Positions 1-64,000 are shown, counted from the first letter of the stretch. The stretch is 64,000 nucleotides of DNA from an uncultured delta proteobacterium (GCA_963812015.1 CAWETI010000002.1:1600001-1664000); one strand, 5' to 3'. Notes: a model not told the origin generated them from the letters alone. Made by a program: numbers and translations.

Positions 1-30
1 TGCTCCGGCAAATCACTCAGGAGACGTGCA

Positions 31-1320
31 GTGTATTGGGATGCCAACCTCGAAACCTTAACCCCGGCGGCGGTGCAAGAGTTGCAACTGACCCGCCTGC
101 GGCAGACCCTGGAGCGCGCCGCCCACAGCCCCTTTTATGGCCGGCGCTTGAAGGAGGCGGGCGTTGCCGCCGGCGACCTCCGGTCCCTGGAAGATATCCG
201 CCGGATTCCCTTTACCACCAAAGACGACCTCCGGGCCCACGGCCAGGAGATGCTGACCCTGCCCCTGGCCGACATGGTGCGCCTCCACGCCTCTTCCGGG
301 ACCACGGGCCAGGCCACGGTGATCTATTATACCCGCGCCGATATCGAGACCTGGGCCGACCTGGTGGCCCGTTCCCTGTATGCCACCGGCATGCGGGCCG
401 CTGACGTGTTCCAGAACATGATGGGCTACGGCCTGTTCACCGGGGGGCTGGGGTTTCACTACGGGGCCGAACGGCTGGGGGCCCTAACCATCCCCGCCGG
501 GGCCGGCAACAGCCAGCGCCAGCTGCAACTGATGCAGCAGTTTTCCACCACCGCAATCCACATTATCCCCAGCTATGCCCTGCTCCTGCTCAACACCTTT
601 GCCAAGAAAGGCGTCGACCCCCGGGACCTGCCGCTGCGCCTGGCCTTTCTGGGGGCCGAGCCCCACTCCGAAGATATGCGGCGGCGCATCGAGACGGCCT
701 ATGGGGTCAAGGCCTACAATTCTTACGGGTTGTCCGAGATGAACGGCCCCGGGGTGGCCTTTGAGTGCCCGGAGCAGAACGGCATGCACGTCTGGGAAGA
801 CGCCTTCTTGCTGGAGGTGCTGGACCCCGAGACCCTGCAGCCGGCGCCGCCGGGAGAGGTGGGGGAACTGGTCTTCACCAACCTTACCCGGCAAGGCATG
901 CCGCTGTTGCGCTACCGCACCCGGGACCTGGCCTCCTATGACGATTCACCCTGTCCCTGCGGCCGGGGCTTCAAACGGCTTTCCCGGATCATGGGGCGCA
1001 CCGATGACATGGTGATCATTAAAGGGGTCAATATCTTCCCGATGCAGATCGACAAGGTGCTCATGGCCATGCCGGAGGTGGGCACCCAGTACCTGGTGGA
1101 ATTGACCCGGCAGGATTACAGCGACCAGATGCTGGTGAAGGTGGAAGTGCAGCAGAACTTTTTCCAGGAAGACCTCAAGTATCTCAACCAGTTGCAAAAG
1201 CGGATTACCGAGGCCTTAAAGAGCGAGCTGCTGGTGACGCCCCGGGTGGAACTGGTGGAGCCCAACACCCTGCCCCGGAGCGAAGGCAAGGCCCAGCGGG
1301 TCGTGGATAAGCGGTCCTGA
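31..1320 (+). CDS. paaK: Phenylacetate-CoA ligase family (ANL adenylate-forming enzyme)
   Basis: 429 aa ORF with HASSGTTG P-loop, YGLSE, RYRTRD, GRTDDM and C-terminal GKAQRVVD motifs; GGAG RBS before GTG start. Confidence 0.9.
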   Translation: MYWDANLETLTPAAVQELQLTRLRQTLERAAHSPFYGRRLKEAGVAAGDLRSLEDIRRIPFTTKDDLRAHGQEMLTLPLADMVRLHASSGTTGQATVIYYTRADIETWADLVARSLYATGMRAADVFQNMMGYGLFTGGLGFHYGAERLGALTIPAGAGNSQRQLQLMQQFSTTAIHIIPSYALLLLNTFAKKGVDPRDLPLRLAFLGAEPHSEDMRRRIETAYGVKAYNSYGLSEMNGPGVAFECPEQNGMHVWEDAFLLEVLDPETLQPAPPGEVGELVFTNLTRQGMPLLRYRTRDLASYDDSPCPCGRGFKRLSRIMGRTDDMVIIKGVNIFPMQIDKVLMAMPEVGTQYLVELTRQDYSDQMLVKVEVQQNFFQEDLKYLNQLQKRITEALKSELLVTPRVELVEPNTLPRSEGKAQRVVDKRS

Positions 1321-1353
1321 GGGGGGCTGGGCGGACAATGCCCCGGCGGGCCT

Positions 1354-1382
1354 GTAGGGCCGGGTTTTAAACCCGCCCCTAC
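1354..1382. repeat. REP-like palindrome
   Basis: GTAGGGCCGGGTTTTAAACCCGCCCCTAC: imperfect palindrome with GTAG/CTAC ends, in the intergenic region after paaK. Confidence 0.55.
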
Positions 1383-1404
1383 GCGTGTAGCAAGACCCCT
1401 TTCC

Positions 1405-1433
1405 TTGACAATACCTGAGTCCGGTGTTAAAAA
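1405..1433 (+). promoter_or_regulatory. sigma70 promoter of the tRNA-Ser pair
   Basis: TTGACA-17 bp-TAAAAA with extended TG, 10 nt upstream of the first tRNA. Confidence 0.65.
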
Positions 1434-1443
1434 ACCAAGATGT

Positions 1444-1529
1444 GGAGGGATGGCCGAGTGGTTTAAGGCAGCGGTCTTGAAAACCGCAGACCGGAAGGTC
1501 CGTGGGTTCGAATCCTACTCCCTCCGCCA
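1444..1529 (+). tRNA. tRNA-Ser (anticodon TGA)
   Basis: GGAGGGA/TCCCTCC acceptor stem, GCGGT-CTTGAAA-ACCGC anticodon arm, long variable arm, GGTTCGAATCC T-loop, encoded CCA. Confidence 0.97.
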
Positions 1530-1612
1530 TCTGCTGACCTACCGGAGATTGATAAAGGTAGACTCTCGTGACATGGCCCCGAAACGGCCGTAAAGCCCAG
1601 AAAAGCCCTACC

Positions 1613-1704
1613 GGAGAGATGACCGAGCGGCCGAAGGTGCTCGCCTGCTAAGCGAGTGTGGGGGGAAACTTCCACCGAGGGTTCGAATCCCTCTCTCTCC
1701 GCCA
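1613..1704 (+). tRNA. tRNA-Ser (anticodon GCT)
   Basis: GGAGAGA/TCTCTCC acceptor stem, CTCGC-CTGCTAA-GCGAG anticodon arm, long variable arm, GGTTCGAATCC, encoded CCA. Confidence 0.97.
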
Positions 1705-1808
1705 GTTCTATATTCAGCCACCCCTGCTTCTTCCCTGGCCGTTCCCGGCCGCCGTTTTCTGAAAAATCCTCTCCCACTTCGACCCGGCTTGGCGTAAGAT
1801 AAGAAACC

Positions 1809-3212
1809 ATGTCTGCCGCCGCGCCACCGCCGGATCATGCCCCGAACCGCCGCATCGTCCTGCTGGCCGTCTGTATGGGGGCCTTTATGGCGACCCTGGA
1901 CACCAGCATCGTCAATATCGCCCTGCCGCAGATTGCCCGTGAATTCGACGTGTCACTGGTCCAGATCTCCTGGGTCATGCTGATCTACCTCCTCATGAAC
2001 GTCTCCCTTTTGCTTACCAGCGGCCGGCTGGGGGACCTCTTGGCGCCGGGCAAGCTCTTCCTTCTGGGGTTGGTGGTGTTTACCGGGGCCTCGGCCCTGT
2101 GCGGGCTGAGCCCGGGACTGGCCTGGATGGTGGGCGGCCGGGCCCTCCAGGGGCTGGGTGCGTCTTTGATACTGGGGGTGGCCCCCAAGCTCATCGCCCT
2201 GGCCTATGGGGAGGGGGAGCGGGGGCTGGCCCTGGGACTGTTTTCCACCGCCTTCGCCACCGGCATCAGCGTGGGAGCGCCCCTGGGTGGGGTCATCACT
2301 ACTTACCTGGGCTGGCCGTTTATCTTTTTCATCAACCTGCCCATCTGCGCCGGGACTTTTTGGGTGGGGTGCCGAGTCCTGCTGCAGTTCAAGCCCCAAA
2401 AGGCCTGGAACTGGCGGTCGTTTGACCTCGGGGGGGCTGTGATCCTGGCCGGGACCCTGGGAGTGTTCCTCCTGGGGTTGACCTGGATCCGGCAGTCCGG
2501 CTGGAGCGCCGAGACCCTGGGGGCGCTGGGGCTGGCCGCGTTCCTGGGCCTGGTCCTGCATTTCCTGGAGCGCCGGCACCTCAATCCCCTGCTGCAGCGC
2601 GAGCTCTGGCGCCACTGGCCCTTTGTGGTGGGGTCATCGGCGGTGGTGCTGACCTTTGCGCCGGTGATGGGCGTCTTCTTCCTGCTGCCCTTTTTTCTGG
2701 AGCATATCTATCACTATACCCCGGCCCAAACCGGGTTTTTGTTGGCGGCCCTGAGCGCCAGCAACGCCCTGGTGGCCCCCTGCGGCGGTTACCTGGCGGA
2801 CCGGCTGGGGAACCTCGCGGTTCTCAGGACCGGGGCCGGATTGATCCTGGCGGGCCTGATCTCCCTCATCTTTACCGGGCCGGACAGCTCCACCCTGACC
2901 CTGGCGGCCAGGTTCGTCCTCATCGGCCTGGGGTTCGGCCTCTTCCAGGCCCCTAATCTCAGTGAAATCCTCCAGGGGGTGAAACCCGCCCTGATCGGTC
3001 TGGCGGCCAGCACCAATGCGGTCCTGAAAAACCTCGGATCGCTCCTGGGCATCACCTTGATTGTGTCAGTGTTTGCCTGGCTCAGCGGCAACCACGGTTC
3101 ACCCATCCCGGGAGTCAACCTGGAAATGGCCGCCTTCCACAAGGCCTTTACCCTGGCCGCCCTGGTGGCGGGCTTCAACCTGGCGGCCAACCTCCTGCCC
3201 CGCAAACCCTGA
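1809..3212 (+). CDS. MFS transporter, DHA2 (EmrB/QacA-like) family
   Basis: 467 aa, many hydrophobic segments, LDTSIVNIALP motif, GRLGD and GYLADRLG motif A. Confidence 0.88.
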   Translation: MSAAAPPPDHAPNRRIVLLAVCMGAFMATLDTSIVNIALPQIAREFDVSLVQISWVMLIYLLMNVSLLLTSGRLGDLLAPGKLFLLGLVVFTGASALCGLSPGLAWMVGGRALQGLGASLILGVAPKLIALAYGEGERGLALGLFSTAFATGISVGAPLGGVITTYLGWPFIFFINLPICAGTFWVGCRVLLQFKPQKAWNWRSFDLGGAVILAGTLGVFLLGLTWIRQSGWSAETLGALGLAAFLGLVLHFLERRHLNPLLQRELWRHWPFVVGSSAVVLTFAPVMGVFFLLPFFLEHIYHYTPAQTGFLLAALSASNALVAPCGGYLADRLGNLAVLRTGAGLILAGLISLIFTGPDSSTLTLAARFVLIGLGFGLFQAPNLSEILQGVKPALIGLAASTNAVLKNLGSLLGITLIVSVFAWLSGNHGSPIPGVNLEMAAFHKAFTLAALVAGFNLAANLLPRKP

Positions 3213-3314
3213 GGCCAAAACGGCCGGCCCCGACCAAGGGGCGTTTCACGCCTTGGTTCCCGGGGGTCGCTGTGTTACTATAACGCCAGGCAAAGCAATC
3301 AGACCAAGGGGCTT

Positions 3315-3533
3315 ATGAGGCTCGGGGGGAGCGAGGCGGTGGCGGTTAAAGCAGGGGAAATTGTGGCGTTGGTGGGCATGGGGGCACTGTTGTTGAACAA
3401 CCTGGGGCGGCGGCGGGTGCGGCAGGGGCGGCCGCCGGTCAAAGGACGCCTGGCCAAATTGCTGGCCTATGGGGATTTCGTGGCCTTCGGCATCATCCTG
3501 GCGGGCCTGGTGGTTATGTATCTGCAAAAATAG
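3315..3533 (+). CDS. Small hypothetical membrane protein (start uncertain)
   Basis: 72 aa ORF with two hydrophobic segments separated by a basic loop. Confidence 0.45.
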   Translation: MRLGGSEAVAVKAGEIVALVGMGALLLNNLGRRRVRQGRPPVKGRLAKLLAYGDFVAFGIILAGLVVMYLQK

Positions 3534-3688
3534 CCGGCCGCGGCTTTGCCCTTCCCGGGGAGGGGGAAGCTCGTCGGCCGAGTGCGGTTAAGCTCCGGCA
3601 AAAGCGGTGTTGGCGGTCAGCAGGACGGAATACACATAACTATAAGGGGGAGCATCGGCCCGAGCATTACATGGCTTATCTGCTTATC

Positions 3689-4150
3689 TTACTCTTCTTT
3701 TTCTTTGGGTTTTGTTAATGGATTAAATTTATTCTCAATGCCTTTGGGGGCTTCCTGGAAAGGTGTCACGGCTTGGGCGGTGAGAGGCCGCAATTGGACA
3801 TGAGCATTTTCCGGCACTAATTGACATTGAGCTCCAGTCGCAGCGTCAACTGCATAGCCAATAATTCCTCCCGCGAATACATCGCCAGCTGTTGCTAAAC
3901 TCATTGCTTGTTTAATATTAATAGTTTCTTTTTGATACCCCTCTTTGGAAACTTCAACTACGTGGGAATCTTTACGTGACATAGTGATTGTTGCTGGAGA
4001 TTTATAGCTATCCTTCCCATCTACCAGTAAATCAGCACCAAATGGGTCTGTGGTTATCCCAATATCTTGTGTCGTTCCGTGCATGATAGTAGCACAACCG
4101 CTTGACATAATTAAAAGGGAGAAAATCAGCAGGGCGTTAAGACGACTCAT
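3689..4150 (-). CDS. PEGA-domain lipoprotein
   Basis: Lipobox-like SSGC, then ITTDPFGADLLVDG...SP and SKEGY PEGA pattern, and GYAVDAATGA; AT-richer than flanks. Confidence 0.75.
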   Translation of the reverse strand: MSRLNALLIFSLLIMSSGCATIMHGTTQDIGITTDPFGADLLVDGKDSYKSPATITMSRKDSHVVEVSKEGYQKETINIKQAMSLATAGDVFAGGIIGYAVDAATGAQCQLVPENAHVQLRPLTAQAVTPFQEAPKGIENKFNPLTKPKEKEE

Positions 4151-4355
4151 GGATTATACCTCTTTAAGATACATAGGGTTGGGGCTGGACCTGATAAGCT
4201 ACGCTGAAAACCGGTCCATTTATTATCCGCGTAGACGGACTCCCCAGTCAATAAATTTATAATCACTTGACCGCCTCGCGGCAAGGGTCAAGGGATGGGG
4301 GTCCAGTTCTTCGCGAAATTCTCTTGGCCTGCAAGCTCGGCCCCGGGATCATGAG

Positions 4356-7040
4356 CTAAACCGCCAGGGAGTCGGCAGCAAAAGACATCTCCACGCGCCT
4401 CACCCCGCCATCGGACTCGCCGATGGTGAAGCCCAGCTTCTTCACCAGGCCCAGCATGGGCAGGTTTTCGGCCAGGACTTCGCCATAGAGCAGCTTGACG
4501 CCATTGTCCCGGGCAATCTCAATGACCCGCTCGATGAGTTTTTCACCCAGACCTTTGCCCTGCCAGGGGTCGGCCACGATCACGGCAAATTCGGCGGTGG
4601 AGCGGTCCGCGGCCATGACCAGACGGCTCACCCCCTGCATGATTTCGGGCCCCGGCGGCTGGCCGATGGCCATCAAGCCGAGCTCCCGGTCATAATCGTT
4701 CTGGGTGAAGCGGATGAGCATTTCATGGGTCCACTTTTTGATCAGCTTGAAGTAGCGGAAATAAACGGTTTCCTCGGAGCAGAGGGCGAGGAATTCGGCC
4801 ACCAGGGATTCGTCTTCGGGTTTCATGGGCCGGAGCAGCACGGGGGTGCCGTCCTCCAGGAGCCAGTCGCTCTCATATTGGTTGGGGTACGGGGCGATGA
4901 TCAGGTGACGGGGAGCCGGAACGGCGCTGGGCGCCAGGAGAATCCGGGCATCGACGCACACCGGGCGGCCATTGGCGATGAGGAGGGGATTAATATCCAG
5001 TTCCTCGATTTCCGGGAAGTCAGTCACGAGCTGGGAGAGGCGGACTAAAATTTCCCCCAGCAGGTCCAGGTTGGCCGGCGGGATGTTGCGGTATCCCTGG
5101 AGGAGCTGATAAAAGCGGGTCCGCTCCATGAGCCGCCGGGCCAGGAGCAGGTTGAGGGGCGGCAGGTCCACGGACGATTCCCTCAGGACCTCGGCGAGAA
5201 TCCCGCCCAGGCCAAAGAGCAGGAGGGGCCCGAACTGCGGGTTTTTCTTGGCGCCCAGGATCAATTCCAGGGAAGATTTTTCCACCTGGGTTTGAACCGT
5301 CACCCCGAAGATCTTAGCATCGGGCCTGGCAGTCTGAGCCCGGCTGACGATATCCTCGTATGCCGCGGCTACTTCCGCGGCGCTCTTGAGAAAGGTTCGC
5401 ACCCCATCCACATCCGACTTATGGGAGATGTCCGGGGAGTGGATTTTTGCCACTACCGGAAAGCCCAGCTTTTGGGCCGCGGCAGCGGCGGCGGCGGCGG
5501 AAGAGGCCGTCACCGTGGGATTCACCGGGATGCCGTAAGCCGACAGAATGGCCTTGGCCTCCACTTCCGTGAGCAGCAGCGTCTGGCGCTTGAAGCATTC
5601 ATCGATGAAAGTCCGAGCCTGCTTTGTGTTGACTTTCAGGTCGGCCGACAGCCGAGGCGGGGTTTCCTGGAGCAGTTCCAGGTTCCGGGTGTAGGAGTAC
5701 ATCTCCATGAAGGTGTCCACGGCGTCTTCGGGAGTTTCATAGGTGGGGATGTCGGATTCATTTAACTGATGAATCCCGGCGGCGACATGCTGGGCCCCCA
5801 TCCAGACGGCAAAGACCGGCTTGGCTTGTTTTTTAATCTCAGGGATCAGGGCTTGGGCCACGCCGGTGGGGTCGGTCATGGCTTGGGGGGAGAGCAGGAC
5901 CACCGCGCCGGAGATCTCCGGAGCGACCAACAGGCGCCGGGTCGCTTCCAGGTAGCGCTCCGGCGGCGCATCGCCCAGGATGTCCACGGGGTTGTTCCGG
6001 CTCCAGAAGGGGGGCAACGCCTGGTCGAGATTCGCCAGGGTTTCGGGGCTCAAAGGCGCCGGCTCCAGGTGCCACTTGCTCAAAGCGTCCACCGCCATCA
6101 CCCCCGGACCCCCGGCGTTAGTGATGATGGCCAACTCCCCCCCCAGGGGCCGGCTCATTTTACCCAAAGCCTCGGCGCAGTTGAAGAGCTGGGCGATGGT
6201 GTCCACCCGGATGATGCCGGCCCGCCGGAAAGCGGCATTATAGGCCTCATCCTGGCCCGCCAGGGCGCCGGTATGGGAGGCCGCGGCCCGGGCGGCGGCT
6301 TCGCTGCGGCCGGATTTCACCACGATGATGGGTTTTACCCGAGACACGGAGCGGGCGGCGCTCATGAAGGTGCGGTGGTGCACCAGGTTTTCCATATAGA
6401 TGATGATACTTTTGGCTCGATCATCATTGCCCAGGTAATCGATCATTTCGGCGAAATCGAGGTCCGCCATGGAACCGATGCTGACGAAATGGCTAAATCC
6501 CATATTCTGGGCCTCGGCCATGTCCAGGATGGCGCTGCAGATGGCCCCGCTCTGGGAGAGGAGGGCCACACTGCCGGGGCGCACCGACTGCGCCGCGAAG
6601 CTGGCGTTGAGGTGCGTGTGGGGGCAGAGTATCCCCATGCAGTTGGGTCCAAGGTAGCGAATGCCGCCGGCCTGGGCCGCGGCGTGGATGTCGGCTTCGA
6701 TTTTCTGGCCCGCTTCGCCCACTTCCTTGCCGCCGGCGGAGATGATGATAACCCCGGGAACTTTGGCCCGGGCGCACTCCTGCATGATCTCCGGCACTCC
6801 CTGGATGGGGACGGCGACGATGGCCAAATCGATGGCGGCGCCCACTGCCGTGACCGACGGAAAGGCGGGAATCCCCAAGATCTCGCTATGCTTGGGGTTG
6901 ATGGGGTAGAGGCGTCCTGGAAAGCCGTCCTTCTTCAGGTTCTCCACCAGGATGCGGCCGATGCTGTTCTCTTTGGGGCTGGCGCCCACGACCGCAATGG
7001 ATTCCGGCTGAAAAAACTTATCAAGGATATGTTTCTGCAT
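4356..7040 (-). CDS. Acyl-CoA synthetase (NDP-forming)-GNAT fusion, Pat/YfiQ-type protein lysine acetyltransferase
   Basis: 894 aa; CoA-binding IAVVGAS, GPNCMG, SQSGA, SHTGALAG, ATP-grasp HKSDVDGV and ELDINPL, C-terminal GNAT WQGKGLG. Confidence 0.9.
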   Translation of the reverse strand: MQKHILDKFFQPESIAVVGASPKENSIGRILVENLKKDGFPGRLYPINPKHSEILGIPAFPSVTAVGAAIDLAIVAVPIQGVPEIMQECARAKVPGVIIISAGGKEVGEAGQKIEADIHAAAQAGGIRYLGPNCMGILCPHTHLNASFAAQSVRPGSVALLSQSGAICSAILDMAEAQNMGFSHFVSIGSMADLDFAEMIDYLGNDDRAKSIIIYMENLVHHRTFMSAARSVSRVKPIIVVKSGRSEAAARAAASHTGALAGQDEAYNAAFRRAGIIRVDTIAQLFNCAEALGKMSRPLGGELAIITNAGGPGVMAVDALSKWHLEPAPLSPETLANLDQALPPFWSRNNPVDILGDAPPERYLEATRRLLVAPEISGAVVLLSPQAMTDPTGVAQALIPEIKKQAKPVFAVWMGAQHVAAGIHQLNESDIPTYETPEDAVDTFMEMYSYTRNLELLQETPPRLSADLKVNTKQARTFIDECFKRQTLLLTEVEAKAILSAYGIPVNPTVTASSAAAAAAAAQKLGFPVVAKIHSPDISHKSDVDGVRTFLKSAAEVAAAYEDIVSRAQTARPDAKIFGVTVQTQVEKSSLELILGAKKNPQFGPLLLFGLGGILAEVLRESSVDLPPLNLLLARRLMERTRFYQLLQGYRNIPPANLDLLGEILVRLSQLVTDFPEIEELDINPLLIANGRPVCVDARILLAPSAVPAPRHLIIAPYPNQYESDWLLEDGTPVLLRPMKPEDESLVAEFLALCSEETVYFRYFKLIKKWTHEMLIRFTQNDYDRELGLMAIGQPPGPEIMQGVSRLVMAADRSTAEFAVIVADPWQGKGLGEKLIERVIEIARDNGVKLLYGEVLAENLPMLGLVKKLGFTIGESDGGVRRVEMSFAADSLAV

Positions 7041-7171
7041 CTTGACCTCCGCCTCGGGGCGTCACGCTGACCTGCGGGGCTGAAACTGACCGTTTTTTTA
7101 TAATAAGATCGGCAGAGCGAACCTGGTATTTCGGGCTTTTGATCAGTTTATAATAAAAATATTTCTTTAAT

Positions 7172-7204
7172 GTTAAAAGGCGGCCGGAAAGGGCCGCCTT
7201 TAAC
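7172..7204. terminator. Intrinsic terminator (bidirectional-type)
   Basis: AAAAGGCGGCC-GGAAAG-GGCCGCCTTT hairpin downstream of ORF 7246-7455(-). Confidence 0.7.
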
Positions 7205-7245
7205 CTGGGTCATGACCTCAAGGATCTGCAGTAGATTGGGGTGGC

Positions 7246-7455
7246 CTAAACCTCCGTTGAACTCTCGGGTGCGTAGGTTATATCGGTTAATCCGGGGATT
7301 TCAACCTTTACGCAACCATCGCCCAACAAGTTCATGGTGTGGATTATGATACCATAAGTCACCACGGCCCAGGTAACCAGAGCTCTTGCGGCTTGAAACG
7401 GATGTGACACGAAAATTGTGTCGCCATATTTTGATTGTTTTACAATACTTATCAT
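7246..7455 (-). CDS. Small hypothetical protein
   Basis: 69 aa ORF with a G-rich RBS upstream and a terminator downstream. Confidence 0.5.
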   Translation of the reverse strand: MISIVKQSKYGDTIFVSHPFQAARALVTWAVVTYGIIIHTMNLLGDGCVKVEIPGLTDITYAPESSTEV

Positions 7456-7929
7456 CTCATTCCCCCCTTTTTCCGGTGCCAGTTTTCCTCCCTTCCGTAA
7501 TTTTGCTGCAGGAACTTCTTCTCCCCCAAGAAGAAGCCAGATAAATTAAGAACACCAGCAGATTCTTTAACCCCAATACGTTATGTCAGAGGGAAGTAAG
7601 GTTGTCAATTAAAATTTACCGAGAGAATAAATTTCAAGAAACAGGGGAAATAAGATCAACAACGGGTCATGAGGTCGGGAAATCATCACGCCAAAAATGG
7701 TGATCTGATCCAGATGTAGTGGTTTCTTAGTTGGTTAAAAAGTCTCCCATTATAGCTGCGAGCCTCATGACGCCTTAATTCTGGTTCTAAGAGGCGGTTG
7801 GTACCAGGGTTTCTGGCCTGGGCACGCCCGCCTCTCTCCGGCCTGGCGGGCTGCGCCCAGACATCCACCATCCTCATAGACGATGGCGCCAATTTTAAAC
7901 GACACGAACAACTGGAAATGGTGCCGGAG

Positions 7930-8442
7930 CCATCCGGGTGGACAACGGCCCAGAGTTTATCTCCAAGGAAGTAGACCTGTGGGCCTATGCCCATGGGGTG
8001 GTCCTGGACTTTTCCCGGCCGGGGAAGCCCACGGACAACGCCTTCATCGAATCGTTTAACAGCCGGTTTCGGCAAGAATGCTTGAATGAACACTGGTTTT
8101 TGAGCCTGGAGGATGCTACAGAGAAGATCGAAGCTTGGCGGGGCCACTATAATGAGCTGCGGCCCCACAGCAGTCTGGGTTATCAATCGCCGATGGAGTA
8201 TCTCTCGGGGGCGCTGCCCCCGAACCCCCGGAGTTTAACGCTTTTAGAAGCTCCGGATGGGCAGGAAAAGCAAGGGCAGGGGCTCAGCCCTGCCCATCCG
8301 TCTGCTTCCCCACCAGGCGCTCAGGTTGCTCTCCAGCAGAGCCTTATCCTCCAGGTGGGTGGACAGAATATACCATGAACCCATAAATGGAAAAAAGCCG
8401 AATTTTCTCACTCAAAATGGTCCAAAAAAGGGGGCAGCTTCA
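7930..8442 (+). mobile_element. IS3-family remnant: 3' part of OrfB DDE transposase plus right end
   Basis: IRVDNGPEF...RPGKPTDNAFIESFNSRFRQECLNEHWF...YNELRPHSSLGY; ends TGGTCCAAAAAAGGGGGCAGCTTCA with the IS3-type terminal CA; 5' part missing. Confidence 0.85.
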
Positions 8443-8545
8443 ATTTGGCCCACGCGGACCACACTCATGGTTGCTCAATTTGAGGATTCTGAGGGGGTCT
8501 GTGTGGGCCATAGTGTGGGCGAAACGTGGAAAGGCACCCAAAACA

Positions 8546-8572
8546 AAAGGCGTAACCCTTTGAGGTTACGCC
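8546..8572 (-). terminator. Intrinsic terminator following the tRNA 3'-end fragment
   Basis: GGCGTAACC/GGTTACGCC stem with an A-run on the left (U-run on the minus strand). Confidence 0.7.
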
Positions 8573-8585
8573 AATTTTAATCTAA

Positions 8586-8605
8586 TGGTGCCGAAGCGGG
8601 GATTC
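8586..8605 (-). other. Attachment site: 3' end of a tRNA-Leu (att core of an integrated element)
   Basis: Minus strand reads GAATCCCCGCTTCGGCACCA (T-loop 3' half, acceptor strand, ACCA) with no 5' tRNA half; flanked by short direct repeats and an IHF-like TAACTTGTTGAAA. Confidence 0.75.
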
Positions 8606-8840
8606 AACCGGATGAGGATAACTTGTTGAAATCATTAGGTGAGGCAGGTGAAAAAGTGGCGGTTTTCATGTCATCATCCGCAAGCTATCCGCAACCATTT
8701 ACCGTTATTTGCAAAAACCCTAAGATCGGGATATTAATAAAAATAAGAAATTGATTTGGCCCCCTTACCCCCGGAAGCCGATAGCGGGGAAAGGTTGGCT
8801 TTCTCAGTCGTCTTGGCCTTCCGGGATTAGGATTGATGAC

Positions 8841-9494
8841 ATGAAAGAGTTGACTAATGAACAACGCAAAGACCTTTGGTCAAAATATGTACACTACCAG
8901 TGGGAAATAACTCGCAGAAATAAAGATTACCAATCTGAATATGAGGATTTAAAAAACACTTTAGATGAAGAAACCATGCATAGCAAAAGGATGGCAATGG
9001 CAATAAAATGGGGGTTTGCAGTTGACCCCCGCAACGAGGAACCTTATTTAGCAGAAATGGGTTCTGGGATTTCTGGAAATATAAAAATAATCAAATCACC
9101 GGTTCTTGATTGTATTGTTGATGAAGGGTTAATGACTATAGTTGGTAAAGGAAGCGATCCTAACTTAATTGATAATGAAATTATAGTGTCAATAGATGTT
9201 AGTGGCCCAGATTGGCTTACTATTGCCAGTCTCGAAAGTATCCTTAAATCAATAAGGATGGTCACTGATATAAAAGAGAAACGTATTTCTTGGGATAATC
9301 TCGATGACTATCTTCAAGTGTATGATTTAAGCCAATGTGGATTTTCTCCTGAAGATATTGCAAAAGAGCTTTTTCTTTATAATATTGATGATATTGAAAA
9401 TGATATTGAACAACAAAAGGAATCAGCTGCCAGGAAAGTGAGAAGGTATCTGAAAAAAGCGATAGACTTTATTGAAAATGGACAAATAAGATGA
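8841..9494 (+). CDS. Putative FseA-like (DUF6499+DUF2285) transcriptional activator
   Basis: N-terminal WEITRRNKDY resembles WEFLRRNxxY; C-terminal LQVYDLSQCGFSPEDIAKELF...KVRRYLKKA resembles the DUF2285 HTH; AT-rich. Confidence 0.6.
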   Translation: MKELTNEQRKDLWSKYVHYQWEITRRNKDYQSEYEDLKNTLDEETMHSKRMAMAIKWGFAVDPRNEEPYLAEMGSGISGNIKIIKSPVLDCIVDEGLMTIVGKGSDPNLIDNEIIVSIDVSGPDWLTIASLESILKSIRMVTDIKEKRISWDNLDDYLQVYDLSQCGFSPEDIAKELFLYNIDDIENDIEQQKESAARKVRRYLKKAIDFIENGQIR

Positions 9495-9537
9495 CAGCTT
9501 AAGTGTCCTTTACATAGCCTTAACCTAATCTAAAATA

Positions 9538-9567
9538 GGGGTGAATCAGATGATTCATCCCTTTTTT
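9538..9567 (+). terminator. Intrinsic terminator-like hairpin
   Basis: GGGTGAATCA-GA-TGATTCATCCC followed by T7. Confidence 0.55.
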
Positions 9568-9583
9568 CTTCATGGGGGCCATT

Positions 9584-9784
9584 ATGTTGACCAAACTAAG
9601 AATGCAGCGCCTGAAAGCAGGACTGCGGCAAGTGGATTTGGCAGAAAGGACTAAGTTGCCCCAGCATCGCATTAGTCTAATCGAGCGTGGCGTCATACCC
9701 CTTAATGATGAAGCCCGTGCTTTGGCGGGTGTCCTCGAACTGTCAGTAGATGAGCTTTTTCCAAATAGGCGGGACGGCTCTTAA
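9584..9784 (+). CDS. XRE/Cro-like HTH regulator
   Basis: LRMQRLKAGLRQVDLAE...ISLIERG...LAGVLELSVDELF HTH_3 pattern. Confidence 0.85.
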   Translation: MLTKLRMQRLKAGLRQVDLAERTKLPQHRISLIERGVIPLNDEARALAGVLELSVDELFPNRRDGS

Positions 9785-9915
9785 ACATCCAGGAGAATGA
9801 TTCCTGGGACTCGATGGCTCTTATTCCACAGTCGATTCGATAAGACCAACTGGCGAAAGTCCTGGGGATTGACAAATGGCAAGACTTTCTCGGGCGGGAT
9901 ACCGGAGCAAAATAG

Positions 9916-10164
9916 TTGAAGAACCGAACCATTAGCCCTGAGTTCTTTACACTCCCGCAGCTTTGCCTCTACTCCGGCCTGGGGCAACGTTTTCTACGGG
10001 ATGCCATTAATTCAAGGGAGCAACCTCTACCTCATTTCAGGCTGAATCATAAAACCATCCTCGTCTCAAAAAACGAATTTGGTGAATGGCTAAAAAACTT
10101 CAGGACAGAGAATGACGACCTTGAACGAATCGTCGATCAAACTATATCGGGGATGCGGAAGTAA
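9916..10164 (+). CDS. Excisionase/AlpA-like small winged-HTH protein
   Basis: FFTLPQLCLYSGLG..FLRDAI..LPHFRL..KTILVSKNEFGEWL pattern; position in the mobile module. Confidence 0.7.
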   Translation: MKNRTISPEFFTLPQLCLYSGLGQRFLRDAINSREQPLPHFRLNHKTILVSKNEFGEWLKNFRTENDDLERIVDQTISGMRK

Positions 10165-10469
10165 CCCGCTGGCAGGCATAAAGGGGGTAACCCCGCGGCA
10201 CCAGGGGGAGGCCTTGCCCGGGCTACGATTCATGAATTGAAAGTTTCCGGGGATAGGGACGGCTGATACCTGGTCCCGAACAGCGCTTTTTCTAGAGCGA
10301 TTTCCCCGGACCCCTTTCAGGACCAAGCGTCAGGAGGCAAAACCACGGTGCCAAAATCCTTTGTGTCCCCCTCAGGCTCTAAGGAATTGGCATTGATCCT
10401 GAGGGACGGGAGGCCTTGTGAAAACAAATCCCCTGGTGGACGGCCAAGGGAGGCGGCAGGGGGAGGCGC

Positions 10470-11465
10470 ATGGGAAGACCTTGGGGCAGGCTTTATAGCG
10501 GCATGCGAAATCATCGCAAGATCGTGGCCCTATCGCGACGGCACCCTACCCATTGGCGCGTGGTCTACACCCTTCTTGAAATGAGCTTCGAGACCTGGGA
10601 TGGAGGTAGGATTCTGGCGGCGCCCGGCATTCCTTACACTCTTGCGGAACTGGCCGAGGAAGTCAGACTTTCCCCCAAAAAGCTCCTACCGATTTTAAAA
10701 ACGATGGATGAACTCTCCCTAGTGAAACTGGAAACGGAATGTGCCAATTCTGATCTTAAAAACGCGAAAAAAATGACAATTTTTCTTCATTTTGAAAGTT
10801 GGAATAGAAGGCAATTTGAATCGGATTTGAGTACGAATCGCACCCAAAAACACAGGGCGAAATCAAAAGAATCAGATACTTACAGCAGCATGGGAACGGC
10901 TGGGGAACGGCCACCGGAACGGCAAAGGAACGGTCACGGGAACGGACCAGAGACAGAGACAGAGACAGAGACAGAGACAGAGACAGATATTAACCCCCCT
11001 ACCCCCTTACCAGGGGGTGGCGGGAAGGCTCCTCCTGCGGAAGGCGAAAAGCCAAGGCGGCAGACCAAACGCCAGAAGGCCTTGGCCAATCCATACTCGC
11101 CAGACTTCGAGCGGTTCTATAAGGCCTACCCCAACAAGAAGGGTGGTAAGGACGAGGCCTGGAGACTCTGGCAGGAGCGGGCCGAGGTCGGCAAATTGCC
11201 TTCCATCGACGATATCATGGCCTCCATCGAAGCGCTTATTCCGGGATGGGCCCAGGACAGTAATAAATTCGCCCCTATGATCACCACCTTCATTAATCAG
11301 GGCCGCTGGACTGATGCGGATGCCCTGATTTCCAGGGATGACCCGCAAAACAAGACCGATCCGAACTGCCCTGACTGCCATGGCAGGGGCCTAGTAGAAG
11401 CGGTAGATGACGACGGTGATACAGGCCAGAGAACCTGCCGTTGCAGAGGAGAAAAGCATGACTAA
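10470..11465 (+). CDS. Phage-type replication initiator / replisome organiser
   Basis: N-terminal W.RLY...RK plus wHTH (PYTLAELAE), ET-repeat linker, FERFYKAYPNKK and TTFINQGRW C-terminal motifs, terminal CxxC..CxC; overlaps the dnaB start. Confidence 0.75.
   Translation: MGRPWGRLYSGMRNHRKIVALSRRHPTHWRVVYTLLEMSFETWDGGRILAAPGIPYTLAELAEEVRLSPKKLLPILKTMDELSLVKLETECANSDLKNAKKMTIFLHFESWNRRQFESDLSTNRTQKHRAKSKESDTYSSMGTAGERPPERQRNGHGNGPETETETETETETDINPPTPLPGGGGKAPPAEGEKPRRQTKRQKALANPYSPDFERFYKAYPNKKGGKDEAWRLWQERAEVGKLPSIDDIMASIEALIPGWAQDSNKFAPMITTFINQGRWTDADALISRDDPQNKTDPNCPDCHGRGLVEAVDDDGDTGQRTCRCRGEKHD
10893..10945 (+). repeat. Five GGAACGG direct repeats (candidate iterons)
   Basis: Copies start at 10893, 10904, 10916, 10927 and 10939 (spacing 11,12,11,12). 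Confidence 0.75.
10948..10987 (+). repeat. (CAGAGA)6 microsatellite encoding ETETET
   Basis: Six perfect hexamers plus CAGA. Confidence 0.9.
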
Positions 11466-12792
11466 ATCGCAAGCGGCGAATCCAGGATACCAGCCCCCGG
11501 CCAACCTGGAGGCGGAGCAATCCCTGTTGGGCGCCATCCTGGTGCGCCCATCTGCTTTAGATGAGGTCATCGGTCTGTTATATGAAGACGATTTTTACTC
11601 CACTGCCCACGCCCGGATCTACCATGCGATGGTGGATCTCTACGGCGCTAATTTCCCTGTGGACCTGGTGACGGTCTGCGCCTACCTGAAAGACCGCAAC
11701 CAACTGGAAGGCGTCGGTGGTCCGGTCTTTTTAGCCCAACTCTCTGAGCAGGTGGGGTTCGCCGTCAACGTCCCGTACTATGCGAAGCTGGTTCGGGAGA
11801 AGGCGGTCCTCCGTCGCCTACTGGAAGCCTCCCAGGAGATCGCCGGGGGCTGTTTGGCTCCCGTTGACGATGTGGCGGAGTTCGTGGACCGGGCCGGCGA
11901 GAAAATCTCCGAGGTCATGGATAAGCGCGGGGCCCAGGCTCATTCCCTGGCCGACCTCGTGCCGGTAGAGGAGGCCCGGATTGAAGCGCTCCACGACCGG
12001 AAAAATCAAATTATTGGGATTTCCACGGGATTTAAGGACATTGACCGGCTAACCGCAGGGCTCCAGGATTCAGACTTGATCATCCTGGCGGCCCGCCCCA
12101 GCATGGGCAAGACTGCCTTGGCCTTGATAATCGCCTTCAACGCTGCCCACCTTTCCAAGGCCCCGGTGGCATTCTTCTCCCTGGAAATGTCCAAGGAGCA
12201 ACTTGTCCGCCGTTTGATAGGGAGTGCGGGCAAGATCAATGCGGAGCGGTTGAGGACCGGTCGGATGGAGGCTGAGGAATGGGTTAGGTTCAACAAGACG
12301 AACCAAATGCTGATGACGGTTCCCATCTTTATTGACGATTCGCCCAACCCGTCACCGTTGGAAATCAGGTCCCGGGCCCGGCGTCTCAAGATGCGTTATG
12401 GTATTCGACTGGTGATCGTGGACTATTTACAACTCGTCAAGGACCCCGGGGCCAAGAGCCGGGAACAAGAAATTTCCGGAGTCTCCCGGGCCCTGAAAGC
12501 CCTGGCCAAAGAATTGAATATCCCGGTGATCGCCCTCTGTCAGTTGAATCGGGATGTTGAAAAGCGGGACAAGAAGCGGCCCTTACTGTCAGACCTGCGG
12601 GAATCAGGTGCCATTGAGCAAGACGCCGACTTGGTTTTTCTCATCTACCGGGATGATGTTTACCACGAAGACTCGCCCGACAAAGGGATCGCCGAAGTAC
12701 GGCTGGCGAAACAACGGAATGGGGCTACTGGGAGGATAACCCTGACCTATCTGGGGGAGTTTATGCGGTTCGAAAATCACATCGCATTATAA
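11458..12792 (+). CDS. dnaB: Replicative DNA helicase (element-borne)
   Basis: PPANLEAEQSLLG, ARPSMGKT Walker A, FSLEMS, IVDYLQL, SDLRESGAIEQDAD, KQRNG; GAGGAG RBS before ATG 11458. Confidence 0.95.
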   Translation: MTKSQAANPGYQPPANLEAEQSLLGAILVRPSALDEVIGLLYEDDFYSTAHARIYHAMVDLYGANFPVDLVTVCAYLKDRNQLEGVGGPVFLAQLSEQVGFAVNVPYYAKLVREKAVLRRLLEASQEIAGGCLAPVDDVAEFVDRAGEKISEVMDKRGAQAHSLADLVPVEEARIEALHDRKNQIIGISTGFKDIDRLTAGLQDSDLIILAARPSMGKTALALIIAFNAAHLSKAPVAFFSLEMSKEQLVRRLIGSAGKINAERLRTGRMEAEEWVRFNKTNQMLMTVPIFIDDSPNPSPLEIRSRARRLKMRYGIRLVIVDYLQLVKDPGAKSREQEISGVSRALKALAKELNIPVIALCQLNRDVEKRDKKRPLLSDLRESGAIEQDADLVFLIYRDDVYHEDSPDKGIAEVRLAKQRNGATGRITLTYLGEFMRFENHIAL

Positions 12793-12868
12793 GGGCTGAA
12801 ACCCTCAATGCTTCCCTCGACCTTGCGGTTTGATGGGAGGTGCCTCAACGGGCAAAAGGAGCTGAATT

Positions 12869-13318
12869 ATGGGTATGGACGTAATGGGCAAGGCCCCCTG
12901 TAGCAAACGTGGCGAATATTTTCGCAGCAGCGTCTGGTGGTGGAGGCCATTGTGGACGTTCTGCGAACAAGCTGCTCCTGAGATCATCCCACAGGACAAT
13001 CTTGGCCATTTCAACGAAGGCTGGGGACTCGACGAAGCGGATGCGTGCGCTCTTGCTGACCGCCTACAAAGCCTCTTAGATAGGGGCGACGTCACCGGTG
13101 ATGATGTAATCCGTAAAGCCGAAATGCACTGCATAATGGGTGAACTATGTGACCAGTTCAACTTCACAGGGGAGCGCTGGCACCATGGGGATCATGCTTG
13201 CGCGAAATACGGCGTAGGAAGCCTGCGACCCCAGGAGACATGCTACCAATTCAGTGCAGAAGGCGTTCGCGCTTTCGCAGCGTTTCTCCGTGACTGTGGA
13301 GGTTTTGAAATTTACTGA
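12869..13318 (+). CDS. Hypothetical phage-type protein
   Basis: 149 aa ORF with AGGAG RBS; GEYFR..VW.WRPLW and terminal FLRDCGGFEI. Confidence 0.65.
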   Translation: MGMDVMGKAPCSKRGEYFRSSVWWWRPLWTFCEQAAPEIIPQDNLGHFNEGWGLDEADACALADRLQSLLDRGDVTGDDVIRKAEMHCIMGELCDQFNFTGERWHHGDHACAKYGVGSLRPQETCYQFSAEGVRAFAAFLRDCGGFEIY

Positions 13319-13510
13319 TGCTACAAGGGAGGGGGAAAACAATGTCTGATGGTAATGTGTCTGACCTGTTCGAGAATTATACCCGGGAGGCAATAAAATT
13401 CCAGTTGGGAATGGGAGCCGAATATAGTCACTCTCAAAGTTGAAAATCAGGCGCACCTTTACCCGACAAGCCACCTTATTCGCGGCGTGGCGGCACTTTT
13501 ATAAGGAGCA

Positions 13511-13780
13511 ATGGTTATGAGCGAGAAGCCTATTTGCGAGATTCAAAAGAATGCACGGGAGTCTATTCAACTTCGCTTGGGAACCTTTAAGAAACATCGG
13601 TTTGTAGATATGCGGATTTTCATTAAAGAGGACGGCAAAGCCCCGGCCCCCACTCCAAAGGGCTTGGCGGTTTCTCCTGCCTTATGGCCCCAATTCAGGA
13701 GGGCTCTTGCCCAAGTGGAAGCGAAAATGATTGAAGGAGGCTGGCTGGATAAAGAGGACCTGGAGGTGCAGGATGAATAA
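13511..13780 (+). CDS. PC4/p15-like single-stranded nucleic-acid-binding protein
   Basis: FKKHRFVDMRIF....PTPKGLAV pattern; AAGGAG RBS. Confidence 0.75.
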   Translation: MVMSEKPICEIQKNARESIQLRLGTFKKHRFVDMRIFIKEDGKAPAPTPKGLAVSPALWPQFRRALAQVEAKMIEGGWLDKEDLEVQDE

Positions 13781-14450
13781 GACAGACATCGAGTGGACTG
13801 ATTTTACATGGAACCCAGTGACCGGTTGCCTGCATGGGTGCCCCTACTGCTACGCCAGGGGCACGGCCAGGAGATTCTACACGCGGGAGATCGGCTTCTC
13901 CCCTCATTTCTGGCCTGAACGGATAGACGAGCCGGGACGTCGGAGGAAGCCGGCTAAAATATTCGTGACCAGCATGGGTGATTTATTTGGTGATTGGGTT
14001 CCCGTCAACTGGTGGCGGGCGGTGTTTGATGTGGTGAGTCAATGTCCCTATCACACCTTTCAATTCCTCACCAAGAACCCCAGACGGCTTAAGGAGTTGA
14101 ACCCCTGGCCCGATAACTGCTGGGCAGAGGTCACAGCTACGGATCAGGAAATGTTTGATGTGGCGACCGGTCACCTTAAAGAGGTGGAAGTCGCAACCAG
14201 GTTCGTTTCGGCGGAGCCTCTCCTGGGTCCTATCAGGATGAAAGAAGCCCCCGGCCTTGACTGGCTCATCATTGGGGCTCAGACCGGCAGGAGGCCGATG
14301 CAACCCTTGAATGCCTGGGTAGATGATCTGGTGGCCGACGCCCAGTGCTGGGGGATAAAGATTTTCTGCAAAGGTAACCTGGAGGGCTATCACATCAGGG
14401 AATGGCCGGCTGGCTTTTTGACACAAAGACCTGATGGGCGGTGGAGGTAG
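13773..14450 (+). CDS. DUF5131 (phage Gp37/Gp68) family protein
   Basis: TDIEWTDFTWNPVTGC..GCPYCYA, IFVTSMGDLF, FQFLTKNP, FVSAEPLLG, WLIIGAQTG. Confidence 0.85.
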   Translation: MNKTDIEWTDFTWNPVTGCLHGCPYCYARGTARRFYTREIGFSPHFWPERIDEPGRRRKPAKIFVTSMGDLFGDWVPVNWWRAVFDVVSQCPYHTFQFLTKNPRRLKELNPWPDNCWAEVTATDQEMFDVATGHLKEVEVATRFVSAEPLLGPIRMKEAPGLDWLIIGAQTGRRPMQPLNAWVDDLVADAQCWGIKIFCKGNLEGYHIREWPAGFLTQRPDGRWR

Positions 14451-14603
14451 AAATTGGTGGTTTCTTATGCGGTATGGGGGGCAGAATAGAGCCTTGTGCT
14501 CAAAGCCCGGATCCGCCGGTTTCCAGGAAAAAGTATAAACCCTCCGGCTATTTCGAGCTACAGCAATGGGACATCACATTCAAGACCAACAAAGGAGATT
14601 ACA

Positions 14604-15002
14604 ATGGACGATTCAGGAAGATGCGAATGTTGTGGGCGACTTTCAAGTGAACTAACACCCTTCTGCAACGGCGCGTTGTTGGGCAAAACATACAGGGTAA
14701 TGGGCCCGGATAATGAAGAACGCGAGGCAATGTATGCATGTTTGGAAGAATTCCCCCATGGAGTCGTGACGGAAGAGGAGTTATGCGAAGCTATCGCTGG
14801 GCGCAATGAAAAATACGGGAAAGAAAAAGTCTGGCGGATGATTGAAGCTGTCCAAACGCCAAGGACGGTTGGCGTCAGTTGGGAGTGCAGCGATTGCATA
14901 AGATTGGATGGAGACGAGTATCGGAAAAGGCGACGGAAGGGATATGAGGCTTATTTATGGAGAAAAACAGAGGAGGGGATTGAAATCCCGACGTCTCCAT
15001 AA
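14604..15002 (+). CDS. Hypothetical protein with two CxxC pairs
   Basis: AAGGAG RBS; CECC near the N-terminus and WECSDC near the C-terminus. Confidence 0.6.
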   Translation: MDDSGRCECCGRLSSELTPFCNGALLGKTYRVMGPDNEEREAMYACLEEFPHGVVTEEELCEAIAGRNEKYGKEKVWRMIEAVQTPRTVGVSWECSDCIRLDGDEYRKRRRKGYEAYLWRKTEEGIEIPTSP

Positions 15003-15242
15003 AATTATCCCCGATTGGTTTTGAAGTGGCCGGGGGTCTGGGGGTAGCGCCAACTTACCCTGCCCTTGGAGACGTCAAACACGATCTCTTCTTACCCAAA
15101 CGTTCGGCCTCAGGGGGCCCCCCGTGGCCTAAGCATATCTATGAAAGTTGAAGAACTCTGGCCCGGTGTATAAGCGGCCATGGTTAAAGGTGGCTGGTTG
15201 GACCGGAGGACCTGCAGGCCCAGGGGGATTGGAGTCGAGTTT

Positions 15243-15539
15243 ATGGGTAATACGAGATTATCTCCGCGAGCGATGAAATTTTTAGAACTCTATTTTGGTG
15301 GCGCTTTAATGAAGGACGCCGCCCGTGCCGCGGGTTATAAGGGGGCAAGCAACCAGGCACTTTGCAACAGCGCGAGGAGAATCCTGAGCAAATTCAGCAA
15401 GACCCCCTGGGCCACTTTCCGCCGAGCTGAGGCACGCAAGAGGAAGATTGCCCAACTACTTACAGATTTTGATGGCAGATCCGAGCTTCAACAATTAAAA
15501 GCACTGAAGATCTTGTCGAGGTGCATAAGAGGAGGTTAA
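15243..15539 (+). CDS. Terminase small-subunit-like HTH protein
   Basis: LSPRAMKFLELY...AARAAGY....SARRIL resembles the TerS N-terminal HTH. Confidence 0.55.
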   Translation: MGNTRLSPRAMKFLELYFGGALMKDAARAAGYKGASNQALCNSARRILSKFSKTPWATFRRAEARKRKIAQLLTDFDGRSELQQLKALKILSRCIRGG

Positions 15540-15542
15540 CCC

Positions 15543-15845
15543 ATGGGCCGGGGACTATCACCTGTTCAGCGCCGGATTTTGGCCTTTGTTGGGCGGGAAA
15601 AGTTTGTCATGTGCCAAGACCTTTTAACGCTGTGGGAAGTCCAACCTGGCGCTGGTGATGATAAAGCCAAGTACGCCGCGGCTCATGCCGCCTTGTCTCG
15701 GGCCTTAACCCGTTTGTTTTGGAGGGGGCTGATCAAATATTGGGTAAATAAATTTAGCCGTTATCGAACGGCAGTCACCTTGACCGATAAGGGGAAGGGG
15801 CTGGCCCAGGCCATTTTCACGGAAGATCAAAAGGCGCAGTATTAA
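15543..15845 (+). CDS. Winged-helix DNA-binding protein
   Basis: LSPVQRRIL...LSRALTRLFWRGLI...LTDKG; GGAGG RBS. Confidence 0.6.
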   Translation: MGRGLSPVQRRILAFVGREKFVMCQDLLTLWEVQPGAGDDKAKYAAAHAALSRALTRLFWRGLIKYWVNKFSRYRTAVTLTDKGKGLAQAIFTEDQKAQY

Positions 15846-16367
15846 GGGTTAAGAGGGCTTGAATTGCCAGAAATGTTCATAGAATAATTCCGACTGGAAA
15901 CATAATAACCATATTTATTTAATATTAAAAGTAAGTTAAGCGCTTTCAGCAAAGAAACCTTGAGAATTTTTTTGGCAATCTTCCACGTGCCATTCATCCT
16001 TTTCCCGCATTTTCCCACATCCCCACTCCTATGCATGAATTTCCTGAAAGGTATTGTTATTTAAGGATATAATCCATGATCCGATACATTCTTGTCTGCG
16101 TCTGCATATGAGTTTTAGGTTAATCAATTCTGGTCATTTCACCGTTTCCGGCAAGCGACCTCTCAAAAATCCTTCAGGCCATGCAATTTGTCGCCCTAAA
16201 CTCTCCAAAAAAGTCTTAACCATTTCTTCTTCATCGTGGCATAATGCCCATGGGTGAGGCCCGATGAATCCTTTGGAAACCTGCCCCAAGGAACTTACCG
16301 AGATCTGCGCCTCCGGAGCCGGTGGAAAAGGCTTGGGTCTGAAATCCCAAGAAGGTAGGAGTCAGGA

Positions 16368-17738
16368 ATGAGTTTGTTAAACGAGCATCAAAGGCAGAGA
16401 GCATTAGAAGTAATGCGGGAATTCCTATCGGCACCTGCCGGGGCAGACGGACAGACCCCGGTTCAGGCTGGAGATGCATGCGACCATGAACGGATTCGAC
16501 TTATTGAACAAGAAATAAATCCGCTCCTTTCCGGCTACCTTGAAGGGACAATTCCCTTGGCCGATTTCAAGTCTAAAGTGGACAGCATAAACAAGCGTAA
16601 TAGTGGCCTATGGGGTTTCAAGGGCATCAAGGGCCAGATGTTCTTCAACATGGTGGTCAATGTGACCGACAATCCCGGGGAATGCGATCAGGAACTCAAG
16701 GCGGCAATAGCAGTTCCGTCCAGCGACCAGATAGGCGCAAGTCGCTTGAAAACCTTTACCAGCTATGTAAAGCGCCTGGGAGAACAGTGGGTAGAGGCTG
16801 GCCACACCGGGCACGGCATGCCCAAAGTGGGGAGCATTCCGTTCTTTGTCTCATATTTCTGGCAGATTCAGGAACGGGAGACTTGGCCTGTTTATTACAC
16901 CAACAGCGTGCAGATGATGACCGACCTCAATCTCTGGCAACCTTCGGGCGAACTGGCCGAGGATTACATAAACTTCAAGCATCTCCACGAAGAGCTTGCC
17001 GATCTCTTTACGCGAGAGAGCGGCCAGAGATTCGACCTCTACCGGGTGGAACATGTCTTCTGGCACCGCGGCGGCAACCCGTATGCCGGTGGCCCCAGAC
17101 CACCAGTTGGCCCAACACCTCCACCAATTCCCCTGGTCGGCGTGGATGTCCTGCCCGAAAGCTACGTGCCGCCCATCATCGCCATCCTTCCTCGCGTGGC
17201 CTTGAATGAACCTACCATGATTGAAACAGCCCGAAATTCTGGAACTTCCCTGGAACGCGCCTTCGAGAAATACATCAATTCGGCTTTTACTATATTGGGC
17301 TACAAAGCAGAACTCCTTGGAATGGGGAGGGGGCGGGTGCCGGATGGCTTAGCTCTGGCCCACGATGAGAACTATGCTATTCTTTGGGACGCTAAGATTA
17401 GGGCAAACGGATACAGCATGGGAACCGACGACCGTACCATACGTGAGTATATTACTACCCAAAGCCGGGAATTGAAGCGTCGACGTTTCATGAGAAACAT
17501 CTATTACCTTATCATTTCCAGCGCCTTCACGGATGATTACGATGATGCCATCCGCTCCATCAAAATGGAGACCGACGTGAACGAAGTTATCCTCATGGAA
17601 GTCGACGCCCTGGTGGCTATGGTGGATGCAAAACTTAGAGCGCCTTTGGATGTAACTTTAGGTCCCGACGGCTTGCAGCGCCTGTATTCACAAAGCGGCA
17701 TCCTCACCTCCGACACGGTGCGGGAGCTTTTGATATAG
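16368..17738 (+). CDS. Putative restriction endonuclease with a FokI-like C-terminal PD-(D/E)xK domain
   Basis: FEK...LGY...GRVPDG...YAILWDAK...GYS...IREYI parallels the FokI cleavage domain; Pro-rich linker; N-terminal domain unassigned. Confidence 0.65.
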   Translation: MSLLNEHQRQRALEVMREFLSAPAGADGQTPVQAGDACDHERIRLIEQEINPLLSGYLEGTIPLADFKSKVDSINKRNSGLWGFKGIKGQMFFNMVVNVTDNPGECDQELKAAIAVPSSDQIGASRLKTFTSYVKRLGEQWVEAGHTGHGMPKVGSIPFFVSYFWQIQERETWPVYYTNSVQMMTDLNLWQPSGELAEDYINFKHLHEELADLFTRESGQRFDLYRVEHVFWHRGGNPYAGGPRPPVGPTPPPIPLVGVDVLPESYVPPIIAILPRVALNEPTMIETARNSGTSLERAFEKYINSAFTILGYKAELLGMGRGRVPDGLALAHDENYAILWDAKIRANGYSMGTDDRTIREYITTQSRELKRRRFMRNIYYLIISSAFTDDYDDAIRSIKMETDVNEVILMEVDALVAMVDAKLRAPLDVTLGPDGLQRLYSQSGILTSDTVRELLI

Positions 17739-17748
17739 AGGTAGCATC

Positions 17749-20700
17749 GTGACAACGACATTATCCACATCTGTTGAAATCCAGCTTACGACCTATGCCC
17801 AAGAAGTAACGGCCAAGTTTGCCCTCCCCATAGATTTTAACCCTGAGGACCAGCTTAAAACTCCTACCGATACTCTCTTCAAAGGTATCGGTGCTGCGCT
17901 GGATCTTGAAGTCAAGGTGGTGACGGAGGTGCAGACCGATCAACTCGGCCGCCCCGACATGGGTATCGCCGTCAAAGGACTTCTGGCAGGTCACGTGGAG
18001 TTAAAAGCACCCGGCAAAGGCGCTGACCCTGATAAGTTAAAGGGAGATGACAAGAGGCAATGGGAGCGGTTCAAGAACCTTCCTAACCTGATCTACACCG
18101 ACGGCAATGAGTGGGCCTTATACCGCAGTGGCGAGAGGGTAGGCAAAATTGTAAGGCTCTCCGGCGATGTAACCTCCGAAGGCCATGCGGCTATCGGCCT
18201 GGGCGACGCAGAGGCCATCATTGAGATGATGCAAGACTTTCTCCGCTGGGAGCCTATTGTCCCTGCGTCGCCTACAGCGCTGGCCAAGATGCTGGCCCCC
18301 CTCTGCCACCTGCTGCGCGCCGATGTTCTGACCGCCCTCCAAAATCGGGAGTCAAATCTTTCTCTCCTGGCCGCGGATTGGCGCAAGTACCTCTTTCCTG
18401 ACGCCGACGACTTTCAATTCGCCGACGCCTATGCCCAGACGCTCACCTACGCATTGCTCCTGGCTCGCCTCTCCGGCCCGGGCGAGGGCCTCTCCATCAC
18501 CCAAGCCGCGGCCGCGATCCGTACCGGCCATCGCCTGTTGGCCGACGCCCTCGGCATCCTGGGCGACCCCAAGGCCCGGGAAGAAATTGAGACCCCGGTG
18601 TCGGTGCTGGAACGGGTTATCGGCGCGGTAGACCCCGTGGCTCTCACCCGCAAGGCCAAAGGCGACCCCTGGCTCTATTTCTATGAGGACTTCCTGGCCG
18701 CGTATGACCCGAAAATGCGCAAGGACCGGGGAGTGTACTACACCCCGGTGGAGGTGGTCCAGGCCCAGGTGCGCCTGGTGGCCCAGTTGCTGGAGGGGCG
18801 CTTTGACGCCGACTTTTCCTTTGTGAACGAGAAGGTCATCACCCTGGACCCCGGCGCCGGCACCGGCACTTATATCCTCGCCGCCCTGCAACATGGCCTG
18901 CACCAGGTTGAGCAGGAAAAAGGCCCCGGCATGCGAGCTGTTTTTGCCGGCCAGGCCGCCAAAAATCTCCACGCCTTCGAGCTCTTGGTGGGCCCCTATG
19001 CCGTGGCCCATCTGCGGCTCACCCAGCAAATCCTGGCCGAGGGGGGCCAGATGCCGGCGGACGGCGTCCACGTCTATCTCACGGACACTCTGGAATCCCC
19101 CCACCAGCCGCCGCCCGCGTATCCGATGCTCTATAAGGAATTGGGAGAGGAATACAAACGGGCCCAGCGGGTCAAGGCCGACGTTCCGGTTCTGGTCGTT
19201 CTTGGCAATCCGCCCTACGACCGCCAGCAGATCGAGGCGGCGGAGGCGGGGATGGTGCGGCGCAAGGGCGGCTGGGTGCGCTACGGCGAAGGCGGGAAAG
19301 AAGGCGAGAGCATTTTCAAGAGCTTCCTCAAACCCTTGGAGGCCCTTGGCTGGGGGGTGCACGCCAAGAACCTTTACAATGATTACGTCTATTTCTGGCG
19401 CTGGGCCTTGTGGAAGGTCTTTGAGAATAAGGGCGGCCCCGGAATCGTCAGCTTCATCACCGCCTCCTCCTACCTCCGGGGGCCAGGCTTCGCCGGTATG
19501 CGCCGGGTGATGCGGGAGACCTTTGACGAATTATGGATCATAGACCTCGAGGGCGGCCAGGGGGCGCGGCAAAGCGAAAACGTCTTCGCCATCCAGACCC
19601 CCGTTGCCATCGCCGTGGGTGTGCGCTATGGCGAGCCCCAGCCGGAAACCCCGGCTGCGGTGTACTACACCCGCCTCAGTGGCACGGAGAAGGAAAAGCT
19701 CAAGACCTTGGAGCAGGTGACTTGCTTTGCAGACCTGCCCTGGCGGCCTTGCCTTTCCGGCTGGATCGACCTTTTCCTGCCCACCAGCGACAAGCCCTAC
19801 TGGAATTGGCCGATACTGACCGACCTCTTTCCCTGGCAGGAAAACGGCGTTCAGTTCAAGCGCAACTGGCCTATTGGCGAGACTCCAGAAGTTCTACGAG
19901 GGCGCTGGAACGCGTTTTTAAAAGAACCTCCCGAAAAGAGAGGTGTATTATTGCGCGAAACCGGGGCCCGCAACACTGCGAAAGCCTTTACTGACCCCAT
20001 GACGGGAAAGCAATTATCCTCGTTGAGCAAACTGAAACTTGGAGACCCTGTGGTGGAGCCGGTTCGATACGCCTACCGAAGTTTTGACAGGCATTGGGCT
20101 TTGCTGGACATTCGCCTCTGCGACCGCCCCAGACCGAACCTGTTGAAAGCTCACAGCAACCACCAGGTCTACCTTACCAGCCTACTCACCGAGGTTTTGG
20201 GCGACGGGCCGGCAGCTGTAGCAACAGCACATATACCGGATTTGCACCATTTTCGAGGTTCATTCGGCGGCGCCCATGTCATTCCCCTCTGGCGGGACGC
20301 TGGGGCCACGGAGCCCAATCTCACCGCCGGAGTGCCGGAGGCCATGGCCCAGGCTTACGGCCGGGCCGTCTCGGCGGAAGACCTTTTCGCTTATTGCTAT
20401 GCAGTCCTGGCTTCGCCGGACTACATGCGCCGCTTCTGGGACGAACTGACCATCCCCGGCCCTCGCCTCCCCCTTACCCGGGACGCGGCCTTGTTCGCCC
20501 GCACCGCTGACCTGGGCCGCCGCTTGCTGTGGCTGCACACCTATGGCGACCGCTTCGTGCCACCGGGACACAAGCCCGGCAGAATTTCTCCGGGAACAGC
20601 GAAGTGCCTGAAAGGGACTCCAGCCGTCCCTGAGAAGTATCCCGAATACTCTTCCTATGATCTGGCCGGGCAGCAGTTGCATGTGGGGGAGGGTGTTTTT

Positions 20701-21036
20701 GGCCCGGTGAGCCAAGAGGTGTGGAAATTCAGCCTCTCCGGCTTCCAGGTGGTCCAGCATTGGTTGGCTTCCCGGATGAGAAAAGGGGCTGGCAAAAAGT
20801 CTTCTCCCCTGGATAAGATTCGGCCTGCTGCCTGGCACTTCGACGAGGAACTGCTGGACCTATTGTGGGTATTGGAACACACCGTGGACCTGTGGCCCTC
20901 TTTGGCCCAAATCCTCAATGACATTTTAGCCAGCGATCTGTTCACCGCCCAAGAATTCCCCGGGCCCAAGCCCGAAGAACGGGCGGCCAAAGGACATCTG
21001 CCGCTCCTGAGCGCCATTGCTTCAGATGAAACCTAA
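17749..21036 (+). CDS. Single-chain restriction-modification enzyme (Type IIG/IIL-like: nuclease + N6-adenine MTase + Type ISP-like C-terminal specificity region)
   Basis: N-terminal RPD...ELK, GVYYTP, LDPGAGTG (motif I), GNPPY (motif IV), YAYRSFDR and PRLP in the C-terminal region; no helicase motifs seen. Confidence 0.85.
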   Translation: MTTTLSTSVEIQLTTYAQEVTAKFALPIDFNPEDQLKTPTDTLFKGIGAALDLEVKVVTEVQTDQLGRPDMGIAVKGLLAGHVELKAPGKGADPDKLKGDDKRQWERFKNLPNLIYTDGNEWALYRSGERVGKIVRLSGDVTSEGHAAIGLGDAEAIIEMMQDFLRWEPIVPASPTALAKMLAPLCHLLRADVLTALQNRESNLSLLAADWRKYLFPDADDFQFADAYAQTLTYALLLARLSGPGEGLSITQAAAAIRTGHRLLADALGILGDPKAREEIETPVSVLERVIGAVDPVALTRKAKGDPWLYFYEDFLAAYDPKMRKDRGVYYTPVEVVQAQVRLVAQLLEGRFDADFSFVNEKVITLDPGAGTGTYILAALQHGLHQVEQEKGPGMRAVFAGQAAKNLHAFELLVGPYAVAHLRLTQQILAEGGQMPADGVHVYLTDTLESPHQPPPAYPMLYKELGEEYKRAQRVKADVPVLVVLGNPPYDRQQIEAAEAGMVRRKGGWVRYGEGGKEGESIFKSFLKPLEALGWGVHAKNLYNDYVYFWRWALWKVFENKGGPGIVSFITASSYLRGPGFAGMRRVMRETFDELWIIDLEGGQGARQSENVFAIQTPVAIAVGVRYGEPQPETPAAVYYTRLSGTEKEKLKTLEQVTCFADLPWRPCLSGWIDLFLPTSDKPYWNWPILTDLFPWQENGVQFKRNWPIGETPEVLRGRWNAFLKEPPEKRGVLLRETGARNTAKAFTDPMTGKQLSSLSKLKLGDPVVEPVRYAYRSFDRHWALLDIRLCDRPRPNLLKAHSNHQVYLTSLLTEVLGDGPAAVATAHIPDLHHFRGSFGGAHVIPLWRDAGATEPNLTAGVPEAMAQAYGRAVSAEDLFAYCYAVLASPDYMRRFWDELTIPGPRLPLTRDAALFARTADLGRRLLWLHTYGDRFVPPGHKPGRISPGTAKCLKGTPAVPEKYPEYSSYDLAGQQLHVGEGVFGPVSQEVWKFSLSGFQVVQHWLASRMRKGAGKKSSPLDKIRPAAWHFDEELLDLLWVLEHTVDLWPSLAQILNDILASDLFTAQEFPGPKPEERAAKGHLPLLSAIASDET

Positions 21037-21280
21037 GTACATGAGAATGATGGATGGCAACAGGCTCATAAACGAGTCGGCCTACTGGCAGAACATCCCG
21101 GCCAGGGTGTGGGGCTACTGCATCGGCGGCTATCAAGTGATCAAAAAGTGGCTCAGCTACCGGGAACGCAATCTCCTGGGCCAGCCCCTTATCCGTGAAG
21201 AAGCCCGGGAATTCACAGGCATGGGGCGGCGCTTGGCTGCCATTGTCCTGATAGAGCTGGCCTTGAATATAAGCTACTGA
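21017..21280 (+). pseudogene. Orphan C-terminal fragment of a second Type ISP/IIL specificity domain
   Basis: NIPARVWGYCIGGYQVIKKWLSYR is paralogous to PVSQEVWKFSLSGFQVVQHWLASR in the upstream gene. Confidence 0.7.
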
Positions 21281-21619
21281 TGATTAAGGAATCGGGCTCT
21301 CAATGGTCAAACTTCAAGAAAGAATGATTATTGCCGATCTATATGAATCAGATGGCGCGGTTCTTTTCCAACCATAGTGTCATCAGAAAAAAAATGGAAA
21401 AAAACATAAATTCGTGATATTAAGAATTCCTTAAGGGGAAATATAGGCAAAAATGCCTATTGAAAAACCAATCTTAAGTCCATAATTATTTATCAAGATC
21501 CCTTGAGAAGGGGCGAAGAGGGACCTCTGCCTGGCGTGCAGAATTGAACCTCGCATTTTGACTCTTCGTGTTGCAGGGAACCTCAAAGAGTCTCCACAAA
21601 AATGAAAGGGGCGGCGAGG

Positions 21620-21847
21620 ATGGCGAGAGTGAGAGAATCGCGTGTTTACGAACTTGAGGTGAAAGGAAGAGGGATTGTCCCTGAGTCAAATCACTTAACC
21701 CAGATGATCAAAGAGATTGAGTCCGATCGGTTCATGGCCTGGGGTAAGGATTTTTTCCACAAACGAACTTTCTTTAAAAAGTATCTTACTGGCGTCGACA
21801 AATACAGTCTCACGGCCACAGACCCGTGGGCGCTCACCAAAGGCTGA
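21620..21847 (+). CDS. Small hypothetical protein (75 aa)
   Basis: ORF with a purine-rich RBS region, followed by a strong hairpin; first gene of the AT-rich module. Confidence 0.6.
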   Translation: MARVRESRVYELEVKGRGIVPESNHLTQMIKEIESDRFMAWGKDFFHKRTFFKKYLTGVDKYSLTATDPWALTKG

Positions 21848-21890
21848 ATAAGTTTTTGCGACCTGCTATCGTATCTCCCTAATTCCAGGG

Positions 21891-21927
21891 AAAAAGAACA
21901 GGAACCATGGGGTTCCTTTTCTTTTTT
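21891..21927 (+). terminator. Terminator/stabilising hairpin between the small ORF and the large gene
   Basis: AAAAAGAAC-AGGAACC-ATGG-GGTTCCT-TTTCTTTTTT. Confidence 0.7.
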
Positions 21928-21940
21928 AGGGTGCTAAAGA

Positions 21941-24245
21941 ATGCAGCAAAAAATTGGCAAAGAGGGAATTAAGGTTACCTTTATTCAAACCCTGCCAGGG
22001 ATGGAGATCCAGGTGGCTCACCAGCTGGTACAGGCTTGCCGGGCCGCGGGGGTCAATCGTTATGCCTTTTTCAAGGCCCTTGGGGGATGTGACATTATTA
22101 TGGTCTATCCCTCAAACTACTTCGGCTTTCAGCTCACTAAGTATGGAATTATCTCCGGCATTTTGAAATACAACACCTTTCTATGTTTTCCTTACCGCTG
22201 GACCGATTCCCCAGATAGGCCAACTGATGCCATAAAGTTTCTGAACCAATCTACATTCGCTGGCTTCAGCCTCTTGAAAATGAATTCTGAAGGGGAGACC
22301 AGTTTCCAAAATATTGAAGAACACTTCTTTTCTTTTTTAAATCGCAGACACCCGATAGATTCTCTTACCTTGGGTACCTTAGGGTGGAACGAACTCGTCC
22401 TTATATTAACCGAGGAAAGCCTGGGGCAGATCATAGAGGACCTCATCAGGTTGAGCTATGAGGCGTCTCTCAATCCTGAGACCTCTTATCCCTTGATCAA
22501 GACTTTTTCTTACTTGGCCATTAACTATGATCAGCTTTTTGGACATGGATGGAGCGCCAAAATAGCTAAAATGGTAAGCCCCAAAGAATTCGAGGACTTT
22601 TTCAAAAAATCTCTAAAAGAGCAAAAGTTTGGCGAATTGATTCGTGAGGAATCAGAGGCCCACGCTATGCATCACCACCCCCCCCGGTCAGCCACACCAA
22701 ACTATAAAGGATTACTGGCGAAATAAAAAATTTCAGTGTTTAGATACCTTAGGGGAGCAAGATATCCAGGTTATCCCTCCTCAACGATATAGAAAGTCGT
22801 GGGGAGATTTTCTGTCCGATATTCTCATCTTTCGGTGGAAATTCCGCAATCTTATTCACTCGACCAGCACCATGTTGAACTATGAACTGGGTGATTACGC
22901 CAAACTTTCAGGAAAAACTGGACTGAAATCCGCTCTTGGCCACCGGTTGGACCTGGAAATTTTCTCCAGATCTGATTACCCATACGAGGACTTGGAAATA
23001 TTTTTTGGGGAAAAGGCTGCCCCAATGCTGGCGGCCCAACTCTTCGCCCTTAATAGCATGAGTCAAAACCCAACGAGCGGTCAAGTATTTCGGGATATGC
23101 GCTACTACCCCAAGATAATTATGAATAGAGGATACAAGCGCTATAATAAATTCAATGCTCCGGATGAACTCATGGCCTTCAAATTTGCCGAGGCGTTAAG
23201 TCATGGGTTGGAACTGCGATCTTATGGAACTTACGGCCATGTGGAAAAACCATATGGCCGGATTGCTAAGCTCAAGGGAGGGGTACAAAGGGCTCTCTTG
23301 GCAATGGAATACCTGCCTTCCAGAATTTTAGATCGGGCCTGTCCCCAACCCTGGTTCGGTTTCATCAATGCCTATGAAGACCCAAAGTTTGCCCAAATAC
23401 AAGAAGTTATTTATGTCCCCCTCGAAGCTCTCTGGACACCCGAGAACTGGTGGGCGCTGTTTCATGAGGTCGCGCATATAATCGTTGACCGGAGTCCTAA
23501 ACTATTATCTGAAACCGATCAGGTGATCCAGAATTTTCTGACTTATAAAGAGAATTACGGCGCTTGGATGAGGTTTTTTAATGAACTGGCGGCGGAGGTC
23601 ATCGGTTTTGAGTTGGGGTTTTTCGGGGATTTGGATCTGTTCATTAAGACGCTCTGGCCATATTTGAAAAAAATTGAATTGACCCTTGGGGACTATTCAA
23701 GCCTGGAAGTCTATTTGTTCCGCACCTTTTGTGTAGAAATCTGGCACAAATGTTTTGGGGCGGTAATGGAAAGACAGGGAAGCCCAAAGGTCACCATTGA
23801 TAATTACCGCGATGATGACTTTTTATATAAAAGTCTCATAAATCATATTAGAAAGGTGGAAGGCCTTATCGGCAAATTAGAAAAGAGAAATCTTGCCATT
23901 GCGAGTTTCATGGGTATTTTCAAAGAAATATTTCCGTTTATCAAAGACTTGTATAGCAAAATTAAAGATATAGAAGAAAACCAGCAGGTAAAAATATTTC
24001 ACCAGAAAGCATGGGTTGAAGATAATAATGTAAAAAATATTACCAATCATTTATTAGAAGGCAAGGTTTACTGGGGTAAGATCGAATATCCAGAAGCTGT
24101 TTTATACAATATCTTAAAGCAAAAAATGAAAATAAGGTCTAAGGAAAAGAAATTTCCTTTTGTCATGGCCATTATCCTTACCTTTTGGAACGCTCAGTTA
24201 AAATGGTTAAAAACTATGCCTCCCACTCACTTTAGAGCTCTCTAA
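21941..24245 (+). pseudogene. Probable single ~767 aa protein split by a +1 frameshift (ORFs 21941-22726 and 22644-24245): tandem ferredoxin-like repeats plus HExxH domain
   Basis: ORFs overlap by 83 nt; the repeat pattern I.T.PG...LG..D/E continues across the junction; WWALFHEVAH...ELAAE in the distal part. Confidence 0.6.
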
Positions 24246-24263
24246 GGACTTCTTTTCATTCCG

Positions 24264-25454
24264 ATGGAAGAAAAACCTCCCATACTAAAACTGATTCAAC
24301 TCTTAATTGATTCTCCGGTTCAGGTTCTCCCTCCGGAACACCAGGCCAAGTTTTCTGGCAAATTGAGTTCATATGCGCATAAATCTTCAGAGGCAGAAAA
24401 ACTTAGGCTCATCACTGAAATGATGGAGTTGTTGTGGCGCGAAGGAAATAGTGCCCAACTTCTCAAATATTTTGCCAATTTTGAGCGTTTTCTACGAGCT
24501 GTTGGTAAGAGAGATCACTTCATTCATCAATTTGAGGTATATCTTTTAGGCTGGTTTATTATCCATGCCTTGGAAATTAGGGGATATCACATCGGGGAAT
24601 TCACGTCCTTGAGTTCTGAGCTTTTCCTTCAAACCTGGCTGATGACCGCAATGGGGCACGATTTGGGCCTGCCGTTACAAGAAGAACCGGCAATCATAAA
24701 GGTTCTTAAGGAACTCCACGAAAGTGTGGGGACCCGCACTATTGCGGGGAATTACGCTAAATTGGAAGCGAAACTTTCCCATATAGGAAGTAAGGGGAGG
24801 CAGATCCTGATGAAGGATCTCCTTAGTGGTGAAGGTTCTAAAATTGCTCATCAAATTAGAGCTGGAATTAAGATAACCACTGGTTTCAGCTTAACGCAAA
24901 CAAGGGCCGTGTGGAACGCGCTGGTGAAATCTGGGAAAAACCATGGACTTATCAGCGCTATAATCCTGGGTCGAGACCTTTCCGGCTTTTTTGTCCCCGG
25001 CGGTGATTTCCAAGGGGCAGAAGCTGCTGATGATCCGGAGCTAAAACGTTTCCGGTTACTGCTCTCAGCTATTGCTCTTCACCATCTTAAAGAGGAAGGG
25101 GACTCTGAACACGTGGTGAAAAATATAAGGTTCACCGCAAATCCTTTTGCTTATCTTCTTTATATTGCAGACAATCTTCAGGAGTGGGGCCGGGATATTG
25201 GGGGCTGGGCAAATGTCCCCGAAACCACTTTGACTGATTTTGAATTCAATGATCCCAAATTAACTCTGACTTTCACGCTTTCTCACGATGACTGGGGAAT
25301 AGGTGACGCTGAAAAGAATGTTTTGGCAGAAATTCGCAAGGCTGATCACCGTCTAAAATGGCCACAAAGACCCTACAAAGGCTTATCCATTGAGGCTATA
25401 TATAATAGTAATAGCAAGATAATCAATGCCGAGAAAATTACTGTGGAAATTTAG
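24264..25454 (+). CDS. HD-superfamily metal-dependent phosphohydrolase
   Basis: RDHFIH, AMGHDLG, NHGLISA, AIALHH and ADNLQEWGR provide the H..HD..H..H..D ligand set. Confidence 0.7.
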   Translation: MEEKPPILKLIQLLIDSPVQVLPPEHQAKFSGKLSSYAHKSSEAEKLRLITEMMELLWREGNSAQLLKYFANFERFLRAVGKRDHFIHQFEVYLLGWFIIHALEIRGYHIGEFTSLSSELFLQTWLMTAMGHDLGLPLQEEPAIIKVLKELHESVGTRTIAGNYAKLEAKLSHIGSKGRQILMKDLLSGEGSKIAHQIRAGIKITTGFSLTQTRAVWNALVKSGKNHGLISAIILGRDLSGFFVPGGDFQGAEAADDPELKRFRLLLSAIALHHLKEEGDSEHVVKNIRFTANPFAYLLYIADNLQEWGRDIGGWANVPETTLTDFEFNDPKLTLTFTLSHDDWGIGDAEKNVLAEIRKADHRLKWPQRPYKGLSIEAIYNSNSKIINAEKITVEI

Positions 25455-26233
25455 TTCCAGCCTGATTTTTAATTCCCCAAATAACCTTGCCGAGCTATCT
25501 TCACGCCGGGAATTACCGCTCCTTTTGGCCATCGTAAGTTGGCTTTCCTGGTCCGGCAGGTATGGCCACTTCTCGTTGAATTTTCTCTCTAAGAGTTTCA
25601 AAGCCAGGACCCAATATCCTGGTATTATCTCCCCAAAACCCACATTTATACCTCACAGGTCGAAACGTGTACTTGCGGCAGAAAGCGTGTCACGCTTTTT
25701 TAGAGGCTATACAAGGGTTGGGGCATGACCATAATCCGGCCGGGTTCAAGTGGCCCCACGGACGCGGTTACGATCTCCGGAACAAAGGGATTTTTCCTCT
25801 AAAATTTTTGCCATGGGTCCCATAACAGGGGGGTTGCTTCTATTTTTCCGGGCCCGAAATTTTGAAAAATTCCCGTGCGAAGCATGCTGACCGGGGGGGC
25901 GTAGGAGTCCCACCGCGGGTTTGCGTTCCTGGGCCGAAAATCTTTTAGACTATCGGTGGCGCAGGTGGCGGGACCGTGGTGAGCGGGTGACCATTGGTGG
26001 ACACCAGGGCGCCAGAGACAAGGCCGTCAGGCATGGGCCGGCCATGTGCTAGAACTTCCCATATCCAGACCATATCTGCAATTGTGAAGGCTTTGGGGAT
26101 AAGTGCTCAGTTTGGCAAGTTATCCGCTACCCGAACTTGCATTCTCCCATGAGTTGACTGCTACTAAAAATTTTGTGATCAGAACTTTTTTGGCTCAGGT
26201 TGCAGGCCTGTCTCATAACCTCTGTAAATTTAT

Positions 26234-26250
26234 TTGCAACTCAGTTGTTT
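26234..26250. promoter_or_regulatory. Candidate Zur operator
   Basis: TTGCAAC-TCA-GTTGTTT imperfect palindrome just upstream of the Fur-family gene; related site at 26706-26722. Confidence 0.45.
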
Positions 26251-26262
26251 TTCGATTATTTT

Positions 26263-26700
26263 ATGGGCATGGGTGATCATTGCGATTTTTTCCAATGGCT
26301 GACACGGGAAGGGGTAAGGCCCACCACGATCCGCTTGACCATACTGGAGATCCTGGGCGACTCTTCCCGGGCCCTACGAGCCCAGGAGATCATTGAGGGC
26401 ATCCGTTCCCGCCGCCGGGTCAACAAAGTGACGGTGTATCGCATTCTTGAGGACTTTACGCAGCGAGGCATGGTGCGCCGCCTCTCCCTGGAGGGCCGGG
26501 TGTCCCACTATGAGCTGGCCTGTGAGCACCGCCCGCCCCATCCCCATTTTCAGTGCCACACCTGTCGGGAGGTCCAATGCCTGGACCCGGTGTTCCTGAC
26601 CCGCGTGTGGACCGAACTTCAGGGGCCTGTGGGGAACCGGGCTGACCACATCGACATTCGAGTGGAGGGCCTCTGCCACAAGTGCCGGGAGGATAGCTGA
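26263..26700 (+). CDS. Fur-family regulator, probably Zur
   Basis: VTVYRIL, HPHFQCHTC and C-terminal GLCHKC; directly upstream of Zn ABC genes; start may be 26269. Confidence 0.85.
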   Translation: MGMGDHCDFFQWLTREGVRPTTIRLTILEILGDSSRALRAQEIIEGIRSRRRVNKVTVYRILEDFTQRGMVRRLSLEGRVSHYELACEHRPPHPHFQCHTCREVQCLDPVFLTRVWTELQGPVGNRADHIDIRVEGLCHKCREDS

Positions 26701-26705
26701 AATGA

Positions 26706-26722
26706 AAGAAACCCGGTTGCAC
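26706..26722. promoter_or_regulatory. Candidate Zur operator
   Basis: AAGAAAC-CCG-GTTGCAC upstream of the Zn ABC operon. Confidence 0.4.
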
Positions 26723-26782
26723 CTAAAATCCTGGCGGTGATCGATAGAGGTCAGATGTCGCTCCTTGCGGGAGTCCATGCCG

Positions 26783-26968
26783 ATGAACAACAATCCTAGT
26801 TCCCTTGATAAGAGTGAGCCTTTGGAAAAAAATCTGCCGGAATGCCCGAAGCTTGGGCAGATTCTTGCGTCTCCGCTCGGCTGGAGCATCAAAGGCCGCC
26901 TGATGTGCGCCGCGGCAGCCATCGCCCTGCTTTGGTTGTCGGTGGCCTGGGCCATCGGCTGGCTATGA
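26783..26968 (+). CDS. Small membrane protein coupled to the ABC ATPase (start uncertain)
   Basis: C-terminal RL..AAAAIALLWLSVAWA helix; stop overlaps the next ATG (ATGA). Confidence 0.5.
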   Translation: MNNNPSSLDKSEPLEKNLPECPKLGQILASPLGWSIKGRLMCAAAAIALLWLSVAWAIGWL

Positions 26969-27708
26969 TGGATGCTATTGTTCTGCACGACCTGACCCTG
27001 GGCTATGACGGGCATCCTGCCGTCCACCACCTCTCCGGCGTCTTTGAGGCGGGATCGATGACCGCGGTGGTGGGGCCGAACGGTTCGGGCAAGAGCACCT
27101 TGTTGAAAGGACTTACCGGCATCCTACACCCGCTGGGCGGCCGTATCGAGCTGGGCAGCTTAAAGACTTCCCAGATCGCTTACCTGCCCCAGCAGGCGGA
27201 AATTGACCGGAGTTTCCCGATCACGGTTCTGGATACCGTGGCCCTGGGGCTCTGGCATGCCGTGGGCATGTTCGGCGGCATGAAGACCGAGCACTGGCAG
27301 CAAACCAGGCAAGCCCTGGCGTCGGTGGGTCTGGAAGGTTTTGAGCAGCGAACTATCGGCAATCTGTCGGCCGGACAGTTCCAACGGGTTCTGTTCGCCC
27401 GTCTGCTGCTCCAAGACTGTCCCGTCATTCTTCTCGATGAACCCTTCACCGCCATCGACACGCGGACCACGGCCGATCTCCTGGACGTGGTCCAGAACTG
27501 GCACGCCGAGAACCGCACGATCATCGCGGTGCTTCATAACTTCGATCAAGTGCGGTCCCACTTCCCCAAAACCCTGATGATCGCCCGTGAACCCATCGGC
27601 TGGGGCGATACGGCTGAGGTTCTCACTTCCGAGAATTTACAGTGCGCCCGCCAGATGTCCGAGGCTTGGGACGAGTCGGCGGAGGTGTGCTTTAGAAGCG
27701 AGACATGA
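26965..27708 (+). CDS. Zn/Mn ABC transporter ATPase (ZnuC/AztA-like)
   Basis: GPNGSGKS, AYLPQ, LSAGQFQR, LLDEPF. Confidence 0.9.
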   Translation: MMDAIVLHDLTLGYDGHPAVHHLSGVFEAGSMTAVVGPNGSGKSTLLKGLTGILHPLGGRIELGSLKTSQIAYLPQQAEIDRSFPITVLDTVALGLWHAVGMFGGMKTEHWQQTRQALASVGLEGFEQRTIGNLSAGQFQRVLFARLLLQDCPVILLDEPFTAIDTRTTADLLDVVQNWHAENRTIIAVLHNFDQVRSHFPKTLMIAREPIGWGDTAEVLTSENLQCARQMSEAWDESAEVCFRSET

Positions 27709-28580
27709 ATCATCTCTTCGACATCTTCCTGGCCCCCTTCCTGGACTTCATCTTCATGCGTCACGCCCTGGTCGCCTGCATGGCGCTGGCCCTGGGATGC
27801 GGGCCCATCGGTGTGCTCCTGGTCCTCAGGCGCATGAGCCTGGTGGGCGACGCCCTTTCCCATGCGGTGTTGCCGGGGGCGGCAGTCGGCTTCCTGGTTG
27901 CCGGCCTATCCCTCTATGCCATGACGGTGGGAGGCATCGTGGCGGGGCTCGCAGTAGCCCTGCTGGCAGGCATGGTCACCCGCCTCACGATGCTGCGGGA
28001 GGATGCCAGCTTTGCGGCCTTGTACTTAATTTCGCTATCTTTGGGGGTCCTCATCGTCTCGCTGCGCGGCAGCAGCATCGATCTTATGCATGTGCTCTTT
28101 GGCACTATCCTGGCGGTGGATGATGCCGCCCTGATTCTGGTCGCCGCCATTACCACGGTGACGCTTGCGATCCTGGCGATTATCTACCGGCCTCTCATCG
28201 TCGAATGCTTCGATCCCGGCTATCTGAGGTCCGTAGTGGGGCGGGGCACGGTCATGCACTTTACCTTCTTGGTCCTGGTAGTCCTCAACCTGGTGGCGGG
28301 GTTCCAGGCCCTGGGTACCCTGATGGCAGTAGGTCTGATGATGGTGCCGGCGGTATCCGCCCGCTTCTGGGCCAGACAGGTATGGTCCATGGCCATGGTG
28401 GCCGTGGTTATCGCACTGCTGTCCGGATATACCGGGCTGTTGCTTTCCTTCCACGCCAACCTCCCCTCCGGGCCTTCGATCATTCTCACCGCAGGCTTTT
28501 ACTACATTTTCTCCGTCATCTTTGGCAGGCTTGGCAGCATCTACAACCGTCGCAGACCAGACCTCCATCTGGGGGGCTGA
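27705..28580 (+). CDS. Zn/Mn ABC transporter permease (ZnuB/AztB-like)
   Basis: RRMSLVGDALSHAVLPG, HVLFG, PSGPSII. Confidence 0.9.
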   Translation: MNHLFDIFLAPFLDFIFMRHALVACMALALGCGPIGVLLVLRRMSLVGDALSHAVLPGAAVGFLVAGLSLYAMTVGGIVAGLAVALLAGMVTRLTMLREDASFAALYLISLSLGVLIVSLRGSSIDLMHVLFGTILAVDDAALILVAAITTVTLAILAIIYRPLIVECFDPGYLRSVVGRGTVMHFTFLVLVVLNLVAGFQALGTLMAVGLMMVPAVSARFWARQVWSMAMVAVVIALLSGYTGLLLSFHANLPSGPSIILTAGFYYIFSVIFGRLGSIYNRRRPDLHLGG

Positions 28581-28606
28581 ATTCTTGATTCAGGAGGACA
28601 AAGATT

Positions 28607-29539
28607 ATGCCGGTCATTGTCAGGGGTCTCATGTTCTTTTTGGCCCTCTGCCTGGCTGGAAGCGGTACCCAGGCAAGAGCCGAGAAAAAGGTCAAAGTAA
28701 TCGCCAGTTTTAGCATTCTCGGCGATATGGTCAAAAATGTGGGCGGCGATCGGGTGGAGGTTACCGCCCTGGTGGGTCCCAACGGTGACGCCCATGTTTA
28801 CGAGCCGACCCCTGCCGATGCCAAGGCCGTGAGCGCCGCCGACCTGGTTATCGTCAATGGGCTGGGTATGGAGGGCTGGATGGACCGACTCATCAAGACG
28901 TCCGGCTATAAGGGGCCCATCGTGGTGGCCACCAAAGGAATCAAACCTCGGGAAATGACCAAAGAAGAGGAAGCGGAACACGAGCATGGCGCCAAGCACG
29001 AGCATAAGATCGACCCCCATGCCTGGCAAAATTTGAGCAACGGCCTGATCTATGTGGACACCATCGCCAAGGGGCTCAGTTCGGTGGATGCCGCAGGCAC
29101 CCCCGTCTACCAGGCCAATGCCGCCGCCTATAAGACCAAGCTCGCCGAACTGGACAAGTGGGTGAAAATGGAGTTCGCCGCCATCCCTAAAGCCAAACGC
29201 CGCATGATCACTACCCACGACGCCTTTGGCTATTTCGGCGCGGCCTATGGCATCACCATTCTCTCCCCCGTGGGCTTTAGCACCGAAAGTGAAGCCGCCG
29301 CCGGCGATATCGCCAAGCTCATCAAACAGATCCGTAAGGAAAAAATCACCGCGGTCTTCATCGAGAACGTCACCGACCCACGCCTCATGCAGCAAGTCGC
29401 CAAGGAAAGCGGCGTGACCTTAGGTGGGGAACTCTATTCGGACGCCTTGTCCAAGCCGGATGAAGCGGCCCCGACCTATATCGACATGTTCAAGAACAAC
29501 GTCACCAAAATTGTGGCTGCCATGCGGATAGGCTTCTAA
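28607..29539 (+). CDS. Zn/Mn ABC substrate-binding protein (ZnuA/AztC-like)
   Basis: Signal peptide, DAHVYEP, His-rich loop, DPHAW, HDAFGY, LYSDAL. Confidence 0.92.
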   Translation: MPVIVRGLMFFLALCLAGSGTQARAEKKVKVIASFSILGDMVKNVGGDRVEVTALVGPNGDAHVYEPTPADAKAVSAADLVIVNGLGMEGWMDRLIKTSGYKGPIVVATKGIKPREMTKEEEAEHEHGAKHEHKIDPHAWQNLSNGLIYVDTIAKGLSSVDAAGTPVYQANAAAYKTKLAELDKWVKMEFAAIPKAKRRMITTHDAFGYFGAAYGITILSPVGFSTESEAAAGDIAKLIKQIRKEKITAVFIENVTDPRLMQQVAKESGVTLGGELYSDALSKPDEAAPTYIDMFKNNVTKIVAAMRIGF

Positions 29540-29707
29540 AATAAACGCCCGCCAGGAGCGCTGCTGCTCAGCTGGCATCTTTACTTCTTCCTGACTGAAT
29601 CAGCTTTTTTCCAAAACCATGATCGTTGGGGCAGTGTTGCGATTGCATCGGATTTTTTGAACCAACCCAATATGCTATAATTCCTCCATCAAGAATGAGG
29701 GCAGGCT

Positions 29708-30580
29708 ATGTGTATCTTTTGCGGGGGTCAATGCGGCGGCTTGGGAGAGTTTCTCATTTCCCTGGGTTTGCCGTTTCTAGCGTTATATTTTTCGAGAATC
29801 AAGAGGGCGCTGGCAAAAATAAAAAATAAAATTCTGCGAAGAGACCTTCCAGGGGCAGTGCTGGATGAGCCAATTACCTGTAAATGTTGTGGGGAGGCCC
29901 TACGGGACTGCAGGGGGATATCTGCTCAGTCACTTGATCGTGAAAACTTAGAGCAACTTGAACTGAAATTTCAAGACAATGAATCGGCAGAAATCTCAAT
30001 GTCAATAGAAACAAAAAAGCCTAATAATCAAATAAGATTAGAAACTGAAACGGGGCTAAAAGGCGTCAAAGGCTGGTTATTATTGCTGTGTCTAAATCTT
30101 ACTATATTTATTCCTGCATCATATCTTTATCAATTTAATTGTATTCTCGATTTATATAATTCTACCAGGAATAAAATATTACTCTTAATGTTCAAGAAAC
30201 TACTATTATTTAATATAGCGACTGGCGCCACGATGCTATTTTTGGCTATATTTAGTTTCTATGTGGGCATGAAGCTTTGGAATATCAAATCAGGAGCAGT
30301 GAGGATCGGCAAAGCATTTCTAATCATTCAATTATTTTTAATATTTATCATTACCATCATCCGGCCGTTCATGACATTCTCCATAGAACCCAAAGGAACG
30401 ATCTTTGGCGCTATATTATTAAGTCTTATACCGTCATTATTTCAGTTTGGCTTATGGTACTTATATTTAAGCAAATCTAGCCGAGTTTACAATACCTATA
30501 GGGGGACCGAAGAAAAGAGATCAAGCATCATGCCGCCCCCGACAAAATTAGACAGTTATACAGAACTTAGCCAAGGATAA
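29708..30580 (+). CDS. Membrane protein, DUF2569-like C-terminus with Cys-rich N-terminus
   Basis: GVKGWLLL and WYLYLSKSSRVYNTY; N-terminal CIFC and CKCC; AT-rich. Confidence 0.55.
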   Translation: MCIFCGGQCGGLGEFLISLGLPFLALYFSRIKRALAKIKNKILRRDLPGAVLDEPITCKCCGEALRDCRGISAQSLDRENLEQLELKFQDNESAEISMSIETKKPNNQIRLETETGLKGVKGWLLLLCLNLTIFIPASYLYQFNCILDLYNSTRNKILLLMFKKLLLFNIATGATMLFLAIFSFYVGMKLWNIKSGAVRIGKAFLIIQLFLIFIITIIRPFMTFSIEPKGTIFGAILLSLIPSLFQFGLWYLYLSKSSRVYNTYRGTEEKRSSIMPPPTKLDSYTELSQG

Positions 30581-30854
30581 AGCTGGCGCCGTGCTGCAGT
30601 AAGTTCCAAAGGCACCAATGATAAAGCCGCCCTGAGAATACCCAGGGGTTAGCAGGAGTTGCTATCCCCTTTAAATTTTTTATATCAGTCCTCAGAGGAG
30701 CCAAGGTACTGGGTGCCATGTGCATGTTCATGGCTGGGTCGGGGTGGGGCACAATCTGGTGCAAATAAGCACTGCTGAGCACTTTAGATGATAGAAAAAC
30801 AACTCAACGGGAAAAAACTTCACCAGCGTCAAGTAGACGCACTCTAAGATCGCT

Positions 30855-31823
30855 ATGAATCAAGACGTACAACTTTTCACCTCCACAGCGACCGCGGTAT
30901 TCTTGGAGGCCTCTCCCTTTTTACTTTTGGGAGCATTGCTTTCGTCTGTTTTTGAGGTTTATCTGCCGTCGGATCGCCTGGAGAAGTTTATGCCCAAGGG
31001 CCTTCTCTTAGGCCTGCTTTTCGGGCTGAGTGCCGGGATGTTGATCCCCACCTGCGAATGTGGCGTGGTTTCTATCGTGCGCCGGTTATTGAAAAAGGGC
31101 GTCCCACCACATGTGGCGATGACCTATATGCTCTCGGCGCCGGTTATCAATCCGCTGACCATAGCTGCCACCTATATTGCTTTTCGTGGGAATATCTGGA
31201 TGGTTCTGGGGAGAATCGGTATAGTTGCGGCCTGCGCCTCCTGTATAGGACTGGCCTTGGCCAGGATCAATCCAGTTCTGCTGCTGCGAGGGAGGGAAAC
31301 CGAGCCGGACCTCTGTGATCATGGCCACACAATTTGTCGCCCTGCCGATGTGAACCATATGCCTCACGCCCGTCTTGATGTGGCCCAGGGGTGTAGCTGC
31401 GGTTGTGCCATCCCCAAAGGCTCCAGGCTGATACAGGTTTTCCAGCATACAGCTTCGGAGTTCTTAGATATGGGGACGTATCTCATTATAGGCGCTTTGG
31501 CGGTCGGTTTTTTCAGGGCCGTGCTCCACCAAGAGTGGCTGGCTTTTTTTCAAGACAACGTCTTCCTGGCCATTGGGATGATGATGTTACTGGCTTTTTT
31601 TCTGTCCATTTGCTCGCAAGCCGATGCCTTTGTGGCAGCATCCTTTGTCACTTTTCCCGTTGTGGCCCAGCTCTCCTTCGTAACGCTTGGGCCAATGGTT
31701 GACCTTAAACTCGTCGCCATGTATGGGGCGGTGTTCCGCAAGCGCATAGCGCTCACGCTCATCTTTGTGCCGATAATCCTTATTTATATTTTATCGCTCC
31801 TGCTGGGGATAGTGATCAGGTAA
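30855..31823 (+). CDS. DUF318/YcgR-type permease
   Basis: LEASPFLLLG, PTCECG, APVINP, SICSQADAF, GPMVDLK; His/Cys-rich loop. Confidence 0.85.
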   Translation: MNQDVQLFTSTATAVFLEASPFLLLGALLSSVFEVYLPSDRLEKFMPKGLLLGLLFGLSAGMLIPTCECGVVSIVRRLLKKGVPPHVAMTYMLSAPVINPLTIAATYIAFRGNIWMVLGRIGIVAACASCIGLALARINPVLLLRGRETEPDLCDHGHTICRPADVNHMPHARLDVAQGCSCGCAIPKGSRLIQVFQHTASEFLDMGTYLIIGALAVGFFRAVLHQEWLAFFQDNVFLAIGMMMLLAFFLSICSQADAFVAASFVTFPVVAQLSFVTLGPMVDLKLVAMYGAVFRKRIALTLIFVPIILIYILSLLLGIVIR

Positions 31824-32614
31824 TGATGGGACGAATCGGTGGAATTATAGAAGGACTCATTCTGCTGGCGATAGGTGTCTATGCCGGTCTGCTGGTTATT
31901 TACGGGGATTATTGGCGGTTTCTGAATCCTAAATTTAAATGGCTGACCGGTTTGACCGCGGCCATGCTGATTCTTATAGGCACAATAGCCATCTTCAAGA
32001 CCAACAAACGGGCAAGCTATTTCAGGATTTGCATTTTCCTTATCTTTCTGGGAATCATCTTTTGGGGGAATTCAGGAAGACCGGTAAGCCCAAAAACCCA
32101 CTCAAAGGCTCTTTCGGAAAGCCCGGCTGACGCGGTGTCCCGAGGTGAAAGGCTTGCTGAAGAGAAATCTCGCCTGGCCATGAATGGCCTCGAGTACATA
32201 AAAATCAATCTTGGCGAACTTTACTCACTCTGCCAAGAACCCAAACCAGACAAGATAGATAAGCGCTATGTAGTCCGGGGGATCGTCAAACGCACTAAAC
32301 CAACGGATCGTTTGGGGCACTTTGTGCTTCTCAGGAGCGCGGTAGTTTGCTGTCTGGCTGATTCGGTAGGGGTTGGGTTCAGGGTGAAGTATGATCGACT
32401 GAATGAACTTGAGGATGGGCAATGGGTGGAGGTCTATGGGACCCTGAAGAGCCTGTCGCAGAAGTTGCCAAAGCCTCGCCTGCGCATCAAAGAGATTCGT
32501 TTGGCTGTCTTGTGCGATTCTCATATTTTGGTCGCGGATAGAATTGTCAAAACCGAAGAGCCGGAAACTCCTTTCATGTTCGAGTTCAGTGATACCGAGC
32601 CATATAGATTCTGA
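31823..32614 (+). CDS. YcgQ/TIGR03943-like membrane protein
   Basis: N-terminal TM helices with FLNPK; VVCCLAD and WVEVYG; typical partner of YcgR. Confidence 0.75.
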   Translation: MMGRIGGIIEGLILLAIGVYAGLLVIYGDYWRFLNPKFKWLTGLTAAMLILIGTIAIFKTNKRASYFRICIFLIFLGIIFWGNSGRPVSPKTHSKALSESPADAVSRGERLAEEKSRLAMNGLEYIKINLGELYSLCQEPKPDKIDKRYVVRGIVKRTKPTDRLGHFVLLRSAVVCCLADSVGVGFRVKYDRLNELEDGQWVEVYGTLKSLSQKLPKPRLRIKEIRLAVLCDSHILVADRIVKTEEPETPFMFEFSDTEPYRF

Positions 32615-32681
32615 GATTTATCGCACAACCATGTTTAAATATATTAACCGCTCCTTCGTCTCTTAACTTAAGGAAATTTTC

Positions 32682-34619
32682 ATGATCAGTAAGAATTTGC
32701 TCTGCCTGTGGATAGCTGGCATGTTTATCGTTATGGCCGGGTGTAGCGAAGAGACCCCACCGGCGCGGAAAGAAGTGCGGCTGATCCCGATGCAGGATTT
32801 CTTCCGGAACCCGGAGAAAGCCGGATTCAAGATTTCTCCCAACGGCGAGTACCTCTCCTTCCTGATGCCCTGGCAGCACCGCCTCAATATCTATGTCCAG
32901 AAGATCGGTCAGGAACAAGCCATCCGGATTACCGAGTCGACCCAACGCGATATTACCGATTATCGCTGGGCTAACGACCAGCGGCTCCTCTACCTGATGG
33001 ACAAAAACGGCGATGAGAACTATCGGGCCTATGGCGTTAACTGCGACGGCTCCGACTTCAAAGAGCTGACGCCTTTTGAGAATGTCCGGGTCAGTGTCAT
33101 TGATGGGCAGGAAGATATCAAAGACGAAATCTTGGTCGGCATGAATAAACGTAATCCGAAAATCTTCGATGCCTACCGGCTCAACATCTATACCGGCGCA
33201 ATGAAGATGGTGGGGGAGAACCCGGGCAACATCTCGGGATGGATGGCTGATAACGCCGGCCGGCTCCGGGTGGCAGAGGCTACGGATGGGGTTAATGAGA
33301 CCCTGCTCTACCGGAAAACCGAAGCCGATCCCTTCAGAGCCATTGTCACCACCAACTTCAAGGATACTTTAGCGCCTCTTTTTTTCACCTTTGATAATCA
33401 ATCTCTTTATGTATCCTCCAACCTGGGCCGGGATAAGCAAGCGATTTACCGCTACGATATTGAAAATGACAAATTGTTGGACCTGATTTACGAACATCCG
33501 GAGGTGGATGTGGAAGTGCTCTTGCGGTCGAAGGCACGCAAGGTCATTACCGGGGTTTCGTTTTTTACCGATAAACGGCATTATTATTTCTTCGATAAGG
33601 CCCGGAGACAGATGCAGGAGACCCTGGAAGAGCAGCTGCCCGGCTACGAGGTAGTTGCAGGCGACGAGGGCAGAAACCTGCGGAGCAAAGATGAAACCAA
33701 GGTAATCGTCCGCACCTACAGCGATAAATCCCTGGGGGCATATTACCTTTACAATCAGCTAAGCCACGACCTGAAAAAGCTGGCCGACGTCAGCCCCTGG
33801 CTCCAGGAAGCCGAGTTAGCCGATGTGCAACCGATTCAATTCCAATCCCGGGATGGCATCACCATTCATGGTTATCTGACCCTGCCCAAGGGGGCAGATC
33901 CGAAAAACTTGCCCGTGGTAATTAATCCCCATGGCGGGCCATGGTCCAGAGACCGTTGGGGCTTTGATCCAGAAGTCCAGTTCCTGGTCAACCGCGGCAT
34001 GGCGGTGCTGCAGATGAACTTCCGGGGGTCTACCGGCTACGGCAAAGCTTTCTGGCAGGCGGGCTTCAAACAGTGGGGCCGCCTGATGCAGGACGACATC
34101 ACGGACGGGGTGCAATGGTTAATCCAACAGGGCATCGCCGATCCCAAACGCATCGGGATTTATGGCGCCTCTTATGGAGGGTATGCCACTCTGGCGGGCG
34201 TAACCTTCACTCCGGATCTTTATGCCTGCGGGGTGGATTACGTGGGTCCCTCCAACCTCTTCACCCTGCTCGCATCCTTCCCACCTTACTGGGGCCTGGA
34301 ACTCCAGAAGTTTTATGAGATGATGGGCGACCCGGTGAAAGACAAAGAGTTGCTGATGGAAGTTTCCCCGCTGTTTCACGCCGATAGGATCAAGGCGCCG
34401 TTGTTCGTGGCCCAGGGAGCCCATGACCCCAGGGTGAAAAAGGCGGAGTCCGACCAGATTGTCGCCGCTCTCAAAAAACGCGGTATCGCAGTCTTATACA
34501 TGGTCAAAGATAACGAAGGCCATGGCTTCAGCAACGAGGAGAACCGCTTCGACTTTTATCGAGCCATGGAAGAGTTTTTGGGCAAGCATCTGGGGAGCAA
34601 GGTAGAAAAGCGAAGCTAA
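32682..34619 (+). CDS. S9 family serine peptidase (lipoprotein)
   Basis: MAGC lipobox, HGGPW, NFRGSTGYG, GASYGG nucleophile, DPRV, EGHGF. Confidence 0.92.
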   Translation: MISKNLLCLWIAGMFIVMAGCSEETPPARKEVRLIPMQDFFRNPEKAGFKISPNGEYLSFLMPWQHRLNIYVQKIGQEQAIRITESTQRDITDYRWANDQRLLYLMDKNGDENYRAYGVNCDGSDFKELTPFENVRVSVIDGQEDIKDEILVGMNKRNPKIFDAYRLNIYTGAMKMVGENPGNISGWMADNAGRLRVAEATDGVNETLLYRKTEADPFRAIVTTNFKDTLAPLFFTFDNQSLYVSSNLGRDKQAIYRYDIENDKLLDLIYEHPEVDVEVLLRSKARKVITGVSFFTDKRHYYFFDKARRQMQETLEEQLPGYEVVAGDEGRNLRSKDETKVIVRTYSDKSLGAYYLYNQLSHDLKKLADVSPWLQEAELADVQPIQFQSRDGITIHGYLTLPKGADPKNLPVVINPHGGPWSRDRWGFDPEVQFLVNRGMAVLQMNFRGSTGYGKAFWQAGFKQWGRLMQDDITDGVQWLIQQGIADPKRIGIYGASYGGYATLAGVTFTPDLYACGVDYVGPSNLFTLLASFPPYWGLELQKFYEMMGDPVKDKELLMEVSPLFHADRIKAPLFVAQGAHDPRVKKAESDQIVAALKKRGIAVLYMVKDNEGHGFSNEENRFDFYRAMEEFLGKHLGSKVEKRS

Positions 34620-34989
34620 ACTGAAATTCGATAAATTGATTTTAAAACCGCGAAGGCAGATTCGATGCAACTTGCGCACAACGTATTGTTATGCCCATTC
34701 TCATAGACCAGTCTGTTAGACAAACATCGTAGGTTTCACTAACTGCTATAATCCGAAACTTATCACCGGCCCAAAAACTTCCTATATCCAGATCATATCG
34801 CCAATTTATGCTCTTCGATGATAACTGCCGCTTCTGGCAAGTTAGCTGCAATATTCAATATAGAATTAGAAGGAAAATAAAAAGACGGCCCGCAGGCCGC
34901 CTTGCAGGTTTTCCAGAAGCTCTCGTCTTAGAAGTGGTAAGCCTCTCCCACCAAGGTGGGTGAGTAAATGATCCCCAAGAAGGCGATTT

Positions 34990-37695
34990 CTACTTTGGTA
35001 GCGGCCCTTGAGTTATCTGCACCAGATCTGCCGGTCTTACCCACTTGGCAAAGGCCCCTTTGACCTGCTCAGCGGTCATCGCCGCATAGACTTTAGCGGC
35101 GGTGATCGGTTCATCAGGCGGCAAGTCCAGAATAGAGCGTTTGATCAACCCTTGAGCAATGCTCTGCAAACTGGATTCGGACAGTGGAATTCTTCGCAGC
35201 AACATCAATTTTGCCTGTCGTAATTCGTCGGGATTTACCCGTTGGGACTGCATCTCCATTAAATTACGCTTCACGATGCTATGGACTTTGGCAACATTGT
35301 CCGGATCGCAGGCATACTCAATGGCATAAAGGGCGCGGGTCTGATTGGCTTGCAACTCCACCTCCACGGAATATACGAGACCGGTTTCTTCCCGCAACTC
35401 CCGGTAAAGCCGGGTAGCATAAAAGCCACCTCCCAGGACGTGATTACCTAACACCAGGGCGTAGTAATCCGGATTGGACCGTGTCAGCCCCAGGGTTTCT
35501 GCCAGATTAACCTCATCTTGCTTCCGGCTGGCATTTGGTACGGCCACAGAGGCAGGAGCATTGGGTGGTACAGGCGGTAACAGGGTATTTGGTTTAGGAC
35601 CAGAAGCCGTCCATTGTCCAAAGTATCGCTCGATTACCTGTCTTGCCTGCTTCTTGGTCACCTTGCCGATAACAACAATAATGGTCTGGTCTGGTCGAAA
35701 GACTTTCGAAAAATATTCTTTGACATCCGACAAAGTCAACCCTGAGACAGTGCCCGGGGTGGCCTGGCGCAAGGTCGGGTCGCTTTTAGGAAATAAAGCC
35801 GCTTTGAGTGCCCGGTGCGTCAGGTAATCCGGACTTTGGAGCTTGCCTGCTATGGTATCGGCTACCTGACAGCGAACAATTTTGAAGGCGTCCTCCGGTA
35901 GAGCCGGATGGAGTTCATTATCCGCCAATAGCTGCACCCCGCGCTCGAAGTGGTCGGACAATATCTGTAAAGAAAAAGAAGTTCCGGTGGAGACTTGCGC
36001 CGCAATATCATCCAGGGCTTTCTGAAAGGCCAACCGATCCAGTGAGGTGGTGCCGTATGAAAAAAGCTGGTCCAGTACCTGATCGATGCCCTCCTGGCCT
36101 TGAGGCTCCTGTAAATCCGGCTGATTTTTAATATGGCCGTAAACGCTGATCGTGTTGCTAATAGATTCATCCTGAACAATTAATTTAATCCCGTTGGGCA
36201 AGATGCTCACCACCGGATGAATGGTGGAGGTTGGAATGGACAATCGGTCTAAGGTACTCTTGGCCCACTCGGGCAGGGTAACGTTTTTGCCAGGCCGCAG
36301 ATTGAAGGATTCTTTGCCGGCAAAGCCTTTGGCGGATGTGGGTTGGCCGGAGGCCTCGGGAGTAAGGATGGCCACCACCGCATGATTGAGATCCAGGTAT
36401 TGGCGGGCGACGCGATCAACGTCCTTCACCGTAACCTTTGTAATGGCCTGAACGTCGTCTGCGGGAGACTGCCGGCCTTCCACCGCCAGAGCTTGTGACC
36501 ACGTCATGGCCAGCTCGGACACCGAATTTTTTTGTTCTTCCAGTTGCGCCAACTCATGGTTTTTGGCAGCTTCCACCAGATCGGCGGCGATACCCTGTTT
36601 AACGCTTTTGGCTAAGACTTCTTTGACCTCCTGAAGCAAGTTCTGAGGATCGCCGCCCTTAGGGAATGCGCCCAGCGCATAGGCCAGACCTGCCTCGGGG
36701 AAGGTGTTCAATGCAAAGCCGGTGTTTAAGGCCTTGCCCGCCGCCGTTAGGCCATATAAGTCCGCCCGTTGACTGTTCAAGACGTCGGCCAGCACCTGGG
36801 ACGTGGCATAATCAGGGCTGTTATAGCCGGGTAAGCGAAAAGCGACAATGACCAACCCGTAAGGCAAATCCGTGTTCATCTCGATCTTTTCGGCTGCTAC
36901 CGGCTGCAGCCGAACCTCCGGCCGTAAGGGCAGTTTTTTCCTGGGGATATTCCCGAATAGTATCTTTATGCTCTCAAGCGTTTTTTGGGGATCCACATCC
37001 CCGGTGATCACGAGAATGGCGTTATTGGGGGCGTACCAGGTATCGTGAAACTTTTTGAGCATGGCGCCGGTGGTCAGGTCGAAAGAGGCGCGAGTGCCCA
37101 GCGCATCGTGGGCATATGGCGTCCCCTTGAACATGGTCGCCAGGAGTTTAGTATAAAAGACATATTCAGGATTGGAGAGATCCTGGGCCACCTCCTGCTC
37201 AATCGCGCCTCGCTCTTGATTCCAGAGTTCGTCACTGTCGAGGACGTCTCGCATCCGAATGGCCTCGATATGCAAGGCCACATCAAGATCCTCGGCCGGA
37301 ACGGTAAAAGTGTACTGGGTGACCACCTGCTGCGTTTCAGCGTCGAAACCCCCACCCATAGCTGCACTGATGGCAGCCAGCTGGCCAGCCGAAAGCCCCG
37401 GACTGCCGCGAAACATCATGTGTTCCTGAGCATGGGCCATTCCTGGGAAACCTTCCGGAGCCTCGTTTGATCCGACCAAATAATTGACCACGGTCGTGGC
37501 CACGGGAGCGATGGGATCTTTCACAATCACCACGCGCAGGCCGTTGCTCAAAGTGGCTCGCAAAACGGCATCTTGGTTTTCCCCGGTGCCACAGGCTAAT
37601 GAAGCCGCCAGCGAAAAAATCACGAGCACTTTCCACCCGATGTCGGCCAGCCAGTTTAGATCCAGTCGTTTTCCGAATAACAATCGTTTGGTCAT
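34990..37695 (-). CDS. M16 family zinc protease (two-unit)
   Basis: GMAHAQEHMMFRGS inverzincin HxxEH, YAPNNA, RLYRELREETGLVY. Confidence 0.9.
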   Translation of the reverse strand: MTKRLLFGKRLDLNWLADIGWKVLVIFSLAASLACGTGENQDAVLRATLSNGLRVVIVKDPIAPVATTVVNYLVGSNEAPEGFPGMAHAQEHMMFRGSPGLSAGQLAAISAAMGGGFDAETQQVVTQYTFTVPAEDLDVALHIEAIRMRDVLDSDELWNQERGAIEQEVAQDLSNPEYVFYTKLLATMFKGTPYAHDALGTRASFDLTTGAMLKKFHDTWYAPNNAILVITGDVDPQKTLESIKILFGNIPRKKLPLRPEVRLQPVAAEKIEMNTDLPYGLVIVAFRLPGYNSPDYATSQVLADVLNSQRADLYGLTAAGKALNTGFALNTFPEAGLAYALGAFPKGGDPQNLLQEVKEVLAKSVKQGIAADLVEAAKNHELAQLEEQKNSVSELAMTWSQALAVEGRQSPADDVQAITKVTVKDVDRVARQYLDLNHAVVAILTPEASGQPTSAKGFAGKESFNLRPGKNVTLPEWAKSTLDRLSIPTSTIHPVVSILPNGIKLIVQDESISNTISVYGHIKNQPDLQEPQGQEGIDQVLDQLFSYGTTSLDRLAFQKALDDIAAQVSTGTSFSLQILSDHFERGVQLLADNELHPALPEDAFKIVRCQVADTIAGKLQSPDYLTHRALKAALFPKSDPTLRQATPGTVSGLTLSDVKEYFSKVFRPDQTIIVVIGKVTKKQARQVIERYFGQWTASGPKPNTLLPPVPPNAPASVAVPNASRKQDEVNLAETLGLTRSNPDYYALVLGNHVLGGGFYATRLYRELREETGLVYSVEVELQANQTRALYAIEYACDPDNVAKVHSIVKRNLMEMQSQRVNPDELRQAKLMLLRRIPLSESSLQSIAQGLIKRSILDLPPDEPITAAKVYAAMTAEQVKGAFAKWVRPADLVQITQGPLPK

Positions 37696-37975
37696 GTCAC
37701 TATCTTCTTTATTTAGATGCATAAATTGCATGGGTTCCGAAATTGATATAAGCCATTACCTCATGAAATATAATCACTTAAAAACTTCTTGTGTTTCCTT
37801 CGAACGGAAAATTTCCAATGCTAAAAATCTTAGATCCCCAGTTCTATAGGCTGACTGAGGTTGACGGTATATCCGGGCCTATAGTTTACTTGTCCATAAA
37901 GGGCCCGGTAATTGCCGTTGCCCCTGCCTGGCAAGGATACGGAAGTTGTTATCGCTTGATCGCTTTGAGGATACG

Positions 37976-38842
37976 TTAAAAACCAATCCTATAAAGCCAG
38001 AGGACGCCGGCGGAGGCAAAGAGGCAGTAAAGCCCGAACAGTTGCCAGCGGCCTTGCTCCAGCCAGCGAGAGAGCCAGCGGAGGGCAAGCAATCCGGCGA
38101 GACAACTGAACACCATGCCCAGGAGGCTGGGGAAAAAAAGGGTGAATACACCGTTCCCGTGAGGCAATGCAGATGGATGAGCCTTTAACAATCTCCAGAT
38201 CTCCCGCCCAATGACCGGCGGGGTCAAGACCACGGCCAGGGCGAAGCTGAACTCCTCGACTCTCTCTTTGTTAATCCCCAAAATCAGCCCCACGGAAATA
38301 GTCGCACCGGAACGGGAAAACCCCCGAAAGGGCAGGCAGAGGCCCTGAACCACGCCGATTAATGATGATCCTTGTAGGCCGGTATGGGAGGGGCGCCCCG
38401 AGCGCTCAGCCCGAACCCCGGCATAAATAATCAATATCCCTACCGACCCCAGTGCGATGCCAATTAAGCCCAGATTCCCAAAGATCAATTCAATTTCGGC
38501 ATGCGGCACGCCTTTGAGGGCGAAATTCTCTATAAGAAATTTCAGTGCCAAGCCTACAACACCAGTCAGTGCGGTAGCGACGGCCACTCGCTTGGCGAAA
38601 TTCCAGAATATGCGGCGAGAGGCGAAATAGTTCTCTTTCCAGGCCTTCCAAAAATAGAAAATCACCGCCACCATCGTGCCGGTATGCAGCATCACCAACA
38701 GCAACGTCATATCCGGCCTCGTGGGATCGAGACCCATTAACTTCTCCGCCACGATGACGTGCGCTGAACTCGAAACCGGCAGCAGTTCAGCCGCCCCTTG
38801 AACAATGGCCAAAACTAAAATTTTGAGGATGAGCATAGGCAT
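37976..38842 (-). CDS. uppP: Undecaprenyl-diphosphate phosphatase
   Basis: VQGAAELLPVSSSAH and GFSRSGAT motifs. Confidence 0.9.
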   Translation of the reverse strand: MPMLILKILVLAIVQGAAELLPVSSSAHVIVAEKLMGLDPTRPDMTLLLVMLHTGTMVAVIFYFWKAWKENYFASRRIFWNFAKRVAVATALTGVVGLALKFLIENFALKGVPHAEIELIFGNLGLIGIALGSVGILIIYAGVRAERSGRPSHTGLQGSSLIGVVQGLCLPFRGFSRSGATISVGLILGINKERVEEFSFALAVVLTPPVIGREIWRLLKAHPSALPHGNGVFTLFFPSLLGMVFSCLAGLLALRWLSRWLEQGRWQLFGLYCLFASAGVLWLYRIGF

Positions 38843-39164
38843 ATCTTTGCGGTCGCTCCAGCAGGTTCTAACCAGAGACCATGTGGCAGCCTTGATTTCC
38901 CTTTCTGAGTTTTAACCTTGAAAAGCTCCTTCTTCGAAAATCCTGTCTGGTGAGAGGAAAGATACCCGCAGCCTCAAAAAGGCCCCAACCTGCAAAGGGC
39001 CACATGTCTTCTCACGTCAACCGCATACAGATTCGATAACTAATTATATCTGAAATTCCGGACTCTCCGGCGATAGTTATGGATTCCGGCAAGAACTGTT
39101 GAACACGCTATTTTGGAACAGGGTATTTCTTTTGGGTCCAGAGCCTTTGGAATGAATCCTGGCG

Positions 39165-39974
39165 TCATGGATCAAAGGGACGCCCGAGAAATCTCCTGGG
39201 TACTAAGGTGACCCGTGGCACCCGGCCGAGAGGGTTTTCATCCACCAACACAGGACAGCCGTAGGCTTGCTCCAGCAGCTCATAGGTGAGCACGTCCGCG
39301 GGGCGTCCCGATTGGATGGTTTTTCCCTCGGTCATCAAAAGCAGTTGTTGGCCATACATGGCGGCCAGGTTCAGGTCATGGGAAACCATGACCACCGTCA
39401 GACCCCATTCTTGTTGCAACTGCGACATCAGGTCCATGATGTTTATCTGATGCGCCGGATCCAGGGCCGCGGTGGGCTCGTCCAGCAGAAGGAGTCGCGG
39501 CTGCTGGCAGATGGCTCGGGCAATGATCACCCGCTGTAATTCCCCGCCGCTTAGTTCCGGCAAGGGCCGCTGGGCCAGGTGGGCCACGTTCGTAAAGGTC
39601 ATGGCTTCCACAGTCAGATTCAGATCTTTTTGTTGTTCAAGGCCCATCCACCCCACGTGGGGTGACCGCCCCATCAGGACCACTTCCTGGACAGTAAAGG
39701 GAATATTCGTGGCAACCCGTTGGGGCACGACCGCAACGAGACGGGCTAAGGCCTTTTTGGAAAAATGACTCACCGGTTTACCCCAAATCTCCACCTGCCC
39801 CTGTTGGGGTTTCACCGCCCCGGCTATGGCCCGCAAGAGAGTGGTTTTTCCTGAGCTGTTGGGACCGATGATAATGAAAAAGGCCCCTTCCGGCACTTCG
39901 ATGGAGAGATCACGGAGGATTGGTTGACGGCCATAAGAGACCTGGAGGTGCTTTACCAGAACCGCCGGAGGCAT
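39165..39974 (-). CDS. btuD: Cobalamin ABC transporter ATPase
   Basis: GPNSSGKT, LSGGELQR, LLDEPT, HDLNLA; last gene of the riboswitch operon. Confidence 0.8.
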   Translation of the reverse strand: MPPAVLVKHLQVSYGRQPILRDLSIEVPEGAFFIIIGPNSSGKTTLLRAIAGAVKPQQGQVEIWGKPVSHFSKKALARLVAVVPQRVATNIPFTVQEVVLMGRSPHVGWMGLEQQKDLNLTVEAMTFTNVAHLAQRPLPELSGGELQRVIIARAICQQPRLLLLDEPTAALDPAHQINIMDLMSQLQQEWGLTVVMVSHDLNLAAMYGQQLLLMTEGKTIQSGRPADVLTYELLEQAYGCPVLVDENPLGRVPRVTLVPRRFLGRPFDP

Positions 39975-40981
39975 CACCTGGACCTCATTAACAGGAGCAC
40001 AAACAGCGGCGCGCCCACCATGGCGGTGATCACCCCCACGGGCATCTCCCCCTGGGCGGGCAGCACCCGGGCGACCAGGTCGCACACTATCAGGAAACTT
40101 CCCCCTCCCAGAAGACAGGCGGGAATGAGGAGCCGATGGTCCGGCCCTAACATGAGCCGGAACAGATGGGGAACCACCAACCCGACGAATCCCACCAGGC
40201 CGGATTGACAAACCGCCAAGCTCACCATCAGAGAGGTAACGACCAGCAGGATCCGGGAGGTCAAGGCCACGTTCAAGCCCAGGTACAGGGCCGTCTCTTC
40301 TCCCATGAGCAAAAGATTCAGGGGGCGGGCCAGACAGAGAACCACCAGGAAACAGGGTAGCAAGAAATAGATCAGGAAAGTGGTCTGGTCAGGGGTGGAC
40401 ATGGAGAGATCACCCATCAGCCAGTAGAGCATGTTGTGTAACCGCGCATCCTGGGTGATGGACACCAGGAAAATGATCACTGCGGAGCAAAAGGCGTTCA
40501 CCATGACGCCTGCGAGGAGCAACGAACCTTTCCTGCCCCGGGGTTCCCCGGCAGTGATCGCCAGGACCAGGAGCAGAGTGCTCATGCTTCCCAAAAAAGC
40601 CAGGAGCGCCACGCCGGGGAAGGGCGCCAACCCCGCCAAAAGCCCCAAAATAGCCCCCACCGCGGACCCGCCGGAGATCCCCAGGATATAGGGATCGGCC
40701 AGGGGGTTGCGCAGCAGGGCTTGAAAGACCAGGCCCCCCAGGGACAGCGTGGCGCCCACCAGACCCGCCAGGAGCGCCCGGGGCCAGCGAATCCGCCAGA
40801 TAATGGTGGTCAGGATGTCCTCGGGGCCGCCCTGGCCCAGGAAAGCGGCCAGATTTTGCCGCCAGCTTGCGGGGGTGGAGCCCAAACTCATTCCCAGAAC
40901 CAGACTGAGGGCCAAAAGCACGCCACCAAGCATGAGTACCCACAGCAAACGCCGGCCTAAGGGGAGACCGCTCCAGCTCAT
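39974..40981 (-). CDS. btuC: Cobalamin ABC transporter permease
   Basis: RNPLADPYILGIS and GFVGLVVPH FecCD motifs. Confidence 0.8.
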   Translation of the reverse strand: MSWSGLPLGRRLLWVLMLGGVLLALSLVLGMSLGSTPASWRQNLAAFLGQGGPEDILTTIIWRIRWPRALLAGLVGATLSLGGLVFQALLRNPLADPYILGISGGSAVGAILGLLAGLAPFPGVALLAFLGSMSTLLLVLAITAGEPRGRKGSLLLAGVMVNAFCSAVIIFLVSITQDARLHNMLYWLMGDLSMSTPDQTTFLIYFLLPCFLVVLCLARPLNLLLMGEETALYLGLNVALTSRILLVVTSLMVSLAVCQSGLVGFVGLVVPHLFRLMLGPDHRLLIPACLLGGGSFLIVCDLVARVLPAQGEMPVGVITAMVGAPLFVLLLMRSR

Positions 40982-41904
40982 AGCTGCTCTCCAGTCAACT
41001 CTGGATGGATCAGGCGAAAGAGCATTTCAAGGCCATCCAGGAGTCGGGGAGAGGGGCGATCCACCAGGTCGGAATCGATGAGAAAGATGCGGTGGTTACG
41101 GGCGGCTGGCACAGTCTCCCAGCGCTCCCAGCCGGCTTTGACCTGCTCAAAGGCACCTCCCCGGTCCATTGAGGTAATGATGATGACCTCAGGCTTCAGG
41201 GCCAAAATTTGTTCTTGAGAAAAACGGGGATATGGCACCTTACCCGCGGCCAGGTTCAGTCCGCCGGCGGTGGTGATCAATTCATCCAGGAAGGTGTGGG
41301 AACCGGCGGAGACGATGGGAGAGATGCCGATCTGGAAAAAGACCCGGGGACAGCGAGCGACGTGGGCCGCGAGGTCTTTGATGCGTTGATAGCGGCGGCT
41401 GAGGTCAGTGGCCAATTTCTCGGCTCTGGCCTTGGTGCCTAAGAGATTGCCGATTTCTTTAATAGTGGCAATCACCCCTGGCACGTTATGAGGGTCAACC
41501 ACATAGACCGGAATGCCCAGACTTTGTAGGCGGTCCACCACATGGCGAGGATTGCCGTCTTTGATAGCCAGACAGAGGTCTGGCCGCAACGCCACGATCC
41601 TCTCCAGATCAGGGGAGATATATGAACCCACTTTAGGCAATTTCCGGGCGTCGGGGGGATAATCGCTGAACTGCTCGACACCGCACACCCGGGAGCCCGC
41701 TTCCAGGGCGAAGACCATCTCGGTGAGACTGGCAGCCATGGTCACCAGGCGCTGCGGAGCAGCCGGGACCTGTACCTGGCGTCCCAACTGGTCAGCCTGA
41801 ACCCTGGCTAAAGCGTGGCAGGGCGACAATCCCGCCAGTAGCCCCAAGGCGGCAATCGATACGAATTTTCGTGTATTCTTGCAAAGTCTCAACTTGCGAA
41901 CCAT
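40978..41904 (-). CDS. btuF: Cobalamin-binding periplasmic protein
   Basis: Signal peptide, DQLGR, PQRLV, SDYPP, PDLERI, RPSPR; AGGAGG RBS before ATG 41904. Confidence 0.8.
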   Translation of the reverse strand: MVRKLRLCKNTRKFVSIAALGLLAGLSPCHALARVQADQLGRQVQVPAAPQRLVTMAASLTEMVFALEAGSRVCGVEQFSDYPPDARKLPKVGSYISPDLERIVALRPDLCLAIKDGNPRHVVDRLQSLGIPVYVVDPHNVPGVIATIKEIGNLLGTKARAEKLATDLSRRYQRIKDLAAHVARCPRVFFQIGISPIVSAGSHTFLDELITTAGGLNLAAGKVPYPRFSQEQILALKPEVIIITSMDRGGAFEQVKAGWERWETVPAARNHRIFLIDSDLVDRPSPRLLDGLEMLFRLIHPELTGEQL

Positions 41905-41944
41905 CGGTTTTCTTATGTCCTCCTTGGGTGACCTAACGGGCCGC

Positions 41945-43966
41945 CTAAGGTATGCCGCCTGGCTGGGAGCGGGCCGCCAGCCCATTAATAAAAGCCTCAC
42001 AGGCCATGTGCAGCGGCCGCGGCAATTCTCCCTGAAAAGATATCGTCTGCCACTCAGTTACCGGTTTGCCTGCCAGCTCCCGCGCTACCATTTTGCAATA
42101 ATCTGCAAAGGCGCTTAAATCGAGCACTTGACCCCGTTCGTACGCATCACTCAGGGCCATAGCCGTTTCCATAAAGCAGGCGTAGTGCGGCTCCAGCATA
42201 ACGCTCTCCCATGACGATAAGACCTGCCCCCGATAAGCCTTAGGAAGGTTCCGAACCAGATCATAAAGTCCCAGTCGGCGTTCCTGTAACCGTTGCCAGA
42301 GGGGACGAGAGGAGATAATGCCGTTCTGTTTGGCCACCGCCTCCCGCACTCCCTGGTAAACCGCTCTGCCGATCAACTCCCCCATTTTGGAGTGTCCTCC
42401 AGCATTATCTATGGCCGGACCCTGGCCTCCCACCACGATGATATTATCCGTCCCGGTCCCCGTGGCTTGGTAGGTTAAAGGGTGCTCCGAACTGCGAACG
42501 TCCAGATCCTGGAGGGCGGCGGTTTTGGCCTCGGTGGCGGCGATCAGAGCCCGGCTCATAGCCCGGGGAGAAAACTGGCAGTTGCTCAACAGAAGGATAT
42601 TGATGGTTCCGGGTTCATAGAATCTGCCCTCATCCTGGGAGAGTCGCAAGGCGTTGCCCTCCACCCCGGCAGTAACCAGGGCATACACTTTGATATCCTT
42701 AAACGTTGACTGCTGCACCGAGAGATTGGCCATGTCGGCCCCGGTGAACAGGAAGCTGGTATTTTGGCCGGTTTTTTTCAGGACCCGGTAGAGCTGGGCT
42801 CTATCTTTGGCCAGACCCAGGTAGTGGGAGATTCCCCAACCGGGTGGCGGGGTGTAATGGTTCCCAACGGTGAGGATGCCCTGGCGGGGGCCCTCCAGGG
42901 TGGAAATAACGGCCACGGGGGTTTTAAAGTCGATTACCAAGGACTTGTGCTCAAAGTCCATAATGCGGCTGCGAGTCACCCGGGCTTGCCGCACATAAGG
43001 GAGATCCAGAGTAAGCGGGTCACTGGCGAGCACGGCATCGGGCCGCACCCGGTTCTTTGGGTCGGCAAAATCCTTGAGGTAGAGCGTGGCGGCCAGCCAG
43101 GCCACGAAGTCTCCGGCATGCACCGAGGCGCGGCAGGTCAACTCACAAGGAAAGCGGTAGATTCTCCCCTGACGCACAGCCTCCACCTCTTGCCAGCCCG
43201 GCTGCTGCACCAACTTTTGCACCTGCTTCAGGTCGCTGCCGCAGGTGAAGATGACCTGGGGGTTGAATTGTTGCCATTCTGAGAGGGTGATGGGAACTAT
43301 CGCCCCCTTTTTCCCCAGGCTGGGAGAGATACCCCCGGCATGCCGGATATAGTCGTTCTGGAAGGAATCATCACCGGGAACCACCATCTGCTTGTCACTC
43401 ATCAGCCTGAGGGCTCGTACCCGCTGGGAGTCAGGAACCCGGGCGACTTTTTCCCGGATGAGGTCCATTTTGTCCTGGATCTGACGGCAAAGAGCATCCG
43501 CCTGCTCCTGCCGCTGAAACATGGCCCCCAGCAAGCGCAGATTGGCGAGGATGTCCGAAACCGTATGGGCCTCCAGGTGTACCACCGGAATGCCCGAGTC
43601 CTTGAAGCGTTCCTGCACTTCCTTCTGTATATCGGACACAAAAATACAGTCCGGTTGACATTGGGCGATGACTTGGGTTATGGGGTTAAAAAAACCGCCC
43701 ACCACGGCGGGTTTCCCCGTTTGCGGGGGGACGCGATCATAGTAGGTCACCCCCTGCAAGGTTTCTCCCACCCCTAAAGCCAGAAGCATTTCCGTGACCT
43801 CGGGGACCAGAGATACGACCCGTCGGGGGGGCTGGGCAATGGTCATGGGGCGGTTATAGGCATCAGTGACGCTGACTTCGTTTGCGCCTCCGGCCCACAA
43901 GGGTATGACCAGACAGCCAACGAACAGGACCGTCACTATGAGAATCGAGGAAACCCGCTTGTTCAT
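41945..43966 (-). CDS. cbiZ: Secreted BtuF-like binding protein fused to adenosylcobinamide amidohydrolase CbiZ
   Basis: Signal peptide and class III SBP (RRVVSLVP), then TAGVEGNA, GTINI, TEAKTAAL, ATGTGTD CbiZ motifs. Confidence 0.8.
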   Translation of the reverse strand: MNKRVSSILIVTVLFVGCLVIPLWAGGANEVSVTDAYNRPMTIAQPPRRVVSLVPEVTEMLLALGVGETLQGVTYYDRVPPQTGKPAVVGGFFNPITQVIAQCQPDCIFVSDIQKEVQERFKDSGIPVVHLEAHTVSDILANLRLLGAMFQRQEQADALCRQIQDKMDLIREKVARVPDSQRVRALRLMSDKQMVVPGDDSFQNDYIRHAGGISPSLGKKGAIVPITLSEWQQFNPQVIFTCGSDLKQVQKLVQQPGWQEVEAVRQGRIYRFPCELTCRASVHAGDFVAWLAATLYLKDFADPKNRVRPDAVLASDPLTLDLPYVRQARVTRSRIMDFEHKSLVIDFKTPVAVISTLEGPRQGILTVGNHYTPPPGWGISHYLGLAKDRAQLYRVLKKTGQNTSFLFTGADMANLSVQQSTFKDIKVYALVTAGVEGNALRLSQDEGRFYEPGTINILLLSNCQFSPRAMSRALIAATEAKTAALQDLDVRSSEHPLTYQATGTGTDNIIVVGGQGPAIDNAGGHSKMGELIGRAVYQGVREAVAKQNGIISSRPLWQRLQERRLGLYDLVRNLPKAYRGQVLSSWESVMLEPHYACFMETAMALSDAYERGQVLDLSAFADYCKMVARELAGKPVTEWQTISFQGELPRPLHMACEAFINGLAARSQPGGIP

Positions 43967-44002
43967 AAACAATCTCCTGAGCGCCTGATATCTTGCGCCG
44001 AA

Positions 44003-46057
44003 TTATATCATCAGTCTGAGACCCCCGATAATTTGAAACCGGGGAGAGGAGTACCCAAACACTTCTTCATATTTTTTATCGAAGAGATTCTGGCCGCGAA
44101 CCATGAGTTGCACGCGGTTAACATAGCCCCAGTTTTGTATCACCGTATAATAGGCCGCCAGATCGGCAGTAAAATAGCCGCCATTGACCAAGCGGCTGGC
44201 GTAAAGAGGTGGATTAATGTCAGGCCGGAAGTCATCCCGGGCCCCGACGTACAGCCCGTGGAAATTCACTTCCATGGGGCCGTGGACGTAGTTTAGATCA
44301 AAATTCCAGGACTGCCGGGGACGGCGCAAGAGGTTCTGGCCGGTGATGATACCGATATTCTCTACCCCCCCGGCATCCAACACCTTGAGCTGGGTTAGAT
44401 AGGTGTAGGCGGTGCGCACAGTGAACCCTTTAAAGGGTTTCGCCTGCAAATAGAGTTCAAAGCCCTTGGTACGCGCCGCGGCGATATTGAAAAAACTGCC
44501 GGTGGTCAAACTGGTCTCGGCGAATTGGATCATGTCGGTGAAATGGTTCTCAAAATACGTCATACCGCCTTGCACCCGGTCCTTCCACAGCCATTGGTCC
44601 AAGCCCACCTCCCAACTGACATTTTTTTCCGGCATCAGTTTGGGATTGCCGAGATAAAATGGGTTGAGAGAATTGGTTTCCAGGAAAGACGGTGCTAACA
44701 CTGCCTTGCCGCCTGCAGCCCGCAAGGTGGTGTCGGTTTCCGGGAAACGCAGGGCGGCTGAGGCCCGGGGACAGAATTCCAGCTTCTGGAAGGCCCTGTT
44801 GTCCTCGACGCTGCTGCCCATGGTCAAGAAAAGTCGGTTCCACGCCCCCACCTGCTCCTGAAGATAATAGGTGAAACTGCCCCGGCGGGCTTTATTCATG
44901 CTATCGCTGTAGGAAGAAATATCATAGTCATAACTGTGGCTCCAGCCTTTATACTGGGCATGCAGCGTCTCCACCCCCAGCGTCGTCGTGGAAGCCAGGC
45001 TCTCTTTGGACCCGAAGTAAAAATTGGAGCGGTAATTCGCGGTCCATTGTTTCTCCATATCCCGGCTATAATAATCGGTAGTCTGGAAGTTGACGAAGAA
45101 TGGGTTGGCCGGATTGTTATACCGGGAATCGAGATTCAGGAATCCCAGCTTCAGTACATTTTCCCACCAGGAAAAGGGCCGATAGTTTCCCGACAAACCG
45201 GTTAACACCGTCGTCGCTTTTTGGTTCTGGTCTGGATCCAGGCCATTGCCGCCGAGACTCTTGGCGTCGAGCCGGTCTCCGTTGGTGGTCGGAAAACCAT
45301 AATAGGTGCCCACATAAAAATTCATCAGGGTCAACTTCAGTTCATCCGTGGGTTCCAAGTCAAAACGGGAGTTCACCACATTGTTCCCATAACGGTTGTT
45401 GATCGGCAAGATCCCGGTATCATCATAGTGGCCGTAGGCCATGGAATAGGAAAATTTATTGTATGAACCCTCGAAACTGACCCGCTGTTCATCGATTAGG
45501 TTATTGGGGCTATGACCTTCGGCATGGCCGCCCCAAAGGCTGGTCATGGTAAGTTTGGGCGGACCCTGGCCCTGGCGGGTAAACAGATTGACCACCCCGG
45601 TCATAGCGTCATTCCCATACAAAGAGCTCATGGGTCCCCGCACCACTTCGATGCGGTTGATGTTGTCCACCGTCATTTTACTGAAGTCAAAGGCCCCGCC
45701 GGTATCATTGAGCCGAAACCCATCGAGCATGATCAGGTTCATGTTGCTGTTGCCACCCCGGATAAAAAGGTCAGACTGGCCGCCCCGGCCGCCGCTTTGC
45801 GAGACGATGGCCCCGGGGACATCCCGCAGAAAATTATCCACCTGGGGGGTTTGCCGGGCATCCATTTGCTGGTTGGTAATGATCGTCGTGGACGTGCTGT
45901 TTTCTTTCAACGGGACTTCGGTCCCGGTGGCAGTGATTGCTATTTCTTTTAATGTCTGAATACCTTGCGTGTCGGCTTCTTGCCCCCAAAGAGGGATTAT
46001 GCCGAAAAGAACCGATAGCAAGGAGAGACCGCCGCAAAAGAGAGCTATTTTTTTCAA
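44003..46057 (-). CDS. btuB: TonB-dependent cobalamin receptor
   Basis: Plug motifs LRDVPG, FIRGG, RIEVVRGPMSSLYG; NPKLMPE, NLFDKKY; downstream of the B12 riboswitch; TTG start. Confidence 0.85.
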   Translation of the reverse strand: MKKIALFCGGLSLLSVLFGIIPLWGQEADTQGIQTLKEIAITATGTEVPLKENSTSTTIITNQQMDARQTPQVDNFLRDVPGAIVSQSGGRGGQSDLFIRGGNSNMNLIMLDGFRLNDTGGAFDFSKMTVDNINRIEVVRGPMSSLYGNDAMTGVVNLFTRQGQGPPKLTMTSLWGGHAEGHSPNNLIDEQRVSFEGSYNKFSYSMAYGHYDDTGILPINNRYGNNVVNSRFDLEPTDELKLTLMNFYVGTYYGFPTTNGDRLDAKSLGGNGLDPDQNQKATTVLTGLSGNYRPFSWWENVLKLGFLNLDSRYNNPANPFFVNFQTTDYYSRDMEKQWTANYRSNFYFGSKESLASTTTLGVETLHAQYKGWSHSYDYDISSYSDSMNKARRGSFTYYLQEQVGAWNRLFLTMGSSVEDNRAFQKLEFCPRASAALRFPETDTTLRAAGGKAVLAPSFLETNSLNPFYLGNPKLMPEKNVSWEVGLDQWLWKDRVQGGMTYFENHFTDMIQFAETSLTTGSFFNIAAARTKGFELYLQAKPFKGFTVRTAYTYLTQLKVLDAGGVENIGIITGQNLLRRPRQSWNFDLNYVHGPMEVNFHGLYVGARDDFRPDINPPLYASRLVNGGYFTADLAAYYTVIQNWGYVNRVQLMVRGQNLFDKKYEEVFGYSSPRFQIIGGLRLMI

Positions 46058-46368
46058 TGCAGCACCCTCCCATTCGCGGAAGCCCTTGGCGACTCTGCCG
46101 CCACCCGGGCCACACCCGTAAGGCGTATCAGGGGATAGAGGGGGTTCAGGCGGTCCTGCTCAGCCTGGGTGACTAAGAGGTGGATCGGTTCACAGCCCCT
46201 GTCCAGCAGAAAATGCCAGGCGTCGTCTAGTTCCAAGATGCCCGGCTGGGAGACCACCACTTCCACAGGACCCGTAAGATGGCTCAGCTCCTGATAGTAG
46301 GTCCCGGATTCTACGCCCGCCGGCGGCTCCCCGCCACCCAGCAAATAGATGATTACTCCCTGTGTCAT
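46054..46368 (-). CDS. Small hypothetical protein, first gene of the B12 operon
   Basis: GGAGG RBS before ATG 46368; stop overlaps the btuB start. Confidence 0.6.
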   Translation of the reverse strand: MTQGVIIYLLGGGEPPAGVESGTYYQELSHLTGPVEVVVSQPGILELDDAWHFLLDRGCEPIHLLVTQAEQDRLNPLYPLIRLTGVARVAAESPRASANGRVLH

Positions 46369-46430
46369 CACGCCCTCCATGCCAATAAGATAAGGAAGCC
46401 CAGGCTTCCCGAGGCATGATCCACCCGGAC

Positions 46431-46466
46431 AAAAAAAATCCTTGAGCCCATGTGGACCCAAGGATT
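46431..46466 (-). terminator. Riboswitch expression-platform terminator
   Basis: Minus strand AATCCTTGGGTCC-ACAT-GGGCTCAAGGATT followed by a U-run. Confidence 0.7.
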
Positions 46467-46559
46467 GCACCCAGTTTGCTTGATCCCTGGCTGGGCTGAG
46501 GAGATTTGCCATCTCTCCGCAGCCCCTGCATCCCCAATGCCTCGTTGGGGCGGCAGTTC

Positions 46560-46729
46560 AGCTTACAGGCAGGTCTTCTGACTCCCGGATCTTTCTACTC
46601 CCTGCGCCTTCCCGTCCTCTTAAGAAAGGATAGTGGCTTTGTGCAGGTTTCGTCCCCGGTTACAGCGGCGGGACCATGCCGGACTTGCACCGGCTTCCCT
46701 TTTAAGCCCTGACGGGCGCCTGTATGCTA
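46560..46729 (-). ncRNA. Cobalamin riboswitch
   Basis: Minus strand AAAAGGGAAGCCGGTGCAAGTCCGGC, CCCGCCGCTGTAA, GCCACT, GGGAAGG and the B12-box GAGTCAGAAGACCTGCC. Confidence 0.96.
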
Positions 46730-46777
46730 AATGTTGTGACCGATTATAAGCCCTCCTTTTATCTTGTCAATATTAAA

Positions 46778-48757
46778 TTAGGCAGGACTGAATTTTATCA
46801 GATCCTCAACTTGGGCCACCACTTCCGGGGCTCGCAGTTCCTGGATCTTATAGTATTTTGCCCCCAGCTTTTCGGCCAGCTCAGGGAGGCAGCTCAGGTT
46901 CAAAAACCCCGCCTCGGTGTCCAGGATCAGGGAGGCGATCTTTAAATCCTTCAGTCGGGCGGCCAGCTCTTTGGCTTCTTCTACCGCCGCCCCGCCGCCC
47001 AGACTGATATTGGCCTTGCCATCGGAAATCAATACCAACAGGAAGGCGTCTTGAGGATGCCGGGCCTTCTGCTTCTGAAGAATTTCATGGGCCAGATGCA
47101 GGGCCTGGGGGAGAGGGGTTTTGCCGCCGGTGGGGAGTTCTTCCAGACATTGTTGGGCTTGCTCCACGCTGTGGGTAAAGGGCAAGGCCAGGTGGGCGTC
47201 CTGTCCCCGGAAAACCACCAGCCCCACCTCCTCCCGTTTCTGATAGGCATCCAGGAGCATGGAGAGGATGGCGCCCTTGGTTTCCACCATCCGCTGATTG
47301 GCCCCCATGGAACCGCTGGCGTCCACGACGAACAGGATATGATGGCCGATGCGTTTTTCCCGCACCTTGTGGCGCAGGTCGGAATCCGTAATCGCCACGG
47401 CCAGGTTGCCTTTATCCCGCACAGTCTGGTGGGGGGCGGCGGCCCGCAAGGTGGCGTCCAGGGCCAGATCCGGCGGCCCGGCCGGGCTCATGGTGGGGCG
47501 CACATAACGACCGCTCCGGTTATTGGTCTGGGCCCGGGTCCGGCGCCCCTGGGACTCCTTGGACAGACGGTCGTGGGGCAGGTCCAGGGGGCGCACCGGG
47601 AAGGGCGAGCCGGCCTCAAAGGCAGTCTCCCCGCTTCCCGGAGGAGCGTCGGATGGGGGAGGGGGAGGAGGCTCCTCCGGGGGCGGAGAACCGTTTTCCG
47701 GCGGCGGATCGTGGTGATGTTCCTGCTGGTGTTTGCGGATGCTCTCCTCCAGCTTTTCCTGATCCAAACGTTGCTCACTGAGGGGTTTGCGGCGCATCCG
47801 ATGGGGCAACACCAACTCCGCGGCTTCCTGTACATCGGCTTCCGTTACTTCATGCCTCCCTTCCAGGGCCGCCAGGGTCCTCGCCACCTTGAGGATATAG
47901 ATATCCGCCCGGTGGCCGTCCACGCCTTGATCCAGGCAAATGCGGATGATCAGGCCCAAGATATCCGTAGTATGGCGCACCTGGGGCAGGCATTCCCGGG
48001 CCAGGCAGATCTCCTGGCGCAATCGCGCCTGTTCATCCCGCCAATCCCGAAAGAAGGCCGCCGGATCATCTTCGTAGGCTAACCATCGCTGCACCACTTC
48101 CATGCGGTCCCCCGGGTCTTGCAAGCCGCTCACCTCCACACAGAGACCGAACCGGTCCAGGAGTTGGGGCCGCAGTTCCCCTTCCTCCGGGTTCATGGTC
48201 CCCACCAGGATAAAACGGGCCGGGTGGGCGAAGGAAATCCCTTCCCGTTCCACGACATTGAGGCCCATGGCCGCAGCATCCAGGAGGACATCCACCAGAT
48301 GATCATCCAGCAGGTTGACCTCATCCACATATAAAATACCACGATGGGCCGCGGCCAGGATGCCCGGTTCGAAATGCTTTTCGCCGGTTTTGATCGCTTT
48401 TTCCAGATCAATGGTGCCCAGCAGGCGATCCTCCGTGGTGCCCAGAGGTAGGTCCACCACGGACATGGGCCGTTCCACTCCGGGGAGGTGTTGATGCTGC
48501 TGCAAATGCTTGAGGCAGGCTTGGCACATCTGCTGAGGTTGGTCCGGATCACAGTGGAAGGGACAGTCGGCCACCACCTTGATGGGGGGCAGCAACTCGG
48601 CCAGTCCCCGGGCGGCGGTGGATTTGGCAGTGCCTTTCTCGCCGCGGATGAGCACCCCCCCCAAACGGGGATTGACGGCATTGAGGATCAAGGCCTTCTT
48701 CAAGCGTTCCTGGCCCACCAGGGCCGCAAAGGGATAGGTGGGATGATTGTCGGTCAT
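46778..48757 (-). CDS. Class I chelatase AAA+/VWA subunit (ChlI-ChlD fusion type)
   Basis: [32 protein letters not shown], Pro-rich linker, VDASGSM MIDAS, GGKTPL. Confidence 0.9.
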
Positions 48758-51700
48758 TTCTTACCTCCTTGGGACAGAAAGGCGAGGGTTTTTTGCATGG
48801 CGGCTTTCCAGGAATCGACCTCGGAAGCGGTGACGATATCCACCGCCCCGCCCTGGAAATTGCTGCCCGCGGCCTCGCCCATATCTTCTTCCAGCCAACC
48901 TTCGATCTCTAAGTAAATCTGTTTCAGTTCCGCCAGGACCTCCGGGTCGGCCTCCCAGAGGCCCCGCTGCTCCGCCTCCAGGAGGCGCCGGGCGATCTCC
49001 TCCAGGGCCCAGGGGTTTTCTTTCTGGAAGAATTCCCGGTTTTCTTTATCCAAGACAAAGGTGCGGGTAATATCATCGAAGATCCAGTCGTCCACTTCCT
49101 GGGTGGTGGCCTCCCAGCCATAAACCCGGCCGACGCGTTTGCTGATCTCCCCGGCGCCTTTATAGCCGTGATTTTTCATGCCGTCGATCCACTTGGGGTT
49201 GAGCACCTTGGCCCGGGCCACCCGGCGGATCTCATCGGCCAGATCCCGGACGGTCACCCGCTCGGGGGAGCGGGTATCGCCATAATAGGTCTTGACCGGC
49301 TGCCCGGAGAGGTGCCGGGCCGCGGCCGTCAGACCGCCATGCGTCCCGAAATAGCCGCAGCAGCCGAACAGATCGTATTCATCCGTGACGGCCTTGTTAT
49401 ACGTCACCCTGGCGGTGCTTAAGCTATGGGCCAAGGCCTGGGGCGCCGGTTCTCCGAACACCCCCTTGCCATAGGCATAGCCGTTCCAATAGAGAAAAAC
49501 CTGGGCCAGGTCCGCTTCATCCTTCCAGGCGGAGGCATAAACCGCCAGTTGAGTCCCAGCAGAATAGGTGCCGGGTTGGCTGGCAAAGACGCGATAGGTG
49601 GCCTGGCGCCAGGCGGTGGAATCACCGGGGTCCTGGTCTAATTTCGCCATTAATTCAAGACTATGGCGTCGCAGAAAATTGTCCTCGAACTCTTCCGGCA
49701 AGGAGGCCACCGCCTGAATGGCCTCATCCACCAACTCGATACAATTGGAGAAATTGTCCCGAGTGATCCCGGAGACCCGGATGGTGACATCGATGCGGGG
49801 CCGGCCCAACTCAGTCAAGGGAATGATTTCAAAACCCTGCACCCGGCCGTTGCTCTGCCAAACCGGACGCACTCCGATGAGGTACATGATCTGGGCCATG
49901 CCTTCGCCGTCGGCCCACATGATGTCGTTGGCCATCCAAAAGAGGGCGACATTTTCCGGGTACTCGCCGTTTTCGGTCCGATATTTCTGGACAATGGCTT
50001 CGGCCAACCGTTTTCCTACCTCCCAGGCCCCCCGGCTGGGCACCCGCTGGGGGTCCAAAGAATAGAAGTTGCGGCCGGTGGGCAGGACATCATCCCGGCC
50101 GCGGGTAATCAACCCGGAGGGGCCGGGAGGAATAAAACCGCCGGAGAAGCCGTTGAGCAGGGCCTCCATTTCTCGGGACTCCTCCAGGCGGCGGGTAAGG
50201 TCCCGCAATCGCTCCTCAAAATGCTCGATCTCCGCCAGGCTGTCCTGATAACGCGCCGCTGCACAGGTTTCCTGGATGATCTTTGCCAAGGACTGGTCCA
50301 TCGCGGTGAGCCAGCGATTGATGATGGTGCGCCCAGCCTGGTCCACGGCCTCCTGGCCCCGGCCGGTTTCATCGTCATCGAGGGAAACCCCGGCCAAACG
50401 GCTTATGAGCCGGTTCCAGGAAGGTCCGCCGCTCACGGGAAAGCGGATGATGGCCTGGAGGAAATCCGCCCGCCGCTCTTCTTGGGGCAACTGGCCGAAG
50501 ATGTGCATGCCGTCCGGGATTTGGGTATTACGGATCAGGGACAGGCCGTCATGGATACGGTGCACCACCTGGTCAAAAGACATCTCCGGAGAGAGGGAAA
50601 TTTGCTGGCTGAGATGACTCTTCTCCAGGGATTCCAGAATGAGATGTTCCATCACGTGAGCCCGGCCCGGCTCGACGCTTTTCAGCCGCTCGTATTCCGC
50701 CAGCAAGCGGTCCAACTCGCCCATTTCGTCGTAGAGGCCGGCAGCGGTCATCACCGTTTGCATATGATCCACCAGGACAGCATAACTGCGGCGCTTGGCA
50801 ATGGTGCCCTCCGGCGGGTTGTCGGCGTTGTAGATATACAGATGCGGCAGATGACCCAAAGCGACATCCGGGCAGCAGCCTCCCGACAGCCCGGTAGACT
50901 TACCGGGGAGGAACTCCAAAGTGCCGTGGGTGCCCACATGTAGGACGACATCCGCCCCGAATTCCTTATCCAGATAATGATAGGTGGCGATATATTGGTG
51001 CGGCGGGGGTACATCAGGATCATGGAGAATCTTGCAGACCCGGCCGTCGCAGCGGGCCCCGGCGCAGCCCCGCTTGGGCTGGACGCAGAGCACGGCGTTG
51101 CCGTAAGCGATCCCGGTAATCACTATCTGCCCCTGGGAGACCATGGCGGCGGGGATACCGTTCTGTTCCCGGCCGGGCGGTTCCCCCCAGGCTTCCGACA
51201 GCCGCTGTTGCAGTGCCGGGGGAAATTCGCTAAACCAGCGGCGGTAGGTATCCTCCGATACCCGGGCCAGGGCGCCCCCCTTGGTGATGATCTCCTCCAC
51301 GGTGGTCCAGCGGAATTCACTGATGGCCTTGCGGCCCATGATGGTGTCGATCAGCTCTTTGCCGTCCGCCGGAGAATTTTCTATCCCATAGCCGGCCTGC
51401 TCCAGGATCTTCAGGAGGCGGGCCACGCTCTCCAGGGTATCCAGGTGCGCCCCCGCTCCCACCGTGGCTTCCACCGAGGCACAGGCGTTATTGTGCAAGA
51501 TGATGGCGATCTTGCGCTCGGCTGGAGGTTTGTCTTGCAGGCGGAGCCAGCGGGCCACCCGGTCGGCCAGACGTTCGGCCCGCTCGGCAATGGGCAGGCG
51601 GCCGGCGATGAGGTCCGCCTCCACCTCGGTTTGGGACATACCGGCCGCCACCAGCAAGGGTTCAATAACCCCCTCGAATTCCGGCAGCGCCAGGCTCCAA

Positions 51701-52629
51701 CCGATTTCCATCCCCAAGCCCTGGGGGTCGGATTCCCATTCCGCCGCGGTTTTGTAGTAGGAGGTCAATGGCTGGATCAGGGGGATATTAAGCCGGGCCA
51801 GCAATGCCTGGCTGGTTTGGGCCGTGCCACCCTGGCTGACGGTCCCCTTTTGGCTTCCCAGAAAGAAGGCGGTCAGCTTGATCAGGGCGGCTATCCGGGG
51901 GCGGCCTTGAGAATCAAAAAAATAATCCTGGATAATTTCCAGCCCGCCCCGAGTCCCTAAGCCTTCATCCTTAAGGGAATAATAGAAGACCGGGATCACC
52001 CCTATGCCGCGGCTCTCCAGGGCCTGGATGAGGAAATCGTCCAATTCCAGGTTACCCGTGGCCCAATCATGCCGGGAAAACATGATCCCGACCATGGTCT
52101 CGGTGGGGAGCCTCTGGCGCCGATACCAGTCCAGATAGTCGACCGCGTCGGTAAAAAACTGCCCGGCCCGGGGGTGATAGAACCCTTCCCAGGGCAGGTC
52201 CTCAGGGGGCAAGACCGCGAGGTCCAGGTGCAGCACTTCCTTACCGACATAGTTCAGCAGGCGGCGCAAATTTTCTAAGCCGTTGCGGATGATATATTGA
52301 TAAGCGTTGGCCGCCACTTCCAGGGGCACGGTGGAGGGACGCCACAGGGATGGATCGGAGCCGGTGGTAATCAGCGGTATCCGGGTGGAGAGATCTTTCA
52401 GGCGACTTTCCATCTGCTCCCAAAAGGCGTCCGGGGTGCGATATAACAGGATAAAATCCGCCGATTCCATGGCGTCGAGAGCCTGGGCCAGCTTCTCGGG
52501 ATTTTCTCCCACCATTCGATGTGAATAAACCTTGAGATCCAACCAGGGACAATCCCGGCTCGCCTGGTTGAGCAGGGGAACATAGGCGTTCCACATAACG
52601 GCTACACCTTTAATCGGCGTTGTGGTCAT
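48754..52629 (-). CDS. cobN: CobN-family chelatase large subunit
   Basis: 1291 aa; [64 protein letters not shown]. Confidence 0.9.
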
Positions 52630-53363
52630 TCGCTATACCTCTTTACGATAATGATCCCTAAAGCGATGCAGCCCAGCATATATACCGTCAGCACCATCAG
52701 CGAGCCCAACCCCGCCAGGGTCCAGGTGGGAAAGCGCAGCAGGTGGTTGGTATGGGTCAGGGGCAGGCAGTGGATGATCCCCCGGACCAGCCAGGGCATT
52801 TCATTCACCGGAAAGAAGGTGCCGCAGAAAAAAGCCATGGGCATAATCAGGAAGTTGGTGAAGGTGGCGGTATCTTCATGGGATCGGGACCTCATCCCCA
52901 CAATTACTCCCAGGGCGGCAAATAAGGCGCAGTTCAAGAGCAATGCCAGGATAAACATCAGGCTCATTTGAACGTGGCCGCCTAAAAGCCATCCCAGCCC
53001 CAATAAGATCAGGGAGGCGAACAGGCCCCGGGCCAAGCCGGCCAGTAATTCTCCCACCACAATAGCCGCGGCCGAAACCGGCGCCTGGACATAGACCTGA
53101 AAGGTGCGGAAATGGAGGCGGCCCACGGTCAGGCTGTTAGCCACCCAGGTATAGGCATTGGTCATGGAGCTCATGGCAATGAGCCCGGGCAGCAAGTAGT
53201 CCAGATAGGAAGTCCCCGGGATGGTCACCCGTTTGCCCAACCCCAGTCCGAAGGCCACGAGATAGAGCAGGGGGGCAAATAGGGCCGAGACCACGTAACC
53301 CAGGCGGAGCAAGCGGCGCTGGAAGAGCAGGATTTCCCGGTAAAAAATGGGGAACCAGTTCAT
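52626..53363 (-). CDS. ABC-2 type exporter permease
   Basis: YLDYLLPG, PMAFFCGTFFP, LPLTH. Confidence 0.85.
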   Translation of the reverse strand: MNWFPIFYREILLFQRRLLRLGYVVSALFAPLLYLVAFGLGLGKRVTIPGTSYLDYLLPGLIAMSSMTNAYTWVANSLTVGRLHFRTFQVYVQAPVSAAAIVVGELLAGLARGLFASLILLGLGWLLGGHVQMSLMFILALLLNCALFAALGVIVGMRSRSHEDTATFTNFLIMPMAFFCGTFFPVNEMPWLVRGIIHCLPLTHTNHLLRFPTWTLAGLGSLMVLTVYMLGCIALGIIIVKRYSE

Positions 53364-54196
53364 TGGGTCAGCCTTTCCCCGGTAAGCTGGATAAAGACGT
53401 CTTCCAGATTGACCTGCCGGATGATGACCTCACAATTTTCCGTCTGGGCGCAGGCGTAGGCCGTGGTTTTATCCTTTGCCAGGTGATACTCCCGTTTGCC
53501 GTTATGGGTGGATTCCACCACGTAGCCGCCCAGGCGGGCCACCAGGGTCGCAGGGGTATCCAGGGAGATGAGGCGGCCGCGGTTCAAGATGCCCACCCGG
53601 TCGCACAACATCTCGGCCTCTTCAATGTAATGGGTGGTGAGCACAATGGTAATCCCCTCCAGCTTGAGTTCCCGAATCAGGCTCCATAATTGCCGCCGGA
53701 CCTGGGGGTCTAATCCCACCGTGGGCTCATCCAGAAACAAAACCTGGGGACGAGAGATGAGGGCCCGGAGGATCAGGAGCCGTCGCTGCATGCCCCCGGA
53801 GAAGCCTTTGACCAAATGATGGGTTCGGGCGCTCAGGTCGCCGAAGTCCAAAAGCTCTTGGATCCGGTTTTTCAGATCGGGAACCCGGTAGAGCCGTCCA
53901 TAGATCCACAGGTTTTCATAGGCGGTCAGCTCCTTGTCCAGATTGATCTCCTGGGGACAGACCCCCAGGAGCCGCTTGACCTGGAGCGGTTGGCGCACCA
54001 CATCAAAGTTTTGGATTTGAGCCGTGCCCCGGGTGGGCCGAGCCAGGGTGGTCAAAATCTTAATCGTGGTGGTCTTGCCGGCCCCGTTGGGTCCCAATAA
54101 GCCGAAGATTTCCCCCGGGGGGATTTGCAAAGATAGACCCTCCAGGGCCACCACCTCCTGATACTCCTTGCCGAGATTGTCGGTAACGATCATCAT
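53360..54196 (-). CDS. ABC-2 type exporter ATPase
   Basis: GPNGAGKT, FSGGMQRR, LDEPTVGLDP, TTHYIEEA. Confidence 0.88.
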   Translation of the reverse strand: MMIVTDNLGKEYQEVVALEGLSLQIPPGEIFGLLGPNGAGKTTTIKILTTLARPTRGTAQIQNFDVVRQPLQVKRLLGVCPQEINLDKELTAYENLWIYGRLYRVPDLKNRIQELLDFGDLSARTHHLVKGFSGGMQRRLLILRALISRPQVLFLDEPTVGLDPQVRRQLWSLIRELKLEGITIVLTTHYIEEAEMLCDRVGILNRGRLISLDTPATLVARLGGYVVESTHNGKREYHLAKDKTTAYACAQTENCEVIIRQVNLEDVFIQLTGERLTQ

Positions 54197-54207
54197 ATTT
54201 ATGTCAG

Positions 54208-54975
54208 TTATGTTAGTTTGGGGTACAACAGCCTTTGGCCGCCCTGGCAGATCATGCCCACTTCCAGCCCGTAAAGATGGGCCATGGTTTCCGGACCGAT
54301 GACGTCCGCCGGGCGGCCCTGGGTCACGATCCGGCCGGCCGCCAACAGGATGACTTGATCCGCGAAAACCAGGGCCAGGTTGGGGTCATGAAGGGTCAGT
54401 AACACCGTCAGCCCCTGTCGATGAGCCAGATTCCCGATCAATTGCAGGATCATCACCTGATTCCTAAAGTCCAGGTGGTTGGTGGGTTCATCCAAAAGCA
54501 ATACCTGGGGCTCCTGGGCCAGGCACCGGCCCAGCAAGGCCAGTTGCCGCTCGCCGCCGCTGATCCGGGTATACGGCTTGTCCGCCAAATGTTTGATTCC
54601 CAGGAGTTCGATAATCTCCGTTACCACTTCGCGATCCCGGGCCCCCGGCTGGGACCAGAATCCCACCCGGGAGAGCCGGCCCAAGAGCATCACCTCCCGG
54701 ACGGTGTAAGGGAAAACCGGGTGATGCTCCTGGGGCACAATCGCCAGCACCTGGGCCAGGTCCCGGGTCTTGAGCTCTGCGAGGGGCCGGTCGGCCAGCA
54801 CGATGTCTCCCTGGAGGGGGATTATCTGGGCGCTGAGGCTCAAAAGGAGGGTGGTCTTCCCCGAGCCGTTGGGCCCCAGGAGGACCGTGACTTCCCCCGG
54901 CCGCGCCTTAAGGTTCACCTGGTGGAGAATGAGCTGGCCGTTGAGCCGGACGCTGAGATCGTTTACGGCAATCAT
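54208..54975 (-). CDS. Metal-chelate ABC importer ATPase (FecE-like)
   Basis: GPNGSGKT, ISGGERQL, LDEPTNHLD, LHDPNLA. Confidence 0.88.
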   Translation of the reverse strand: MIAVNDLSVRLNGQLILHQVNLKARPGEVTVLLGPNGSGKTTLLLSLSAQIIPLQGDIVLADRPLAELKTRDLAQVLAIVPQEHHPVFPYTVREVMLLGRLSRVGFWSQPGARDREVVTEIIELLGIKHLADKPYTRISGGERQLALLGRCLAQEPQVLLLDEPTNHLDFRNQVMILQLIGNLAHRQGLTVLLTLHDPNLALVFADQVILLAAGRIVTQGRPADVIGPETMAHLYGLEVGMICQGGQRLLYPKLT

Positions 54976-55964
54976 AGGCTCCAGGATTCCGCCCCGCCCC
55001 GCTTCAAGAGATAAATGAAGAAAGGGGCCCCGAACAGGGTGGTGATGATGCCCACCGGGATTTCTCCTCCCACGATGGTGCGGGCCACCGTATCGGAGAG
55101 CACCATGAAGCTGGCGCCCGCGGCCATGGACAGGGGGATGACTCGCCGGTGGTCGGGCCCCACCAGCATCCGGACTATATGGGGGATCATCAGACCCACC
55201 CAGCCGATGATCCCGGTGACGGAAACCGCCGCAGCCACCGTCACCGCCGCGGCCAGGATAAACAGCCCCCGTTCCCGGCCCACATCCACCCCCAGGGCCC
55301 GGGCCTCAGCGTCTCCCATGGACATGGCATTGAGGCGCCAGCGCCCCAGCCAGATGAGGACGGCTCCCGCCAGGATCCAGGGCCCCGCCTGGCGTACCGC
55401 CCGCCAGTCGGCCTGGGACAGGCTCCCCATGAGCCAGAAGACGATGCTGGCCAGCTTCATGGGGTCCACCATAAACTTGATAATGGAGACCAGAGCTGTA
55501 AAGAAGGCGGACACCACCACCCCGGAGAGGATCAGGGACAGGGTCGGGACCTCCCGGCGGGTTCGGGCCAGGGTGAAAGCCAGGAAGGCCGCGATCAGGC
55601 TGAAGATAAAGGCTCCCACTTGAATGGGCAGGGCTGGGACCAAGGCCACGGAGAGGGCGCAGCCAAAGGCCGCCCCGGCGGATAACCCCAGGATAAAGGC
55701 GTCCACCAGGGGGTTGCGGAACACGGCCTGAAGGGTGGCGCCGGAGGCCGACAGGCCCAATCCCACCAACATCCCCAGGACAATGCGGGGCAGCCGGATA
55801 TCAAAGACGATGCTCTGGATCTGCACTTCTTTGCCGTGACCGGATGCGAGCACGTGCCACCAGGCCCGCCAAGGCACCGGGTAGGCCCCCACCTGCATCG
55901 CCATGAGGAAGGCCGGTAAGGGGGAGAGCAACAGCAGCCAGTAGACCCAGGTGCGGGGCCTCAC
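54972..55964 (-). CDS. Metal-chelate ABC importer permease (FecCD family)
   Basis: IRLPR, RNPLVD, IGWVGLMIPH, EIPVGI; GTG start overlaps the upstream stop. Confidence 0.88.
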   Translation of the reverse strand: MRPRTWVYWLLLLSPLPAFLMAMQVGAYPVPWRAWWHVLASGHGKEVQIQSIVFDIRLPRIVLGMLVGLGLSASGATLQAVFRNPLVDAFILGLSAGAAFGCALSVALVPALPIQVGAFIFSLIAAFLAFTLARTRREVPTLSLILSGVVVSAFFTALVSIIKFMVDPMKLASIVFWLMGSLSQADWRAVRQAGPWILAGAVLIWLGRWRLNAMSMGDAEARALGVDVGRERGLFILAAAVTVAAAVSVTGIIGWVGLMIPHIVRMLVGPDHRRVIPLSMAAGASFMVLSDTVARTIVGGEIPVGIITTLFGAPFFIYLLKRGGAESWSL

Positions 55965-56956
55965 GGCGTCTCCTCGTAAGGGATACCGAAACATTCCCGG
56001 TAGAAGCTATCAGCGGCCTGACGAAACTCCGCCGGGGAGATCTCTTGGGGAAAAAAGCAGTGGGCCATCCACCAGGCCAGGACCACCACTCGGGGCGACC
56101 AAGTAGAAGACCGGTCGGCCTTAAACACCCGGCCCGTTTTCACCGCCTGGACGTTCTGCCACTTGGGGTCCCTTAGCAGGTCGGCGACCCCGTAGGAGGC
56201 GGAACCCCAGATCAGCACCACTTCGGGATTGAGGTCCACCATAGTTTCCATGGACAGTTCCTGGTTGAAGTTATCCACCTTGCCGCCCAGGTTGATCCCC
56301 CCCGCCAGGGTGATGAGCTCCCCCACCACCCCTTTATTGCCGGTGATGGTGGTGGGCTTGCCCCAGAGCCACACCACCCGGGGGTGGGCCGCGGCCGGGA
56401 TTCCCGCCAGGCGTTGCTTCAAGGCCTCGAAGTGACGGGCCATCAACTGCGTCACTTTTTCGGCCCGCTCGGCCTGCCCCAAAAGCCTTCCTATTCGCAG
56501 GGTGTCCCGGCGGATATCATCCAACCCCTCGGGATAGAGGGTGAACAAGTGGAATCCCTGACGCCGCAAAAAATCCACCTGCTCCGGTCTGCGGTCCCAG
56601 GTCACCACCATGTCGGGCTTCAGGGCCATCAGGGCCTCCACGTTGGCGACAAACCCGGTGCCCGGCGAGGGAATCTCCTGGAGATGGGGCACCACCCGTT
56701 TCAGCAAATCATTGTCATAGGCGTACCGGGAAATCCCCACGATGCGATCCCAGGCCTGGAGCGCTGCTACGGTTTCATAGAATTCGAAGAGGACCACCCG
56801 GTGCGCCTCCTGGGGAGAGTTGCCCCCCGGGGGGCCCAGGGGGCACGGCCTCTCGGGAAGGGCCCCCTGGATGGGCCCGGTGAGGCCCAGGAGCAGCACC
56901 AATCCGCCCATCGCCCAGGCCCACCGGGAAGTTTTGGAGATTCTGTCAGCCATCAA
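55961..56956 (-). CDS. Class III (iron-chelate/B12-type) substrate-binding protein
   Basis: Signal peptide, NVEALMALKPD, AGGIN, AVKTGRVF. Confidence 0.8.
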   Translation of the reverse strand: MMADRISKTSRWAWAMGGLVLLLGLTGPIQGALPERPCPLGPPGGNSPQEAHRVVLFEFYETVAALQAWDRIVGISRYAYDNDLLKRVVPHLQEIPSPGTGFVANVEALMALKPDMVVTWDRRPEQVDFLRRQGFHLFTLYPEGLDDIRRDTLRIGRLLGQAERAEKVTQLMARHFEALKQRLAGIPAAAHPRVVWLWGKPTTITGNKGVVGELITLAGGINLGGKVDNFNQELSMETMVDLNPEVVLIWGSASYGVADLLRDPKWQNVQAVKTGRVFKADRSSTWSPRVVVLAWWMAHCFFPQEISPAEFRQAADSFYRECFGIPYEETP

Positions 56957-56972
56957 TTGCCTGCTCCTTGCC

Positions 56973-59309
56973 TCAATATTTCAGCGTCAGCATGCTCCAG
57001 ATGGTCCGGCCGGGAGTCCGGTAGTAGTAGTAGTATTCCCGGTTAAGGATGTTATCCACCGCAAAGGACATGTCCACATACTTCACCGGGCTAAAGATTA
57101 TTTTTGAATTCAGGGTGAAGAAAGGATCGTAGGCGCCGTAAACCCCATAGACAGAATCGCCGTTGTCATCCCGGGCCGTCAGTCTGGAGGCATAACGGCC
57201 TGAAAGGTTGGCCTTGACCTTCCAGTAGGAAGCCGTGACCCCAAAGTTGAATTGCTGCCGGGGGGTATAGGTGAGATTTTTGCCCACCGTGACCGGATTA
57301 TAGGGGTTGTTCCTGATCCTGGGGTCCACCAGGGTGGTGTTGCCGAAGACTTCCAGCCAGGACCAGAGCTTCTGGTTAATTTCTATCTCCACCCCTCGAA
57401 TCTGGGCCTTGGCGGCATTAAAATAATTCTGGGTCTTGCCCGTTGGATCGGTAGGATCAGTAGTCCGGTAAATCAAGTCCTTGACGAAATTTTGAAAATA
57501 GGTGGCGGTGAACGTGGTCCCTTTAAAGGGTTTCAGGGTGGTGCCGACCTCCCAGGAGAGGGCGGTCTCGGGTTTGAGATCGGGGTTGCTCTTATACAGG
57601 GTGCCGGTGCTGGACTGCCAGGTGACGTAGAGTTCGTAAATATTGGGGGCCCGGAAGGAGCGGCCCACCGAGGCTTTCCAGGTCATCCAGTCCCAGGGGC
57701 GGTAGAGCGCGGCGAGCTTGGGGCTGACCGCAGTTTGGTCCCGGCTGGGCAGGTCCACAATGGGAGTGCCGGTGGCCTTCATGTAACTGCCCCCAAAGGT
57801 CTCCCACCGATCCAACCGCACCCCCAGCACCGTATTGAACTTGGGATGCCAGGCGATTTCATCCTGAAGATAGGCCCCGATATTGCTGTCCCGGCCGCCG
57901 CCCAGGGAGCTGAAGTTTATATACGAACCGGGACTGCGCCAGTTGTACAGGTTATACTGCGAGTTGCGCGCCCAGCCGGCATTGTAGGAGAGGCCGCCCA
58001 CGAACTGCTGCTTCTGGCCGATGGCCTGGTCCACCTGCACCTCCCCCACCCAATTCTGACTGGGAGTGCTGGACACGGTCCCCGGGCCGCCGCCGAAGGT
58101 GGTCAGGGCGCTGGTGGAACTGGGCGTGGTGTACCAGTTTTCCGGCTGGTTCACCAGGCCGAAATGGGACTTGAGTTTCGTGGTTTCCGTAAGCTTGTTT
58201 TCGGACGTCAGGTTGTATACTTGGGTATTGTTGCGTCCATCGCCGTTGCAAAAGAGGCCTTGCTGGAGACTGCTGAATTGCGTGTTGGTGCCTAACAAGC
58301 CGACGGTGCCACTAGTCACCCTGGCGCCAGTGGCTGAATTGTTCAAATAGGAATGGTACATGTCATAGCCATAGTCGTAATAGCTCTGCAAGGTGCTGAA
58401 CTCCACCTTATGGCCCGGGGCAATATCCCAGCTGATTTTGCCGTTGAAGCTGTAATCATTCCAGTTATTATCGCCGGTATCGCCGATGGTGTTCGTCCAG
58501 CCGCCGGTGGTCGTCTGGGTGGGTTGCCAGCCCAACACACTGGTTTTGGTCGTCTTGGCTAAGGCGGCGGTGGTTTTTTGCACCAGGCTGGTGGGATAAC
58601 CGGTGGAGATACGATAATTGAATCCCGCCTGGATGCTTACTTTATCCCAGAGACGATCGCCCGCCCCCAGGTAGTAGGTCCAGGCATCGTAGGTGCCGTA
58701 ACCGCCCTGGGCCAGCATTTCCAGTTTCTGGGGGGTCTTGGTGATGATGTTGATGACCCCGCCCATGGCGCTGCCGCCGTAGAGGGCGGAGAACGGCCCT
58801 CGGATCACTTCGATCCTTTCGATATTCTCCACCGGTATGCTATTCCAGATCACAGTGTTGGTGTAGGCGGTGGAGACATTCTGGCCATCCAGCAAGATCA
58901 GGGTGCGTTTCTGGTTATCTCCGGGAAAGCCCCGGAGATTCACATTAGCCAGGGTGTCCTGCCAGCCCTTGCCCCGGCGGTCGAAGGCCCCGGGGACCTG
59001 GGCCAGGGCCTCGTCCACCGTCTGGATGTTCTGTTTCTTAATGTCCTCTTTGGTGATGATCGTAATGCTAGCCGGGACGTCGTCCGGATTCCTCTCGGTC
59101 CGTGTGGCCGTCACCACAATCTTCTCCAAGGCCTCGGCCTTTTCTTTCGGAGCCGGGGCGGGAGCTGGGGTTGCCGCCTTTTTACCTTCATCCGGGTCCA
59201 CCACCGTCACCTTGTCCTCTGCTTCCTGGGCCCACGCCGGGGACTGCACCCCGAGGGTCAATACGCACGAGAACGCCATAATCACTCCAAACCAGAGCCC
59301 ACGCCGCAT
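56973..59309 (-). CDS. TonB-dependent receptor (substrate unknown)
   Basis: Signal peptide, IVVTATR TonB box, IERIEVIRGPFSALYG, NPDLKPE, C-terminal aromatic residue. Confidence 0.92.
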   Translation of the reverse strand: MRRGLWFGVIMAFSCVLTLGVQSPAWAQEAEDKVTVVDPDEGKKAATPAPAPAPKEKAEALEKIVVTATRTERNPDDVPASITIITKEDIKKQNIQTVDEALAQVPGAFDRRGKGWQDTLANVNLRGFPGDNQKRTLILLDGQNVSTAYTNTVIWNSIPVENIERIEVIRGPFSALYGGSAMGGVINIITKTPQKLEMLAQGGYGTYDAWTYYLGAGDRLWDKVSIQAGFNYRISTGYPTSLVQKTTAALAKTTKTSVLGWQPTQTTTGGWTNTIGDTGDNNWNDYSFNGKISWDIAPGHKVEFSTLQSYYDYGYDMYHSYLNNSATGARVTSGTVGLLGTNTQFSSLQQGLFCNGDGRNNTQVYNLTSENKLTETTKLKSHFGLVNQPENWYTTPSSTSALTTFGGGPGTVSSTPSQNWVGEVQVDQAIGQKQQFVGGLSYNAGWARNSQYNLYNWRSPGSYINFSSLGGGRDSNIGAYLQDEIAWHPKFNTVLGVRLDRWETFGGSYMKATGTPIVDLPSRDQTAVSPKLAALYRPWDWMTWKASVGRSFRAPNIYELYVTWQSSTGTLYKSNPDLKPETALSWEVGTTLKPFKGTTFTATYFQNFVKDLIYRTTDPTDPTGKTQNYFNAAKAQIRGVEIEINQKLWSWLEVFGNTTLVDPRIRNNPYNPVTVGKNLTYTPRQQFNFGVTASYWKVKANLSGRYASRLTARDDNGDSVYGVYGAYDPFFTLNSKIIFSPVKYVDMSFAVDNILNREYYYYYRTPGRTIWSMLTLKY

Positions 59310-59512
59310 TTGCACTCTCCTTCCGCTTTGAGTTTGCGCCTCGGCCCTGGTTCTGATAGAAAAAGAGTGGGCCGATCTTCCGCATTGAGGATTGGTCTGA
59401 AGGAGGGGCTGGGACTCTTGGCGGGGTGCCGCCCCTCCTTCCTGTTACCGCATTCTTTCTATTAAGACCTCTCTGCCGTCAGGACCCTGTCAGCCTCGGC
59501 CCTCACCAGGCG

Positions 59513-59654
59513 AAAAAAAAGACCACGATTATCAAGCGGCGTTTTGCCGCCAGACCTTCGTGGCCATTCAAATACTTCTGAGAATTTTAGCTATCCGAAA
59601 GGGCTTCATGCCCTTCGACGGTTTCTATATAGCCCCTCCCGCAGGTGCTGTCAA
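59513..59654 (-). promoter_or_regulatory. Leader A: promoter + tandem AYGAA-loop hairpins + intrinsic terminator (candidate attenuator)
   Basis: TTGACA(59654-49)-17-TATATA; AAGGGC-ATGAA-GCCCTT (59615-599); GGCC-ACGAA-GGTC (59565-553); GGCCACGA/TCGTGGTC stem then T8. Confidence 0.8.
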
Positions 59655-59717
59655 GCAATAATCCGGGGCAGTCAAAAGCACATGCAGGTTTCTCGCCTTT
59701 CAGGATTCTTTGATCGG

Positions 59718-59860
59718 GGTGATGTCCATTAAATTGTGGAAATTTGTCTCAGGTTTTTACCCCTACAGTTCTTGTTGAGCATTTGGATGATGCCATACAG
59801 GATACGGTCGGAGCTGGCCTCATTGGTGAAACAGTTGTTCATGGGTCGGGTGCGCCGGGG
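59718..59860 (-). mobile_element. IS256-family remnant (transposase C-terminus and end)
   Basis: Minus strand translates RRTRPMNNCFTNEASSDRILYGIIQMLNKN, followed by the IR-like TCCACAATTTAATGGACATCACC. Confidence 0.65.
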
Positions 59861-59956
59861 TTCCCCAGCCGTGGTGAAGGCCAACTTCAGCGAATATTTA
59901 CAACGGCATCTCTGATCATTCAGCTTCCGCAGGCGACCTAACCCGCTTCCTGGGGG

Positions 59957-60145
59957 TTATTTCTCCACAAGAACGATTCTATGGTTCACCAGATTAAGCC
60001 GGTGGATGTCAGCCCTGATAACTCTTTGTTCGCCGAAAATGTTGACCACGCGCAGACCGTCCCCTTCGGGTTCGATGATGTCTACATCCGCCAACAATAA
60101 TTCCTCTTGACCGTTTTTCATAACATAAGCGGTAGCTTCACACAT
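59957..60145 (-). CDS. cooT: CooT-family nickel-binding protein (Sm-like fold)
   Basis: 62 aa starting MCE, with E.LLLADVD...NIFGE...NLVNHRIVL pattern. Confidence 0.85.
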   Translation of the reverse strand: MCEATAYVMKNGQEELLLADVDIIEPEGDGLRVVNIFGEQRVIRADIHRLNLVNHRIVLVEK

Positions 60146-60605
60146 GTTTCATCACCTCTCTTAAGCGTTGGGTAATAACTTTCTCCACCAAGTGGGGCAG
60201 GGGTTCGGGAACTAGCCCCACAATCTCCACCCGAGCCCGGGTTAAGGGCAGGAGAAGCTTAGGAGCCGGGGCCAACAAGATGGCCTCGGCTATGTGGGGT
60301 GTAACTTCCCCCATCATGGCGTGGGCTAAAACGATAGATAGGGTTCCCAGGATTGCGTGCGCTTGGGGGACTGTTTGGACAATGGCATTTTCGCCGCTAG
60401 CTCCCCGGTTGGCCCTGGCCTTCATCATTTGGGCTGTGGCCACGGCGTTGGTCCCCAGCGCGATAATTTCGTATTCTTCTCCGTACTCCTCCTTTAGACG
60501 TTTAATAAGAGCTACGCCGATGCCGCCCCTCTGGCCGTCAATGACACAAATGCGAGGTCTGTTCCCTTTAAAGGTAGACCTGATTTCTCCTTGGGCTCCT
60601 GTCAT
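60138..60605 (-). CDS. DUF3842 family protein
   Basis: VIDGQ.GGIG, ALGTNAVAT..MMKA.ANRGASGENAI, MMGEVT; AGGAG RBS; overlaps cooT. Confidence 0.85.
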   Translation of the reverse strand: MTGAQGEIRSTFKGNRPRICVIDGQRGGIGVALIKRLKEEYGEEYEIIALGTNAVATAQMMKARANRGASGENAIVQTVPQAHAILGTLSIVLAHAMMGEVTPHIAEAILLAPAPKLLLPLTRARVEIVGLVPEPLPHLVEKVITQRLREVMKHV

Positions 60606-60700
60606 GCGGTCTCCTGAACCAGACATCGGGGAATGTCGACCTCCCGTAAATCCCAGGAGGCGGTGACTGGACTAAGCAAAATTATTGATATGCGTCCACT

Positions 60701-61537
60701 TCAATCATTGCTCAGACGAAATGCCAGGGGGACTTCGATGGTCAACTTCTGGCGGTTGAGTTCGGCTGGGAAGGGAGGAAATTTCCCCACCCGGCGCAGG
60801 GTATTCTGGGCAGCCTCATCCAGAAGGTCCTGACCTGAGGAGCGGCTGATCCGCGCACCTTCGATTTGCCCCCCGGAGCCGATAGTAAACACTAGCGCTA
60901 CTACTCCTTGAATATTGCGGCGGCGGGCTATGAGGGGATAATCTTTCTGCTTTTCCAACAGCCGGCGAACCTCTTTGAGATAGCCTTGGAGCGCCGAACC
61001 GGCGCCTGAGCCCGGCCCCTGGCCTTGGCCAATACCACCGCCGGCCCCGTCCCCCCGTCCCCCGCCTTGGCCCCCCTCGCCGGTGCCCGAAAGGCCGCCC
61101 GGGCCACTGGTCCTGCTTCTGGTGATCGCGGTATCAGAGGGTTTAGCCCTGGTGATCGCGGGTGGCGGCGCCGGCGTAGGGATCACCGGTCCTGCGACGG
61201 GTTCCGGCGGCGGCGCCGGTTTGACCTTGGGCCGCGGTTTCGGCTTAACCTCAGGTTTGGACGGGGGGGAAACCGGCGGCGGTTTGGGGGTGGCGGGCTC
61301 AGGCCGGGTCACGGGGCCGGGCCGGCCGCCGCCACCCCCGGCGGGTCCCGATTTGAAGGGGACCAGGGCGATGGCTTCCACCGGCACCACCACCCGGGGT
61401 TTCGATGGTCTTTCGTGAAAAGCAAGGATCACCGCGACCACAATCAGGACATGAACGACCACGGAACCCACTATGCCCCAGGACCAGGCGCCTCGAGAAT
61501 TCCAGGGCTCGTCTAACCCTTGGTAACCGCTGGCCAT
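60701..61537 (-). CDS. tonB: Energy transducer TonB
   Basis: N-terminal TM with SxxxH, Pro/Gly-rich linker, YP..ARRRNIQG, SSG..LLDEAA. Confidence 0.9.
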   Translation of the reverse strand: MASGYQGLDEPWNSRGAWSWGIVGSVVVHVLIVVAVILAFHERPSKPRVVVPVEAIALVPFKSGPAGGGGGRPGPVTRPEPATPKPPPVSPPSKPEVKPKPRPKVKPAPPPEPVAGPVIPTPAPPPAITRAKPSDTAITRSRTSGPGGLSGTGEGGQGGGRGDGAGGGIGQGQGPGSGAGSALQGYLKEVRRLLEKQKDYPLIARRRNIQGVVALVFTIGSGGQIEGARISRSSGQDLLDEAAQNTLRRVGKFPPFPAELNRQKLTIEVPLAFRLSND

Positions 61538-61539
61538 GG

Positions 61540-61935
61540 CTATTTCTGGTCTACCTCGATGCCAATGCGCTGGACCTTCAGACCCCGGAGGCGGTCAATG
61601 ACTTCAATGAGCCGCCCGTGGCGGGTGTCCGTATCCGCGGCAATAATGGCTTGGGGCTCCTTCCCCTGGTGCTGGGCCGCAAACACCTTTTCAAAATCGT
61701 CATCTTTTGTCAGCTTTACCCCATTGACCGCGATATGACCTTCCCGGTCGATGCTGATGATAATGGGGACGCTTTCCAACTTGTCGGCCTGGGTGGCTTT
61801 GGGCAAGGCGATGGCGAAGGTCCGGGGCATCATTACCGTGGCCGCCAACAGAAACACGATGAGGATGACCAGAACGATATCCACGAAGGGGGTCATGTTA
61901 ATTTCGGTGATAGGCCCGTGAATGTTGCCTTTCAT
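61540..61935 (-). CDS. exbD: Biopolymer transport protein ExbD
   Basis: EINMTPFVDIVLVILIVF; IAAD. Confidence 0.92.
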   Translation of the reverse strand: MKGNIHGPITEINMTPFVDIVLVILIVFLLAATVMMPRTFAIALPKATQADKLESVPIIISIDREGHIAVNGVKLTKDDDFEKVFAAQHQGKEPQAIIAADTDTRHGRLIEVIDRLRGLKVQRIGIEVDQK

Positions 61936-62627
61936 ACCGTTCTCCCGGCTTGCCGGACGGAGGGGAAGAGGTCTTTATCGGGAGCGGCGATTTCCCCGGT
62001 CCCAGCCGCGTCATCCAGGTGGGCCAACAGCAGTTGCTCCAGAAACCGGCAGCGCTCCTGGACCACGTGCAGGCGGCGATGAAAAAAATTGAACATCATC
62101 ACCGCGGGAATAGCTACCAGCAACCCGATGGCGGTGGCCACCAGGGCCTCGCCGATACCAGCCATCACCGCGGGGCCGCCGCCCCCTTCGGTCAGGGCTA
62201 AATCTTTGAAGGCATGAATAATCCCCAGAACAGTGCCGAACAGGCCGATGAACGGCGCATTGGCTCCCAGGGTCCCCAGGAAACTCAAGCGCCGCCCCAG
62301 AAAGAGACCCACCCGGATCCGCTCACCCTCCATGATGTCCTGGACTGCACTCTTGCCCCGGGGAATTTCCCGGAGGCCGGCCACCAGCACCCGGGCTTCC
62401 ATGCCGGGTTCCGCCTCACACCGGGACATGACTTGGGGCCAGTCGCTTTGCCGCAGCAACGGTTCAATCTCAGCCACAAAAGATTCGAGATTGAACCGGT
62501 AACGATAGAAAGCCAAAGCCTTGTCGAAAATGATCGCCAGAGAAGCGACGCTCAACCCCAAGAGCAGCCACAGCACCCAGGCGCTACCGCCCAGGGCTAT
62601 ATTAAGCAGGGCCTTGGTTATGTCCAT
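61932..62627 (-). CDS. exbB: Biopolymer transport protein ExbB
   Basis: APFIGLFGTVLGII and GIGEALVATAIGLLVAIPA; GGAGG RBS before ATG 62627. Confidence 0.92.
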   Translation of the reverse strand: MDITKALLNIALGGSAWVLWLLLGLSVASLAIIFDKALAFYRYRFNLESFVAEIEPLLRQSDWPQVMSRCEAEPGMEARVLVAGLREIPRGKSAVQDIMEGERIRVGLFLGRRLSFLGTLGANAPFIGLFGTVLGIIHAFKDLALTEGGGGPAVMAGIGEALVATAIGLLVAIPAVMMFNFFHRRLHVVQERCRFLEQLLLAHLDDAAGTGEIAAPDKDLFPSVRQAGRTV

Positions 62628-62638
62628 GCATCCTCCCG

Positions 62639-62789
62639 AAAAAAAACAAGCCATGCTGCTGCGATCCTTCCGGACCGCGGTTGCCTTCATGGCTTGGATT
62701 CACTCTATTGAGTTGCTTAGTTCGATCTTCAGGGAGTTCAATCTCCCTGGATAGCAAAAATTATAGTTCTCCTCTGCATCGGATGTCAA
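62639..62789 (-). promoter_or_regulatory. Leader C: promoter + tandem A(U)UGAA-loop hairpins + intrinsic terminator (candidate attenuator)
   Basis: TTGACA-18-TATAAT; CAGGGAG-ATTGAA-CTCCCTG (62749-730); GCC-ATGAA-GGC (62693-683); perfect 9-bp CAAGCCATG/CATGGCTTG stem then T8. Confidence 0.8.
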
Positions 62790-62860
62790 CCAGAATCGTT
62801 TTGCAGGCTCACCCGGTGGAAACGATGGCTTGCTTGGTTTCCTTCCCGTTAAATTATTGT

Positions 62861-63006
62861 TTGACAACATCTCCGTACGACGCTATATAAATGGGAAATT
62901 ATCGGGGGGCATGAAGCCTGCCCGCATAGAAGAGCTCGCAAACAGGTTTTAATTGGCCACGAAGGTCAGGCGGCAGAACGCCGCGTGATTTTCGTGGCTT
63001 TTTTTT
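62861..63006 (+). promoter_or_regulatory. Leader B: promoter + tandem AYGAA-loop hairpins + intrinsic terminator (candidate attenuator)
   Basis: TTGACA-17-TATATA; GGGC-ATGAA-GCCT (62907-919); GGCC-ACGAA-GGTC (62955-967); GCCACGAA/TTCGTGGC stem then T8. Confidence 0.8.
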
Positions 63007-63047
63007 CTGGTGTGGCCTGAGTTCCAAGAGCCTGCGGAGAGGGATTT

Positions 63048-64000
63048 ATGGCAAGGGCAGCAATTCTTATTTGTACTTGCATGATTTGGACAGCCCTTAG
63101 CGCCTGGGGGTGCTGGGCAATTGGAACCGCTTGCGCCGAGGACGCGTCGGGGGGAACTGTCCCCACGGTGACCTCTTCTCCCGAGACGGGCAAGACCCCA
63201 AAGGACACGGCCCAATTGCCCGAGATAGTGGTGCAGGAGCGCAGCGACAGTATGCTCGGCATTGCTGATACCTCGACGCAGGGAACGATTGGCGCCAAAG
63301 AACTGATGGATCGCCCCATCTCGCGTCCCGGAGAGGTGCTCGAGGCCATGCCCGGAGTCATCGTCACCCAGCATAGCGGTGACGGCAAGGCAAACCAGTA
63401 CTTCCTGCGGGGCTTTAACCTCGATCACGGCACCGATCTGGCTACCTTTGTCAACGGGATTCCCATCAACCTGCCGTCGAACGCCCATGGGGAAGGGTAC
63501 ACGGATCTTAATTTTCTCATTCCTGAACTGATCCAGAGAATAGACTACCAGAAAGGACCCTACTTCGCAAACGTGGGTAACTTCGGCTCCGCGGGCTCTG
63601 AAGACATTGTGTACTTTCAGAAGCTTCCCGCCGGGATTGCAAAAGTCGAATACGGAAGCTGGAACTATGAGCGCGCGTTGCTGGCCGACTCGGTGAAGCT
63701 CGGGCCGGGCAACTTCCTCTTCGCCCTTGAAACACAGCACACCGACGGGCCATGGTCAACCCCCGAAAATTACATAAAGTTCAATGGATTGCTGACCTAT
63801 AGCCAAGGGGACAAGAGCAAAGGCTTCAGCGTGACAGCCATGGGCTATCACGCCCCCACGTGGAATGCGACCAACCAGATCCCTGCGCGCGCAGTCGCGG
63901 AAGGGCTCATCTCGCGTTTCGGAAACCTCTCCCCCTCGGACGGCGGTTATACGGACCGCTATACCCTGCAGGGTGAATGGCACCAGGCCGATAAGGACTC
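63048..64000 (+). CDS. TonB-dependent receptor, predicted Ni/Co-type family (partial; runs off the window and is absent from the ORF track)
   Basis: Manual translation: MARAAILIC signal, LPEIVV TonB box, RPGEVLEAMPG, TQHSGDGKANQYFLRGFNLDHGTD, NAHGEGYTDLNFLIPEL, KGPY. Confidence 0.88.
   Translation, partial: MARAAILICTCMIWTALSAWGCWAIGTACAEDASGGTVPTVTSSPETGKTPKDTAQLPEIVVQERSDSMLGIADTSTQGTIGAKELMDRPISRPGEVLEAMPGVIVTQHSGDGKANQYFLRGFNLDHGTDLATFVNGIPINLPSNAHGEGYTDLNFLIPELIQRIDYQKGPYFANVGNFGSAGSEDIVYFQKLPAGIAKVEYGSWNYERALLADSVKLGPGNFLFALETQHTDGPWSTPENYIKFNGLLTYSQGDKSKGFSVTAMGYHAPTWNATNQIPARAVAEGLISRFGNLSPSDGGYTDRYTLQGEWHQADKD

Follow-up and report, generated by a model that had tools for sequence, protein, structure and literature searches.

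A widespread, apparently uncatalogued RNA attenuator family in front of putative nickel or nickel/cobalt uptake genes of anaerobic bacteria

Three transcription units in a 64,000-nucleotide stretch of DNA from an uncultured delta proteobacterium (GCA_963812015.1, CAWETI010000002.1:1600001-1664000; hereafter the window) share one leader design. A sigma-70 promoter is followed by hairpin 1 and then by hairpin 2, which overlaps an intrinsic terminator. The family is widespread and, it appears, uncatalogued. In several phyla of anaerobic bacteria it precedes nickel/cobalt uptake genes, where it seems to fill the place that the usual nickel repressor has elsewhere. On balance, we lean slightly towards the view that the leaders are factor-dependent attenuators of nickel (possibly nickel/cobalt) uptake, with CooT, alone or with DUF3842, as the best candidate for the reading protein.

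Three Leaders of One Design

The genes behind the three leaders form two operons and a third unit, of which the part inside the window is a single gene.

46778..59315, minus strand: operon A (Pfam)
59957..62627, minus strand: operon B (Pfam; translations)
61932..62627, minus strand: exbB of operon B (Pfam)
61540..61935, minus strand: exbD of operon B (Pfam)
60701..61537, minus strand: tonB of operon B (Pfam)
60138..60626, minus strand: DUF3842 gene of operon B (Pfam PF12953, 173.4 bits against a cut-off of 28.5)
59957..60145, minus strand: cooT of operon B (Pfam PF10133, 85.4 bits against a cut-off of 27)
63048..63998, plus strand: gene C, a second TonB-dependent receptor (TBDR; Plug domain), running off the window end (Pfam)

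Operon A encodes a TonB-dependent receptor, a periplasmic binding protein, a FecCD permease, two ABC ATPases, an ABC-2 permease, a CobN-like chelatase and a ChlI/D-like AAA-VWA protein, all according to Pfam. The leaders of operon A, operon B and gene C are called leaders A, B and C.

59626..59654, minus strand: leader A promoter, TTGACA-17-TATATA, read from the sequence
59595..59621, minus strand: leader A hairpin 1, loop AUGAA at 59609..59605 (MFE fold; aligned columns)
59553..59565, minus strand: leader A hairpin 2, GGCC-ACGAA-GGUC, -4.3 kcal/mol, overlapping the 5' arm of the terminator
59513..59565, minus strand: leader A intrinsic terminator, -26.4 kcal/mol, with an inner hairpin and U8 at 59520..59513
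62760..62789, minus strand: leader B promoter, TTGACA-18-TATAAT, scanner score 12/12
62730..62749, minus strand: leader B hairpin 1, CAGGGAG-AUUGAA-CUCCCUG (sequence; MFE fold)
62683..62693, minus strand: leader B hairpin 2, GCC-AUGAA-GGC, -4.0 kcal/mol
62639..62695, minus strand: leader B terminator, -23.8 kcal/mol, with an inner GCGGUCC-GGAA-GGAUCGC hairpin, then U8
62861..62889, plus strand: leader C promoter, TTGACA-17-TATATA, read from the sequence
62903..62924, plus strand: leader C hairpin 1, loop AUGAA at 62911..62915 (MFE fold)
62955..62967, plus strand: leader C hairpin 2, GGCC-ACGAA-GGUC, -4.6 kcal/mol
62955..63006, plus strand: leader C terminator, -33.4 kcal/mol, U8 at 62999..63006

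The promoter scanner found leader B only. It demands T at the last position and so missed the TATATA boxes of leaders A and C, which were both read by eye. The loop of hairpin 1 is AUGAA in leaders A and C and AUUGAA in leader B, and the loop of hairpin 2 is ACGAA in A and C and AUGAA in B. The sequence and the MFE folds confirm the shared design of promoter, two hairpins and terminator that an earlier note on this DNA had described. The same note had placed the loops 48, 48 and 51 nt apart; counted on the sequence, both distances of 48 nt (leaders A and C) stand, and that of leader B is 52 nt.

The sequence CCAYGAAGG, ~48-52 nt past hairpin 1, forms either the weak hairpin 2 of 3-4 bp or the 5' arm of the strong U8 terminator. 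In the MFE fold of each leader, hairpin 1 is combined with the long terminator and its U8 tract; compared with shuffles, the z-scores are -3.3, -3.7 and -4.6. The two folds share the bases CCAYGA and are mutually exclusive, as had been proposed. The folding energy of hairpin 2 by itself is -4.0 to -4.6 kcal/mol and that of the terminators using the same bases is -23.8 to -33.4 kcal/mol, so hairpin 2 cannot compete unaided. All three leaders have the G+C-rich stem running directly into a U tract that characterizes an intrinsic terminator. The terminators of the two TBDR leaders (A and C) are identical at 38 of 44 nt, one fewer than the 39 given earlier.

Conservation and Covariation

Both loops follow ANGAA, and the stems covary. 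Conservation was read from alignment A2, which holds 41 motif copies from 33 sources. The G-A-A of loop 1 and the whole of CC-A-Y-G-A-A-GG are invariant in 41/41. Loop 2 is the pentaloop AYGAA in every copy, and GGA never takes the place of GAA. The linker between the hairpins has no conserved positions and varies in length, and the U run is conserved at columns 157-162.

The closing pair of hairpin 1 is GC in 12 copies, CG in 6, UA in 4, UG in 3, AU in 2 and GU in 1, and is unpaired in 12. Pair 84-94 of hairpin 2 is kept in 41/41 (GC 34, GU 4, AU 3), and pair 83-95 is AU in 21, GC in 7, GU in 3 and unpaired in 9. The terminator pair 88-151 is CG in 34, UA in 6 and UG in 1. The observed covariation score and percentage paired were reached by 0 of 500 shuffles, a statistic that overstates independence because the sequences are related. 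Sliding the register lowers pairing from 86-88% to 26-50%. The covariation suspected from three leaders thus holds over the 41 aligned copies.

By a strict rule, hairpin 1 is present in 100 of 133 distinct copies, with 95 different stems. Its loop in this set is a pentaloop in most copies (AUGAA 34, AAGAA 15, ACGAA 7, and others). Among distinct copies the two loops lie 17-79 nt apart (median 48 nt). A third NGAA loop lies at the terminator apex in about half of the copies (62/124).

Distribution and Novelty

Seven strong copies are present in this Desulfobaccales genome, with covariance-model E-values from 1e-18 to 1e-24. With these values and the retention of the element in relatives, chance is excluded. 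With the covariance model, the motif is recovered from 55 of 61 related genomes (35/36 in the family and 14/14 in the sister family) and from 27 of 151 genomes sampled across the phylum. It is also present at 60 of 80 loci from a pattern scan, including Nitrospirota, Acidobacteriota and Bacillota. Loops, geometry and terminator overlap are kept in homologous and non-homologous loci of at least four phyla, which bears out the expectation that they would recur at other loci.

The Rfam 15 covariance models, including NiCo and cobalamin, gave no match on any motif copy, at the gathering score or up to E = 10, in agreement with the earlier impression that this is no named Rfam element. A literature search found no description of the element.

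Regulated Genes and the Absence of NikR

The first downstream gene of the 41 copies is Phenol_MetA_deg porin-like in 11, CbiM/NikM in 7, a TBDR in 6, DUF3842(-CooT) in 5, ExbB in 3, DUF4198 in 3 and without a family in 2, with 4 not scanned. Downstream genes of 64 further copies include CbiM (7), TBDR (6), DUF4198 (4), porins (4), ExbB (2), PDGLE (2), NikA/NikB-like genes (2) and others. The regulon overall comprises TonB receptors, ExbBD-TonB, NikMNQO/CbiM, DUF4198, porins and DUF3842-CooT. The previous description as TonB-dependent metal uptake was right about the TonB genes but too narrow for the remainder.

The same regulon (NikABCDE or NikMNQO, TonB-dependent receptors, ExbBD-TonB) is under NikR in other bacteria, and the two regulators show a complementary distribution. 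None of 51 genomes from the motif-carrying order yielded NikR_C; it was detected in an outgroup genome that lacks the motif and in 5 of 14 controls. Nickel-loaded NikR binds DNA operators, whereas the element would act on nascent RNA after initiation. The element appears to be the main nickel (or nickel/cobalt) uptake switch of many strict anaerobes without NikR. Cobalt-flavoured neighbours of motif copies (CobN, TP_methylase, cbiK and adjacent cobalamin riboswitches) make the identity of the metal uncertain.

CooT and DUF3842 as Candidate Readers

Judged from co-occurrence and gene order, the best candidate readers are the nickel-binding CooT and its neighbour DUF3842, both encoded within the region first noted. 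Their genes are adjacent and have one common presence profile in 56 of 61 related genomes, and the order motif-DUF3842-CooT-motif is observed in at least nine genomes. In the phylum sample, DUF3842 is present in 27/27 motif genomes versus 56/151 overall (37%). Among five genomes classed as DUF3842-positive and motif-negative, three in fact carry variant motif copies. The 55 motif genomes of the pattern scan include 49 with both genes, one (Acidobacteriota) with CooT only, two (Bacillota MAGs) with DUF3842 only, and three with neither, these last being MAGs whose completeness is not known. Neither CooT nor DUF3842 alone is thus universal in these data. DUF3842-CooT is itself a target of the motif, and whether a gene acts as regulator or as target cannot be told from co-occurrence; the pattern would look no different for a co-regulated nickel chaperone.

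In PMC6006190, each CooT dimer is described as binding one Ni through Cys2 (Kd 9 nM). The window CooT matches PDB 6fan (E = 2e-13), and Cys2 is invariant in 34/34 CooT homologues. The structural work on CooT reportedly found no RNA binding. The window protein is net acidic (7 K/R against 11 D/E), which is unusual for an RNA binder. The DUF3842 model shows a generic Rossmann-like fold and offers no connection to RNA binding.

A specific form of the proposal can be offered tentatively. CooT, alone or with DUF3842, may be a nickel-sensing RNA-binding antiterminator, not primarily a CO-dehydrogenase maturation chaperone; its apo dimer would clamp the ANGAA pentaloops, and Ni(II) at Cys2 would release the RNA. 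We consider this possible rather than probable.

It is rather unlikely that some other protein reads the attenuator and that CooT and DUF3842 are merely co-regulated nickel handlers (chaperone or storage). The position of DUF3842-CooT downstream of the motif, like that of any target gene, suits this alternative, as do the acidity of CooT, the generic fold of DUF3842, and the six motif genomes that have neither gene (three) or only one (three). However, no other candidate emerged. CAT_RBD was not found, and CsrA, searched for comparison, turned up in 30 of 50 motif genomes but not in the other 20, several large, contiguous genomes being among these. At least one of the two genes is present in 52 of the 55 motif genomes, against the 37% for DUF3842 in the phylum sample. 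Furthermore, another DUF3842-cooT pair of this genome belongs to a housekeeping operon (rsmD-coaD-DUF3842-cooT) that has no nickel enzyme nearby.

Other Readings of the Leaders

A riboswitch, in which the GAA loops of the RNA detect Ni2+/Co2+ or some small ligand and the choice of hairpin 2 or terminator needs no protein, is improbable. Strong conservation of the loops across four phyla would fit such a riboswitch, and the third GAA loop at the terminator apex could suggest loop-loop packing. Loop-docking metal riboswitches, such as yybP-ykoY, exist. Yet nothing is conserved beyond two or three small loops with the pairs that close them; the variable linker and the wide range of loop-to-loop distances are combined with the lack of any conserved junction or internal loop able to form a pocket. 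The two loops have the same sequence, as expected of sites for an oligomeric protein. A metal that stabilized hairpin 2 would turn uptake genes on in the presence of metal, which is the wrong direction. NiCo (czcD) and other metal riboswitches likewise serve metal homeostasis from a 5' leader via a terminator, but NiCo has a conserved four-way junction and turns efflux genes on, whereas the present leaders have no conserved junction and precede uptake genes.

A divergent target of a known RNA-binding family, ANTAR or CsrA, is very improbable. The logic is that of ANTAR leaders: tandem look-alike loops, variable stems with conserved loops, a promoter-distal hairpin sharing bases with the terminator 5' arm, and read-through on protein binding, the last being proposed here. 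The ANTAR rule of Ramesh et al. 2012 reportedly calls for hexaloops carrying A as the first and G as the fourth nucleotide. Only loop 1 of leader B, AUUGAA, fits it; the loops are otherwise ANGAA pentaloops (A1, G3), loop 2 in all 41 copies and loop 1 in most, so the earlier judgement that these are not ANTAR-type loops holds. ANTAR target RNAs (EutV, NasR, AmiR) have a short linker of a few nt between the two hairpins, in contrast to the median spacing found here, and the present regulon is one of metal uptake. The ANTAR domain PF03861 had 0 matches in this 99.86% complete genome, a search that also gave 0 in the 14 control genomes.

CsrA dimers bridge two ANGGA loops at variable spacing. The present element resembles CsrA/RsmA targets in its small C-G-closed hairpins, its A-N-G-purine-A loops, and its two sites at variable spacing, as would suit a small homodimer. 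CooT and CsrA are both homodimers of about 60 residues. Two csrA genes are present in this genome. Against CsrA are the invariant GAA of both loops (41/41) without a GGA core, the read-out by an intrinsic terminator, and the patchy presence of CsrA among motif genomes.

That the leaders are no RNA switch, and instead leader-peptide attenuators, DNA operators or plain insulating terminators, is hardly credible: a 13-codon frame does start in loop 1 of all three window leaders, but it is not kept in related copies (7 codons in the close paralogue L003, 20 in L002, open to the end of the stretch inspected in L001); hairpin 1 does form an inverted repeat directly downstream of the promoter, but its arms vary and its centre is conserved, the reverse of an operator; and a plain terminator leaves the invariant CCAYGAAGG and the covarying hairpin 2 unexplained.

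Proposed Mechanism

In the proposed mechanism, transcription would begin at the strong sigma-70 promoter, and by default the RNA would fold into the long intrinsic terminator, halting RNA polymerase at U8 ahead of the uptake genes. Under metal shortage, the ANGAA pentaloops of hairpins 1 and 2, and perhaps the NGAA loop at the terminator apex, would be recognized by a trans-acting factor, in all likelihood an oligomeric protein. Since the factor would hold the weak hairpin 2 and withhold the terminator 5' arm, polymerase would read through. Stabilization of hairpin 2 by a factor under nickel limitation was also the suggestion of the earlier note. If CooT is that factor, with or without DUF3842, it would attach to the RNA in the apo form and release it once loaded with nickel. 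The RNA family itself, its alternative folds, its regulon and its taxonomic range are observed; the protein nature and the identity of the reader, the metal sensed and the direction of the response are inferred. PyrR and TRAP are comparable as oligomeric proteins, loaded with a small molecule, that choose between leader folds at an intrinsic terminator. In contrast, loaded PyrR and TRAP promote termination, whereas binding to hairpin 2 must prevent it, and their RNA sites are unrelated to those here. The homeostatic outcome would be the same as that of NikR, in lineages without NikR.

Significance

The element occurs in several copies per genome in at least four phyla and defines a clean regulon. 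This regulon points to new uptake components, namely Phenol_MetA_deg, OprB and BBP2 porins, DUF4198, DUF6802, CobN-linked TonB systems and SAM methyltransferases. For CooT and DUF3842, both widespread and without a clear role, the element suggests a function that can be tested directly. Should a metal-binding protein acting on RNA be the reader, it would be a new kind of metalloregulator. If that reader is CooT, a new class of RNA-acting metal sensors would replace NikR in Desulfobacterota, Nitrospirota, Acidobacteriota and Clostridia, and DUF3842, if it takes part, would gain a function.

Three attenuators of one design

The window has three GAA-loop attenuators (59513..63006). The genes behind them, whose families were assigned by Pfam matches, are as follows.

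Leader A, minus strand, promoter TTGACA-17-TATATA: upstream of a TonB-dependent receptor (TBDR), an ABC importer, a CobN-like chelatase and a ChlI/D-like protein (46778-59315)
Leader B, minus strand, promoter TTGACA-18-TATAAT: upstream of exbB-exbD-tonB-DUF3842-cooT (59957-62627)
Leader C, plus strand, promoter TTGACA-17-TATATA: upstream of a second TBDR (starting at 63048)

All three promoters are near-consensus. The order in the RNA is the same in every leader: hairpin 1, an unconserved linker, the element CCAYGAAGG, a long terminator hairpin and a tract of eight U (U8). The predicted loop of hairpin 1 is AUGAA in leaders A and C and AUUGAA in leader B. CCAYGAAGG has two predicted uses. Folded on itself, it forms hairpin 2, with 3-4 bp and the loop AYGAA (-4.0 to -4.6 kcal/mol); alternatively, it serves as the terminator's 5' arm (-23.8 to -33.4 kcal/mol). 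These folds are predicted to be mutually exclusive, with the terminator prevailing unless hairpin 2 is held. Promoters, loops and terminator overlap had been described in the earlier note from the sequence, and are confirmed on the window sequence and folds apart from small counts. The likeness between the terminators of the two TBDR leaders stands, at 38/44 and not 39/44 identical positions, and the loops of leader B are 52 nt apart, not 51. Pairing of loop 1 with the terminator 3' arm as an antiterminator was feasible by eye in leaders A and C, not in B, and was dropped.

Between the leader A terminator and the start of the TBDR, at 59330-59470 on the minus strand, lies a second conserved structure: a long hairpin (GGAAGGAGGGGC...GCCCCUCCUUC) with one arm like a Shine-Dalgarno sequence and the other like the complement of one. 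No Rfam family matches it in the leader A region, and four further TBDR leaders have retained it (loci L003 8400-8540, L005 1680-1760, L006 and L031). It may be a layer of translational control.

Distribution of the motif

Further copies in the same genome were located by a simple pattern. They stand upstream of a NikMN (CbiM-PDGLE)-Q-O transporter, of a porin-like Phenol_MetA_deg protein adjoining cbiK, of a second exbBD-tonB and of a third TBDR. A covariance model from seven copies (R1, alignment A1) found seven places in this genome at E = 1e-18 to 1e-24, plus one weak place. This weak eighth copy (G000:C3:1061519-1061648, about 5020-5150 of locus L002, plus strand; 21.7 bits, E = 0.1) has GCCACGAAGGCC, the terminator and the U tract, and lacks hairpin 1. 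It is ~490 nt past nikO, opposite the start of a small membrane-protein frame.

By the source names of homologous proteins, the organism belongs to Desulfobaccales (phylum Desulfobacterota). Matches to R1 were observed in 55/61 related genomes, this genome counted, with 1 to 8 copies each (family, 35/36; sister family, 14/14; other families of the phylum, 5/10). R2, a second model based on an alignment of 41 copies (A2), matched 27 of 151 genomes sampled evenly across the phylum, and 21 of these 27 are outside the order. Scanning one genome per species by pattern gave at least 123 stretches, and R2 matched 60 of the 80 that were fetched, including stretches from Nitrospirota, an Acidobacteriota genome and Bacillota (Thermovorax subterraneus and gut Clostridiales). 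The motif is more than chance and is not a local duplication. The earlier note had suggested such a covariance-model search, in which loops and geometry proved to be kept across relatives and phyla.

Conservation and covariation

In A2, only G-A-A of loop 1 and CC-A-Y-G-A-A-GG of element 2 are the same in every copy. Conservation of the terminator 3' arm and of the U tract is strong but not complete, and the linker has no conserved position. In distant copies, both loops are ANGAA closed by C-G (AUGAA, ACGAA, AAGAA, AGGAA).

The stems vary with compensation. The closing pair of hairpin 1 is GC, CG, UA, UG, AU or GU, and in 6 copies terminator pair 88-151 is U-A in place of C-G. Pair 84-94 of hairpin 2 is formed in 41/41 copies (GC 34, GU 4, AU 3), and pair 83-95 is AU in 21, GC in 7, GU in 3 and unpaired in 9. 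None of 500 shuffles matched the observed covariation score, and pairing drops from 86-88% to 26-50% when the register is shifted. The covariation-like stems first noticed in the three leaders are thus upheld by the compensating changes, the shuffles and the register slides alike, although the copies share kinship, so these statistics are supportive and not proof. One variant copy below the model threshold, with hairpin 2 as UACC-ACGAA-GGUA, adds further covariation.

By a strict rule, hairpin 1 with a GAA loop is present in 100/133 distinct copies, on 95 different stems. The other 33 are partly failures of the rule (bulged stems, GGA loops); in the remainder, hairpin 1 itself seems to be absent. 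The pattern-scan set (A6) was chosen by GCCAYGAAGGY, which fixes loop 2, so loop 2 in this set is not independent evidence.

The terminator apex loop contains GAA in 62/124 copies (UGAA 13, AGAA 13, ACGAA 7, AGGAA 4), far above expectation for a loop of 4-5 nt. In the window, the apex loops are at 59541-59537 (leader A), 62671-62668 (leader B) and 62975-62979 (leader C). Because the apex hairpin is compatible with hairpin 2 and lies a few nucleotides from it, the apex loop may serve as a third site for the protein, beside hairpin 2.

Comparison with known RNA elements

Rfam 15 gave no match on any copy (the window at the gathering score, the region to E = 10, and 13 loci from four phyla), which bears out the first impression that this is no named Rfam element. 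The logic is the same as that of ANTAR, but loops and spacing depart from the ANTAR rule, in line with the initial reading of ANTAR-like logic with non-ANTAR loops and spacing. The profile search matched no ANTAR domain, with the control genomes likewise without a match, and CAT_RBD was not found in it.

CsrA sites require GGA. Hairpin recognition is comparable, but the loops of the motif are GAA without exception. CsrA was rejected as the factor that binds the loops (the reader) for this reason and for its presence in only 30/50 motif genomes (missing in 20/50). The motif acts like ANTAR or CsrA-type hairpin recognition and is a member of neither family.

A 13-codon frame runs from loop 1 in all three leaders (59609-59568, 62741-62700 and 62911-62952, starting with AUG, UUG and AUG). 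A leader-peptide attenuator was rejected, as the frame is not conserved. Since its length is not kept in paralogues, the frame is treated as a coincidence of shared spacing.

Neither the motif RNA nor any binding of RNA by CooT or DUF3842 was found described in the literature outside subscription papers, PMC11247825, PMC2667541 and PMC6006190 included.

Downstream genes and the metal

First gene downstream of the motif. In the set of 41 copies, L007 and L017 (short ORFs only), L015 (locus end) and the second L014 copy are outside the tally.
41 copies
Phenol_MetA_deg porin-like: 11
CbiM/NikM: 7
TBDR: 6
DUF3842 (then CooT): 5
ExbB; DUF4198: 3 each
No family: 2
Outside the scan: 4
64 pattern-scan copies
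CbiM: 7
TBDR: 6
SAM methyltransferases: 5
DUF4198; porins: 4 each
DUF6802: 3
ExbB; PDGLE; Peripla_BP_2; ECF S-components; TP_methylase: 2 each
SBP_bac_5; BPD_transp_1; FmdE; DUF3842; CooT; a transposase; a beta-propeller: 1 each
No family: 18

The regulon of the motif is nickel/cobalt acquisition. For nickel speak the NikMN-type CbiM-PDGLE fusions, DUF4198, NikA/NikB-like ABC parts and CooT among the targets. Corrinoid salvage in the window also has its own cobalamin riboswitch (46551-46738, minus strand; 119.9 bits, Rfam), directly after the CobN operon. Under it are a BtuB-like TBDR, a CbiZ-BtuF fusion, a second binding protein, FecCD and an ABC ATPase (39165-46512). Cobalt is kept possible by CobN, cbiK and TP_methylase as neighbours, and by cobalamin riboswitches that adjoin copies on the same strand, within ~1 kb, in two other phyla:

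Acidobacteriota genome, locus L129: riboswitch 144-329, copy 1137-1257
Bacillota genome, locus L134: riboswitches 322-518 and 1-115, copy 1190-1322

Control by B12 and by metal may be combined at these two transport loci. NikR_C was matched in 0/51 genomes of the order in the profile search, and in one motif-less genome of the phylum and 5/14 control genomes.

SAM-dependent methyltransferases (Methyltransf_11/25, UbiE-like) are the first gene in L079, L086, L089, L094 and L095 (5/64). These loci are from Desulfobacterales and Clostridia; the methyltransferases have no evident connection with nickel uptake.

Candidate readers of the RNA

DUF3842 and cooT are the last genes of the operon behind leader B. 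Among the 61 relatives, the two are always adjacent and share one presence profile (56/61). The pair is present in 53 and absent in 2 genomes with the motif, and present in 3 and absent in 3 without it. The gene order motif-DUF3842-CooT-motif-uptake gene is seen, by coordinates, in at least 9 genomes. In the phylum sample, DUF3842 occurs in 27/27 motif genomes versus 56/151 overall, and 3/5 genomes with DUF3842 but no motif carry variant copies below threshold. Of 55 pattern-scan motif genomes, 49 have both genes, 1 CooT only, 2 DUF3842 only and 3 neither; one batch behind this tally is 50 loci, with L064, L105 and L124 left out, and the tally shares some genomes with that of the relatives, so the two are not independent. 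CooT without DUF3842 was seen in a 6.0-Mb Acidobacteriota genome assembled into long contigs, with motif-TBDR-PBP-FecCD-ABC-CooT followed by motif-exbBD-tonB; this genome argues against DUF3842 as the reader in general. The DUF3842-only cases are Bacillota MAGs.

The genome of the window has a second DUF3842-cooT pair (L063 6719-8393, G000:C2:1086718-1088392), after rsmD (Cons_hypoth95) and coaD. This housekeeping row, rsmD-coaD-DUF3842-cooT, itself follows leuD-leuB-asd, and no attenuator copy was assigned to this region by the model search of the whole genome.

Each CooT dimer takes up one Ni(II) via Cys2, at 9 nM (PMC6006190). Cys2 is invariant in the CooT homologues aligned. These proteins carry the JGI label "predicted RNA-binding protein", which is annotation and not evidence. 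The structure paper reportedly calls the CooT fold Sm-like and did not see RNA binding. The AF2 model of DUF3842 (pLDDT 93.5) had no PDB match by Foldseek at E <= 0.001, and VIA-align gave generic Rossmann-like neighbours only (Z <= 9.8); a sequence search of PDB gave no match. The modelled structure offers no functional lead.

Judged by gene content and order, CooT, with or without DUF3842, is a possible reader. This candidacy is tentative because a chaperone under the same control would co-occur just as a regulator does, CooT is an acidic protein, DUF3842 has a generic Rossmann-like fold, and neither protein is universal in these genomes. These same points speak for another protein as the reader, a reading that we consider rather doubtful. 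Direct sensing of the metal by the RNA is improbable: an identical small loop that recurs two or three times on variable stems, across a variable, unconserved linker, is characteristic of the binding sites of an oligomeric protein, not of a ligand pocket.

Proposed mechanism

By default, transcription would terminate at U8. Under metal limitation, a protein reader such as CooT would bind the ANGAA loops of hairpins 1 and 2, plus the apex loop where present. Hairpin 2, once fixed, would block the base of the terminator, and the polymerase would read through. Metal loading of the reader would release the RNA. Read-through when the metal is scarce is the proposed direction because the terminator cannot form together with the conserved hairpin 2 and the target genes are for uptake. 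The motif is real and widespread, an attenuator RNA family that serves nickel (or nickel/cobalt) uptake and is apparently uncatalogued.
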